From Perna viridis (Eukaryota), in NCBI GenBank assembly GCA_037379345.1, contig CM074515.1:8742001-8806000 (forward strand): a DNA stretch of 64,000 nt, read 5' to 3'. Every line of letters begins with the position of its first letter. Within the stretch, counting starts at the first letter, position 1. The position numbers and the translations under genes are program-made. The notes under the pieces were generated by a model. The model was given only the letters and a program-made list of their open reading frames with translations. It made no database searches and had not been told where the DNA came from. Below, in pieces: positions 1 to 64,000 of this stretch.

Positions 1-1748
1 TATCCATTAAAGATCGAAATCGTTTTACACGACTAATCCTTAAAATAAGGGTATATATAAGTTACATTTTAAACGCACTTAAAAGCAGAAATGTCTCGAG
101 TCAACTTGAGGCTTTTTTCGACGGTCAAAAACGACCGGCTGAAGTGAAGTGAGAACCCTGGGATTATCTTTTGTGGTCCTAATGATCAAACGATTGATAA
201 ATTGTTGTTATTTTAAAGGATTAGTAACGATGCACATATCTGGGATGCCAGGTTAACAACAATTGAATGTATTTCACACCTGGTTGACCAGGTAATTATC
301 AAGCTTGGGGTAATAAACTTGTCAGAGCATAAGGCCAGGTGAAATTATGTAACTTTCGATTGACAGTTTTTAATAACATTTTTATTTAAGGTGGCGAAAA
401 TTTATCTGAAATACTTTTTGAATGGATTTTTTTTAATACACTTTTCAAATTTTAAGTGACGAATACGATCTAAATCCTTTCGTAAATGACGAAAATGACA
501 AGCACTAGCTAAATCAATGTATATATATCTTTTATTATTATTATTATGGCATTGTGTTGATTCAAACTGTAATTCAATATAATGTTGCAGCTCCACTTAG
601 AACCTTTCTGTTCTTATCGGGATTGAAATTTACTAGATCCCGTCAATAGGATCAGGGGAAATGATCATGTCCCCTGCACACCGCCTGCAGTTTCACTAAA
701 TTATTTTTGACTTGCAAAAAGTTTTAAATGAGGGATACTTGTCATGACATGGAACCAAAAAAAAATCTGGTAATTCAGAGATGGACCTATGGAATTCTAT
801 GTCCCCGCTGTGCCCACAAGCCACACTTTTTAAGCGCCATGCATGAACTATCTGTGCCAATGGCACAAGGGCACAGTCTGGAATGAACACTGGTATAGTT
901 TGGTCAATAGTTTTCCTTTACCATCAATCTTTAAGTGTAGGTCAAGATACGAGGCAGGATATTGACTACAACCAGCCAGGGCTATGTTAAAGACCATTTA
1001 TGTTAACAGTAGAGTCAATGAGCATTCTCAGTTAAACCTTCTGCCAATATTCCTTTTGTTCCACTTCAAGCTCTACCCCTAGATGTATGTACATGCTTCT
1101 CAACTACCCCACATTTAACACAACAGGGTATATTGAGATGACAAAAACAAAGGCATAGTTCTTCAGGCCGACCAAAGCCTCAGAGGCCCTACCAATTCCC
1201 AGACTAGAGCCAAAGGTAAACAGCATTTGTAAAAGAGGTAAAGGTCTAATCTGTAATACCAAAAAAAACAGTTGATTTAATCAAGATTTTGTATTTGTTG
1301 AGGTAAAAAGAAATGCTCCATTCAACAGTAAAGGAGGACAGTAGAACTGCCAATGATAGGGACAGAGCACCAGCAACATCTTCTGTAAGATGCTCTGAAA
1401 TACATAGCATGAAGTGATATATTTGAAAAAATGATGTATGCTGTTTGAAAGTCATTGTTTGAACCTTTTAACACAGACATAAATCATATGTTACTGGAAG
1501 TCTCTTATATTCCCATGAATCGAGATATCAGAGTTAAACAACATCGCATTTTGAAAACAAAGTCAAGTATCCTTTTCTTGGTACAAATAGCCCTGTCCCA
1601 AAATGGCCTAATGGACATAGACAAAGCTTATAACTAATCAGTCAACTTGAAATAAGCAATTAGTGAGATATCAGCTATATGAAATAGAATATATAACCTA
1701 AAATTGAAATGCTTTTCATTAATGTCTGGCGTAGAGATCTGTCTCTTA

Positions 1749-1920
1749 CAGTGGTTGGGAAGACAATTTTGAGATTGGGACTTCTAATTATACATCAGAG
1801 ATGTATTTACAATCTGAAGGGGCCATTTGTAAAAAAGCATAAAGTTTTCTTTTAGATGAAGAGGCCACTTACAGCCAGGAAGGACAAATGACCAGTGACA
1901 CCTTCCCTTCCCAACCCCTG
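1749..1920. mobile_element. Small hAT-like MITE
   Basis: 14-bp TIRs CAGTGGTTGGGAAG and CTTCCCAACCCCTG (1 mismatch); TSD degraded. Confidence 0.45.
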
Positions 1921-3039
1921 CTCCCAGTAAGTGTGATGTGTACTTGATATACAGTATAGTATGCCACCACAAATGGCAAAATGATGTATATATCTTCGCT
2001 CTTTTACGACATAATTTAGAAAAAAAGAGTACAGACTAAATATATTTTACATCATATGACTTAATCATTGATATGACAATATTATGGATTAAACAAACGA
2101 CATAATTACCATATTGTTACAATAGAGTGAGTGTGTTTTCAGATGAAGTGAGATGCCGACAGTTTTCCAGCCACGTCAATTCTCAACATATTCATCCGCT
2201 TATTTATCAGTAAATACGTAATCGACTGTCACAAAAAAGTATTTTTTTCAAAATAGTAAAGTTAATTTCACAAGTTCTGTTATGACATCATATGTGATTA
2301 TCGGTTTATTAAGAGAAGCCATTGAAACAAATTGAGGACTATATTTAACCGAGCAAATCGCCGGATTCGGTAAAAAAATAAGCCAAAAACCAAAGTTAAA
2401 TTTAAAGTATCACGGACTTCTTTTAATTGTTTGAATTTTCGTTGATTTGTTTTAAAAAAATAATGGAAATAAGTATACAATGTTATTTCGATATTTGTAC
2501 ACAAACATAATAAGTTTGATACAATGATATTCATCATGTTAAAGAAATTTACTTGATTGCTCATTGCTATCATTAAATTTGTATTGGTTTTCTATATTTT
2601 TGTCGCTCAGTTTCGTAAATTTAATGTAAAATTAAAAATATATATATATATAATCATATCTCTGTGAAAATTTTATGGATGTTTTAAGGTGACAATAAGA
2701 ATTCTTTTTCGCGTCCAAGGAAATTCGTAAATAAATATAAAAAAAATATAAGGGAATCACTAATTTTGAACAAGAGTGATAAGAAGCGACAAGAGACCAA
2801 AAGAAAGTATGTAGCAACAAGAAACAAACGATAGATATTTTTTGGTGAAAACGAAGCAAAAAGATTCTATAGAAAAGCAAAAACAAACTTATAAATTCAA
2901 CGATAACATAAGCATGTTTGGATCTTAGCAGGGGACTAAAAGGTATGCTTATCTAGTATTGGGTAATGCACAGGAACTAGACATTATATCATTTGAATTA
3001 CGAAAAAAGACAAGAAAATAAAAACCTGATTCTAACAAA

Positions 3040-3680
3040 AAGTACTCCGAGTCTGTTTAAATGTTGTAATTTTTGGTCGACAAAAATTTTGTTGAATTGG
3101 GAGATGAGTTCCAGCAGACCACCGGAATACCCATGGGAACGAATTGTGCACCGCTCTTTGCCGATCTGTTCCTATATTCGTATGAAGCTAGGTACTACAG
3201 GAAAAAAGTTAAGCATAGTCTGAATAATCCTAGCTTCAATGATTACCTACATCTATTCTACCCAAATGAACTTGAAATTAAAGAGACAAATGATACACCT
3301 TCGTCTGCCTTGTACCTTTACCCTAATTTGTACATAGATAACACAGAGTGTTTGAAAGCGGACCTTTATGACAAACGGGTTGATTTTAAATTCCCAATAG
3401 TAAACTTTCTCTTTCTTATTGGCACTATACCAACATCTCCAGCCGATTTGGGTATACATTTCACAGTTGACCCGTTATTGTCGAGCCTGTGACTTTCCCA
3501 ATAGAGCAAGGGTATTGTTGAATAAACTTCGTTTTAGGGGTATGTTCATCCTTTGTTAATATAATCACCACAGAAGTTTTACAGTCGGCATCACAATTCT
3601 ATTGACCGATATGATGTTTCTATCTCACAAATGAGACAGAATCTTTAATAAGATTCAACGTCTAACCAGATTGACTATCT
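3040..3680 (+). mobile_element. Penelope-like retroelement reverse transcriptase remnant
   Basis: QQTTGIPMGTNCAPLFADLFLYSYE ... YPNELEIKET ... LYDKRVDFKFPIVNF; the catalytic YxDD segment is missing and the frame breaks downstream. Confidence 0.8.
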
Positions 3681-3894
3681 ACCAAACTTACAATTACTAC
3701 CTACAGTGATGTAGCTCCTTTGACACAAGTCAAAGTAGCTAAATCATATGATGCACTACGATTCTCAATTAAAATTGTATATAAATCACACTGTCCACGT
3801 GTGAGGGCATTGAAACTATACAGAAATATATTTCATTTCCTTTGTAATCTTCAAGTATTGTTTTCTTGCAAGTGATTTCTATCCTACGATTTTT

Positions 3895-4185
3895 TGCTAA
3901 CCCCGCTGCATTTTTTGCGCCAGCCCCAATTCAGAAATTTCTGGCCTCTAGCTGTATGTATTGTTTCGTTTTCTCTTTCAGTTTACTTTTATGTTGCTGG
4001 AGTATAGAGGGACAACTTTTTCGTTGTACATGTGTATGATGTTGTTTGAGGTCAGCTGCAGCCTTCTTTGTGGTGTGAAAGTTTCCTCGTCGTTCACTGA
4101 AGGCCGATGGGTGGCTCTGAGCTGACATTTTTCATCCCGATGGGGTTGTTGTTGTCTTTTTGACATATTCACTATATCCAAACTC
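3895..4185. mobile_element. SINE-like interspersed repeat, copy 1
   Basis: Clearly homologous to 11403-11690 and 21540-21695 (e.g. gaatttctggcctct, ggggttgt...tttgacatattcac). Confidence 0.7.
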
Positions 4186-4694
4186 GTTATATATCAAGTT
4201 CAAGATCAAATCCTTGCGTTTTAAAGTACACAGTAGTAGTGTACTATCATTTTTGGGGTGATTTTTATCATATTAGTTTTATTTGTCTATTTCGGGCAAT
4301 TTTTTACCATTTCGGTATTATTTTCGTTGTTACATCATGATACTTTTTTGAATTGAATGATTTCGCCCTAGTCACGATGAACTGTTTTCCTTATCTTCAG
4401 TTTTTATGTGCAATCTATTTTATTCGAACCGTGTATGTAGATCGTCTTTGTTTACCTGTGTTCACGTTCATGCTATCTTTTAGGTTTTTGACGCATCTGA
4501 ATTATCCCACTGCTGACGCATCGGTATATTTGCTGATATCTGGAAACTGTCAATGTGTATCTCAAATAACTCCTTCTAGAATTAAGGGGAAATAGATTTA
4601 TTTAAGTATACGCGTATTTCGACCATTGACGTCTCATCAGTTACGCTTTATAACAAAATTATGTATTTTTGTTAACTGCGGAACTGGGCGTACT

Positions 4695-4915
4695 TTAACA
4701 GGATTTGTGCAAGCAGGCAATCGAGTTATTATGAAACAGGTTAGGAGTTACTAGAAGACAGAAGACTATTCAAGTCTTAACATGTTTTACACTATTCATA
4801 ACCATCTGTGTCCAAAATGCCGATACTACGATACCCCACTGCTTCAGATTACATTGTAACTATAAGTACTGAAAGGTCACTTTTCTATTCAACAGTAAGA
4901 GACTGGAATCTGCTA
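4695..4915 (+). mobile_element. Degenerate 3' fragment of a CR1/L2-type LINE ORF2
   Basis: Broken-frame remnants LEDRR and STVRDWNLL typical of the C-terminus of such LINE RTs. Confidence 0.5.
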
Positions 4916-5317
4916 TTTAGAGAATAGAACAAAAGCATTTTCAAAAGAATCATATAAGGACAACGAGAAAAAACCCTTTTCAGTATTGGTGAAAGGAAAG
5001 TTAATGTTATATACATACCAGGCTAAGAAACATGTGCAGTTCTCTAAATGCTGATTTATTTCGTATAAATGTAGTGCCATTCCCTTCTTGTAGTTGTAGA
5101 CATCATTTCGAAGATTGCATCCACGCATTTTTTATGGAATGCAATTTGTATAATGAGCATAGAAATTCCCTGCTGGCCAAGTGCTGTGGCACGGTTAGGC
5201 GGTTTTAACGTAACAACAGAATTTCTGTTGGCTGGTGATGAAAATCTTCCATATGATGAAATCGTATTCATCATTTTATCAAAAAACCTATTTCCTCTGA
5301 CCGTGGACTTTAATTGA

Positions 5318-5567
5318 GGCATTGATCATTATATTAGCGGGGTGGGGGAGGTGCTGGGATTTTTTTTTTTTTTTTGAGAAAAAAAATGATTATCACTCAA
5401 AAAAATTATGAATCTATATTTCCCCCGTTATTTAACAATGCAGATTTTAAATAAAAATATTGATTTCGTTTGCTGTTGAAATATAAGTTTTGTGCTTGCG
5501 CGAACAAAAAATCTTACCCGACATCAAATCCTAGGCCCGATCCCTCAGAATAAAAATTGACAATGCC
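5318..5567. mobile_element. PIF/Harbinger-like MITE
   Basis: Imperfect TIRs GGCATTGATCATT and AATTGACAATGCC flanked by TGA/TAA. Confidence 0.45.
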
Positions 5568-5989
5568 TAAACAATAAATACTACCTGCCCTGACGTTATA
5601 CAAAACTTCTTTTTTATAAAACTCCCATGCAGCGTTTTGTTTTTGTTTTTGTTTTTTATTTTTGTTTTGTTTTGTTTTTAGGATGCGGCACTCTTTCTAT
5701 TGTGTCACTTTTTATATCTGGCTAACTTTTCCCATCTTTTATATCTTTTGTCGCTTAAAAGTATATGTTATGGCAATTAATTTCAATCAATAGCCAAAAT
5801 TTATTCATATCATGTACTACTAAAATTTATTTTTTCCCTGTTTTGAGATTTTTCAGTATTGATATTCACAGTTTTATGTTTATTGCAATGCTCAGGCAAA
5901 GTTAAGTTGAGAGATTCAGCTCTTTTCCTTTAATTTGTCTATTTTCATTTAATTTTTTTGTTCTCCTTTCATTTAACATATTATTGGTG

Positions 5990-6210
5990 CTATTCCACGG
6001 TTTCTCGTCTCTGTAGTTCTCCTTTTTGTATTTTTTTAAAAACCATCTTGATGTTTCCTGTCACTTCGTGGCGTTTCTTGTCGGCCCTAGTCGTTAATTA
6101 ATGAGACCAAATTAGGGGTATTCCGAACGTCACTCAAATCTGGAACAAAGACCAGACAAACATAAACTATATATTTATGATTCTTTCCCCAATTTCACTG
6201 ATAAGTAAGT
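5990..6210 (+). promoter_or_regulatory. Probable promoter / non-coding first exon (donor GTAAGT at 6205)
   Basis: Local CpG cluster followed by a consensus donor and then a sustained CpG-depleted gene body. Confidence 0.35.
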
Positions 6211-7140
6211 ACGAATCGTTGTAATATAAAGGCTTTTGTTGCCAAATACTGATCTTCCACATACATATTTAATCGTCAGCGACAGAGGTGTAATAAGATT
6301 GGATAAAACTGCAGCACTGTCTGACATTTTATTTAAAATTAAAATTAATAAAAATGATTTTTGCAGTCAAGACAGGTGACAGTTATAGAAAGCAGGTACA
6401 AGTACTGAAACTTTTACTACAAACACAGTATTGTTGGAACATTAGGGTGTCTTCATACTGATTAGTTGTTATGTACACAAATTGTCTCTTGATTCTTGAC
6501 AATCTTGTAGTTGTACTGCCTACTGCCGTACTGGTCTGAGAGTAGATTTGGCAGTTATGAAGACAGAAGCAATTCTTGCCAATCTGCTCACCAAAATTTT
6601 ATTCCTCAGTGAAAATCATTTTATGATGGCTCATTTTCAAGAGTAAAATATCAGCAATCTATTAGATGTTTTTTCTTAAATTTTTGGCATGAACTTGTTT
6701 CACTGGAGAGGATGGAAAATTGGTCGGCAAGAATTACTTGCTGGAGAGAAGTACTCCTTGACTAGAAGTTGTAAATAATTTGAGGCAGATGTAACCTGTA
6801 AGAGGACAAAGTTGAATATATAGATATATTTAAAAATCTTGTCACTATTTTCCCCCTTTTCCCATTTTCTAGAAATCTTGATGGTCTTGTAACTTATTGT
6901 CGCTTCTTGACAATTCTTTTTACGGTATTTTATAGCTTCAATGGATAGGAATGTTGTGTTTTGCTTTGACCAAAAATTCTCAAGTGGTCAATATAGTAAA
7001 TTTTATCGATTTTTTTTACATTTAAGAGCCAGCTTTACTTGCTTATAATCTTATAATTTAAGAAATTTACTCAGGAGACAACATCTTTGTAATTTTTATA
7101 AATCAGTTTTCATAAATTGTATAAAAGAAGATAAGATATT

Positions 7141-7853
7141 CAGTGTGGGAAACCATTTTTTTTCACAACTTGCCATACTGGCTAGTGGAAATTTTTTTTG
7201 GTTTTTTGTCTGTACTATCATCTGTTTTCTCTTGGATTTGACTATCTTTTGCCTTTCTTTTTCTTTCTTCAAATATCTTTTCATTTGTTTCTAAATTTAT
7301 CAAAAACTTTTCCATTTTTGAATATTCCCTCCCGTTGAAGTTTTTCAAGTACTCCATTTCTGAAATCATATTTAAAAAATAAATTATATTTCAACAGATT
7401 CATCATCATGAAACAAGAAAATGTTTACCATTTGCTTATTGTTCAATTTTATTTTGACAATAAGCAACTAATTTGCAAGGTAACATTTCATAAATTACCA
7501 AGATAATTTCTTTTGACTGCTAATACGAGATCGGGACCATTGCATAAGTTTTGGCACATCCTGTTTACTGGAAATTAAAATGGCAGATTGTAAACAATGC
7601 TTTACAAGTCAATAAAATTGTGCAGAATTCACTTGACATATTCAAGCTAAACGTCTTGATATGTAGGGAACATTTTTTTAATGTATGATGTTGAGGGATG
7701 TTTAACTAAATAAGCTGTTGGCTGGTTAACTTTCCTTGGAACTCGCCAGTCAAATGACGGTTACCAAATTAACGAGTGTAAGCTAATGAGAACTCGCCAA
7801 ATTACACATCTACTTGTATTTGGCGAGCTGGCGAGCGGTGGTTTCCCACACTG
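7141..7853. mobile_element. Non-autonomous DNA transposon, hAT-like, 6-bp TSD
   Basis: Perfect 15-bp TIR CAGTGTGGGAAACCA and TGGTTTCCCACACTG; GATATT on both flanks. Confidence 0.8.
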
Positions 7854-7857
7854 GATA

Positions 7858-8405
7858 TTTTTACCCCAAGCAATTACATTGTTTATCTGGTCTCTCCATC
7901 TCTCTGTTATTCCATCAATCATTACTATATTGTAAGCTCAACTCCTCAGAAAAGGCTTAATGGATTCCTTCCATATTTGGTAGCATGTATTGTAAAAAGA
8001 TGATGATGTGCATACTATACTGCCATTTTGATTTGACTAATTTTGTAGGATATTCCAGCAGAAAATGTCCCTTCAAAATAAGAAATTTTTTCCTAAGACC
8101 GTTAAAGAATGGCCCATTGAAATTCTCAAGATCGTTCAAAATGGTCCATTCCAAAAATGTGAATCCCAGTCTTGTCTAAGGCTATTTTCAAATGTTGATA
8201 AAGGCAAAAGACCATGTGAGCGCAACTCCTCTGAAACTGCTTGATGAATTTCTTCCATATTTAGTAGGATTTATTGTTATAGAGTGAAGATGTGCCGTTT
8301 CGATTGGATGCATTTTGTAGGAGTTATTTTCAGCAGTTCATAAGGCAAAAGTTAACATAGAAATCCTGACATGTAACATGCCAGGGATATCCCATTCCAC
8401 CACAT
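7858..8405 (+). mobile_element. Degenerate Helentron-type non-autonomous element (HINE/pearl-like)
   Basis: T-run start and an internally repeated block (gctcaactcctc...ttccatatttggtag, twice). Confidence 0.4.
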
Positions 8406-10467
8406 GGGGCACACAACCCAGTTTCTCTGTGGGGAGAGTGCTGTAGCCCCCAGCTATGGTTCTGAGCACTATTTAGTTGCCTTTTACGACAAACTTAGTG
8501 CTGCTGCGGGCCTTTTCTTTTGACACCCTGACCAGCACAAGGTTTATGAAACTTGCACACCTTTTTACTGTTACTATGTACTATTAATACTTGGTCTTTA
8601 TACACATTTAAGAAGGTTTTTTTTTTATAAATACAGTATCAAACAGTATTCATCTAAACAAGTTGAAATTTTCCCCAATATCTCCCAAATTTCATATATG
8701 ACAATTATTGCTTAGCTAACTTAAGGACCATATTAAAGTTGGTTTAACTTATTTTATTATAATTCAAAGTTTGTCCATTTGTTGAAGTATTTTTGTATAA
8801 ATAGTGTTTTTGTTACCCATTATTTGCCCTGAAAACATACTTTTTCCTGTTGAAAAAGTTAATTTATGACATAATCTTGCAAAATTCCTCAAAATTACAG
8901 TTTACCCAAGACTGTATACATGTACTTCCAGAATGTTGCCCAAACCTACTAAAGCGGACATTCAAAAAAATATATAAGGAAAAAAATCACTAGTAAACAT
9001 GTGAAAGGAAGTTCTGGTGCCTAAATTTTATGTACAAGCACAGATTTTAAAAACATCTGTATTTCAGCACAGTTCAAAACAATCAAACCTGCCAACCTAA
9101 AATGCACTTGGGGGCTAGGGCATTCATCCACTGGGCACAAAGTAAAGAGAGGATTGGTCATGATGCATGATGTGTCTGTTTGGACTGAGTGGAACCAAAT
9201 CTTTTCTTCCTTAAATTAAAATAGTATGTTATGTTGATTTGAGGGTGACATTTGAAATTTCGATTGTTTATATCATGACATTTAGCAAAATTATGTCCCA
9301 TTGTGGATTCTTTTTCCAAGATGATAAAACACCATGGATCATAGCTAATGATGGGTTAAAAGTCATTTTGGTGGGTGTGACTTGCCAACACTGGGTCAAA
9401 TGGATTAAGCTATTAGTTTGACACATTATCATGTACTTAATTTTTTGGCTGTTATCCTGTCAGAATGACTTTAGGGCTTGCATACATCTAGATGGTGTCA
9501 GAGAAGTCCATAAGTTAGAGGTTTCCCTTTACCAGTTGAGCTTTGGCCAGAGTTTCCTACATGTATATGATCAGTGGACCAAGGAGAGGTAAGCCCTTTA
9601 TTGGTCAGACTGGGACTTAAATATTTGAATCACACTTAACAAGAGTGTCATTAGGGAAACATGTAGTAAAATATATAAAATTAGAAGAAATATATTGACC
9701 AGTTTCCAGCAGGTTACTATGATGTTAGGGACCTCCACCCTGCTTGTGCTTTCCATTGAGACAATTATCACGATTGTTTTTAATTGCATAGTTATACCAA
9801 CCAAATTATTACTCTTTCATGAGTGAAGTCTAGATGGGAAGGAGATTTCTATATATTTGGGTATGGTTTGGAACAGAATTTATGGGTTTGGTCACAGGAA
9901 CATGTCTAGGCCAGCCCACAAGCTTCTGTGGCCATGCAAGCGGTATTGTGCATTTAGTTGTTGACTTTGTCCTTACATGCTGATGATAGTGTGTTTACCA
10001 GGATGGAATCATGTCTCCCTCATTCCTCCAGAGAAATGAGGTACTTTGGAGTTCAGCTGAATGGTCAGTGATTTGATACATTGTAACAAGAATCATCATC
10101 CAGTCTGAGCCTTTAGCTACTAGTTTTATGCCAGAACCAGGTAAAGACTGTTTCGGGCTAGTGGAAATGTTCTTGCCTGTAAGAGAAGTTGATGAAATTT
10201 ATGTTTGGGACTAAAAGCTAAACAAAATTTTTGCATGGACTGGACCATCTGCTTACAGATGGGAACTGTATTTTGCAGCTTCAGTCGGGTTGTAGTAGGT
10301 ATCTATAAACTGTGGGTTGAAGTATGCCAGGTAGAATATCAAGATGATAATTCAGATTTGTGTTTCTTAAAGAATGTCAGATTACAAAATGTGTCAGTAG
10401 GTGTGATTGGTGAGGAATTGCCTGATCAACTGTATCTTTTTATAGAATATTATTTAGAATTCAATAG

Positions 10468-10690
10468 TACTGTAAAAGTACCTAGTACATGTACTGTTGT
10501 TTGTGGAGTACCAATTTTCGTGTTTTTTGTGGGTAGACCAAACCACGAAATTTGGTTCTCAGTGAAAAGGAGAATCCCATTGATATATATATTGAAAACC
10601 TTAAAACCACAAATTCAAGAATCCATTAACTTGTGTTTCTTCCCTGATCCACGAAAATTGGTATCAAGGAATTAAAGTACTTTCACAGTA
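10468..10690. mobile_element. MITE with TACTGT...ACAGTA ends
   Basis: Inverted termini tactgtaaaagtac...taccaattttcgtg and cacgaaaattggta...gtactttcacagta. Confidence 0.65.
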
Positions 10691-11402
10691 TTTCATTTTG
10701 CACAGTAATCAGAAGTGGGGAACTTTATCAAATCACGGAAGTACAAAAAATGTAGATGTTTAGATCCAAATCTAGTATGGTCAGAAATTCTGTACCATGC
10801 ATAATCATTTTTGAACCGATACAAGGAACTCCCTCTCAAATAAATACAGATACACTTGTGAATGATTAATACATGTAGGTATTTCTTACCCTTTGTTTTA
10901 CCATAGTATTCTACACAAAGCAGAGAAACTCAATACCCACCGAGTAAGTTAACTAAACTATTGAATAGGCTCATTTATTAGGGACATAGGTATGATACTG
11001 TTGTCAAATCGTTAAGGATAGCATTTTTGGTATTAACATTGATTCCCTCATAGGGCTTTTACATTGTCATAGAAATTATAACACTATATTTAAAAGCAGT
11101 TTTTGGCATGACATGGGTTGTGTCTTTATTGTTTGACTGATGATGTACTATGATTTTCAACCCCACATTGGAAGAGTTGGGATTGATTTTGCATACTATG
11201 GGGACATAACGTTTTGAAGATTTAAACTGGTCTGAAGCTGGCATGTCAATTAACTTCTAGTAGTCCTTTAGTTTGTACATTTGTGTAATTTATATTCAGT
11301 TTTTTTATTTCAGTTGTAACAAGGGACCTTTTTGAACTGATTTTTAGGTGTATTTAATATTTTTCCGCGATGGCCAGATTTTAAATGTGATCATGCCAAA
11401 TT

Positions 11403-11690
11403 ATTTTAACCCTGCTGCATTTTTTGCATCTGACCCAAGTCAGGAATTTCTGGCCTCTGTACATATATGTTTTGTTTCATTTTCACCTTTAGTTTATTTT
11501 TTATGTTGTTTGAGTATATAGGGGCAATTTTTCACTGTACTTGTGTATAATGATGTTTTGAGGCCAAATGCAGCCTGCCCTGTGGTATAAGGGTTTCCTT
11601 TGCATTCATTGATGACCAGTGGGTGGCTTTTGGCTGACAATTTCATCAGGGTAGGGTTGTTGACATATATACCATACTTATTCTCATTTT
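11403..11690. mobile_element. SINE-like interspersed repeat, copy 2
   Basis: Homologous to 3895-4185 along its length. Confidence 0.7.
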
Positions 11691-11773
11691 ACTATGCAAC
11701 TTCAAAAGATCCTTGAGTATTTAACTAATTTACCATCCTTATATATACATGAGAACATGCCTTTCTGTTTCAG

Positions 11774-11875
11774 ATAAGAATTTTGCAACTGACTTTTCAA
11801 ACAGCTATGTGAACAAATTAGGTGAAATGTAATTTAAAGATGTTCTGAACTAACAGATATGGCAAAATGTGCTGG
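11774..11875 (+). other. Candidate upstream exon with ATG at 11859 (MAKCA-G), phase 2
   Basis: Acceptor ctttctgtttcag, consensus donor TGG|GTAAGT, ATG context gatATGG, phase compatible with 34021. Confidence 0.5.
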
Positions 11876-11912
11876 GTAAGTATTAAACTGACAGTTTCAT
11901 TTGATAATTTAA

Positions 11913-12124
11913 GGAGGTAGACTTAGGATAAGGGACATAACTCATAACATCAGGGATATATTTGTATCATATTCAATTTCACCAAAGTCTTTCAAGCTTT
12001 CATTTGAAACAGAATGAAATTAATCCAAGTTACTTTGATGCTTACATGAGAATGATGTAAAATACTTAATACAAATGTTCCAATGATTTGTAAGAGTTGT
12101 GTCCCTTACCTTAGGTCTACTACC
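11913..12124. mobile_element. Kolobok-like MITE, TTAA TSD
   Basis: ~30-bp imperfect TIRs (ggaggtagacttaggataagggacataactc and gagttgtgtcccttaccttaggtctactacc) flanked by TTAA. Confidence 0.75.
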
Positions 12125-13351
12125 TTAAATAAGCATAAAAGATTGTGGACTATTGTACTTCATCTGCATTTGTACCAAGTCAGAGCATCATTGATATCAG
12201 GTGAAGAATGCATTTTGGATGGTTACTATATGTGTATATTTGCAGTGACAAACCTGTTGCCTGCTGCATGGCCCCATAATTTTAAGTTCTAAACTTTAAA
12301 TGGTATTGATCTATTTTGTTTTCCCTGTGATTGTAGTTTGATTTTGCTAAACTTTCATAGATGTCAAGTTGTCAATCAGTATTTGAGTATTAAAGTTAAT
12401 TTTATGTATCAGATTCTGACTTTAAGCACCGGACTACATTATAATGGTTCATTTTTATCATTGACTATTATGCATATCCAGTCATTACCCCTGCAAAGGA
12501 GGAGTATATCATTTTATTGTAGTGATTTCCATGTGTGTGCCTAATGTATGAATGTGTATATGACAGGAGAAAAAAAACGCTAGAACATGGTAAGAGGTGA
12601 ATCTCTTTTTGAATTTTCTTAATCAGTGTCAAACTTTTATTGTTTAAATAATTCTAAACATTTGAAACACATAGTTAACTCCCTTTTCTCAGGGACGAAT
12701 TTTATACAAGTGTTGTTGATGTTTACTTGTAGAGTCAAGGTCAGCTGAGATGAATAGCACAGGGAAAATTTAATAAAAAGTGTAGCACATAATTTATATA
12801 AAAATGTATTTCCACTAACCCCATTGTGACCTGATCATGGCTCTGGTAAAGTTAATTACTGGAACAGCTCTTATGTAGCCTGTTATTGTATATTTGATGA
12901 AAAAAATATTCTCGAAACAATCTTCTCCAAAAATATTATTATTCAATTAGAATGTAGCATCATGTGGTTACAAGTTTATTGATGGCTTTATGGGATGGTT
13001 GACTCTGTAGGTAGATGTCTGTAAATTGGCTGACATGGGAATTTTGAAAAGAATAAACTAAAAATTGGATCATAGCTCTTTAGTAACAATATTGTTAGTT
13101 TGGAAGGGACAGTCTGATAATCAAGCAGACTTACACTGTAATTACTTAGGCAGCTATTACCAGCTAATTGGCTAATATGGAAATGTTTATAAATGATTAA
13201 GATGCTAAACTATACCGATTTAAAACAAAGTGTTTTTCATGGAACATTTTCTACACCAAACAAGTTTGGGACTAAAGACAGTAAATGTTTGTTTTGTTAA
13301 GACTTAAACGAGTACATTAAAACTTTTATAAAGGGACTTTAGAAGATGTAT

Positions 13352-13575
13352 GGTATTCATGGTTTGGTTAATACAGGATCCACTATGGTATAGACAGGTA
13401 TTCATGGTTTGGTTAATACAGGATCCATTATGGTATAGACAGGTATTCATGGTTTGGTTAATACAGGATCCACTATGGTATAGACAGGTGTTCATGGTTT
13501 GGTTACTACAGGATCCATTATGGTATAGACAGGTATTCATGGTTCGGTTAATATAGGATCCACTTAGTTCCATGG
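13352..13575. repeat. 45-bp minisatellite, ~5 copies
   Basis: Unit ggtattcatggtttggttaatacaggatccactatggtatagaca. Confidence 0.95.
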
Positions 13576-16500
13576 TTTACTGTTCTCTCTTCTCCTATAT
13601 TACAACAGTGTAGACAGTTGATTAGAAGTTTTGAATATTACTGGAAAGTTTCCCAGTTCTATGGTTACTGAAGTATCGATAGGTGTGAATCATTCAGTTC
13701 TGTGTACATAAACAAGGAGAGTCTGACTATAGATCATTTTGTACATGTGTGATTTATTGTTATCAGGTTTAGACTAAAACCTGAAATTAGTATATGCAAA
13801 TTGAGGCATTTTCATGCTGAATTTCTAACTTAACATAAAGAATCTAACTTCTGTATTCTGTATAAAAGCCTCATTATTTCATATATTCAAGTACCTATAG
13901 ATGTGTTCTATTTGTTTCCTTATTTTGACAGAGTTATATTTCCAGGGTTGATGTGACTTACGTATAATGCCTCCTCAGAATCATGCAAAGCAGATTTTGA
14001 CTTGGAAAAATCCCTTAGAATGCCTAGAATATATGGGAAAATCTCCTGTTAAAATTATACTTTAACAGATGGAAAATAATAATACTATTATCATTATTTC
14101 ATGGAAATGTTATCCAAGTTCTAATATCCAATTGTGATGAATTATAACTAAATTTTATTTTTTAATATTATAGTACCGGTGTCTAGTTTCTTAATCACAT
14201 TTCAAATTGATTTCTTCTCTAAATTATTCTTCAAATGAAATTTTGACAATTCAAAGGGGAAAGACTGGTTTTCTAGTTATGTATCTACATATACATGTAC
14301 TACCAGTATAGTATTGAGTCAAAGACAAGGGTAATTATTTGTAGGAATGAAAGTATACCAGTCCATATATGGGCTAAAAGATCATTTAAATGCCTTGCAA
14401 CAAGACCATTTTGAACCTTGAAGGCATACTATGTAATAATTTCTAAACTGCATGCAGAACCTTTCAAAATTGTTGGACAAATATCTGGACAACAGCCACT
14501 ATTTCCCAAGAAAAACTTGTTACATTTCATTGTTAGATATTTTGCTTTAGAAGTCCTATATTACAACCTCATCTTGCTATGTACTGATCCCAGAGAAGTC
14601 AAATGATTAGAATAATAGTATACTGTTTTGTTACATCTATTGTCTTCAATACACATTTGAATGATAATACAAAAATGTACTGGTCATTATAAGGCATCCA
14701 TAGAAAGACAACCCCTTCCCCAGTTTACTTTGTAATGGTACTATGGTAAAGTGTCTGTGTAAACAATCCTGCTCCTCTTGATACTGGATATTAAACAATC
14801 AGAGTCTTCTTAATGGTTCATATACAGCAAGGTTAACATTTGGCAGAGAATGTGTTTAATGAACTTGATTTTATCTTGTAAACATCAGATCAGCTGATAT
14901 ACACATCCACAGGAAGTTACAGTAGCATTCAAGTTTTATCATTTTAGAATATTCTAAAATTTCTTAGTAGGATAAAGTGGAACAATTTTACATCATGTCA
15001 AAGGTAAGGTGATAATCATGTTGACCATTATGTTTATCATTGACTATTACTTTCTGTTTCCTTTGAAATTCTCCTTTACATGATTTCTGAAAGTTTTTTC
15101 AACACAATTTAGAAAATGATATGAAGTACATGTATATATTTTTGTTTGTGTGAGTAAGTTTCAGTTCTAGTGTGAGCTGTCTTTAATACTTCAAAATTAT
15201 TTGTCTTATTAGTTTGCCTTATGAAGTTTATCTATGATGAAGATTCAATTAGTACAATTTAACAGGCATTTTGTTTGCCAGGTAAAAAACATGAAGTTCT
15301 GTGCTATGAAGTATTTTTAAAGAATCTTAATTAGGTTTTCTAATTTCATGTTGGCTTTGTAGTAGATTGGATTTCTTGTAAGTACTGCAGCTTATTTAGC
15401 ATTTTTAGATTTTTCTTTTCTGTGTTATTTCAAAAAGGTGCACTTGATTGTATGAAATGTTTCCAATAGGTCTACCTGTTATATGACCAGGTAGTTGCAC
15501 TCTTTTATATGAATATTTTTTTTATATAACTCCAAAGATGAACATTTCCACTTCAATCCCATTTCAGAAATGAGTAGAAATGAGGAACATTTTCCTGGTT
15601 TATGATCTATAGTTAAAGACCAAAAGTTAATATGTAGAGTGACCAATGATTTTGACAGACAATTGGTGACTGAAAATCTTAATCAATTAATCATATCTAA
15701 CTGATTTGAGACATTTATCAGTCATCAGAACACAGCTACATGAAATAGATCAATGAGAAAAAAGTAACTACAGCTGCTTCATTTTCATGAAAAATTAGAT
15801 GACGGTAGTCAAGAAATGATGTTTTTGATCGTTTTTTTTTCTACTTTAAATAATCTTCAAAACAGCAGCTACAGGTGTCTGTATTGTGCTGCAGAAATAG
15901 AATTCTTTGTCTACTACATGTAGCTTTTATTGGAATCACAGTATGAAAATTCTTTGTTATTCCTCCAATGTCAAGTACACAGTGCAAGCTTAGCCCATGA
16001 TTAATTTTTAGAAATACATGTACTACAAAAATCTATTAAATTACATTTAAAATTCAGTGATGTACTTGTCTGACATGTATTTGATGAAGAGGCATGTGTT
16101 TTCTGTTTCCTGATAACAGTTTTTATCTACTTCTACAATGCATTAGCCAAAGATTATTTTGATAACATCATTATTTAATTTCAATATCGTATTTCTTTCC
16201 TGTTCTATGGTTCAAGTATCTTGTTTCAATGGGAAAATATGTTCTTCACTCATGGATCTTTGTTGTTTATAGTCTGTCATCTGTAACTTTCATAGTTTCC
16301 TCTTCCAGAACTTTCCATTTTACTTTTTTTTTTTTTTTTTTTATTTTTTACTTTTATCTGTAGTCCATTATCATTCATGCTGCAAACTTTTTTCCTCATT
16401 TGGGCTGAACTGTCTTTCCTGATAGACCATGCTAATTTATTTACCTTTTTGACTACACCGCTATTTGTAAATTTTTCACTTAAAAGATAGGAGCAGATTG

Positions 16501-19500
16501 GTGAAATGTAACAAATGCACCATCCTATTACCTTTATTAAAATGGTGAATTCTTACAGAGATCACCAAAAGGTCTCATTTAGTGTAAACACACCTTGAAG
16601 TAAGCTATGAAAGGCCCCAACAACAAAAGTAATAAAACCCATTATAACAGAACGATAACATTTCTTCAACATAAACTAAAAAGTCAAATAATGCTCCAAA
16701 GAATGAATTAATATCGCATTTAGAATTACACTAATCAGCATACACTGGTCAGCAAATAGGATGTATTCAATTAAAATAAATGGTAAGTACCACATTGGTT
16801 AAGGTGCTATTTGAATTCTAAAGAAGTAATAGAAACCTTTATGTTATAGATCAGGACTTGGAAATGATTAGTTTTACATACATCAACTATTCCTAGTTAA
16901 TTACAAAATATCTACTGGTGTGAAATCAGCCATTATTTTTGTTGAATGAAGATGATTTATATAATTATTGTACTTCCTTTATGTATTCTCTTCAGTTGTA
17001 CATGTACTTTATCTTTCTAATTACTGAAGTTTTTAGGTCAGCATTTATACCTATTCTAGAAATGAAAATTTACTTTGTTTAGAATTGTAAGATATTTTGT
17101 TGCATTAGTTTTGTTAGCCCAACTCTTATGGTTGAAATTAGAATTAAGATTAGTGCTATATTGATCCAGGGTTCCAGATATCAGCTGATGTAGTCTGGGA
17201 TTCGCCTACCACTTTTGTTATAACCTTCCACTAATAGAGTATAATATCTTCAATTGATTTTATCAACAATGTTTATTAATCTTAGTTTTTGAAAGCAGTA
17301 TCTTTTCTCAGATTATATGGTTGTTGTTTATAAAACTTACAGGAACAAATCTGGGATTATCTTGGCTGTTGATCCCTTATTTTGTTTTTCCTGTGTGATG
17401 AGCATAAACTCAATCGGAAAAATATCAAATAATCAGAAAAAATATCAACGACATGAAAAGAATATTATGAAGTAATATGAACTTCCTCTTGGTTTATCAG
17501 TACTAACTAACAATACAGAATAATGTGTCAGAGGAATAGTAGACTATGTGGCTGAGATTTGTAATTATGCTTGTCATTTTCTATAATATGACATCAGCCA
17601 ATGACCCTTGGTTTAAGGACAGACCTCTCTGAACCACCAATCAGGAAACTTGATTAAAGAGAAGTCACATCAGAACACATTTATTCCTAGTTAATGAGAC
17701 AATACAGCACTAGCCATAATGCTGATGTAATTACCCAGGAATTATTGGCTGGGAAGCCACAAATCAAACACGTTAGATTAGAAGATTGTAGAATTTGCTT
17801 CTATGTTGTCCAAGATGAACTCAGCAAATTTTAGAACCATGGATTTCTTTATTATTAGTTTATTTTGAGTTATCTGCCCTTTGACATGCAATTAACTTGA
17901 TTGGTTTGATTTTAGCCTGGCTATGGACTGTTTAGATGTAGATACCGGACCTTTCTATTGAACCATAGTTTTTTTTTTCTATTCTTAGTCATGAGTCATT
18001 ACAAAGCTTTCCAGCCTTGACCCCAATATTCTTAATAGGCGTTACATGCTGATGATAAAAAATGTCTTTAAATGGTTGTCAGAGTTGTGGTAGGGCTCAG
18101 AGTTCAGTTTTACTTTCAAGAATTTCCAGGTTTCAAATCATACATCCACTTGAGGAAAATCAAAAGTCCACAACAAAGCATCAATTAAAAGGGTCGTAGG
18201 TGCTTGACCCAGGTAAATGAAATTTTTAATTTCCTAGGTTAGAAATTAAGGGTCCTAGGCTGTCACTCCTAGACCTTGGACCACTAATTTGAACCTCTGA
18301 TTGTTTAATCTTACTTGGCATTGTTAGAAATGTGAACAATCTAATACTACTGAGAGAGAAAGACAGAAACACTCAGAGACTGATAATACCCGAGGGTGTC
18401 TGGGGTTTCCTAGTCTTGCGTTTCCTAACAATGTTTGATTCTTTTTCTCACTTTTAAAATTGCTTTTGTTATTAGTGTGCCAACTCAGAATGCCCTGCTT
18501 GCTGAAATTCATTTGAATTTACAAGATGTCATAAAATGTTTTATTGTGGCATCACAAATGTTGCATGTTTTATGTCACCCGTTAGTAAGGAAATCTCAAA
18601 TGGCTAAAAAAAGGAATATCCTTTTCTCTGTAGTGATAAAAGAATATTCTTATACCATCCTTAGTTTTAGTTTGTCATTCATGTTTTGTCCCTCATCTAA
18701 AATGTTGATTGATTTGAATATAATGCAGATGATTCCATCAGATTAGTGTGTAATGTTCAAGCCCTGGAGGAATGTATGATCTGGATCAATTATTTATCAA
18801 AAGGTATCCTTTATGTAACAATTGATTAGTAATTCCATAAAAAACAGTTCAACCTTCATCACTTTGTGACTCAGTCTCCAGTCATTCATCATGTCAAGTT
18901 ATAAATCATGAAACACTACAGAATTAGAGTTCATTTCAAAAATTGATTTTCTGACAAAGGTGGATGTACCATCTAAACCAACAGAAGTGGTTTGGGAGAA
19001 TTTAGATGACAAAGATAGCAATGTTTTGTTAATTACATCAAATATTAACAATTTATAAAATTATATGAAATCAATATTCTTCTTGTTTACTGAAGCCATG
19101 AATATTTCATTTTCTTTGGTTAATGTTTATTTACCCCAGCAATGATTTGATAAGATTGGTACCTTACAGTAACTTTCTCAGTACCTCCATCATGGGTTAA
19201 ATGACTTATAATAATTATAAGTAAACATGCAAGCACCTGCTCATCTACCTGCATCAGCTGATTGACTCATCCATTGCTCAGGTCAATTATTGGTGATTGC
19301 AAATATCCAGTCATCGTTATAATGATTGAGAGGAAATATTTTGTATTTTCTGGATTTTGAACAGAAAAATATTGGTCATTACTCATGTAGCCAGGATCCA
19401 TTTGAAGGTTGTTCCTTGGATAAATCAATATCTTCATCCAAGAAATTCTCTATCTTGTTCGATTTTCTTGCCATAGAGAGATGTGTAGCTAATTGGAATC

Positions 19501-19951
19501 CAAATCAAATTTTCAGTTTTTCAATGTTGGAATGAAGTTAAATTTGTGGGTAAAAAATTCTGAAAGTTATCAAAGATTCCTCTATGTTGGAAACCGCACT
19601 CTTTGCTAGGTCACTGATAAGGTTTACAATTGAATGCAGTGTTCTGTGAAACCGATAGGAAATGAATAAACTGGAATAACCTAGAAACTGTCAATTCAAA
19701 ACAACCGCTATTATAGTATTGTGTGAACAGCAGATGACACTTATGTTAATTTTTTAAAATCTTTAAGTTTTGGTAGAATTAATTTACTTGAATTTATAAA
19801 TGTGTCTTATGATTATGTATAAATCTTAATTATGAATAGAAAACAAGCATTAGAGGTATGATAGTGAACAGGTTACTTAAAATCAAACCAATGCAGCCTC
19901 AATTGTTATGATTGGGTACCAGTATTGTTACTGTGTCAGTGGAACTGTTTC

Positions 19952-20046
19952 ATGGCCTATGTAGAGATGTTAGAACAGCTATGGGTTTTGTTTTTATGTA
20001 AAGCTGAGAGGTCTCCCACCCTTGGAAAATCCTCCCGGTACAGCAG
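19952..20046 (+). CDS. Candidate alternative first coding exon (MAYVEMLEQLWVLFLCKAERSPTLGKSSRYS-R)
   Basis: ATG then 95 open nt to a strong donor CAG|GTAAGA, phase 2. Confidence 0.45.
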
Positions 20047-21539
20047 GTAAGAATTTTGATAATTATCTTCTATGATATAAAAACAAATCTGAAGATGTAG
20101 TACCTCAGGTCTCAATGACAGCATCATTCTGGTCGTCCAAAATCTCAAAATTATCTACTCGAAATTGACAGACTGATTTTTAATTTTATATTTCTATTTC
20201 TATAGATAGAACATATATTGTATACATTTTGGTTGCTGACCAGTATTAACCTCTGGTTTTCGGGACTTGGTATTTTTTCACTATATATGGAATGAGTGGG
20301 GTATACCTAGCCTGACAACTAGTGCCACTTCATGTCTGCGCTATGCTTTCTGGGAGTGTGAAGTTGGGTTATATGTTGTAAGCAGGTGCTGTCTGATATC
20401 AGCTTCCTCTACAAGTTGGGTATACCTTGGAGGACAGTGCCTGCAACTTCATTTTACTTATGTGAATTCATCCAGGAGAATACCGTTCAGCTTGAAAAAT
20501 ACAGGTCAAAAATAGGGGATGTAAGGGGAAAAAATACAGTTCAAATTAATTTCTTTTCATGTTTAAATTTTATTTGCAATATTTGTGTAAAACTAAAACA
20601 ATTCAATGTACTCATTACAAAACTGATATTGTCTTCTATGTTTTTCTTTGTTTTTGTTTTTTGCTTTTGCGTATTTCTGTATCATGTAATATTCCTGTTG
20701 GTACCGGACCATTCTTGGAACAATGAAATATTCTGTTCTATTACCAATCAAAGTACAATTAGTACTTTTTATGTTCCCACAGCAAAGTGGCCAGAGCATA
20801 TAGTTTTTTTGCTTGAAATAAGGACAAGATGAACTCCGAATAACTAACAAACTAATTATAAACAATATGTCTCAACTCCAAAAAAAACATTCTGTCTAAC
20901 AAAGTACAGATGTATAAGTGATCTTCATTTATTTACATGGTAATGATTTTAACCTTGTATAGTGGCTGTCTTCAGATCAATTATCAGTTTTGTTGGTTAA
21001 TAACCTTCAACTTCTTATGGTTTGCAGTAGTGCCAGCATTTTGACCTATTGTTTTACATGAGTGAATGATTACTTCACTTCTGTGGCAAATGTTTAGACC
21101 TGTGCTGTAGGTCTTTCCTCTAAATGCACCAGTTTCGGAGTGCCATTACATAGCATGGTATTTCTTGTTTTAATGTTTGGGAAGGTGAGGAGTCAGAGGT
21201 CATTTGCCTAATTGACTCCTTAAGATTTCAACATTTTATTCAAAGTTTTAAATAAATTTCTCTGGAACAAGCTGAAAATGGTCCATTCTCTATAGCTCTT
21301 TCCCAACCACTGCTTATCTTTATACAAATGTAATTAAAATGTCAACAAATTATAAAAAAAATTATTTGAATTTAAATAGATTTATCTCCCTTAATTTTCT
21401 GTAACATTTAATAAAAGATGAACAAATAAGTATTATAAGTTGAACTTCATATAAGATAAACATGTAAAATTTGTTTAACTTGACAAAGTTTTTTTTTTAT
21501 CAATACCTCAACTAATATCTTCCTATGACTCAAATTCTA

Positions 21540-21695
21540 CATGTTTATATTGTTTTGGGGGCAGCTGAAGCCTGTCCTATGGTGTGAAGGTTTTCTAGTC
21601 ATTTATTGAAGACCCATGTGTGGCCCTGAGCTGATGTTTTTCATTCCCATGGGGTTGTAGTCTCTTTGACATATTCACCATACTTATTCATGTTA
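21540..21695. mobile_element. SINE-like interspersed repeat, partial copy 3
   Basis: Matches the right-hand part of 3895-4185. Confidence 0.65.
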
Positions 21696-23984
21696 TATTG
21701 AATAGAAGTCATTCTTAAACTTACATAGACAGTACATAGGGTGTCTGTTGTCTGTAACCCTGTGGACTAAAGTGCAGAAAAACATGCCTGGTTTTTATCA
21801 TGATACATTTTATGTGACTTCTTTATTGTCTCCATGGTGTGTTAACTTATATAATGTTACTGCTGTCAACAAGGAGGCAGTTTTAATCATGTTTAGCCAT
21901 TGGAGTACCCTTGGCTTTAAAGTCTTTTTTTTGTATATGTTATGTAGAGAATGTGGAGAGAAACCAGCTGGCACACATGGCCTGGCTTTCATATTTGGAG
22001 CAATTTATTCTAAGTAAACAGTTAGTACAAAGATTTGCAGCTTTTTCATGGCATGAGTATAATCTTCTATCAGTCATTGTTGATAAAAGTGCACTTCTGA
22101 GTGAAATGATGCATTTTAAGGAGCTAATTACTCGGGATGATTCTTAATATTGATTTTGAAGCAAATGTTAAAATCATTTCTTGGCTGTGTGCAGTGTGTA
22201 TAAATATGATTGCTCTGTTTATGATTAGCAACACATGTGCTTACATGCCCAACTGCTAATATCGTCATTTGCTGGAATGCTGCTTTTACAATATAATATT
22301 TTGCTGGGAAACTTTTGAGAAATTTCACAACGCTGATTGAGTAATTGCCTGTTATCTTTGCATAATGGAAAAATAATTATTTTGTTATATTTGGAATGCA
22401 GCCTGAAGTTTCACAGATCATCTTTCTAGAGGAATTATTGAATTCATCTCTGTTGCAATTATCAGATACTAGTAGTTGACTGTTGTTTCTGGAGATCCTC
22501 TCCATGGTTGAGGTCAGGTGTTTTTCTTGTTCTGACCAGAGTTTCTTTTGAGCAATGGAGGTCAAAGAAATTTTTTGTGTACATCTTGATTTAGTTGAAA
22601 CCTATTGGAGTTCATTGAAATGAGGATTTATGTAAAGGGAAATATGCTGTGGAAATGAAGTGGTCTTTGGACATAAAACAATTAAGTACAAAGGCAGGCA
22701 CTTAACCTCTTGTATAATGATCAGAGTATAACTGATGTAGTTAAAATGAGAATTTATATTTCCTACCATAGCCATATTATTCATGAAGCTGGATACATGT
22801 TGGGATTTAATAAATAAGTTCTTGTCTTGTAAATGGCATAATTGGTGTGATTTAATTCCTTTTGAATGCTGTGATTTTTGTGTGCATATCAAATAGGATA
22901 CAATTGATGAATTTGGAGTGCTTTAGACAGTTACTAAAAAGATGGATGATGCTGATGGGTATGTATCAGTTTGTGGATGGATAGATAGAGAAGATTGGTC
23001 ATCCATGAAGTCAGTAGGGATGTACGTCCTTTGCATGAAGTTCTATGGATAAACCTGCTCAAAACAAAGGCTTTCCATTTTATTTATGTCCATTTTATGC
23101 ATTGGTCTTAATATCCATTTTTTATGCATTGGTAATGCTTGCTTGACAACCAAATCTTGATTGATTTTGATAAAGTATACACAAGCAGACATAGTATATA
23201 TACAGAATTATCTGTTAGTACAATTCAGAACTACAAATTGATACAAAACATTGCAGTTTTCTACATCAATAAGAGAATATACATGTACCCTTTGTAGAGG
23301 TAAATTATGTATCCTCCATGTGGATAATGATGCTTCTTCTTTTTTTTTATCACATTGTTTATGGAAATAAAAGTTCTTCAATGAATATCAGTCTAGTTGA
23401 AATGTGATAAACCATTGAATATCGATATCAAATTAACTTCAGATTGTGTTTGTTCAAAATCTACATGTAGTAAACCAGGGAACAACTTGTAGATAACTAC
23501 AGATATATGTGTATTTGAGTACTTGTATTTGAGCTGTTTTATAAGTTTATTTTTGTTAAATTTAAAACAAGTAAGGATACTCAGAGTTTACAGCAAAGTG
23601 CATGGGTAACAAGTTTATCCTTTATTTTGTTCATCCCTTCATAACGTGAGAAATTGTATTTGTACATGTATATAGCCATATATTGCCTCCTTCCAGTGGC
23701 ATGTATAGATGCTAGATGCTATTAACCTACAATAATTTATTCTTTTTCAAAACATTTGCAATTGATTTAAAGAACCAGGAGAAACCTTACTGTTATAATT
23801 AATGGTCCAAATACTCAATTGTGAAAAACTTTGCCTGTGTTATGTATGGGTTAGTAATTTTTTAGGAAAGATGATATTGTTTATGTGATTTGGCGGTAAT
23901 TGTTGTAAACTTGTTAGAAGATAGGAGCTTTGCCAAATCATCAACAGCTGCTCTTCTTGTTATTGTCTTATTCTACATTCACTG

Positions 23985-24340
23985 ACATATACCTGAACTT
24001 ACCTAGATAGAGATCAGTTCAGCAATGTTGGTGACATGACTTCTACCTGAACTTACACAGGTAGAAATCAGTACAGCAGTATTGGTGACATGACCTCTGA
24101 CTGAACTTACCCAGGTAGAAATCAGTACAGCAATATTGGTGACATGACTTCTACCTGAACTTACCCAGGTAGATATCAGTACAGCAATATTGGTGACATG
24201 ACTTCTGCCTGAACTTACCCAGGTAGAAATCAGTACAGCAATATTGGTGACATGACTTCTGCCTGAACTTACCCAGGTAGAGGTTGATTCAGCAATATTG
24301 GTGAAATGACTTCTACATGTATGTACCTGAACTTACCTTA
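23985..24340. repeat. 54-bp minisatellite, ~6 copies
   Basis: Unit tacctgaacttacccaggtagaaatcagtacagcaatattggtgacatgacttc. Confidence 0.95.
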
Positions 24341-24904
24341 CCTTATATAAACATAAGTTTTGAAGGTATTAACTTACTAAAAATACTCTTACAGTATGAA
24401 ATATAGTGTAGAATGTATCTGGTGTACTACATAACAGGTTTAGCTAAGCTTTAATGCATCAACCTGTCACTGGATATGTACTAGATCAACTAAAAGTTTC
24501 AATTGACATGTTCCTAATTAAGCTTAAGTGGTAACAACTTATCCTTATTACTCATATAAACTGGTTATTATGGGTTATAGAGTATGTCAGATTTTTCAGT
24601 AAACATTGCCATAGGTTGTCAATATCATAAGTCCAGCTGCTATGAAACCATGTATATCACCATTTGATTAAGTACCTCTCAGTTTTCTCCATTCAAAAGG
24701 GAATTATCTACTAGTATAGTGCAATTAACATAAAAAAATGATGGCAGTGAAGTAGGTGAGTTCAGATTTCTGTTGCAAAAATGTTTTACATAGTCTGTTT
24801 GGCACACTTTTTTTGGCATGGATAAATGAACATTTGCCAAAGAATCTTTAGTGTAAAGTTAAATATTAGGGTGGATTGGGCAACTATGAGTACTTAATAC
24901 TTAA

Positions 24905-25310
24905 TTATACCCCCACTTAATGAGTTGCTAGTGTATTGGAATCAACTTCTCTGTCCTTCATTCCGTGGATCTGAAATTTGTTGCAACTATCTTGGCTCTA
25001 AATGGATGGATTGATTTTAAATATTTAGTATATAGCTTCTTCTACATGGTGCATATGTTGTTAGCGATTTTAGGTGCTGTCCAATATCAACTTTCTGTTT
25101 TTATTGCACTTCACCATTTTTCACAATATGGAATGATATAGATAATTTTTTGTCACCAAAATCTCCCTTCCCGATGGATGGATTGATCTAAAATTTGGAG
25201 AGTGGCTTCAAATAGATAGGGCATAAGTTGCAAGTGATTTTGGTTGCTCTCTGATATCAACTTTTTTTATGACTGGGGGTATGCCTCCTAGCACAACTGT
25301 ATGTACAACC
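24905..25310 (+). mobile_element. Helentron-type non-autonomous element (HINE/pearl-like)
   Basis: Subterminal inverted motif ataccccca and tgggggtat, internally repeated gatgga(t)...ttgat...aaattt block. Confidence 0.5.
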
Positions 25311-25319
25311 GTTAGGTTT

Positions 25320-25962
25320 AGCTAAATTCTGACATAGGATTATAGTGTTCAGCATGATATCGTGGTTTTGGATATACATGCGAAAAACTATTGTCTGACC
25401 CCACCCCCCCTTTGTTCTATTTTTAGTAACAGGGGCCATGTTTTTCGATGGATCATTAGTTCTTTGCAGGATATCCCAAGGAACATTAATACCAAGTTGG
25501 GATCCAATTGGTCGAGTAATGTCAGAGAAAATTTTTGAAAGAGATAACATTAAAAATAGCAAAATTGTCGAAAAAGGTTAATAACTCAAACATGGCTGAA
25601 CAGATCAAAACAAAATTTGACCACAGCTGGATCTCCTTCTCTGATATTTTTTGTGATAAAAAAAATCCTGGTTCCATGGGCCTGTGACAAAAGTCTGCAT
25701 TTGGTCAAAGTTGTTGGATGACTCCTTGTTAGAGTTATTGCCCTTGAAAGACGAAAATGATGTTTTTAGCAGTTTTCACCTAATATCTTAAAATCGATAA
25801 TAGAAGGAAAGAAACTTTCAATTGATGATATGATCCTTATGATAAGTCCCACCAAAGTCTTCTTGAAACAAAATTGTCAGACAACTCCTTGTTTGAGTTA
25901 TGGCCCTTGAAAGAAAAAAATATAACAGGGTGAGCGATTTCAGGCTCCTGGGAGTCTCTTGT
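25320..25962 (+). mobile_element. Helentron-type element 3' portion
   Basis: Repeated actccttgt..gagttat.gcccttgaaaga block; ends ggtgagcgatttcaggctcctgggagtctcttgt (terminal short hairpin). Confidence 0.55.
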
Positions 25963-26981
25963 CAGTTCCTTATGTAAGAGGGATATTGGCTTGTCATAAA
26001 CAGAGGGATGTTTAAACAGAAACTATGAAATAGTTAAAGGCTTGGAAGACCTGATAGTTTGTCAAGTTATTGTCGTGTTCAATTTCGTGTTATTTTTCTC
26101 TGATATAATTATACACATTTAGACAATGAGGACCTGACACAGGGTTTTGTGTTATCTAACTGTAGTTCACCATTGATTCATTAAAGCTAGGCTTTGCTTG
26201 GTTAGTCACATTGGAGTATTAACTTTTAGTTTAATTAGATTAAATTAAGTCTTTTTTGTTGAAACTAAGGTTTAATGTAGACTTGACTTAAATTGCGAAC
26301 CTTGGCTGTTTTGACAGGTTTAGTTACATCAAGGTGCCTGCATTGTGTCATGCTGCCATAAGTCAGCCCTAGGCCAATTTGAAATATATCTGTTTGATGT
26401 AGCCTTCATGGATATTTTCATACTGGGTAGGTAGGTAGGAAATCTTTTGTTTTTACTAAAAGTAGACATACCAAAATTATTGATAGTATTAATAAATAAA
26501 AATCAATAAAAATCAATTAAATTTTTAGTTCAGCAATTTTTCTTGGTAGAGTTTGGGGGGGGGGATAAACAAGAAATAAAAATTCAAGGCTGTAAGTCAG
26601 GATGATATATTGTAATGTATGGTAATAGGACAAATGTTTTTTGTTCTCAGATCATTTGATTATACATTTTTTGTTGGGAGATCAATCACCTGTTTCACAA
26701 TGTACAGGTAGACAAAATATATTTGGAGGTGCCTAAATTGAATTTTATCTTATTTTTTTTTCTCCTCATGCTGTGTTTTTGAAACAGTTTTTTGGGTCAT
26801 CAAGTTTCATGTATTCTCTGCTTCAAATATTTCAAATTTTGAAATAGATATTGATAGGAAGGTTCACTGAGGGTCAAATCATAACATTACAAAAATTACA
26901 AAGATTTTTTGGTCAAATCATCAATTTAGATTAAAGTGATGATTAAATAATATGATAATATGATTAGAGATTGTTGACGCG

Positions 26982-27119
26982 TAAGGCCCCCAGGGGACTA
27001 GAGGGCTGACAGGACGGTATGTATGTTTACCTGTATCTCCTATAAAACACTAAGGCCCCCAGGGGACTAGAGGGCTGACAGGACGGTATGTATGTTTACC
27101 TGTATCTCCTATAAAACAC
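26982..27119. repeat. Exact 69-bp tandem duplication
   Basis: 26982-27050 is identical to 27051-27119. Confidence 0.95.
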
Positions 27120-29568
27120 CTATCTATGGTGTTATGTTTATTGTTTTTAATGTGTGGATGTGTACTTTGTGGTGAAGGGTTAATGGACATGGAAATCACA
27201 GTGGATACAGGTTCAACATAATTATTATGTACAATCATTCACAGTATATAGAGATTGTGGTGAATCATGTCGGTGAAGGTGAAGTGATTGTTGAAAGGAA
27301 ATGAGAAATAAATAGTGAAAAATATGTTACATGTTCAGTCTCTGAGATGATACAAACTTGAAATATTTATAGTATTGATGTGTTGATGTGTGTTTCTGAT
27401 GGTATGGAGTTTAAGGTTTAGGATTAGACTTTAGAGGAATAAAATGATAATTAACGGGTAAGTACATGTAAAAGGTACTGTCTATTAAGTGTGGAGTGGT
27501 AGTAATGGTGATTTTAGTGGGCTACTTTCTTGGACTGGTTGAACTTATGTTTACATCATAAATACAATGATTTATTTGGAATGTGATTTATATATGAAAA
27601 TAATATTCAAGAGCTAATAGGTACTTGTTCTAAAGCAAATGCTGTCTCAAATGGATTATGAGGGTTACTGAGAATTTTAACCATAGTACTGGTATATATG
27701 GGAGGCATTAAAAGAAAATTGTGACAATAGAGGAGAACTATACCCAAGTATTTCTGTATGTCTGTTGTATCAATAGGCATGCTAAGTATCTATATAGTGG
27801 TACATGTAGGGTAAGTTTGATGAATAGAGAAATTACCAGTTTTTTATGCTTTTTTTTCATGTAAGCTATTTGTTTTTAAAACTGTCATCCACCATCTGCT
27901 ATTGTCTTCCTGTCTGTGAACCTCCATCTTACTTCTGTCTTTTGTCTTGTGCTTTTAGAATGTTACTGATCATCTGCACAAGTTTGATTTTCTTACTGGA
28001 GCTGGCATTGTTATAGCAAGAAAAATGAAGAGAACTTATAAAAACATGATAATCTGGACTTGCTCTTTGTATTGACTATAAAACTTGGTGATCTTTCTTT
28101 TAGCTGTTTTCATCAAGTGTTAAAATAGTGGGTTCAGTTCATACAAAATTCATACAAAAAACTTAAAAATTAGTAAGCACTGCTTCTTCATTGGGCATAT
28201 CATTTTCTTATATCTTATTATAATCTGAGATCTGATGGAACTTTTTGTAGCAGTATATTGTGTCTCCAGATAGTCTAGCTGAAGTTGTATTTAACAGTAT
28301 TTGGTTTTTGGTATTGTTCAATTAATTCAAATCACATACCTGGGAAATTGGTGTTTGAATACAGAAATATATTGAAAATACCTAGGAAAACACTCAATCA
28401 TACTTCTGTATATGGCTGAATTCAAATGAAGACTAAAAGTACATGTACAGAAAACAATTTCACTGGACTGAAAATGATCAAAGAAAACATGATATTTTTG
28501 GTCGATTAATTCTTACATTGATCATGACAAAAAGCATTTTAAATATTGTAAAATAACACTTAATCAACGAGACATTCAGCAGCTTGAAATGGATCAAGTA
28601 TTGTTTATCTGGTGGTAAAAGACACTCTATGATGTCATTCCTGTGCTATTGCAACAATGGTCTGTATGAACATTCATGTGTTACTTGGTGATACACTCCT
28701 CTCCCTAGAAATCATATAGAATACCCCAAAAGTCATTCAGATGGAAAAACAAAAATAAGAAATGGCATCATGTGATAAAGAATGTTTCATCAAATTCTAT
28801 TGTCATTTTAGAGGAGTTGCAGGTAAAAACTGGTGAGGGAGGAATAAACGTACAGACAACTATATAACTCTGGCTTTTCAAGCAAGTGGTATAATGAAAC
28901 CTACAGAAAATATTGAAAATCAGTGTTTCTGTTTTCTGTACATTTTAATACACAATATTTGAGGGTTAAAGAAAACATAAGTGAAATGGTCACTATATGT
29001 TTAATTTATTTTTGCCATATTCTGTGGTAGGCCATACCTGTATTCACGTACAACTGATTTTGGTCTTATTTTGTGCACTTTTGATTTGATAATAGTTTAA
29101 GACCCTTCAAATATTTCTTCAGAAACTTATTACTGTTTTATGATTGTTCTCTAAAGTTAAAAAGAGCAACTTGAGAATATGATGAAGAAAGCTGTCATTA
29201 TATTTTTACACATGAAATCCATGATAGTGATTTGCAGTGTACTGTTTTAAACACATTTCTCAACTTTTAAATGTTTGTTTGTGATTGACATTTCAGTGTA
29301 ATCTGTAATCTTTTCAGTAGATACACCTGCCCATATCCTAGCAAGGTACCTTTGATAACAACCATAAAGATTTATTTCTTTGTTTTCTTTATTTTGTAAC
29401 ATAGCCACATTTTTTATGTCAGTTCTCCAGTAACACATGAGCTGTATACTTATCTTGTGTCAAAATGCTGGGAAGTGAAACCGGAAGTCAGGTTTACTGT
29501 TGATGATTATGTATTATGGACAAGTTTGATATGGTTTATGTGGTTTCTGTTAGAAAATTTGTGAAATA

Positions 29569-29960
29569 TACCAGTGACTATTGTCTATTTGACTTGCTTG
29601 TCTGTGTACCAGTGAGTATTGTCTATTTGACTCGCCTGTCTGCATACCAGTGACTATTGTCTATTTGACTTGGTTGTGTGTATACCAGTGAGTATTGTCT
29701 ATTTGACTCGCCTGTCTGCATACCAGTGACTATTGTCTATTTGATTTGCTTATCTGTATACCAGTGAGTACTGTCTATTTGACATGCCTGTTTGTGTATT
29801 AGTGAGTACTGTCTATTTGACTTGGTTGTGTGTATACCAGTGAGTATTGTCTATTTGACATGCCTGTCTGTATACCAGTGAGTACTGTCTATTTGACTTG
29901 GTTGTGTGTATACCAGTGAGTACTGTCTATTTGACTTGCCTGTCTGTGAGTATTCTCTTT
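29569..29960. repeat. 38-bp minisatellite, ~10 copies
   Basis: Unit taccagtgastattgtctatttgacttgcctgtctgtg with variants. Confidence 0.95.
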
Positions 29961-30848
29961 GTGACTAGCCTGTGTAAGTAGCCTATAGTTTTTGTTTTTG
30001 AAGAATAGATCTGTTTTATATCCTTGGATTTTTTAGCTTATATTGGTACCTGTAAGTTCATGTAAACAGTCTTTAACAAGCCTGGAAATACAAAAGTGCT
30101 AAATTTTTATTTTTTAAAGAATTCTGTTACTTTTCAATAACTGATGAAAAGGAATACGAGAAAAACACAGAACTGTTACAGTTTTTAATAGACATTACTA
30201 AGAAATAAGATTGTTGTTTAAGGAAATAATCTTTTATAAATATCAAAGAATCAGTGTTAAAGCTATCTTGAATGTAGTTTCATTTAAAAGCTATTGTGTG
30301 AAGGTGAGTGAGACAAAAGATACCTCCTGTCTGTTGTTCACATGAACCATAGTTGAGTTCATTGTCCTCCCCACAGACCCAATGTATAAAGTGAAGGAAG
30401 ACCATGGACATGTAAAGCTCAAATAATCAAAAATACATTATCCTAAATGGACACCATTTGTTATATTTGTCAATTAAATGATAGTCTGGAAACTTTTTTC
30501 TTATCAATTGTGGAAAGAAGTGAACAGGTTTATCAGAAAGGTTCATGCTTTATTTCAGTCATGTGATAGTCATGTGGTAGGAGTTCAGTACTTACAATAA
30601 AAAGCCTGAAAGCTGATTTTACATCATATTATTTATCTAACATTGTGTAACCACATAATAGCTTATCATTCCACTGCTTGTTGTTACACTTTATTTTCAA
30701 TAACCACTTTTGAGTTTGTTTTTAGAACATTACAGCTTTTAACCCAGACACTTTTATTAATATAAATTTACATTATGCTTATATTAATTTTTGAAGCCAG
30801 CAGATAAGGTTTTAACATACCAGGGATGTAGTGAGCTGTCATTTAACA

Positions 30849-30940
30849 ATGTTTGATGTGCAGAATATATACAGCACCCCTCAGATGTCCCGTAAGCACC
30901 CATGCTTACAGCCTCGCAGAATGACCTTAATTGACCTCAG
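30849..30940 (+). CDS. Candidate first coding exon (MFDVQNIYSTPQMSRKHPCLQPRRMTLIDL-R)
   Basis: ATG at 30849, open 92 nt, donor CAG|GTAGTA, phase 2 matching the acceptor at 34021. Confidence 0.55.
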
Positions 30941-33900
30941 GTAGTAGGCATGTGCCTGTAGTTGGTATACTGCATGGTACTTCAGGCTCAAGTGTTCACT
31001 GTACTGCCCTAATACTGTCTTACTAATGGTTTACTTATCAGTCTTATTCAGTAGTGATATTACAGCATGTATTCTCCGTCAATATATATATATATATATA
31101 TATATATCACAGGAGTCTGTATTTGGAGTATATTGGTCCTTAACTAACTTTAGATGATGTTGGTCATTTCTTTTCTTTAAACTGAAACAGAACAGTATAT
31201 CTGAGAGGTGATGATGGGATGAGAAAAGTCAGCCTCAGTTTAGAATTAATTTTACAATAAACAAGTTGGGGGTTGGCAGAGGTGTTTACTTTGGGGGGGG
31301 GGGGGTTGTCTGCAAGTTATACTCTACAGATCATAAGTCTTTCCATAGTACCTACATTAAAAAGTCACAAAATTCAGAATTTTAAGCATCATATTCATAC
31401 AATATTGCCAAACATAAGCTTTGCCATAATGTAGCATAAACAGGTCTGGAGTAGAGGACAGGATAAGCTTAAGCTTTTATGTTTTTTTTCTGTATCTATG
31501 TGTGATTTGAAGCCTTGTTTCCAAAGTTGTCTTTACCTGTATACTATATTGTCAAAAAAGAAGAATGTATTCTTTCACTTGCCAATTCCATTTCTTGATG
31601 CAAATGTATATGTATGAAAGTTTATGCATGGTTTTTATTCTGCCACTAAAATGAGTAATATATAATATCACATTTGTAGTCAGAACTGGCTTCTTTGCAT
31701 GATTTAGGTTGAAAGTATATAAAATATTGTACTCAGCCATTTCTGAGAATGACAAAGGTGTTACTGTGTAATCTATGACTTGGTTTTCAAATTTGACATC
31801 AAGTAAAAAGTGTGATGAACAATATTTGCTTTTGTATCACAAACTAGTTGTAGATTGCATTAAGGTTCACAATCCCTGTAACACCCCTATGACCTGGTTC
31901 CTGGTTTAACATATTTTTCCTCCCTTACTTGAAACCCAGATCAACTTCTTACTTTACCCTGATTTCAATGCTATGTGTATCTCTCTTATGTGGTATGATT
32001 ACATTCAAACAGAGCAAAGTAATGTAACTATTTATATTTGTTTTAGATTGCAGCTTAACATTGTAGGTTTAGCAGAGAAAAAAATATCACATTAATATTT
32101 CCTATAATGTATGACCCACTCCTTCATAAATTGCAATACTTTATATTAGCTGCCTTGAATATCTGTAAAATTATAGCAGGAAAATAGATTTGACCTTTAA
32201 AGTTGAACATCTGATTTGGTTGGTAATTACATGTACTGAGTTGTAATAAGTGGTTATTTTACCTTGTCAAGCTTGACCTAGCTTTCAGTTGTTTTTGTGA
32301 AACTATTTATATTGGCTGCATTTGAGGGGAAATATACTTTAAACAGCACATAAATAAGGTAGTGAATTACATTATTTGTGTACTGGTGATGTAATGGACT
32401 TAAGTTGTTTTGTTTGCAGTCATAATGAAGGTAGAGTTTTTTTTCAGTGAAGAACTTGTATGCATTTGGATGGTTTACATTTTAATTTGTGTTTTTTTTG
32501 GGGTTTTTTTTTGGCTAAGTCCAATGATGGCTGTTTGCCTCCGCAAAAAAAAATGAAAGTTGTTAAGTATTTCCATAAAAGCAGGTTTTCCTTTGTCATT
32601 TTAAACTGTAAAATGTTATTTTAACAATGTTACTGGTCATATTTATTATAGTAAGTGAGTAAATTTCATGAAAAAAATTTTTCCCTGGATAATTCTGTGC
32701 AATTAGGTTTCCATGCATTTTCTACAGTTCTTTATGGGGAAAGTTATTAATGGGTGATGCAAGGGTACTATTACATTCTTATAAAAAGCAGAAGAAAGTT
32801 TTTTTTGATAATCTTCATGGGTTGAGCAGATTTTATCCAACCTTATTTTTGATGTATATGATGCATAACAAATGATTACAAATCCAATATTTTACCAGTT
32901 TTTTCCGCTGGTTTGTTGAATTAAGTTCAGTGAGGACTAATGTCTCCATACAACTTACTTCATTCTTTATTCTCCTTAGAATCATCACTGCTGCAACTAG
33001 TAGATAGGATTATTGCATCAAAACTTCCTCTTTCAAGAAACAGTTTCACTTAAGAACAAAGCTAAAATGGACAATAAATTCAACCATATCTTTAGCAAAA
33101 AATATTCAAGTTTGAAAACCTTCAGAATGCCAAACAGACAATATTTCCATCTGCGCCATGAAAACTGATTTGTTCAATGTGTCATAGTTTCCCTTTCCTC
33201 TTTCGTCTACCAAGGACTTGACCTTTTATGAGCAACTCGGCGGGTGTTTCTAGAAAAGCAGAGAACGCTTACCCTACTGGTGCACCAGGTCCATGCTCCC
33301 AGTTTTTAGTGGAGTCCGAGTTGCTCATTTGCTTTTGTTACTTTGTATGTATGATTTTAGTTACTTTATGTTCTTTGTTGTGTGTGTCTGTTTTCCATGT
33401 CTGGTCTTTGTGCCTGGATTACATTCTTTTGATTACTGCTGTAACCTTGGTTCCCTTGATTCCAAAAATTAGTGCTAGTTAAAGTTGGTAGATATTATAC
33501 ACTAAATTTTGATTGAATTATACTATTGGAAAGTGTGGAGTAATTTCTAACCAAAATTAAAAGCCATTTTCTACTATCACCAGTCTTGATATGATCTCAT
33601 AGAATTATACTATTGGAAAGTGTGGAGTAATTTCTAACCAAAATTTATACACCATTTTCTACTATCACCAGTCTTGATATGATCTCATAGAACATTCTTA
33701 AGAAATCATACATTGCTAGAATTATTTTAAGGGTTATTGACAGCCAAATATATGACTTTTATATAGATTCATACTGAAGGACTTTTCCATTACATGTAAT
33801 TGCAATGCTACATACAGCATTCAACAGTGAATATATGTTGATGCAACAGGTAAATGTTACTGCACACCATCCTTAATCAACCGATAACTGGTATTGGTGT

Positions 33901-36900
33901 TAGTATAACAAACTGGTTAACAATCTCATTCATTTTGCCTCTGACTAATTACAAGTGAAGATATAAAGGTGACTGATGTTTCCTTCCAGTGTTTATATAC
34001 ATTGCTCATTCTGTTTACAGAAATGTAAAGCTTGATGAAGAAGATGAGCCATACAGAAAAAGTTCTACGACCACCATCCGTTCTGAAGGCACTGGGACCG
34101 TCTACTACAACAAGGTATAATTGTTCTTAATTATGGGCTTGGAGGATCAATTGTGCATCCCGACTCATTAACTGGGGCCATTTACTACAACTAAACAAGT
34201 TGGGAGGATCCACTGTGCATCCTCAACAATTGTTATAAATCCTGAGCTGGTAGGATCCACTGTGCATACTCACTCAACAATTGTTATAAATCATGAGCTG
34301 GGAGGATCCACTGTGCATCCTCACTCAACAATTCTTATATATCCTGAGCTGGGAGGATCCACTGTGCATCCTCACTCAACAATTCTTATAAATCATGAGC
34401 TGGGAGGATCCACTGTACATCCTCACTCAGCAATTGTTATTAATCCTGAGCTCGGACTGTACATCCTCACTCAACAATTGTTATTAATCCTGAGCTGGGA
34501 GGATACACTGTGCATCCTCACTCAACAATTGTGGCCATTTACTGCAACTGGGTATAATTTAGCATTAGAAGAAAATATATAAAATGATAAGAACCACATG
34601 GAACACTGTTTGCTTCCATAGGAGGAAATTTCCTTTTTGTTTTCATCATTTTCCAATTTTTATACCCCCACTCTTATTTTAAAGTGGGGCTATATTGCAA
34701 TCACCTTGTCTGTCCGTCCATTACACATTTTTCATAACAGATTTCTCAGCTTCGACAGAAGGGAATGCTTAGATATATGGTATATTGCTTTCTCATGATG
34801 ACTTGTACAGTGTCTCCCCTTTTCAAGTTCATCCCTCATCTACTTCCTGTTTACCAATCAACTTTGTAGTTTTTTAGGTGATGTATAATGGAAATTTTCG
34901 TAACAGATTTCTCAGCTTCTACTGAAGGGAATGCTTAGATATGTAGTATCTTGCTTTCTCATAATGACTTGTACTATGTCTCCCCATTTCTAGTTCTCTG
35001 CTCATCTACTTCTTGTTTTCTGATCCACTTTGTAGTCTTTTGGTGCTGTATAATGGAAATTTTATTAACAAATTTCTCAGATTCTACTGAAGAGAATTGC
35101 TTAGATTGTTGGTTTATATTGCTTCTGCATGACAAATTGTACGGTGTTTCCCTTTCCCAGCTTTGACTGAAATGGTTGAGTGGGGGTATGGTATTTTTAG
35201 CAAGATGTAGCATGCAACATTATGTTCATTTTGGAGTTAAGGGTCTTTCAACACCAAAAAAAGGGCTATAAAGGCATACATGTACCTTGTAACACAGCTG
35301 TTGCTTAGCTTTTTTTTGTTTAAACACTAGTTGTCCAAATGTTGAAAGTTTTTATTTTAATTGACCCAATTTGAGCATGTGATGTAAGGATGTGGTTAGA
35401 CTGTAATAGAATTACACCCAAGGTAATTGTATGGACCAATCTATTGTTTTGTACATGTATTATGTCTGGTTAGGGATCATACTAAATTCAATAAGGGTAA
35501 GGTATTGGAATTGAATGCAAGTAGAATCTATCACAACATTGTGCTCAAAACTAACAATAAACCAAGTTATATATTTTGCTATAATCTATTTAGTTGCTAA
35601 TGAATTTTTAAGAGAATCTATGCTTGCCTGAACCTAAATTAGCCTGTTTGCATAAAGAAGGAATATTTTAAGTTGTTGATAAAAAAGTTGTTGCATCTTT
35701 TATTCTGTTTATCTTCCTGTACCCAGGTAATTGCTGTTTTGATTTATTTGGTAAGCAGTTTAGTTTCATTAAAACCTGACACTTACTAGACTAATCTCTT
35801 GGCAAGAAGACATAAAAAGTACTCATTAAGGACAAAATTAAGATTCATTCTTTAATTGGAAGTGGAATTTAGTTATAATGGTTACTAATTATCCATTGGT
35901 CAGTGAATAATAACAAAACTGGAAACAATTTGCAGTAGCCTTAAAATCCTAAGTGATGATCTGACTGTACCTAGTTTTCATGTGTTTAATCTGAAAATCT
36001 GAATCTGGTCCATCTGAAAATAGCCAAATATTTGACTTTAATTAGAAAGGAAGTGTCAAAAGCTAAATAGGTTATTAAAGCACATATTTAAGTCAGGAAT
36101 ATTATTAAACTGAAAATTGGCCAAGTTCATCAATAACATGGCAAACTTAAATGCAATAAGGATCAAGTCTATCCATAGTATTTTCTGTTTCTATAATGGA
36201 CATCTTTATTTAGTGATTTGATTTTTTATGTAGTACAGTAAGTTTCTTGAACAGTACTTAAAAGTTACAGAGGACAAAGTCCTCATAATGGTAATAAATG
36301 CAGATTTTACCTTTGACCTTAGAAGCACTGAGAGCCTGATTTCAATCTGACAGGAAGTTAACTTGTAATACTAATGTTAATACAAAGCAAGGATCTTTTT
36401 TTCAGTTTCATATCTTAAACAGCAGTAAATATAGTATAGCCCACTTCCCAAAGGTTTCTTAAATGATTAAAATGAAAAATTATTCCTAGTTGATGTTAAA
36501 CTGTAAAAGGCATTAGTTCAGTTATTTTTCTTTTAAATATCAATATATTCAACTTTGACCTCTTACAGGTTACACCAGACTCATATTAACTTGTCTTTTT
36601 GAAGGTCTTAAAGCTCACCAAGTCGTCATTCTTTTCCCAGAACTTAAGTATCAGTCTCTGTAAGAATCAGGCACTGAGTGGAACATGGTATGAAAAAACA
36701 CACCATATTTTCATTTGACTATTTCCACCTGCAGAATCAAGGAAAAAAAAAGACATGATTTTCCATATCATTGTGGTAAATTGTGTTATAACTTCAAAAA
36801 ATGAACATTTCAAGGGCAGATAATTCTGTCAAAAACTTCATTTTTCTAACATTCTATTGATATATTTCTGAGCAAATCCAGTGATGCAGAGATCAAATAA

Positions 36901-39900
36901 TGGTCTTTTCAAATTAAGTATGGTGAATGAAACTCTGTCAGTGGATTTTTGATATTGCACATCTGATTTTTCCCATTTTTCCTGATTGTTATAAGAACTT
37001 ACACTCAAATAAACCTTAGGCTGTTCAGTTTATAAGCGACCAAATCACTGGTTCTGTTGTCTACCCATCTCTGTAAATGGATGTGAACAAGTAATTGACA
37101 GACTATGTATAAGTATTGATACTTCATATAGGACATACTGAAAGACTATAATCTGATCTCTATTGCAGCATGGTGGTATCCTGCAGTTGTATGATAGTTC
37201 AGATAACAGCAGCCTTGAGTCTCAAAGGTCATCCATGATGAAGATAAGAAGAGTATCCAGGTTGGTATCAATTCATTTCCTATTCTTTATTATAGAAGAA
37301 GAATAAGTAAATAATTAAGGGACCCTATGGGAAAATAGTAGAAACAGATTTCTATATGGCTTGAGGAAAAAGATGTCTGAATTGTATCTATTTCTATTGC
37401 CAATCTAAAGACAGATATCACACTGGCATGACATCACAACAATAAGCGGCTATACGGACGTTGTCTCTGAGCATTATTTCTAACATATGAATCAATTCTT
37501 TCATGTATTTCTGGACGATCTTTTGATCTTGACCATATTTTTGTTGTAGTAAGGACACCTCTCTCTCGTAGTTTGAATTTGTTAGTGTAAATCCTGTGAT
37601 TGTCTTTCGGCCCTCATCATACAACAACGATCTCATATAGTTAAATCTCTGGACATTGTTCTATGTAGTTTTGAAGCGCACACGAGTCCCAGAACGACTG
37701 CCATTCTAAAATGTCACCTCCAAATTTTGGTAAATTGAGCTTAGGAAGTTTATGATATTCACTTGTGACGCTTGAAAAGGAATGGAAATTAGAAGTGCGG
37801 TTTGCGCTTGAGTCTCTTTCTATACAGGATTCATGTGTGTTTGTATTATTACTTGCTTGTGGGACTTGTGGGATATTTGCTTGTCTAGTTGTGAAACTTT
37901 CAGCGTTGATGCTTAATTTGGATGTAAGGACTGACAATTATTTACTGATATGCCGTATTTTGGTCTCTAAATTAAATGCATACTCATCTGACTCCATGAT
38001 TTCTGTTTCCATGTCCTGTCCATCCAATCCTTTAATAATATCCTCGTCCAATTGACACAAGATTTCCTGTTTTCTTTTTGAAGTGTCCAAAACATTTGAA
38101 AGTTCCTCAGTGTCAATGTCTTCCTGTTCACCGTTTTGGATTTCCTCAAATTTCTTGGTAATTCTGGAAATAACACCTCTGTGGCCTGCTCTCGCTGATC
38201 TCAGTTTCATGGTACTCATGCTCATATCCTGGTCATACGGCACCAATATAGGAAAATGGTAGGATCTGATTTCTATATGGCTTGAGGAAAAAGACGTCTG
38301 AATTGTATTCTATTGCATATCTAAAGACAGACGTCACTGGCATGACATCACAACAAAGAGCGGCTATACAGACGTTGTCTCTGAGCATTATTTATAACAG
38401 ACCTCAAGGTGCATATGAATAACTTTAAATATTATATATTTAACCATGCAAATTTAGAGACCTGCTTTCTCCACTGCAGCTCCTTGCCAAGTCATACCAA
38501 AGACTTTAAAATTGGTACTTGTTGCTTCAATGCCAAGCACTCAGCATACCAGAGATGAGGTCACTACTGGTTTGCTTTGAGTGAGAACAATGTTTCTGAG
38601 TTGGGTATCATGCCTACATACTGGCTGTTGCTTCTGTGATCTAGCACTTCAAAAATTTGGTACAGGTTATTGGTCTAATACAACCTAAGGTTTATTACAA
38701 TGGTCAAATGTTTTCATCCTGATATGTTAAGGTATCTGCCAGAATACAATAAACTGCATTGAATCAATTCATCTCCAATATAACTTTCTTTGAAAGTTTT
38801 TGGTCATAAAAATGAATGCAATGTAAGTTATTTTAGTTTACCTGTAGCATTGTTCTATTAGCTTAATTTTCTGTATGGCATTTAACATCAATAAAACTCG
38901 TGCAATCTGACATAAGTGTCCAAAGTGTTTTTTGCTCTCCTGGTGTAAATCATTCACTATGGTAGAATTATGTTTATGTCACTAATTCCCAGGAGATAGT
39001 TTATGGTTTCTTAACATGATCTAACATGATGAAAATTTCTCAAGAGCTAATTGTACAGAGTCCTTCTAATGGGTTTTCTTGGTAGCTGACATTTTAACTT
39101 TCTATTGCTGTCATTCCTTGATAGCCATACAAATTTCCTGTTAGTCTTGGAAATTGCCTGTATTATGATTATGGGGTAATAATTCTCTTCATAATGTTAG
39201 AGTGATATTAATACTAGTAATTAGTTATGTTTATGATAATGATTAGGTTTGTACCACGAGGAAACTTACAAATTTGTACTCACTATTTTAGACTTGCCAC
39301 AAGTCTTTCTGTAATATATATATTATTTGATTAAACATCATTACTATCAAATATTCATTCACTATCAAGCTGCAGTTTCGCTAGGGTCTTGATATACATG
39401 CAGTTAGGTGTATGAAAGAACTAACAATCAGTAATTGACATTTCACCATCTCATTCTGTTTACTTACGGTTATCTCTTGTAAATTTTATTTCATAAATGA
39501 TTTTGAAATCTTTTTCACCATTCTGTTTCTTACTTCCCTTTGTATTTTCATTATCAGCTCACTGCTTGATTTTGCGAATGCCATTGACATTATAGTGTAT
39601 CATATCACTACTAAGGAGACCTATGCCAGTTTTGAAGATTTGGACCAAAAGTATCACCATTGTGACATCTCATCAATCCCACTGCTCTACTCCTCACTGT
39701 CCTAACTCAGTGTTATTCTATATATTTGATTGTCCTTTAGATTCTACTGACAACTCCACTATTAAGGGGAACCAGTCACCTGCACATACCAGAAAGTAGT
39801 CCATAAAAAACAAAGTAGTCCATTGGATGCATTGTATATTTTTTGTGATTTAACCAGTGTATTCAAACAACAGTTTTTAACTCTGATGTAGAGAAAAAAA

Positions 39901-42900
39901 TTTTAGAGTCTAGATCTTAAGCCCATTGATTTGTCCAAAACGAAAGTAGTATTTTTAGTACCTCTCTACTTTCACTTCACCATTCTTTCTTAGAAGCCAT
40001 TAAAAGTATGCTGCAATTTTTATGAGTGAGTCCCCCCTATGTTAAAACTTGTTAAAGTTCATTTTAGCTATCTTTGAAAAAAAGATTGTGACCTTGAAAA
40101 TTGCTTAATTCAACATAGAAAGTAATGGGACTTTTAATAGTGGTTTTACCCCTTAAGTTCCCTCTGTTGCCATTATCTAGACAGTTTAGTTTCCTCTCCA
40201 GTAGTGTTGCATGCTGGTCATCTATCATAATTAGAGTTATCAGACATTTCTGACAAGGAGGAATGTCTTTGTAGAGTACTCCAATGCCACGACCTTTTGG
40301 AAGGTTAAGATACTATGTCAAACCTACTGCTATCAGTAAGAATGGTTCCAAATGTTTGTCTGCATAGCTTCAGTATTAGTTTTCTGGTTCTGAGGAAAAG
40401 TTAAGATGGCAGCCAAAATAACATGAATCAGTGGAGTCTTTTTCAACATGAGGCATTCTAGACAGAGATCTTAAAATATCTTTACATGTGTAGTATTAGC
40501 TTAAAGACACAAATATGTCTGTCATGTTGTTACATGGGTCAAGTTTAGCTTTCAACCTATTTGAGTGTTTGCAGATATCATTTAAACCACAGGCTTTGTT
40601 AATTATGAGTTCAAGAGGCTCATTACACCAGGAAAAAGTTTCATCATCTTAGAAAATGAACTGCAGCCATCAAATTAAAGATGTATATATGAATTCAGAG
40701 TACCCATTTCTCCTCTAATAAATCAGTTTTAGGTCATCATATTGCATAACTTTGAAATTATTTTGTAATGCAGGTTTAATGCATAGTAAACATTCTCAGC
40801 TAATTAGTGAAATATATAAGTTTACCTATGGTTTTTTTTAGCCATTGTAAGCTTACATGATCCAGGTAACTAACTTAAAAGTTATGTCATCGAATGCATG
40901 TTTAACATATGGAAAGCTGATTTAGGTTATTATTTACATGTAAACATCTGGATAATCTCCATCATACTGATAATAATCATGTTTTTTTTATGGATGAGCT
41001 GCTCATATTTAAATGAATTTATTATTTATGCTTAATAACTGCATTTTTTAGTCATAAAACTGTGAAACCTTAATGTACCATTTCAAACATACATAATGTT
41101 GGTAAACAAAAACATTTAATTTATAATTTTTAATATACCAGTAGCTTTTCTGTGCCACTCTTTATTAAACAATGATCTTATCAGTGTTTCCTTCATGCCT
41201 GAATTTATCAGTGACTAGTGATAAGGACTTTTTGCTTGACAAAATGGTGTTTTTTTTCTATTAATTGACCAATAATGATACTTTTGATTGACCAGTTCTG
41301 TTTCATGTATTTTAATGTTCTTATGTTATTAGTATTAAGTTAAAATTCACAACAACCTCATATCTCAACTCCTTCCATGTAGTAAACTAGTATTATTGAA
41401 CCGATAATTATAAATCAGAGGGATATATTAAATAATACAAGAACTTGAGAAGTCAAGAATGAACTGGGAAAATAAAATAGCCATTATGTTTCTGACTTGG
41501 TACAGGTATTTCAAAGTGAAATATTGGGTCAAATCATGTTTTATATCTGTCCACTAGCCACATTATAGATACACTACACTGAATGAATAGTTTGTTTTTC
41601 ATCAGTTGTAAAGTATAGTGTAGTATTTACAGTTATATGTGGATCTATTGACTATTTTGTTATTTTTCATATTTCAGTTCATTTGAAGGTCCGTCCAGAT
41701 TTCCAAAGCTACATGAATGTGCACATTTCCATTATGACTTTGTTGAGCTTGGTAAAATAAAGGTACGTCATTAGTTGTATTCACCATATTTTGATTTGTG
41801 GTTTTAGCACAATTGACCTACAAATACTGTAAACTGTGCAATTTTCATGACAGTTTTATTTTCACTATTTTCGCAGTAAGACCAGCCACACAAAAATTCA
41901 ACTGTTGTGAATATTTTCTTCAGGGCACATATCTGAGGAATGATTGCAAATTTAAAAATTGTGCAAAAGCAGATTGATCACATAGACCACAAAAAAATAG
42001 ATGGGCAAAAATAAATTTCCTGGTTTGCAGTAGGCAGAAGACAACTGGCTACTCAAGTTGGTGCCCTTTGAAAATCTTTTAAATTGTGTTCAGTCTTTAT
42101 ATGACACCAACTTCATTTACCAAGTAAATGTCAGAAATAATCTTCCTCCACAGTTTAAATAACCTTATAAAGAGGAATTTGGAAGTAGTTAAGTTTCAAA
42201 ATCTAATTGCCTTGCAATGGAGTGTGTAATTAGAGTTAGAAAACTGAATTATAGAGCTATAGAATTAAACACTTTCAGTTGCTTCATTTGTTTGTTGTTA
42301 GATCTTTGAAGCTGTTCAATATTCACCAATGAATTAATGTTACACTTTTCTATAGCTTTGTCTGTTTTAATCAATATTACCAGTATGAAATAACTTAATT
42401 AAATATAGCTAATTTTGATGGGTTTTCACAAAAGTTTGAGATGTTTGAGGACAACTTAATTGTAGAATAGAATCCAAAATGTCCTCTAAGTTGGTAAATT
42501 TTAAAAGTTAGTGATTTAACTGTTAGAGTAAGAACAATCATAAGAAGGAAACTTTCAGTGCTGCATTTTGTCCAAATAGTCATCAAGTCATGGAATTGAA
42601 AAGCAGTGAAAACTAGATTAAATCAGACCATACAGGTACACATGTAAATAGATGAGCCATGCCACATATTACATCTGGTTTATACCCTCATCACATGAGG
42701 CCACAATCAGACTACACTCTCTGAAAAATTGGCAAATTTTGGTGGTCATTGTTCATTCATGATTGGAGTAAGGTTATGGTGAGGCTGTAGTAAGCGTTGA
42801 GCGTGGCCAAACTTTTAAAATGTTCAAAACAAAAGAAGTGCCATTGTGGTGAAATCTGGTCATAGTAGTACGATAATGCCACATTTATATCACTGTACAA

Positions 42901-45900
42901 GACAAAACCACAATTCCACCATGCTCATGTCATCCTTACCACATCTTATTATGACCCGACTATAATTTAGATATGACTATTTCAGCTTCTATTCATGCTC
43001 ATGTCATTGTCACTTGAAATAGTATAAAAACTCTATGGTTTGATCAGATATTTCCATCTCCATTGAACCATGGACACGCAATACCATGTAGTCATTCTAA
43101 ATCTGAATTCTTTCATAATTTAGTACAACAATTAGTCTGGTGATTTATTAGTCATTGACCAATACATCTACTCTTGCAGTAGATTTTAAGTACCAGGGAT
43201 TGTCTCTGGGATGGGTAGGTCCAAAGTCTCTACTTAGACTGGAGAGGTATCAGGTTTGCAAAGAATCATGGTGAGAGCATAGTAAGAGTGTAGTAAATGT
43301 GTTGTATAATGGTGGTGGAAGCATAGAAAGTTTTAGTTGCAATTGGTGAAATTGTAATAAGGTGGTATTAAAAACATGATAAGTCGAGTAGAATTGTGAT
43401 AAATGTAGTAAGGTTGTAGTGTTTAGAGTGATGAGAATGTGATGTGATTGTAGGTAGATTGTACATAGAAGGAAGTAACCACAAACTCACCATGATTTAT
43501 TTTAGATTGCTTTGAGAGTAGTATGATAGTGGCCTGGTGTGACAGGGGCTTTTGAGAGTAGTGTGATAGTGGCCTAGTGTGGCAGTGGCTTTTGAGAGTA
43601 GTGTGATAGTGGCCTAGTGTGACAGGGACTTTTGAGAGTAGTGTGATAGTGGCCTAGTGTTACATGAGCTTTTGAGAGTAGTATAATAGTGGCCTAGTGT
43701 GGCAGGGGCTTTTGAGAGTAGTGTGATAGTGGCCTAGTGTGACAGGGGCTTTTGAGAGTAGTGTGATAGTGGCCTAGTGTGGCAGGAGCTTTAGATATAC
43801 TGTTAATCATTATTACTAAGTATTGCTTATAACAAAGTCAGCTGAACTCCATAAATTCATCTAGAAAATTTATGCAAATGATTAAAATTATTAAAGATGA
43901 AATAAAAGTGCCAGAGCATTTTACAGTATTGATTAAAACATAAAAAATTCCACAAGTTACAAGAAGACTGATCAGTTTTTCTTCCTCTTTCCTTTTATTT
44001 TCATGCATTTTGATTAATGTTTAATTATAAAGTCCAATTTACCAATGGCTACATTAACATGATAAAAGCATTGAGAGTTCTTATTGCTTTATTGAACAAT
44101 GCAGGCAGTTATTATGTGTTATGCAATGACAGATTTGATTATTTTGGAATTGTTTCAAATTCATTTAGGTTCGAGAAGGAGAGTCATTTTTATAGACTCA
44201 CTGACATGAAGTCAAACAAGGCATGTCTTTTTCAGTCATTGACTAATTCTAAGATTTTGGCTAATTCATAATACTAGTTATTTTATTGTTAGTTAACTTA
44301 TCATGAACTGCAAATCATGTTATAGAATAGCAAATTTAATTCATTAAGTATTTCCATAATCAACTATTTAAGTCAATAATTTCATATTAAAGCATTTTAT
44401 ACTTTTATAATATATGTTTTTTTTTTAATGAATAAAAATTGCCAAGGTGAGCTATATTATTTTAATGTGATGTTGTAAATATGATGTTAAGAGTGTAGTC
44501 TGTTACTGTATTGTGAGTGAAAATTTGGTGTTTTTGAGTAAAGAAGGTATACGAAAAAATTTTGGCATTTTAAGTTTTGGCAGTTGTTAAGTGTTGTGTT
44601 CAGTTTTAAGCCTGGAGTAAACATTTTGGGAATTTATTTTGGTGTTATGGACAGACTACTAAAATATGCAAAATTAGCACCCTGCAGAAATTACCAATTA
44701 TACTGTATTTATGCATTTGCTTTTATAGGTCTGCCTTTGTGATGAAGAGCAGGAAAATTACAGACACAATGGAGAAGATTACATGGAAAGAACATTCCTT
44801 GTTAAAGTGCTTTCCAATAATAAATCCTGGAATGTCCGTCGAACTTATAGAAACTTTAGGTTACTGGATAGACAATTACACAAGTGTATCTTTGACAGGA
44901 AGTTCAGTCAGCTACCAGACCTTACTCTTCAGGAGGAGGGGTCAAGGACATATGAGGTCAGTCTCCATTTGCCTAGACTTAATCCAATTATACAGCCTTA
45001 TAATTACCAGATAAAATATCCGACATATTGTATGAATGAACTTCTCTATAAAATCATGTGAAACACTGAAATTTAATTTTCTTTTAGATAATGGTATGTA
45101 AGTGAACAATGATAGTAATTCTTATATCATCAGCATAGGCCAATCAAACATTATGTTTTTTTTGGGTTTTTTTTTGATATTGCAATAAAATTGGTGATGG
45201 ACCAACTTCATTGAAAGGGGGACTGAGCAACAGAGATAAAGATTTAGCTGGCCTTAGCATGTTTGTTTTTTATGACACAGTAGCATTTAATTGAACCTAA
45301 AATTACAGGAGATGGAGTCAGAACTTAGTAGTTACTTACAAAGGTTTACCAACATTGCTAACAGTATGTTAAACTGTGGGACAATACTCAACTGGTTTGA
45401 GGTAAGATATGCATGTTTTTTTTTAAAATAAAATCCCATTCCTTGAATCAAAAAAGCATAAAAAGAGTTTCAACATTTAATACAATATATAATGCAAAAC
45501 ATAATACTGATGATAGAGAGAAAAATCAGATAACAGCAAGTTCTATTCCTTAATTGATATTAACAGTACTACCTGTAATTGTCTTCTCAGTTATCATATG
45601 GTTCAGGTACATGTAATTAGTCATCATAATGACTTTTTATGAAAACAACCTTCAATAATATTTTGTTCAGATGATTAAAAGGAGCAAATCTTAACATGAA
45701 AACTTCTATTCAAGTGTTCAGATGTCGACCAGACTAGATGATTGCTTATGTTTTGTTCGTGTTTTTTTTACGTCCAATTCTTATTATATAGTTTTAGTAA
45801 TTGAGAATTAAAGTTTGGATATTTAGCAACTATATAGCAAATTCCCTCTGCCTTAAAATGTAGGTCATTTCTTATGTTTCAGCTTGACAACAGAGGAAAC

Positions 45901-48900
45901 CGACTGTTAGCAATAGATGATTCTGGAATCAATACCCCTGCTATAGCTGCTGCCCATGCTGTTAAAAGATATACTGCTCAAGCTGTTGATGAAATCTCAC
46001 TTGAGGTACTTACATATTCATGTGATTTGTAAACAGTAGAAATGTTTGAAGATGAGTAATGACTACCAATGCAACTAATCTTCAGAAAGTTTTGATCTAT
46101 CAAGTCAACAATAAGAAAAAGATCTTAAAACATGCTGACCATTGTCCTTTTTGGCCTAATAAAATTTATCTTAAGATGTATGAGTTCAGAAATTTATTTA
46201 TACTTTTTGTGGATCAGATAGTTAACTTAAGATTTCATAGCCAACAAAATGCACCTTATCCCATGCTGTTAATGTAGATGTAGATGGTAGACAACCTATT
46301 AATTTGATTATATACAAATCATGGTGCAACTGGTACAAAGCTGACAGAATTACATTGTATTATTGTAGGTTGGAAATATAATGTCTGTGATGACAGAATT
46401 ACATTGTATTATTGTAGGTTGGAGATATAATGTCTGTGATGACAGAATGACATTGTATTATTGTAGGTTGGAGATATAATGTCTGTGATGACAGAATGAT
46501 ATTGTATTATTGTAGGTTGGAGATATAATGTCTGTGATGACAGAATGACATTGTATTATTGTAGGTTGGAGATATAATGTCTGTGATGACAGAATGACAT
46601 TGTATTATTGTAGGTTGGAGGTATAATGTCTGTGATGACAGAATGACATTGTATTATTGTAGGTTGGAGATATAGTATCTGTGATAGATATGCCTGCTGC
46701 TGAAGATACCATGTGGTGGAGAGGAAAGAGAGGTTTTGAGGTCAGGTTTATTTTTTTATCATACTTATTATAGTTAAAAGAATATGATATTTGTGTAGCA
46801 TAATTGTTGTATTATGAAATCAGTGGTAACCGTCAGTTAAACTGTAGAATCATTACTACATCAAACTGACTTACATATGTATACAGAGTCTAAAAATGGT
46901 CAAGTCTGTGAATAAATGGGTGGAAGTTCCTGTTTTAATTTTGATTATCTTGCAATGCCTAATATGTACACTGTTTTTGCCAGTTATGATTTCTCAGGTG
47001 CTATCTTTATAATTAAATATGAGTTGTTTTTAAATAGGATGCTGTGAAGCTTTGTTTTTTTTTCAAAATTTCATTCTTAATCAAAGATTTGTGATGGTGA
47101 GTAGAGTAGAAACTTGCTTTCAACAAATATTTTACAGTTCTATGATAACTTATGTTTGTGGTTTGACTGTATCAAGAAAATTTCTTCCCAAACAACTATA
47201 ATTTTTCCTCAATAATTATGACCATTTTTCCTACATAAAAAATCCTTAAGACCTTTTATATCTTAAAGACTTTAAAGTAAAACATCAGTTTTTCTATGTT
47301 ATGTCTGACATGCCTTTCTTGTCATCAAGTTTTATGTCATAGTTTTGTTATTTTTCAATAGGTTGGATTTTTTCCCAGTGAATGTGTAGAGATTATAGGA
47401 GACAAAGTTCCATCATCAGTGGAAAACAGAATACCACTGAATAGTAGGCGACCCTGTATGCATGGTTTGATTACTAACATAGTTCATTATCAAGCCTGCA
47501 ATGTTTATGATTCTGAAATCAGTGTTTTTTCTCTGCCTTGTCATCTTTGTATACAAATATTTTTGCGTAGGTGATGGTATTTTAAATTTTTGCTTTGCAT
47601 TTCTAAGATTAACCTGATACACACCTCTTGTGTTGTAAAATTAAATACATGTTTAATTGATAAACTATTACTGTAAAGTTATGGGATGGAGAATTATTTC
47701 TTGTCTTTTTGTCTTACACATTTTAATTTATGAACCACTTTTCCTACGCCCTAACTGCTTTGTAAAATAATCCATAACTTTGATTTAGGGTGGATTTCTT
47801 CTCTACTTAGTATGGAGATACATTATGCTAATAGAATAGTCATCCAATTTTTCTAAACCAATTAAAACATTGCAGGCCTGATTGTTTTTGAAAAAAAACA
47901 TGTAGAAAACAAGTTTTGGAGATGATTGTTAATTTGACTCAATACTTTTGCATGCATCCTTACTGAATGAATAAAATGACCTCATGTATTTCACTTAAAA
48001 GCAATGAGAAGTCAATCCAAGCTAACTGCATGGTAACATATTTCACTGAAGAAAAATGTTAAAACTGTTTGTAAGCTTGGTTCTATTCTATTTTCATACG
48101 CCCATCAATTTTGACAAGATATATAATGGTATAATGATGTCTGTCGTCAACTTGTCATACAATAACTCCAAAACACTTAAAACCATTTAAATAAAAGTTT
48201 GGTCAATTCTTCATATTGATGGGAGAAAGCTCCTTTTAATTCAATATAAAAGTTTGGTCAATTCTTCATATTGATGGGAGAAAGCTCCTTTTAATTTGAT
48301 ATTAATTTCGAAGATTTAGTTTTTGTGTTAAAGGATTTTATGCATTTGAGAAAAAGGAGGGTTTTCTGTTTTCACATTCTAACTGAAAATTACTTCCAGC
48401 TAATGCCATGAAACCTTTGGATATTCTTTGTATCTATGGCCATAGGCTCCCTTTCCTTCTTTTTTTTTCATAACATTTGAATTTCTAGTTTTGATTTTTG
48501 GCATTTTTCATAAAAAAAAAAGATGGGGTGGTTTTTCCATTTTCACACTCTAACTGAAAAAAAAAAAAAACACTTTCTGCAAATGCCACAAAACTTTGAG
48601 ATATCCTTTGTATACATGGTCATAGGCTCCCATTTGTCTTTAATAAAATTTTTATTTCGTGTTTTAAATTTTTGGTACTTTTTCATAAAAAAGTGGTTGG
48701 TTTTTCTGTTTTTGCACTCTAACTGAAAAAAGATTTTTGGCAAATGCCACAAAATTTTGAGATACTATTTGTATTCATGGTCATAGGGTCACTTTCAGTT
48801 GTTATAAAGTTTCAATTTTGAGTTTTTGATGTATAATATATATAAATAGGTTGATTTTTCTGTTTTTGCACTCTAACTAAAAAATGCTTTCAGCCAAGTC

Positions 48901-51900
48901 CACAAAACTTTGAGATATTCTTTGTATCCATAGTTCCATTTGTTTTCTATAAAATTTTTGGCACTTCTTCATACAAAAGGAAGGTGGTTTTTCCATTTTT
49001 TTGCTCAGTCGATGGATGTATCATGTGCTCATGGCACAGCTCATTAATACTCATTCCCCCATCATGACCTTTCCTTTCTACATGTATATATACAAGTGTA
49101 AATGTAGGTAAACAATTTTTTTTCCAAATTTTTCAAAAATTTGTATCAAACCTTTCTTCCAAAATGTTATAAAAAAAGCCTCCTAATCTCTGTTTTAGTA
49201 ATATTAATGGTCTTAGACCTTGAATGCAACTTCTTCAGTTGTTTAAAATATTGTTATACAGTGATTAATTGAATTATCCAAGCAACTCACTGCTACATGC
49301 AAGGTTAAATAGTCAATTCAAATTAATATTGTATAATTGTATTGATCTGTGAATCATGTTTGTGATATACCTGTGTGACTAACTACATTGTTACATCAAT
49401 ACTTGTTTGTAATCAGTGTGTTATTGATATACCTGTGTGACTAACTACATTGTTACATCAATACTTGTTTGTAATCAGTGTGCTATTGATTTTGCGTTAT
49501 ATTATTTTATTTGTAACATCTCTCTCTATCTAAAGACAAGTATGTTTGATGATTAATTTTTATAAATACAATTATCTTCCAGTGATATAGATAATGATAT
49601 TTGATAGCTTTTTGTAAATATTTTTGAAGTGTTGAAGAATTCTTTATTACAGTAATACAGATTTTAATTAGAAAGTGATGAGATCCTGCAAACTTACCCC
49701 TTTGTTCTGTGTGTAGATACATTTGTTCTAATGTTATTTTTGTTATAAACTGTTTAAGCACATATTTTGTGATTGAATCACTACCTGAGAAATAAATTTA
49801 TATTGAGATATAAGCAGAATTGAAATTTTAGAGTTATGAAAACCACAAAGTGTTCTTTTAAAAATAAAATCAAACTTAACACCTGTCTAATAACTGATAG
49901 TATGTCAGAAATTAAACATGAAATGATTTTATTATTGTTTCATTTTTATTCTGTAGTGGTTAGAAAACATGGCAAGTTCCTGTCATTTTTACGGATGTTC
50001 TTTACAACTCGACCAGCAAGGAACCAGTTAAAACAGACAGGGATTGTCAAGGAACGTGTGTTTGGTTGTGACCTTGGAGAACATTTACTGAATACTGAAA
50101 ATGATGGTATGATATTTTAGCATTTTCATTTACAAAGTTTTGTGTATTTAGTCATATATCGTGGATGATCAGTGTATGTATTATAAGTCTATAATGTACA
50201 TAATCAGTGGTTTTCTTCACATATCATGCAACATTAATTCTTATCAAAATTCACAATCTTGACTGGAAACACTTTGAATTTGAATAAAACACATAATTTA
50301 TGGTGATTTGTTTGCCAAATACAGTTTTCAAATAGCTACACAAGCAAACAAAAGTTAGGGCATGTGTAGCAAGTTTACATATGTTAGCACTACGAATCAA
50401 CAATAATACAGGGACACATCTAAGGTACATATTTTGTTGATAAAAATCTAAAATTTCATGTGGGTATAGAAGATTTTTGTCTCTACAATCTCAGTATTTT
50501 TTTGTATTTTGTATTACCAGTGCCTTTAGTACTGAAGTGTTGTTCTGAGGTGATTGAACAGCATGGTATTGTGGATGGTATATATAGGTTGTCAGGGATC
50601 ACGTCTAATATACAGAAACTCAGGTATTATATATAGTTTGCATACCTGTTTACCACACAATTCCACTAAATCAAACATTGGCTTTAACGTAAAAAATCTC
50701 CCCAAATAAGACATTGTCAATGGTTAGAATCTCCACCATGAACTGTTCCAAAGGTTCACAGTTATGAGTTTGTTTTGTTTAAACAAATCTTAGTTCTTCA
50801 ATAAACTTATAAAAACCTATGTATTTTCAATCTGTAAGTGACATTTTTAGAAATTTAACAAAGAAATATGGCTGTTAAAATTTTGTTAAATTCAAGTGAG
50901 TAATAAGCTTGAAAAGAGAACATTTTGTTACCATTATAATACACTTTAATCATATTCAAAGAAAGCATACTTACAATATCTAGGGTACAAGGCATTGATA
51001 GAAATGAAGTTCTGTCTTAAATACTAGTATAGAAAAGTTATTTTCAAGTATTATTTGGATATGTTTTAGAGAATTTGTATGCAAGATTTTGGTGTTTATA
51101 GTTTATTACTTTACTAAACCCTAATGTTGAAACTGTAAATTAGGAGGTCAGGAGACATTTAGCAAAGCCAAACCCCATTGTTGCTGTGAGTGGATACACC
51201 TATAAATGATGATATTCATTTAAAAAATTGGTTGGTGAAACAAGATTTTATTGAATAGTGAAAGTTTGTGAGATATATGTCAAAAACATCTTAATGATAT
51301 TTACAAAAAAAAAAACAATTCTTTCAGGTTAGCATTTGATGAGGACAGAATTCCAGATCTAACTGCTGATGTTTATCTACAAGATATTCACAGTATTAGT
51401 TCCCTACTGAAGATGTACTTTCGTGAATTACCAAATCCTTTATTAACTTACCAGCTTTATGATAAATTTGCAGTAAGTAGGAAAGATTATATGTAATAGT
51501 AAATTTTAGTTCGAATTTAATACTCATTTTGGTTTGCCAAACCAGATGATTAGACCCAAAATTAACAGAGTATTAAGAAATAACAAAACCTAATGTAAAA
51601 ATAAAAATCATAGTGATTGAAAGAAAAATTTTTGCAAAATATTACAGACTAATTTCATAAATTATTAACAATTTTAATCAATATAATGATGTATCATTTC
51701 TTGTTAGGCTTTGCTGGGTCTGTAAAGTCACATCGGGATCCAAACTGAAATAAAATAAACGTAATAAATATAGATAGTCATATGAAATTCTGGATATTAA
51801 AAACTCAATCAAACAATATAAATGTGCAAAAATATATTTACATAATATGGGTTTCTTAAGTGTATAGTATAAACATTTATCTGTTTCAAATTAATTTGAC

Positions 51901-54900
51901 AGGATGCAGTGCGGGATGAAGATAATAAACTATTTAAGATCCATGATGTGGTGCAGCAGTTACCTCCCCCTCATTACAGGTAAACTAATTACAAGAAAAG
52001 TAGTATTTGTGTGATGTAACAGATCAAAACTGGGATATGTCAACTTGTATTAAGCTGTTTTTTTGACTAAGTATGGACAAACAATGATAAAAGTAAAAAT
52101 GAGTCGCTTATAGAAAAGTGAATGTTAAAAAACGTGATACTTCATCGATCAATGACATTTGAGAATCCTAAATGAAACTAAAGTGAATAATCAATTAAAA
52201 CATGTATATTGTAAAAGGATTGATTATTTAAAAATACATGTATATTGCTTTGAAATTGTATTTTTAATAAATCATTTGCATTGAAATGATTCCTATTTAC
52301 AGAACTCTGGAATATTTGATGAAGCATTTAGCAAAAGTTTCCACAAATGGCAATGAAACAGGCATGCATTCCAAAAACTTGGCCATAGTATGGGCTCCCA
52401 ATCTTCTCAGGTATAAACTAATCGGTTATAAGGAGGATTCAGTTCATTTTTATTAAAGCTTCTTCAATGTCAAAAACTCCTACAAAACAAGTTATTTTCT
52501 TTAATGATTACAATTAGTCAAATTAATGCAGAATTTTTTTTAAAGAACAATTAACATGCAGGTAAATCGAAGATGTTGTATCTGATATCAGCTGCAATAC
52601 TAGAAGTGTAGAATTATGTAAGTTCCAGTGTTTTTTAGTTTAGCTCTTGCATATGGCTGCAAAAAATTTGTCTTTATTCAAAAGCATAAGAAGTTAAGAA
52701 AATTGGCAAATTTACTGAATGGCTGATTGTTTCAGGTCAAAGGAATTAGAGAGTGGGGGTGGGGCAGCAGCCTTACAGGGTGTGGGGATCCAATCTGTCG
52801 TTACAGAATGTCTCATTGTTTATACTTCAGGTCAAAGGAATTAGAGAGTGGGGGAGGGGCAGCAGCCTTACAGGGTGTGGGGATCCAAGCTGTCGTTACA
52901 GAATGTCTCATTGTTTATGCTGATCTCATATTTAGTGATAAAATGCCTTCTTATAATTCCCCTGAGTTTACACGTAAGTATTTGGTACTATTTACTGTAT
53001 CTTTTTTAAGGAACATGTACTAGTGTCAATAGCTGTAGAAATTTTTCCGCCTTTTAGCAGCATTCTGCTATTTCAAATCCGGATTTTACCATTATGATTT
53101 TTTTCCTTATATTTACTTCCGATTTTGCCAATTTCTGCTTTGTTAGTAGACCTTGTAAAATCATACCTGGTACAAACTGGCAAAGTATGTAGTATATACA
53201 TGATACATTAACAATAATATACTTCATTGTCTTAAGTAAGGAATACAAGCTATATGTACATATTCTACACTTTGTAGATAAAATCTTTGCTATATATTAT
53301 TTTCTCTAATCATTTAGGCACTTTTTCCTTTTGCATCATCTTTGTAACTACATGTACTTCAATAAAAGAAGGAGAATTATAAACCATATCTACATATTTG
53401 TAGAAGCTCGTAAGAAGCCCAGACCAAAGTCTCTAGCAATATCTACACCAACTAAGCTGATAACTTTAGAGGAAGCAAGAGAGAGAGCTCTATCTGCTAG
53501 CCTTCGTCCCAATCCACAGAAATATATAAATGTTGGTGGAGGGCCAGATAAACTGCCATCTAAATATCACACAGTTATAGATCTGCCAAAATACAAGTAA
53601 GATACCCTCAATAAAATGAAGTATAAGATATGTAATCCTTTAGAGTTTTAATTTCTTATCGTAATCTTTTTGAAATATATTTTTATTAAGGTATTTATCT
53701 TCATGAAGTTCATAACTATTGAATAAAATGCAGTTCTTGATTGTAGTTAGTTTATGCTAAATGTTACATAAATAAAAAAATAAGGAAAATGGACAATGGC
53801 AACTTGAATAAAAACTTTTTGACTTTTTATTAGAGTTTATATAATTGTTTTATTATAAGAATACCTTTAGCAGTGAATTGACATTATCAATATTTATGCT
53901 GTAGGAAAAGGATGCCATTGAGGGACAATACCTCTGCTAATGTGAAGGGTAAAAAGTCTCCAGGGAGTTGGAGGTCTATATTTACCAGGGGTTCAACTCG
54001 AGGGAGCATGAAACAGAAGGGAGGTAATGATACAATGAAATCTTTTTGCATCTTAAATCTTTCAAAAAATAATATCTTTCACAGAAATGCTAAAAAGAGT
54101 TGTATTTAAGGGAAGTGTTAAGTAATGAAATTAAGGAAACAGTTTAGTTGCATTCTATTTATAGATATCTCCCACCATTTAACCCTATACAACCTTTTTC
54201 CCAGCCTATTTCATTACTTGTGATAGTTCACAAATTACTAGATGCATTTATGCTATTAAGAAAGTTAACATAAAATATGGATTTAACTTTCTCTGCATGA
54301 CTTTTAGGAGAATCTGTACTTTAATACATAAATAAACCTTAAAAAATTCCTTGAAGCTAGAGATTTGCCTTATTTTTATTTTTGGAACATGTTCTGTATA
54401 TAGCAACAGACTAATTTTACTGTGACAATTTCTCTTGATATCCCCACAGCCCCTGAAAGATGACTCACAATGTTTCCTGATATTTCAATGATAGTAAATC
54501 TCAGATTCTTATCACAGAAATTTATTTTGACAAGAGTTGAACTAATTGGTTTTACACCTTTAAGCCGAAAAATCAAATGAGACAGGAGAGATTTCTTATG
54601 TGTGGCTAAATATCAAGCTTTTACACGGACATGGGATGAAGATTATTTTTTTTTCTATATTAGGGCAGAATTAAGATACTATAATTTAAATCTGTAAATG
54701 AGCTGACTTGATAAATCAAAATTTTCAGAATAAAAAGCTGATTTAATTAATAAAAACACAGACTACATTTGTGATATGTCTACATGTCACTAGTACCAAT
54801 AACTTCAAAGTAATATCTCAAAATCTATTTAAAAAAAAAATGAAAGATGTATTCTCAATACATTGGAAGAGTTTATAAATGTATTTAATTTGCCCTTTTT

Positions 54901-57900
54901 TTTTTCAGAAGAACACCTGATGGATATGGAAAAGAAAGCCATAACAGAAGATGATGTACAGAATTGGAAACGGAGGAGAATACGAGTTGCAAAAAGTGCT
55001 GAGTCATTGATCAATCTACCAAATAGAGACCACAGACTGTCACGGCAGTTTGATGACTTCTCTAGAATTAATTCTTGTTCAGGTATGATAAAAATATTTG
55101 AAAGATGGCTCATGTATAGGAACAGAGGTAGATTTTATTTCAGTAATTTTACTTTGGTGGTCTTTTGTGTCAAGTTTTCTTTTAATTATATGAAGCATGA
55201 ATATTTAAGAACATTCAGTTATTTTTTTCTATGAATAGGTTCTTGGTATTTCAGGTTAAACATGCAAACTTTCCAGCAGTCAGAACTAGAAATTAAAATT
55301 CATTGTGCTTTTGTTTTTCTGATATCCTTGAACTTTTTTTCAGACGAAGAAATGTCTCCACGTACCAAACATAAAAGATCAGCTTCAACAGAGTCTCCAA
55401 GATGTTTAATGAGTAATGATTTCCCAAGCTTTATAGAACCAGGATCCAGGGAAGTTCCTGTAGATGTTGAAATGACAGATGGTTAGTTCTTCTTTCAGAA
55501 TAAATTATAATGATTGTATTAGGTCCCTGATTTTTAAACTGAATTACAAAATTGTGTACCTAGACATTTTGCTTAGAAGTTCTGATATGTTTTTGATCTC
55601 ACAAGTAGAGTAGGATTGTTAGGTAGATATTTTATGAGTAAGCAAAACAAATTTGGTGAAATAAAGACATATGAATCATTTCCTTTTAAAGGAACACAGA
55701 TGCTGTAATGTTGAAGTGTCACTGAATCATTAATTTACAATCAAAAAGCCTTGAATTGATAACTTAAAACATGACTGACCAATGTAGATCATATCAAAAT
55801 AGCTATAAGTTCTGAACAATGAAAAGGTCATTTGATGTTTTTGTCAGTCTTTTACATGATCAGATTGAAAAATTCACTTAAAAAAACGTTTGTATGTAGT
55901 TATTTTAAGGAAGGATTTATGTATTTAACTCCTTGTTTTCAGATAAATATTGGAAATGTGTTATTTCATCACATACTCTGCCTTTTACAAAGTATCAGAG
56001 CGAGTGAACGAGTTTTTCGACCACATGTGGACGTTCTAACATGTAAACAAAATCTCTCGGACTTTTACATCATACAGGCAAACAGCCAAAACTTCCGAGT
56101 GATGAAAAAAATATTTATTATTTGTAAAAGAAAATTGTGAACACATTTTGTATATTGATTTAAATAGTCTGACTTCTGTGTTAAAACGATTCAATCGATG
56201 AATTAATAATTACTAACTACAACTGATTTGTAGTTTCAGTTCAATGTGCTTTCATTACCTCTTCGTTTTCTCTTCATTTCGTTACCTCTGAAAGATTGGC
56301 GGGAGAATGGTGGACTTGTCAATCTTTTTTCTTAATTAATCAACTAATAAATGTATGAAGATTCTCCGAGTTACTTCAATTAATTCGTATACACAATGGG
56401 GCTGTAGGTGTACCGTTAAATCAATTATGCAATCAACTAATCAGTTACAGGTAAATTACAATCACAGGTAGCTGCACATTGGCTAAAATTGACACACACC
56501 TGTCAATTAATTTCCAATAAACGATTAGGAGACTGGTAGGCAGGATGTTTATGCGCTATTAAAACCACGCAGACTGTAATTTATAAGGGTTGATAATATT
56601 TTATGTCAGATATTGGAAAATGGTCGTCAGTCATTTGCAAAATTTGTTGGTCAATGACCAGCATTTTTGACCGTTTCCGGATCCACAGTCATTTGATATG
56701 CAAAGTTGTTACTAGAAGCTGAAGCAAAACAATATGTTTTTACACTTATTACAAAAGCTTAATTTTCTATAAGAAGAATAATAATACCAAACTTTTTATT
56801 TGATTTCATTGCAGATTCCAGCTCTATTGATAGCAGCATGGATGTAAGGAAGGACAAAAAGGCAGAAAGAAAACAATCATTTGTAAGAGGAGATGAAAAA
56901 AGAAAACCAACCCATCGGAGAACTCCCTCAGGATCTGCAACTCCTAGAAAGGAATCTGTTCCTCAAAAGGAAAAAGCACCACTTCCAAAAGATAAAAAAG
57001 CAGTAGTATCTAAACCTATAGCTCAAAGTGAAAAATTAAGGCGGAAAAATGAAACTAACTTTGAAAAAGAAAACAGAGAAAAGCTAGTACAGAAAATTGC
57101 AAAAAGTGTGAAAAATGAAGAAGTGAAAGTGATAGGGACACGTATAAGAGCTGATTCAGTGGGTGATAAGGACAAATTTGTTCTCCATGTTGAAGATGCA
57201 ACTGTATTTTCTACAAGTAGTCCAAAACCATTAGAATCTAAACATACAAGTGACCCTCATTTAAGACATAGTGGGGAAAAGAAACTTAAACCCTCATCTA
57301 GCTCTGAGAGACTGAAAGATTCATCCAAAGAGAACAAATCAAAATCAGGTAAAGGCAGATCCGATATTCAACCAATAGGGAATCTTCCAGAAAGTCCTGG
57401 TGCTAGACGTAAAAATTGGATGAATACATCACCTGCATCAACTCCAGAAGAGTCACCTACAGGATTTTACTCTCAAAGGAAATCTGATTTTGATGAACTT
57501 CTTTCAGACAGTGAACAGTCAAAACTAGCCAAAAAATCACTGCCTAAATTTCCAAATCTGCCAGACAGCCAAAGTGATCCGAACCATTTCCGATCTGATG
57601 TCTCACCTGGAGGATATGATAATTTAGATTCTCCGTTTTCATCCTCAGATTTTCAACATTTTGAATCTCAAACCACCACTACATCTAAGACACATACTAG
57701 CAACTTTAAGCAACATTCATATGAAGAAGAAGAATATGACAATTTACATCCACAATCAAATTCAATGTCACCTCCATTTACATCCAAAATGTCTAAGTGT
57801 TTGAGTGTACCATCTGACATTCAGAAATCTTTGGAGAATCTTACATCTGGAAGTCAGACTGATTTATTATCATCAGTCACCATCAGTGAAATCTCTACTT

Positions 57901-60900
57901 CAGTGGAAAGTTTTAGTGTTGGTCAGAGTGATGATACGTCTAAGGGTCACAGACAATGTCGGAGAAGTACATCTTTGGACAGTGTTAATGACTCTGAATC
58001 ACCATTGACAAGGACCTTGAAGGAAATTAATGCACAAATAGACAGGGCTTTCAAAAGTGAATCAGACAAGGCACAGAAGATAAAAAAGGAACAGTTAATA
58101 CAAGCGAAAACAAATGAATCTTTGGATTTCTCATTACAATCTAAAACAACTGTCCAGCATCAGAGTAGTATAGAATCTGAATCTAATGTTTACACAGACC
58201 GGCCTGCATCAGAAATACAGGTGGTTGAAACACCCCAGTTAGTAAGAAAGGCAGTGAGACCAACACAGATATCACAAGCTAAATTAGAAACTAACATTGA
58301 CAATGAACTGTTAATGGAACATACAAAGGAGGTATCTGTACAAAGGACTCATGAAGCCACTGAGAAGGTTCAGTTTGGACTTTCTGATGAAGATTTTGTG
58401 AATTTTGAGAAATACAAAGCTGAAACAGGCAACAAGATAGACATGTCAGAGGAAGATTTTGAATTCTTCACAAAGCAAGCTCGTTCAAATCAATCATCTA
58501 AACGTCATTCAGTAGCATCAAGTATTGCAAGTCCTATGTCTGACATGAGTCCAGGGGAATATCGTAGGAGAATTGTAAGTCCTACCAGTGATTCTGGTCG
58601 ATGGAGAAATGTTGATAAATCTGATGGAGAACATACAACACCTACAAATAGCCCACCTACAGTGCAGAAACCCACTAAGATGAGAACACCATCACAGGAA
58701 GAAATTCATGCTAGTCCTGTTAGCAGGAGACCAAATCAAATCAGGTCACCATCACAGGAAGAAATAGCCCATGCTAGTCCATCAGCTATACCAAAAGTCA
58801 GTAAATTTCGTACTTCTCAAGAGGAAATTTCTCATATAAGCCCATCTGTTCATCATCGTAAAATACGCACCCCATCTCAAGAAGAACTTTACCATGGAAG
58901 TCCAGTTACTCATCGACCAACAAAAGTTCATACTCCATCACAAGAAAACCTGCCACATTTGAGTCCATCTGTTAATAGACCAAATAAACTTAGAAATCCA
59001 CAAGAATCATCTGCCTCTCAGTTTGTTGAAAACCCAATATACACAGGACCGTCTAGTACTTCACCCAAAAGTCCACCAGCAAAAATGTCACGTAATGAAC
59101 ATGGACCTCTGAGGCTAGAAACTGCCATTGATGAAACTTTGTTTAATAATGATTTAAATGAAGGAAAGGAATCTGCTGAAAGAAATTTTGAAAAACTTCT
59201 TTTTAAAACAAGTCAGAGAGTGGATGGCGAAAATGCTGTTGTACAAAGTCCAAGGTCACCAAGACAACAGCCTCGTTGGGAAGATCTTGCCGGATTAAAT
59301 CAAGATTTTGTGTCCGTTATTAAAAAAGATTCACAGTCACCCAAGTCTCAAAAAACATCAAGACCACCCCTTGGTTCATCATGTCAGACAAGCATGGATA
59401 GTCCTGAAGAAATTCCTTTCGATAAAAAATTACAGGATTTGTCTACTTTCAATGAACATTGGAGGACCCAATTAGCTCCTACTGGGGATGTTTGTCGCCT
59501 GGGAAGTCATGGAGACAGACTGAATGAAGTTTATAATTCTGATACTAAAATAGAAACCGAAAGGCCATCAATTAGAAGGCTGGCTGATAGAATTGACATT
59601 GAAATTGAGCGACCTTCAATCCAAAAATTAGCAGATAACATTAATAGACATTATGGATTTGAAGGTGAACGAACCCTCAGAAGGTCATCTACAGTTGCAG
59701 CAATGGAAAATTTGGAGGAGTATGAACCCAGAGTTCGACAGAGAACTCCAGAGTGTAGCACAGATGAGCAAACTTTAACATTAGAAAAACCTATGATTAA
59801 ACGATGCCAAACTGAATCCAATATTCCTAGGATAAAACAATCAACAGTTGTAACACAAGATACTTCTAGCAATACATCCTCAAGTGCAAATTCTGAACCT
59901 ACACATATTGAGTATGAACCAACTGATCACGGAAAAGTGCTAAGAACTAATTTTACGGATAAATCTCAAAGTGCTAAAGCCAATTCTAATCAGTCAGGGG
60001 GAGTAACTCTGCCACCATCATATCCTGTCATGCCTAGTGGACAGACATGTCATTTAGTTCATGAAACACCTGCTCCTATGGAAACAGACATTGATGGGCA
60101 ATATATGAATGATCAACAAATTTTGTCTGAAGTGTTACCATTTGGTTCTGTTATTGATGATATTGATTTTAATGAGAGCTGTTTTGGAATTCCAACCCAT
60201 CAAAACTTGTCGAATGAAATGCGAGAAAAAATTCAAGAAAGACTAAAAGCTGAACGTGAACAGGCAAATGCAAACATTCCAGAAAGAACTGAAACTATAC
60301 AAAGCCCATTCAGTGATATAAGAAGTCCAACTCAAAATGTTCAGTTGATGGAGATAGAAACACATTTTTCAGCAGATCCTTACCAAATGCCTGTGGCTAC
60401 CGTTCATTTCTTAACACAAGGACCAATAATTCATGCTTCACCACAAGTCATTGAAAAGCTTGACAATTCAGAGGAGGCTGCTCAAAATGCAATAAACCAA
60501 GATCTAGAATTGAGCATGACTCAGAAAAAAGTATCAGAAACTAATAAAACTCCAGCCATGTTCCAATCTGAGATAGTTGGGGTTTCTGATCAAGTAATAA
60601 GGCCGGATTTAGGCAATATGAGGAACACAGGCTTAGAAAATATGACTGTTGTCACTCCAACAGAAGTGCAAATTGATTATTCAAAAACAAAAAGAAGTTC
60701 TGAATTTCCAGAGCTTCCCCCTCCAAGACGTGAATATATAGAAGTATATCGACCAGTACTTGTCAAACGTAAAATTCCAGATCCAGCAAAATCTAACAAT
60801 GCTCAGAAGTCTAGTTTACCAGTACAAAAGCCAAATACTCTGTTGACTGGAGGTCAATCTAAACCATTCTGTGCCCCTTCCGATATTCAGGTAAAGCCTG

Positions 60901-62360
60901 GCTCTGCAATATCAGGGGCACAGTCAAAACCATTTATTGAAACACATATAAATGGTGCACCTCCAGTTATTAAAAAAACTACTGCAAAACCTCCACTTCA
61001 TAAATCCAACAGTGTAGATTATTATAGAAATGAGTATGTAGCAATGGATTCATGTGAAGAGGATACTAGTGATGATGTGTTTGTTGATCAAAATACTGGA
61101 AAAACCCGGTCAAAGTCTGACATCACTGTTTCTGTAATGTGTAGGCCAAAAGACTCTATAGAATTTCAGAATATGCCTCTGTCCTTTATCTCTGAATTCA
61201 GTAGTAGGTCATCACTTGATGATTCTGCTTTAGAAATGGCATCATCTCGTCATGAGGACTTCATGTCTGAGGAAGAGAGTGAGGTAGAGATTTCTAAATC
61301 TCAACAGAGTTCAAAGCTTAAAAATTTACGACAAATGTTTGAAAGTGATACTGCTACAAATAGAAGCTCACAAGTTTCAAATTCAAGTTTACATTTTCAC
61401 CATGAAAATAATGAAAGGGTGAAACAAACAAGATTAAGATTTGCCAATCAGAGGTCATATTCTCAGACAGAGCAATACTCAAGTGAACTCTCTGATGATT
61501 TCAGGCGATCTGGCAGTAATGTTTATTCTAGTCATGTGTCTGGACAACTCTGGCAAATGCCAGGAAGTCGGCGAAGTATTTCTACAGATCTTGGATATGA
61601 ATTCAGACCTAAGAAAATTGAAAAAGTGACAATTGGGATAACAAACTTTGGGAAACCCCCCAAGCATCGAGGAAGTTCTCGGGGAAGAGCTGCTAGTGAA
61701 TCTTCAATGTCAGAATCTGAAATGACAATAAGATTTAGTACTTCAAGAACCTCTCCGAAAGCAGTTCTTGAAGGTTCACCAAAAACAGTAAGGACATCTC
61801 CAAAAGTTTTACGTGCTGACGAGAATTCAAGGGGTAGTAGATCCCCACAAAACCAAAGAAATGTAGATTTGTCTCTTCGATTTGTGCGACAGAAGCCGGG
61901 AGCAGGTTCTCCCAAAAATGTTAGACATGTAAGTTTTAGTGAAAGTAGTGAAACAACACAAATGTCTGTTACCTCTCCATTAAGTACTCAGAGTGAAACA
62001 GTCATTACTAGTGAAACAACACAAAACAGGATGAGTCAATCCTTAAATCTACCCAATGGCAATGAAAAATCCAGGAAAGTTGAAAGGAGGGGAAGCATCA
62101 AGGAGTTAATGCAATTTTTCGAAGAAAAAACAAGTAAAAGAGAGGAAAAGATGCAAGAGGAAGTTTCTGCTTCAACACAATTGAGACACTGTCCCAGAGT
62201 AAGAAGTGAATCCCCAAACTATTGTCACACAGAATCTCGTAGAAATGAAACATTTCGACACAGTTTGGAGATACCTTCAAACAGTTCTCATTTAGAGGGC
62301 CTTGTTAGACCCAATCCTGTACGAATTGGTCCAAAACCATTTTATGGTGCTAAGCAATGA
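30849..62360 (+). CDS. ARHGAP32: Rho GTPase-activating protein of the ARHGAP32/33 (PX-RICS/TCGAP/CdGAPr) family; join(30849..30940,34021..34114,37169..37260,41678..41762,44729..44956,45309..45401,45883..46005,46663..46740,47362..47455,49957..50106,50521..50623,51328..51472,51903..51979,52303..52410,52831..52973,53404..53596,53905..54023,54909..55082,55344..55481,56815..62360), ~2624 aa
   Basis: All introns are GT-AG and phases match throughout (7875 nt, divisible by 3). Family motifs: RFPKLHECAHFHYD, WNVRRTYRNFRLLDRQLHKCIFDRKFSQLP (PX), AAAHAVKRYTAQAVDEISLEVGDIVSVIDMP...WWRGKRGFEVGFFPSECVE (SH3), ERVFGCDLGEHL, GIYRLSG (arginine finger), NLAIVWAPNLLRS, RPKSL...KLITLEEA. The 5' end is uncertain, and an invertebrate gene cannot be assigned to ARHGAP32 versus 33. 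Confidence 0.88.
31082..31107. repeat. (AT)n microsatellite
   Basis: Direct read. Confidence 0.9.
33209..33465 (+). mobile_element. Short interspersed element with closed hairpin (probable Penelope-derived 3' region)
   Basis: CpG-containing island with a perfect 13-bp inverted repeat atgagcaactcgg and ccgagttgctcat. Confidence 0.55.
33515..33692. repeat. 87-bp tandem duplication
   Basis: gaattatactattggaaag...gatctcata twice with few mismatches. Confidence 0.92.
34021..34114 (+). CDS. RhoGAP gene exon (NVKLDEEDEPYRKSSTTTIRSEGTGTVYYNK)
   Basis: Acceptor ctgtttacag, donor AAG|GTATAA; only one open frame (phase 2 in, phase 0 out). Confidence 0.7.
34119..34560. repeat. 51-bp minisatellite directly after an exon donor
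   Basis: Unit gagctgggaggatccactgtgcatcctcactcaacaattgttataaatcat, ~7-8 copies. Confidence 0.92.
34657..35230 (+). mobile_element. Helentron-type non-autonomous element with ~175-bp internal tandem repeats
   Basis: tttttatacccccactc start, gtctgtccgtcc microsatellite seed, three internal repeats, inverted gagtgggggtat near the end. Confidence 0.7.
37169..37260 (+). CDS. RhoGAP gene exon (HGGILQLYDSSDNSSLESQRSSMMKIRRVS-S)
   Basis: Acceptor tctctattgcag, donor CAG|GTTGGT; phase 0 in, phase 2 out, exactly bridging the flanking exons. Confidence 0.7.
37326..38399 (-). mobile_element. Internally deleted BEL/Pao LTR retrotransposon (LTR-gag fragment-LTR)
   Basis: LTRs 37326-37485 and 38247-38399; flanks GACCC/GACCT (5-bp TSD, 1 mismatch); tRNA-His-type PBS at 38226-38245; gag motif KLPKLNLPKFGGDILEWQSFWD (DUF1759-like) with stops and frameshifts. 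Confidence 0.9.
41459..41505 (+). CDS. Candidate internal alternative first exon (MNWENKIAIMFLTWY-S)
   Basis: Two in-frame ATGs, donor CAG|GTATTT, phase 2 matching the acceptor at 41678. Confidence 0.3.
41678..41762 (+). CDS. ARHGAP32: Exon, pre-PX conserved segment (SFEGPSRFPKLHECAHFHYDFVELGKIK)
   Basis: Family motif FPKLxECAHFHY; acceptor atttcag, donor AAG|GTACGT. Confidence 0.92.
41825..42032. mobile_element. MITE with TACTGT...GCAGTA ends
   Basis: Imperfect inverted termini tactgtaaac and gtttgcagta. Confidence 0.4.
42683..43792. mobile_element. Degenerate DNA transposon whose right TIR is amplified as a 40-bp tandem array
   Basis: Left end ccctcatcacatgaggccacaatcagactacactctc matches the reverse complement of the repeat unit. 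Confidence 0.55.
43510..43792. repeat. 40-bp minisatellite, 7 copies
   Basis: Unit ttttgagagtagtgtgatagtggcctagtgtgacaggggc. Confidence 0.95.
44729..44956 (+). CDS. ARHGAP32: Exon, PX domain
   Basis: VCLCDEE...FLVKVLSNNKSWNVRRTYRNFRLLDRQLHKCIFDRKFSQLPDL; tatag acceptor, GAG|GTCAGT donor. Confidence 0.93.
45309..45401 (+). CDS. ARHGAP32: Exon, PX domain C-terminal part (EMESELSSYLQRFTNIANSMLNCGTILNWFE)
   Basis: Family motif YLxR...NCGxxLxWxE; GAG|GTAAGA donor. Confidence 0.9.
45883..46005 (+). CDS. ARHGAP32: Exon, SH3 start (LDNRGNRLLAIDDSGINTPAIAAAHAVKRYTAQAVDEISLE)
   Basis: Conserved family sequence, GT-AG, phase 0/0. Confidence 0.93.
46342..46685 (+). repeat. 49-bp tandem array of an intron/exon acceptor junction, 7 copies
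   Basis: Unit gacagaatgacattgtattattgtag|gttggagatataatgtctgtgat; the last copy runs into the real SH3 exon. Confidence 0.97.
46663..46740 (+). CDS. ARHGAP32: Exon, SH3 core (VGDIVSVIDMPAAEDTMWWRGKRGFE)
   Basis: SH3 WWRG motif; only the last of seven tandem acceptors gives an open frame. Confidence 0.92.
47362..47455 (+). CDS. ARHGAP32: Exon, SH3 end and linker (VGFFPSECVEIIGDKVPSSVENRIPLNSRRP)
   Basis: VGFFP motif; donor GTATGC at 47456, with an alternative in-phase GT at 47444. Confidence 0.85.
48090..49045 (+). mobile_element. Helentron-type non-autonomous element with ~175-bp internal repeats
   Basis: ttttcatacgcccatc start and gatggatgtatc near the end; repeated cactctaactgaaaa...ccacaaaactttgagatat block; internal ~56-bp duplication at 48191-48295. 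Confidence 0.65.
49364..49489. repeat. 62-bp tandem duplication
   Basis: gatatacctgtgtgactaactac...aatcagtgtg twice. Confidence 0.92.
49957..50106 (+). CDS. ARHGAP32: Exon, polybasic region and RhoGAP start (VRKHGKFLSFLRMFFTTRPARNQLKQTGIVKERVFGCDLGEHLLNTEND)
   Basis: Family motifs KHGK and ERVFGCDLGEHL; GT-AG. Confidence 0.95.
50521..50623 (+). CDS. ARHGAP32: Exon, RhoGAP domain with arginine finger (VPLVLKCCSEVIEQHGIVDGIYRLSGITSNIQKL)
   Basis: GIYRLSG catalytic motif intact. Confidence 0.96.
51328..51472 (+). CDS. ARHGAP32: Exon, RhoGAP domain (LAFDEDRIPDL...[30 protein letters not shown])
   Basis: Canonical LKxYFRELPxPL motif; GCA|GTAAGT donor. Confidence 0.96.
51903..51979 (+). CDS. ARHGAP32: Exon, RhoGAP domain (DAVRDEDNKLFKIHDVVQQLPPPHY)
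   Basis: IHDVxQQLPPPHYR family motif. Confidence 0.95.
52303..52410 (+). CDS. ARHGAP32: Exon, RhoGAP domain (TLEYLMKHLAKVSTNGNETGMHSKNLAIVWAPNLL)
   Basis: MxxKNLAIVWAPNLL motif. Confidence 0.96.
52731..52918 (+). repeat. 95-bp tandem duplication of an acceptor plus exon 5' part
   Basis: ttcag|gtcaaaggaattagagag...tctcattgtttat twice, with 2 substitutions. Confidence 0.97.
52831..52973 (+). CDS. ARHGAP32: Exon, RhoGAP C-terminal helix (SKELESGGGAAALQGVGIQAVVTECLIVYADLIFSDKMPSYNSPEFT)
   Basis: Second copy of a 95-bp duplication; the only acceptor in frame with the donor at 52974 (GTAAGT). Confidence 0.88.
53404..53596 (+). CDS. ARHGAP32: Exon, post-GAP conserved region (RPKSLAISTPTKLITLEEARER...YINVGGGPDKLPSKYHTVIDLP)
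   Basis: Matches motifs conserved downstream of the GAP domain in this family; phases 1/2. Confidence 0.93.
53905..54023 (+). CDS. ARHGAP32: Exon (KRMPLRDN...KKSPGSWRSIFTRG...)
   Basis: KKSPxxWRSxF family motif; GAG|GTAATG donor. Confidence 0.9.
54909..55082 (+). CDS. ARHGAP32: Exon (EHLMDME...RIRVAKSAESL...)
   Basis: AKSxESL family motif; strong pyrimidine tract; CAG|GTATGA donor. Confidence 0.88.
55344..55481 (+). CDS. Exon (EEMSPRTKHKRSASTESP...VEMTD)
   Basis: tttttttcag acceptor, GTTAGT donor, phase 1/1 open frame. Confidence 0.82.
55972..56580. mobile_element. Probable young insertion, unclassified
   Basis: CpG-rich block in an otherwise CpG-poor intron; weak inverted ends tactctgc and gcagactgta. 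Confidence 0.35.
56815..62360 (+). CDS. Giant terminal coding exon (5546 nt), Ser/Pro/Glu-rich disordered tail
   Basis: The 1840-aa ORF extends upstream in frame to the acceptor tttcattgcag ending at 56814; phase 1 matches the previous exon. Confidence 0.93.
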
Positions 62361-63447
62361 TGTTATCTATTCATTAGAAACCATTGTTATTAATATTATA
62401 TTCCATTTCTGGCACATTGTTAATGTAGCATCTCACCACTAGTCATTTATTTGACTTTTATGCAACTTTTGAATTCCATACCTTTTTATATTTAAACAAA
62501 ATACGGGCATTTATTTTATTCTCTTGTAGCATTTTAGGTTCCTGTTATTTTAATTTCATTTACCGTAAATTCATTAATGACGTTTAGCCAAAGCTTATTA
62601 ATTCTTCATTGGAAAAATGATATAAAATTGTTCCCTTTTTTATGATGTTTTTTTCCAAAGATCTATGGTCCAAATACACTGAAAAAACTTTATTTTTTAT
62701 TTAATTCATAAACTTTAGTGCTTTAACTGTCATTACTTTTTATGTACTTTTTTGTTATTGTTATTTTGTAAATGTGTGTTATGGTAATTTTCTAGTCAAT
62801 CAGGTGATCATGTTAATTTCATTCATGTTGTGCCATTATGTATTAGAGCCAACTGTCAAAACTAAAAGCAGTTAAAAAAGAAAATAAGTGAATATTGAAC
62901 TGGTATTTGTGATGCTACTGATTGTTTATTTTATAATATATACATGTACATGCAGTTATCAGATTTGTATTTTTTACTTGCCACTTCAATTTCTAAAGAT
63001 TAAGAAAAGATAGTAAGCTTTTATTCAATCTTGGTCATTTCTTAATTTGCTTACAGTACTCCATAAATTTGAATGTCTGTGATATGAAATATCTTTCCAT
63101 TTGAAGTAAAGACAAACATATTAACAAAGATATGATCCACTGTGTAGATGGCTGGAACGAAGCTATTGTTGGTCTACGAAAACGAAAATAAAACCAGTTT
63201 TTCCAATAATGAAATACATGTATTAGAACAAATGTACCCCTGTTGGAAACAAACTTCCATGACAATCTCAACAACTTTCTGGAGATGTAGACAAAGTATT
63301 ACATAATTTATGTTAATTAAGAAATTAATGCATGTGTTTTTTATTGTAATTTTGGTACTTAATGTGATTTGATTTTCATATTTGTCACAAAATGTAATTT
63401 TCACAATATGGCCAAAACATGGAACACATTTCTGTCACATTCTTTGC

Positions 63448-63783
63448 AATAAAATACCACAATAATTTCTGAATTAATTGTAAATTTATTTTAAAATCAA
63501 AATTTTTACCTACTTATTTGTAGGCTTGACCTTCTTGTGGCAATTACTTACAAAAAAAAACCAAAACTTTTTTAATCCATTGATTACACAAAAAAGGGAA
63601 AAATTTGTAAATCTGAAGCATCCTATTTTTTTAAATTCTTTTTTGTCTGATAGTGTATTTTATGAATAGGTCAGTGTATGTTACTTAATGTTTTTAAAAG
63701 TGATAACAATTTTGCTGTGCAATATAATGTTTAGTAAGTTATGTGTAAATAAGCAGTCACTGTGTAGATTACATTACATTAAA
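63448..63783 (+). terminator. Candidate polyadenylation signals (AATAAA 63448-63453; ATTAAA 63778-63783)
   Basis: Hexamers in the AT-rich region 1.1-1.4 kb after the stop codon; not unique. Confidence 0.3.
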
Positions 63784-64000
63784 TACATTTATTGATGAAA
63801 TTCCTAAAATGTGAAATTGTGATACTTCGTCAATTATTGTCTTTAGAGATAATCCAGTCAATTGGTAGCAATAATATGGTCAACATATTGTAAATATAAT
63901 AGGCAAAATGTCACGTCTGACATTTTCCTTCAAATTTTAAAACCAGATGTTTTCTTGTTACAAAACAATTTTGATGCAATAGGTTTCTTTTACATGCTGA

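What the first reader, a model, noticed from the sequence alone, without database searches (positions are those of the whole stretch)
52726..52973. 95-bp duplication turned exon sequence into intron and left an upstream acceptor encoding a tail-less RhoGAP
Seen: acceptor 1 (52736) keeps the native-looking intron context (ggctgattgtttcag) but reads ...IQSVVTECLIVYTSGQRN-TAG, ending the protein at the end of the GAP domain. Acceptor 2 (52831) is the only one in frame, and its pyrimidine tract (tctcattgtttatacttcag) is mostly former coding sequence. ATTGTTT occurs in both the intron end and the exon (microhomology). The copies differ at 2 sites (ggt/gga; tct/gct). Inference: intron extension by intronisation caught in the act, with a possible short PX-SH3-GAP product or an NMD switch.
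Basis: partly seen in the sequence, partly recalled or inferred. Interest (0 to 1): 0.7.

Follow-up and report, generated by a model that had tools for sequence, protein, structure and literature searches.

The report
Duplicated splice acceptor in mussel gene
In a mussel-family signalling gene, a real 95-letter tandem duplication copied a splice acceptor, and the RNA reads seen all use the second copy, so the protein is predicted to be unchanged and the first copy is likely just decaying intron, an ordinary case of a known repeat type.

Summary
The duplication is real: 52731-52825 and 52826-52920, with three differences, not two. Contigs of four DNA samples from four studies show it: two span the copy junction, the other two show its breakpoints or depth. 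It is not an assembly artefact. In three raw RNA runs (one study), 9 reads join 52410 to the second acceptor (52831), none join the first, and copy 1's interior has no depth. The mRNA therefore keeps the full ARHGAP32-like frame. Copy 2 keeps the Ala found in 20 of 20 full-length mollusc orthologues; copy 1 has drifted. No tail-less GAP or NMD switch is shown, but 9 reads bound acceptor-1 use only below about 28%, and NMD could hide it. The claimed ATTGTTT microhomology is out of register (89, not 95, apart). This is an acceptor 'mirage', known from amphioxus. The same gene holds a second one (49 bp x 7), and this scan noted several others in this genome. The small twist: only 5 intron bases were copied, so the working pyrimidine tract is former coding sequence, and it scores above the native one.

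The parts
52303..52410 (+). upstream RhoGAP-domain exon, donor CAG|GTATAA
   Evidence: joint 51979->52303 in 52 reads; joint from 52410 in 9 reads
52411..52830 (+). intron as spliced today, 420 nt (inferred 325 nt before the duplication)
   Evidence: 'skips 420, GT..AG' in 1+3+5 reads
52731..52825 (+). copy 1: last 5 intron bases plus first 90 exon bases; now intronic
   Evidence: RNA depth 0 in bin 52770-52809 in 4 of 4 runs
52826..52920 (+). copy 2: supplies the used AG and the coding exon start
   Evidence: RNA shows no other letters against copy 2
52734..52735 (+). acceptor 1 AG (native intron context, not seen used)
   Evidence: no joint listed and no spliced depth; matrix score 3.4
52811..52830 (+). 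chimeric acceptor 2: 15 nt of former coding sequence plus the duplicated 5 intron bases
   Evidence: 13 of 17 pyrimidines at -20..-4 against 9 of 17 for acceptor 1; score 9.5
52831..52973 (+). the exon found in mRNA (143 nt), last helix of the GAP domain and linker
52842..52844 (+). TAG that would end an acceptor-1 transcript, 129 nt before the next junction
52760..52760 (+). copy difference T (copy 2: A at 52855); synonymous, polarity unknown; copy 1 lacks an AG here
52794..52794 (+). derived T in copy 1 (Ala codon to Ser codon); copy 1 lacks an AG here
52824..52824 (+). A at -7 of acceptor 2 (copy 2: G at 52919); derived or a junction lesion; raises the acceptor score by about 1 bit
46342..46685 (+). 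second acceptor-spanning repeat in the same gene: 49 bp x 7 (27 intron + 22 exon bases); only the last acceptor (46663) reads without a stop
   Evidence: not covered by the RNA lay
34001..62357 (+). host gene, ARHGAP32-like PX-SH3-RhoGAP with a long tail (approximate coding span)
   Evidence: tblastn of mollusc orthologues; Pfam on orthologues; named hits

Best explanation
A 95-bp tandem duplication copied the last 5 bases of an intron and the first 90 bases of the next exon; the spliced reads seen use only the downstream AG, so the intron is 95 nt longer, the protein is predicted to be unchanged, and the upstream copy is likely neutral intron sequence now drifting. Shown: the duplication in DNA of several individuals; distal splicing; the mRNA carrying copy-2 letters; the conserved residue in copy 2. 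Inferred: the distal site wins in one step because former codons give it a better pyrimidine tract than the native G-rich one and because it abuts the intact exon; any leak to acceptor 1 would make a premature stop that nonsense-mediated decay would likely remove; the allele survived because its junction happened to make a usable acceptor.
For: DNA: in X1 a 122-nt contig spans the copy junction with no differences at depth 91, against 102 and 113 for the flanks; X12 also has a junction-spanning contig; X3 breaks at the same two places (52790, 52859) and X5 at 52790. Bin depth fits both chromosomes in X1, X3 and X5 and rules out 'no duplication' in all four. RNA: 9 reads to 52831, none to 52736; depth 0 at 52770-52809 against a summed 15.8 at 52850-52889. 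Orthologues: Ala in 20 of the 20 proteins that contain the site, among 38 found with a query from the far tail, and in 18 of 18 found with the exon itself. Four of 18 displayed metagenome loci have the intron at the same place, each with a single copy. A 16-site matrix from this gene scores acceptor 2 at 9.5 and acceptor 1 at 3.4; natives score -0.7 to 10.4, and 0 of 236 intronic AGs reach acceptor 2. Context: 2 of 8 tandem repeats in the gene span hit an exon boundary, against 1.85 by random placement.
Against: Only 9 junction reads, from one study; the 95% upper bound on steady-state acceptor-1 use is about 28% (17% by depth), and NMD would hide more. This junction has fewer reads than its neighbours (52 upstream, at least 30 downstream); the tool warns that such dips can come from its human-read filter, but I could not show the cause. 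The genotype of the RNA animals was not shown: a non-duplicated allele equal to copy 2 would give the same reads. X12's depth is nearer a heterozygote (8.3 observed; 9.2 het, 12.1 hom), so fixation is not shown. Sense intronic reads occur in this intron in 3 of 4 runs and in the upstream intron in none (p about 0.18), a weak hint of slower splicing. The matrix is crude (16 sites). Human RICS has Ser at this position, so copy 1's Ser codon alone does not prove loss of constraint.
Confidence: 0.8

Rival explanations
1. Two-step (recursive) removal: the spliceosome first joins 52410 to acceptor 1; because the exon begins with GT, this regenerates a donor, and a second reaction removes the 95-nt copy to acceptor 2. 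The mRNA is the same.
For: The sequence shows AG|GT at both acceptors. The regenerated donor CAG|GTCAAA scores 7.8 in a 17-site matrix whose natives score 3.0-11.6; every other GT in copy 1 scores below 0. This is the geometry of the Rogers model (PMC4974935, parts 1-2 of 5 read).
Against: No intermediate was seen. The score comes mostly from the exonic CAG and the GT. The exon junction complex inhibits regenerated splice sites in Drosophila (PMC8184009, abstract read). Direct use of the stronger distal site needs no extra step.
Confidence: 0.07
2. Regulated unproductive splicing or a short PX-SH3-GAP isoform: acceptor 1 is used in some tissues, lowering gene output through NMD or giving a protein about 2,000 residues shorter.
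For: Acceptor 1 keeps an intact AG, a branch-like TTTAC about 21 nt upstream and a score inside the native range. NMD would hide the transcript. Read depth is low.
Against: 0 of 9 junction reads and no depth in copy 1 in three samples. The stop lies 129 nt before the next junction with five more junctions behind it, which by the general NMD rule (recalled) predicts decay, not protein. The product would lose the end of the last GAP helix, which the solved human RICS domain 3iug includes. No orthologue locus examined has this duplication.
Confidence: 0.1
3. Assembly artefact: two alleles were joined in tandem.
For: The window holds five near-perfect two-copy duplications, 78 per Mb against 8 per Mb in 390 kb sampled elsewhere, which could suggest local assembly trouble.
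Against: Junction-spanning contigs in X1 and X12; matching breakpoints in X3 and X5 from other studies; the neighbouring 55-bp and 62-bp duplications show shared contig breaks in the same runs.
Confidence: 0.01

Closest known systems
Amphioxus 'mirages': globin BflGb6 and BflGb9, Adh3, PGBD5, troponin C (PMC3087553, 5 passages read; PMC3902484, 1 passage read)
   Same: Tandem duplication across an exon-intron boundary; BflGb6 repeats the 3' end of an intron plus the 5' part of the exon; extra splice signals that do not disturb normal splicing; the 95-bp unit lies between the sizes given there (10-72 bp and 150-160 bp). BflGb9 is described as a single duplicate.
   Different: Two copies with no length variation seen. 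Only 5 intron bases were copied, so the used acceptor does not inherit its pyrimidine tract but takes it from former codons. Whether some amphioxus units are like this I did not check (supplementary alignments not read; the original Adh3 paper is not held).
Potato RdRp intron gain by a duplication across an intron-exon boundary (PMC4974935, parts 1-2 of 5 read)
   Same: A duplication crosses an intron 3' end and exon start; former exon bases become intron; verified by DNA and RNA reads.
   Different: There a cryptic donor in the first copy made a new intron and a new exon, with tract and branch site inherited. Here no internal donor is used, no intron is gained and the mRNA is unchanged.
Rogers AGGT tandem-duplication model, ATP2A1 and Drosophila cases (as described in PMC4974935 and PMC2891723, passages read)
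   Same: The extra 95 nt begin with GT and end with AG, and their removal leaves the peptide unchanged; the retained form has a premature stop, as in the Drosophila cases.
   Different: The AG|GT is an existing acceptor, not an exon-internal proto-splice site, so intron number and position do not change.
ARHGAP32 / RICS / PX-RICS / CdGAPr family (host gene)
   Same: PX, SH3 and RhoGAP domains on orthologues; 72% identity over 600 tail residues to Mytilus proteins, one named ARHGAP32; best solved structure for a gastropod homologue is human RICS 3iug.
   Different: Nothing unusual in the predicted protein; the finding concerns only the splice site.

Membership tests
Mirage (exon-boundary tandem repeat) | Head-to-tail repeat whose unit spans an exon-intron boundary | tested here: met
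   Unit = 5 intron + 90 exon bases, 2.0 copies
Mirage (exon-boundary tandem repeat) | Extra splice signals do not disturb normal mRNA splicing | tested here: met
   9 of 9 junction reads give the normal frame; no depth in copy 1; limited depth, one study
Mirage (exon-boundary tandem repeat) | Copy-number instability between haplotypes or cells (reported property of the clusters) | tested here: inconclusive
   Same breakpoints in X1, X3, X5; X12 depth ambiguous; contigs drop rare variants
Intron gain by tandem duplication (Rogers model; potato RdRp type) | A new intron position appears, with a donor supplied by the first copy | tested here: not met
   One 420-nt intron from the old donor to acceptor 2; same intron position in single-copy orthologue loci L002, L003, L004, L026
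Intronization of exonic sequence (strict sense) | Coding sequence is lost from the mRNA relative to orthologues | tested here: not met
   Spliced product aligns without a gap to Mytilus orthologues across the exon
Recursive splice site (AG|GT ratchet point) | Juxtaposed acceptor and regenerated donor | tested here: met
   AG|GT at 52735/52736; regenerated donor scores in the native range of a crude matrix
Recursive splice site (AG|GT ratchet point) | Splicing intermediate or lariat at the site | not testable with these tools
   No intermediate among 118 laid reads, but these were not nascent-RNA data
Regulated unproductive splicing (AS-NMD switch) | The stop-containing isoform is made and rises when NMD is blocked | tested here: inconclusive
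   0 of 9 junction reads at steady state; NMD block not available

The most novel reading that the evidence does not exclude
A working 3' splice site was born from coding sequence and then tuned by selection: all three differences between the copies go the way that favours the distal acceptor (two remove an AG from copy 1, one removes a G from the new tract; about 66 of 270 possible changes would do so, post hoc p about 0.015), possibly with a two-step rescue in which any use of the first AG is re-spliced at the regenerated CAG|GT. That would be a compact natural test of how a spliceosome chooses between twin acceptors.
Probability: 0.12. Interest if true: 0.5.

Novelty: new member of a known kind. 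Interest (0 to 1): 0.24.

Why it matters
Mostly it does not: the predicted protein is unchanged and the repeat type is known. It is a well-supported small example of an intron growing by duplication across its 3' end, and of the distal of two acceptors winning when former codons supply a better tract. Practical point: such repeats can mislead gene annotation; the scallop orthologue P0031 begins with 11 copies of a 29-residue exon-start unit, which looks like this error. If the tuning or two-step reading held, the locus would be a handy minigene for 3' splice-site choice.

Tried and rejected
1) ATTGTTT as breakpoint microhomology: out of register by 6 nt. 2) Internal donor in copy 1: 8 internal GTs, none in frame with acceptor 2, all scoring below 0; none seen in RNA. 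3) Breakpoint chosen for the best possible acceptor: with the ancestral G it ranks 18 of 129 possible right ends, and 65 of 129 would outscore acceptor 1, so a usable junction was not a rare accident. 4) Enrichment of repeats at exon boundaries in this gene: 2 of 8, random 1.85, P 0.59. 6) X11's higher share as a sign of acceptor-1 use: the lay showed an intronic contig 52445-52746 that ends before the first copy-telling base. 7) X12 ('organism B') as cross-species evidence: its intron pieces are identical to the window, so it is likely the same species' DNA. 8) Literature: six answered searches listed no report of this duplication; I judged from listings and abstract starts only. The original mirage paper was not held; supplementary alignments of PMC3087553 were not read and could show units with as little intron sequence as this one. 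9) My one search used exon ends shifted by one base; the frames hold, the next exon starts at 53404.

Full report
Observation. The window holds a head-to-tail duplication of 95 nt at 52731-52825 and 52826-52920. It is single-copy in the window's genome G000. The copies differ at three places: 52760/52855, 52794/52889 and 52824/52919. The unit is the last 5 bases of an intron and the first 90 bases of an exon. Splicing from the donor after 52410 to acceptor 1 (52736) gives a TAG at 52842-52844, 129 nt before the next donor; splicing to acceptor 2 (52831) keeps the frame.

Host gene. Exons from about 34001 to 62357 match mollusc ARHGAP32-like proteins exon by exon. The nearest named hits are Mytilus proteins of about 2,520 residues, 71-72% identical over 600 tail residues, so the animal is likely of the mussel family. 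Orthologues carry PX, SH3 and RhoGAP Pfam domains. The duplicated exon encodes the last helix of the GAP domain; the solved human RICS domain 3iug includes this helix to its end. An acceptor-1 product would lose the end of that helix and about 2,000 tail residues.

Is it real? I laid 4 of 24 listed runs as DNA, all as assembled contigs. X1, possibly the source sample, has contigs 49453-52790 (depth 102), 52764-52885 (depth 91, crossing the copy junction with no difference) and 52859-53092 (depth 113), the pattern expected of a true duplication on both chromosomes. X12 also has a junction-crossing contig (52787-52885). X3 breaks at 52790 and 52859 and X5 at 52790; their junction contigs are not in the shown part of the table. 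Predicted depth of bin 52692-52895 for two copies on both chromosomes, on one, or on none was 168.6/127.9/57.3 for X1 (seen 158.9), 17.3/13.0/6.0 for X3 (15.9), 10.4/7.8/3.7 for X5 (12.9) and 12.1/9.2/4.1 for X12 (8.3) (flank depths for X5 and X12 are partly stand-ins). So it is no artefact and is at least common; fixation is not shown. The listed pieces of X3 and X5 differ from the window at 8 of 4,740 and 8 of 4,860 bases (my sums, table 8), about 0.17%, against 2-3 of 95 between the copies: the event is likely older than present allelic variation.

Which acceptor is used? Three raw stranded RNA runs of one study (19-25% of each read; 118 reads laid) and one contig run were laid on 51850-53040. 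The joint 52410->52831 has 1, 3 and 5 reads. No joint to 52736 is listed, and depth is 0 in bin 52770-52809 in all four runs; the 13 bases of depth at 52730-52742 in X21 belong to an unspliced read. The reads show no other letters against copy 2. The upstream joint has 52 reads and the downstream one at least 30, so this junction is under-covered; the tool warns of filter dips in conserved genes, and I could not show the cause. The 95% upper bound on acceptor-1 share is 28% by junction reads and 17% by depth. The RNA animals were not genotyped. Sense intronic fragments lie in this intron in 3 of 4 runs and in the upstream intron in none (p about 0.18).

Which copy is ancestral? Of 38 proteins found with the far tail as query, 20 contain the site and all 20 have Ala, as copy 2 does; 18 of 18 found with the exon itself do too. 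Of 69 metagenome loci I displayed 18: four have the intron at the same place, each in one copy, and Tandem Repeats Finder on all 69 found no repeat over the exon. The three closest (L002-L004) have G where copy 1 has A at 52824. The synonymous site cannot be polarised (L002 matches copy 2, L003 and L004 copy 1). Human RICS has Ser at the Ala site, so Ser is not ruled out for the fold.

Why the second acceptor? Acceptor 2 has 13 of 17 pyrimidines and 1 G at -20..-4; acceptor 1 has 9 and 5 G. A matrix from 16 other acceptors of this gene scores them 9.5 and 3.4. The boundaries in that training set come from homology and sequence context, and only three were checked by RNA. Half of all possible right breakpoints (65 of 129) would outscore acceptor 1, and the real one ranks 18th, so this exon readily gives such a site. 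Two differences remove an AG from copy 1 and the third raises the score by about 1 bit; 66 of 270 possible single changes fall in this class. The class was defined after seeing the data, one change is unpolarised, one may be a junction lesion, and a nearer AG at 52805 remains, so this is a lead only. The exon starts with GT, so a two-step route is open in principle, though the exon junction complex inhibits such sites in flies (abstract).

How ordinary? The same gene has a 49-bp x 7 array over the acceptor of an SH3 exon, where only the last acceptor reads without a stop. Two-copy duplications of 30-300 bp at 90% or more number 5 in the window, 5 in 200 kb beside it and 3 in 390 kb elsewhere; 2 of 8 repeats in the gene span hit a boundary, as chance predicts. 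Protein P0001, from an unnamed record of another animal, reads as two copies of this same exon start with a 39-residue unit, and the Pecten orthologue P0031 starts with 11 copies of a 29-residue unit from another exon start; I saw no DNA for either. Earlier notes of this scan (unchecked) describe several such arrays in this genome and gave me the term 'mirage' and two papers, whose passages I then read. [quoted passage not shown] The potato RdRp case and Drosophila cases differ in gaining an intron; NMD as a backup for weak new splicing is argued in PMC2809761 (abstract).

Verdict. A real, transcribed, most likely silent acceptor mirage in two copies. Novelty: new member of a known kind. Interest 0.24.

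Noticed in passing
window 46342-46685: 49-bp x 7 array of intron end plus SH3-exon start: six upstream acceptors all lead to stops, only 46663 reads on. The last copy differs from the others near its end (one Val-for-Met codon). No RNA was laid here.
   Followed up: partly
protein P0001 (unnamed ENA record): Reads as a 39-residue tandem duplication of the same exon's acceptor and 5' part in another animal, with both visible copies altered; an independent event at the same boundary. DNA not available.
   Followed up: no
protein P0031 (Pecten maximus orthologue), residues 1-320: Eleven copies of a 29-residue unit from the start of an early exon are annotated as coding; likely another acceptor-spanning array mis-read by annotation.
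   Followed up: no
window 26982-27119, 33515-33692, 48191-48296, 49363-49490: Four more near-perfect two-copy duplications; the window has 78 per Mb, its flanks 25 and distant samples 8 (P about 0.01 without the focal one). The two covered by the DNA lay show shared contig breaks in other individuals. Possible local hotspot.
   Followed up: partly
window 53050-53300 and about 50700-50800: Short high-copy repeat fragments in introns: summed contig depth up to about 350-fold and 55-fold above flanks.
   Followed up: no
window 56763-62357: The last exon is one open frame of 1,865 codons with no Pfam match, 68% identical to the Mytilus tail.
   Followed up: partly
window 37421-38309 (- strand) and 3070-3489 (+ strand): Short broken frames that look like mobile-element remnants (resemblance recalled, not tested).
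   Followed up: no
window 29567-29973: 38-bp x 10 intronic array whose unit carries a donor-like GTGAGT in some copies; no orthologue exon matched next to it.
   Followed up: partly
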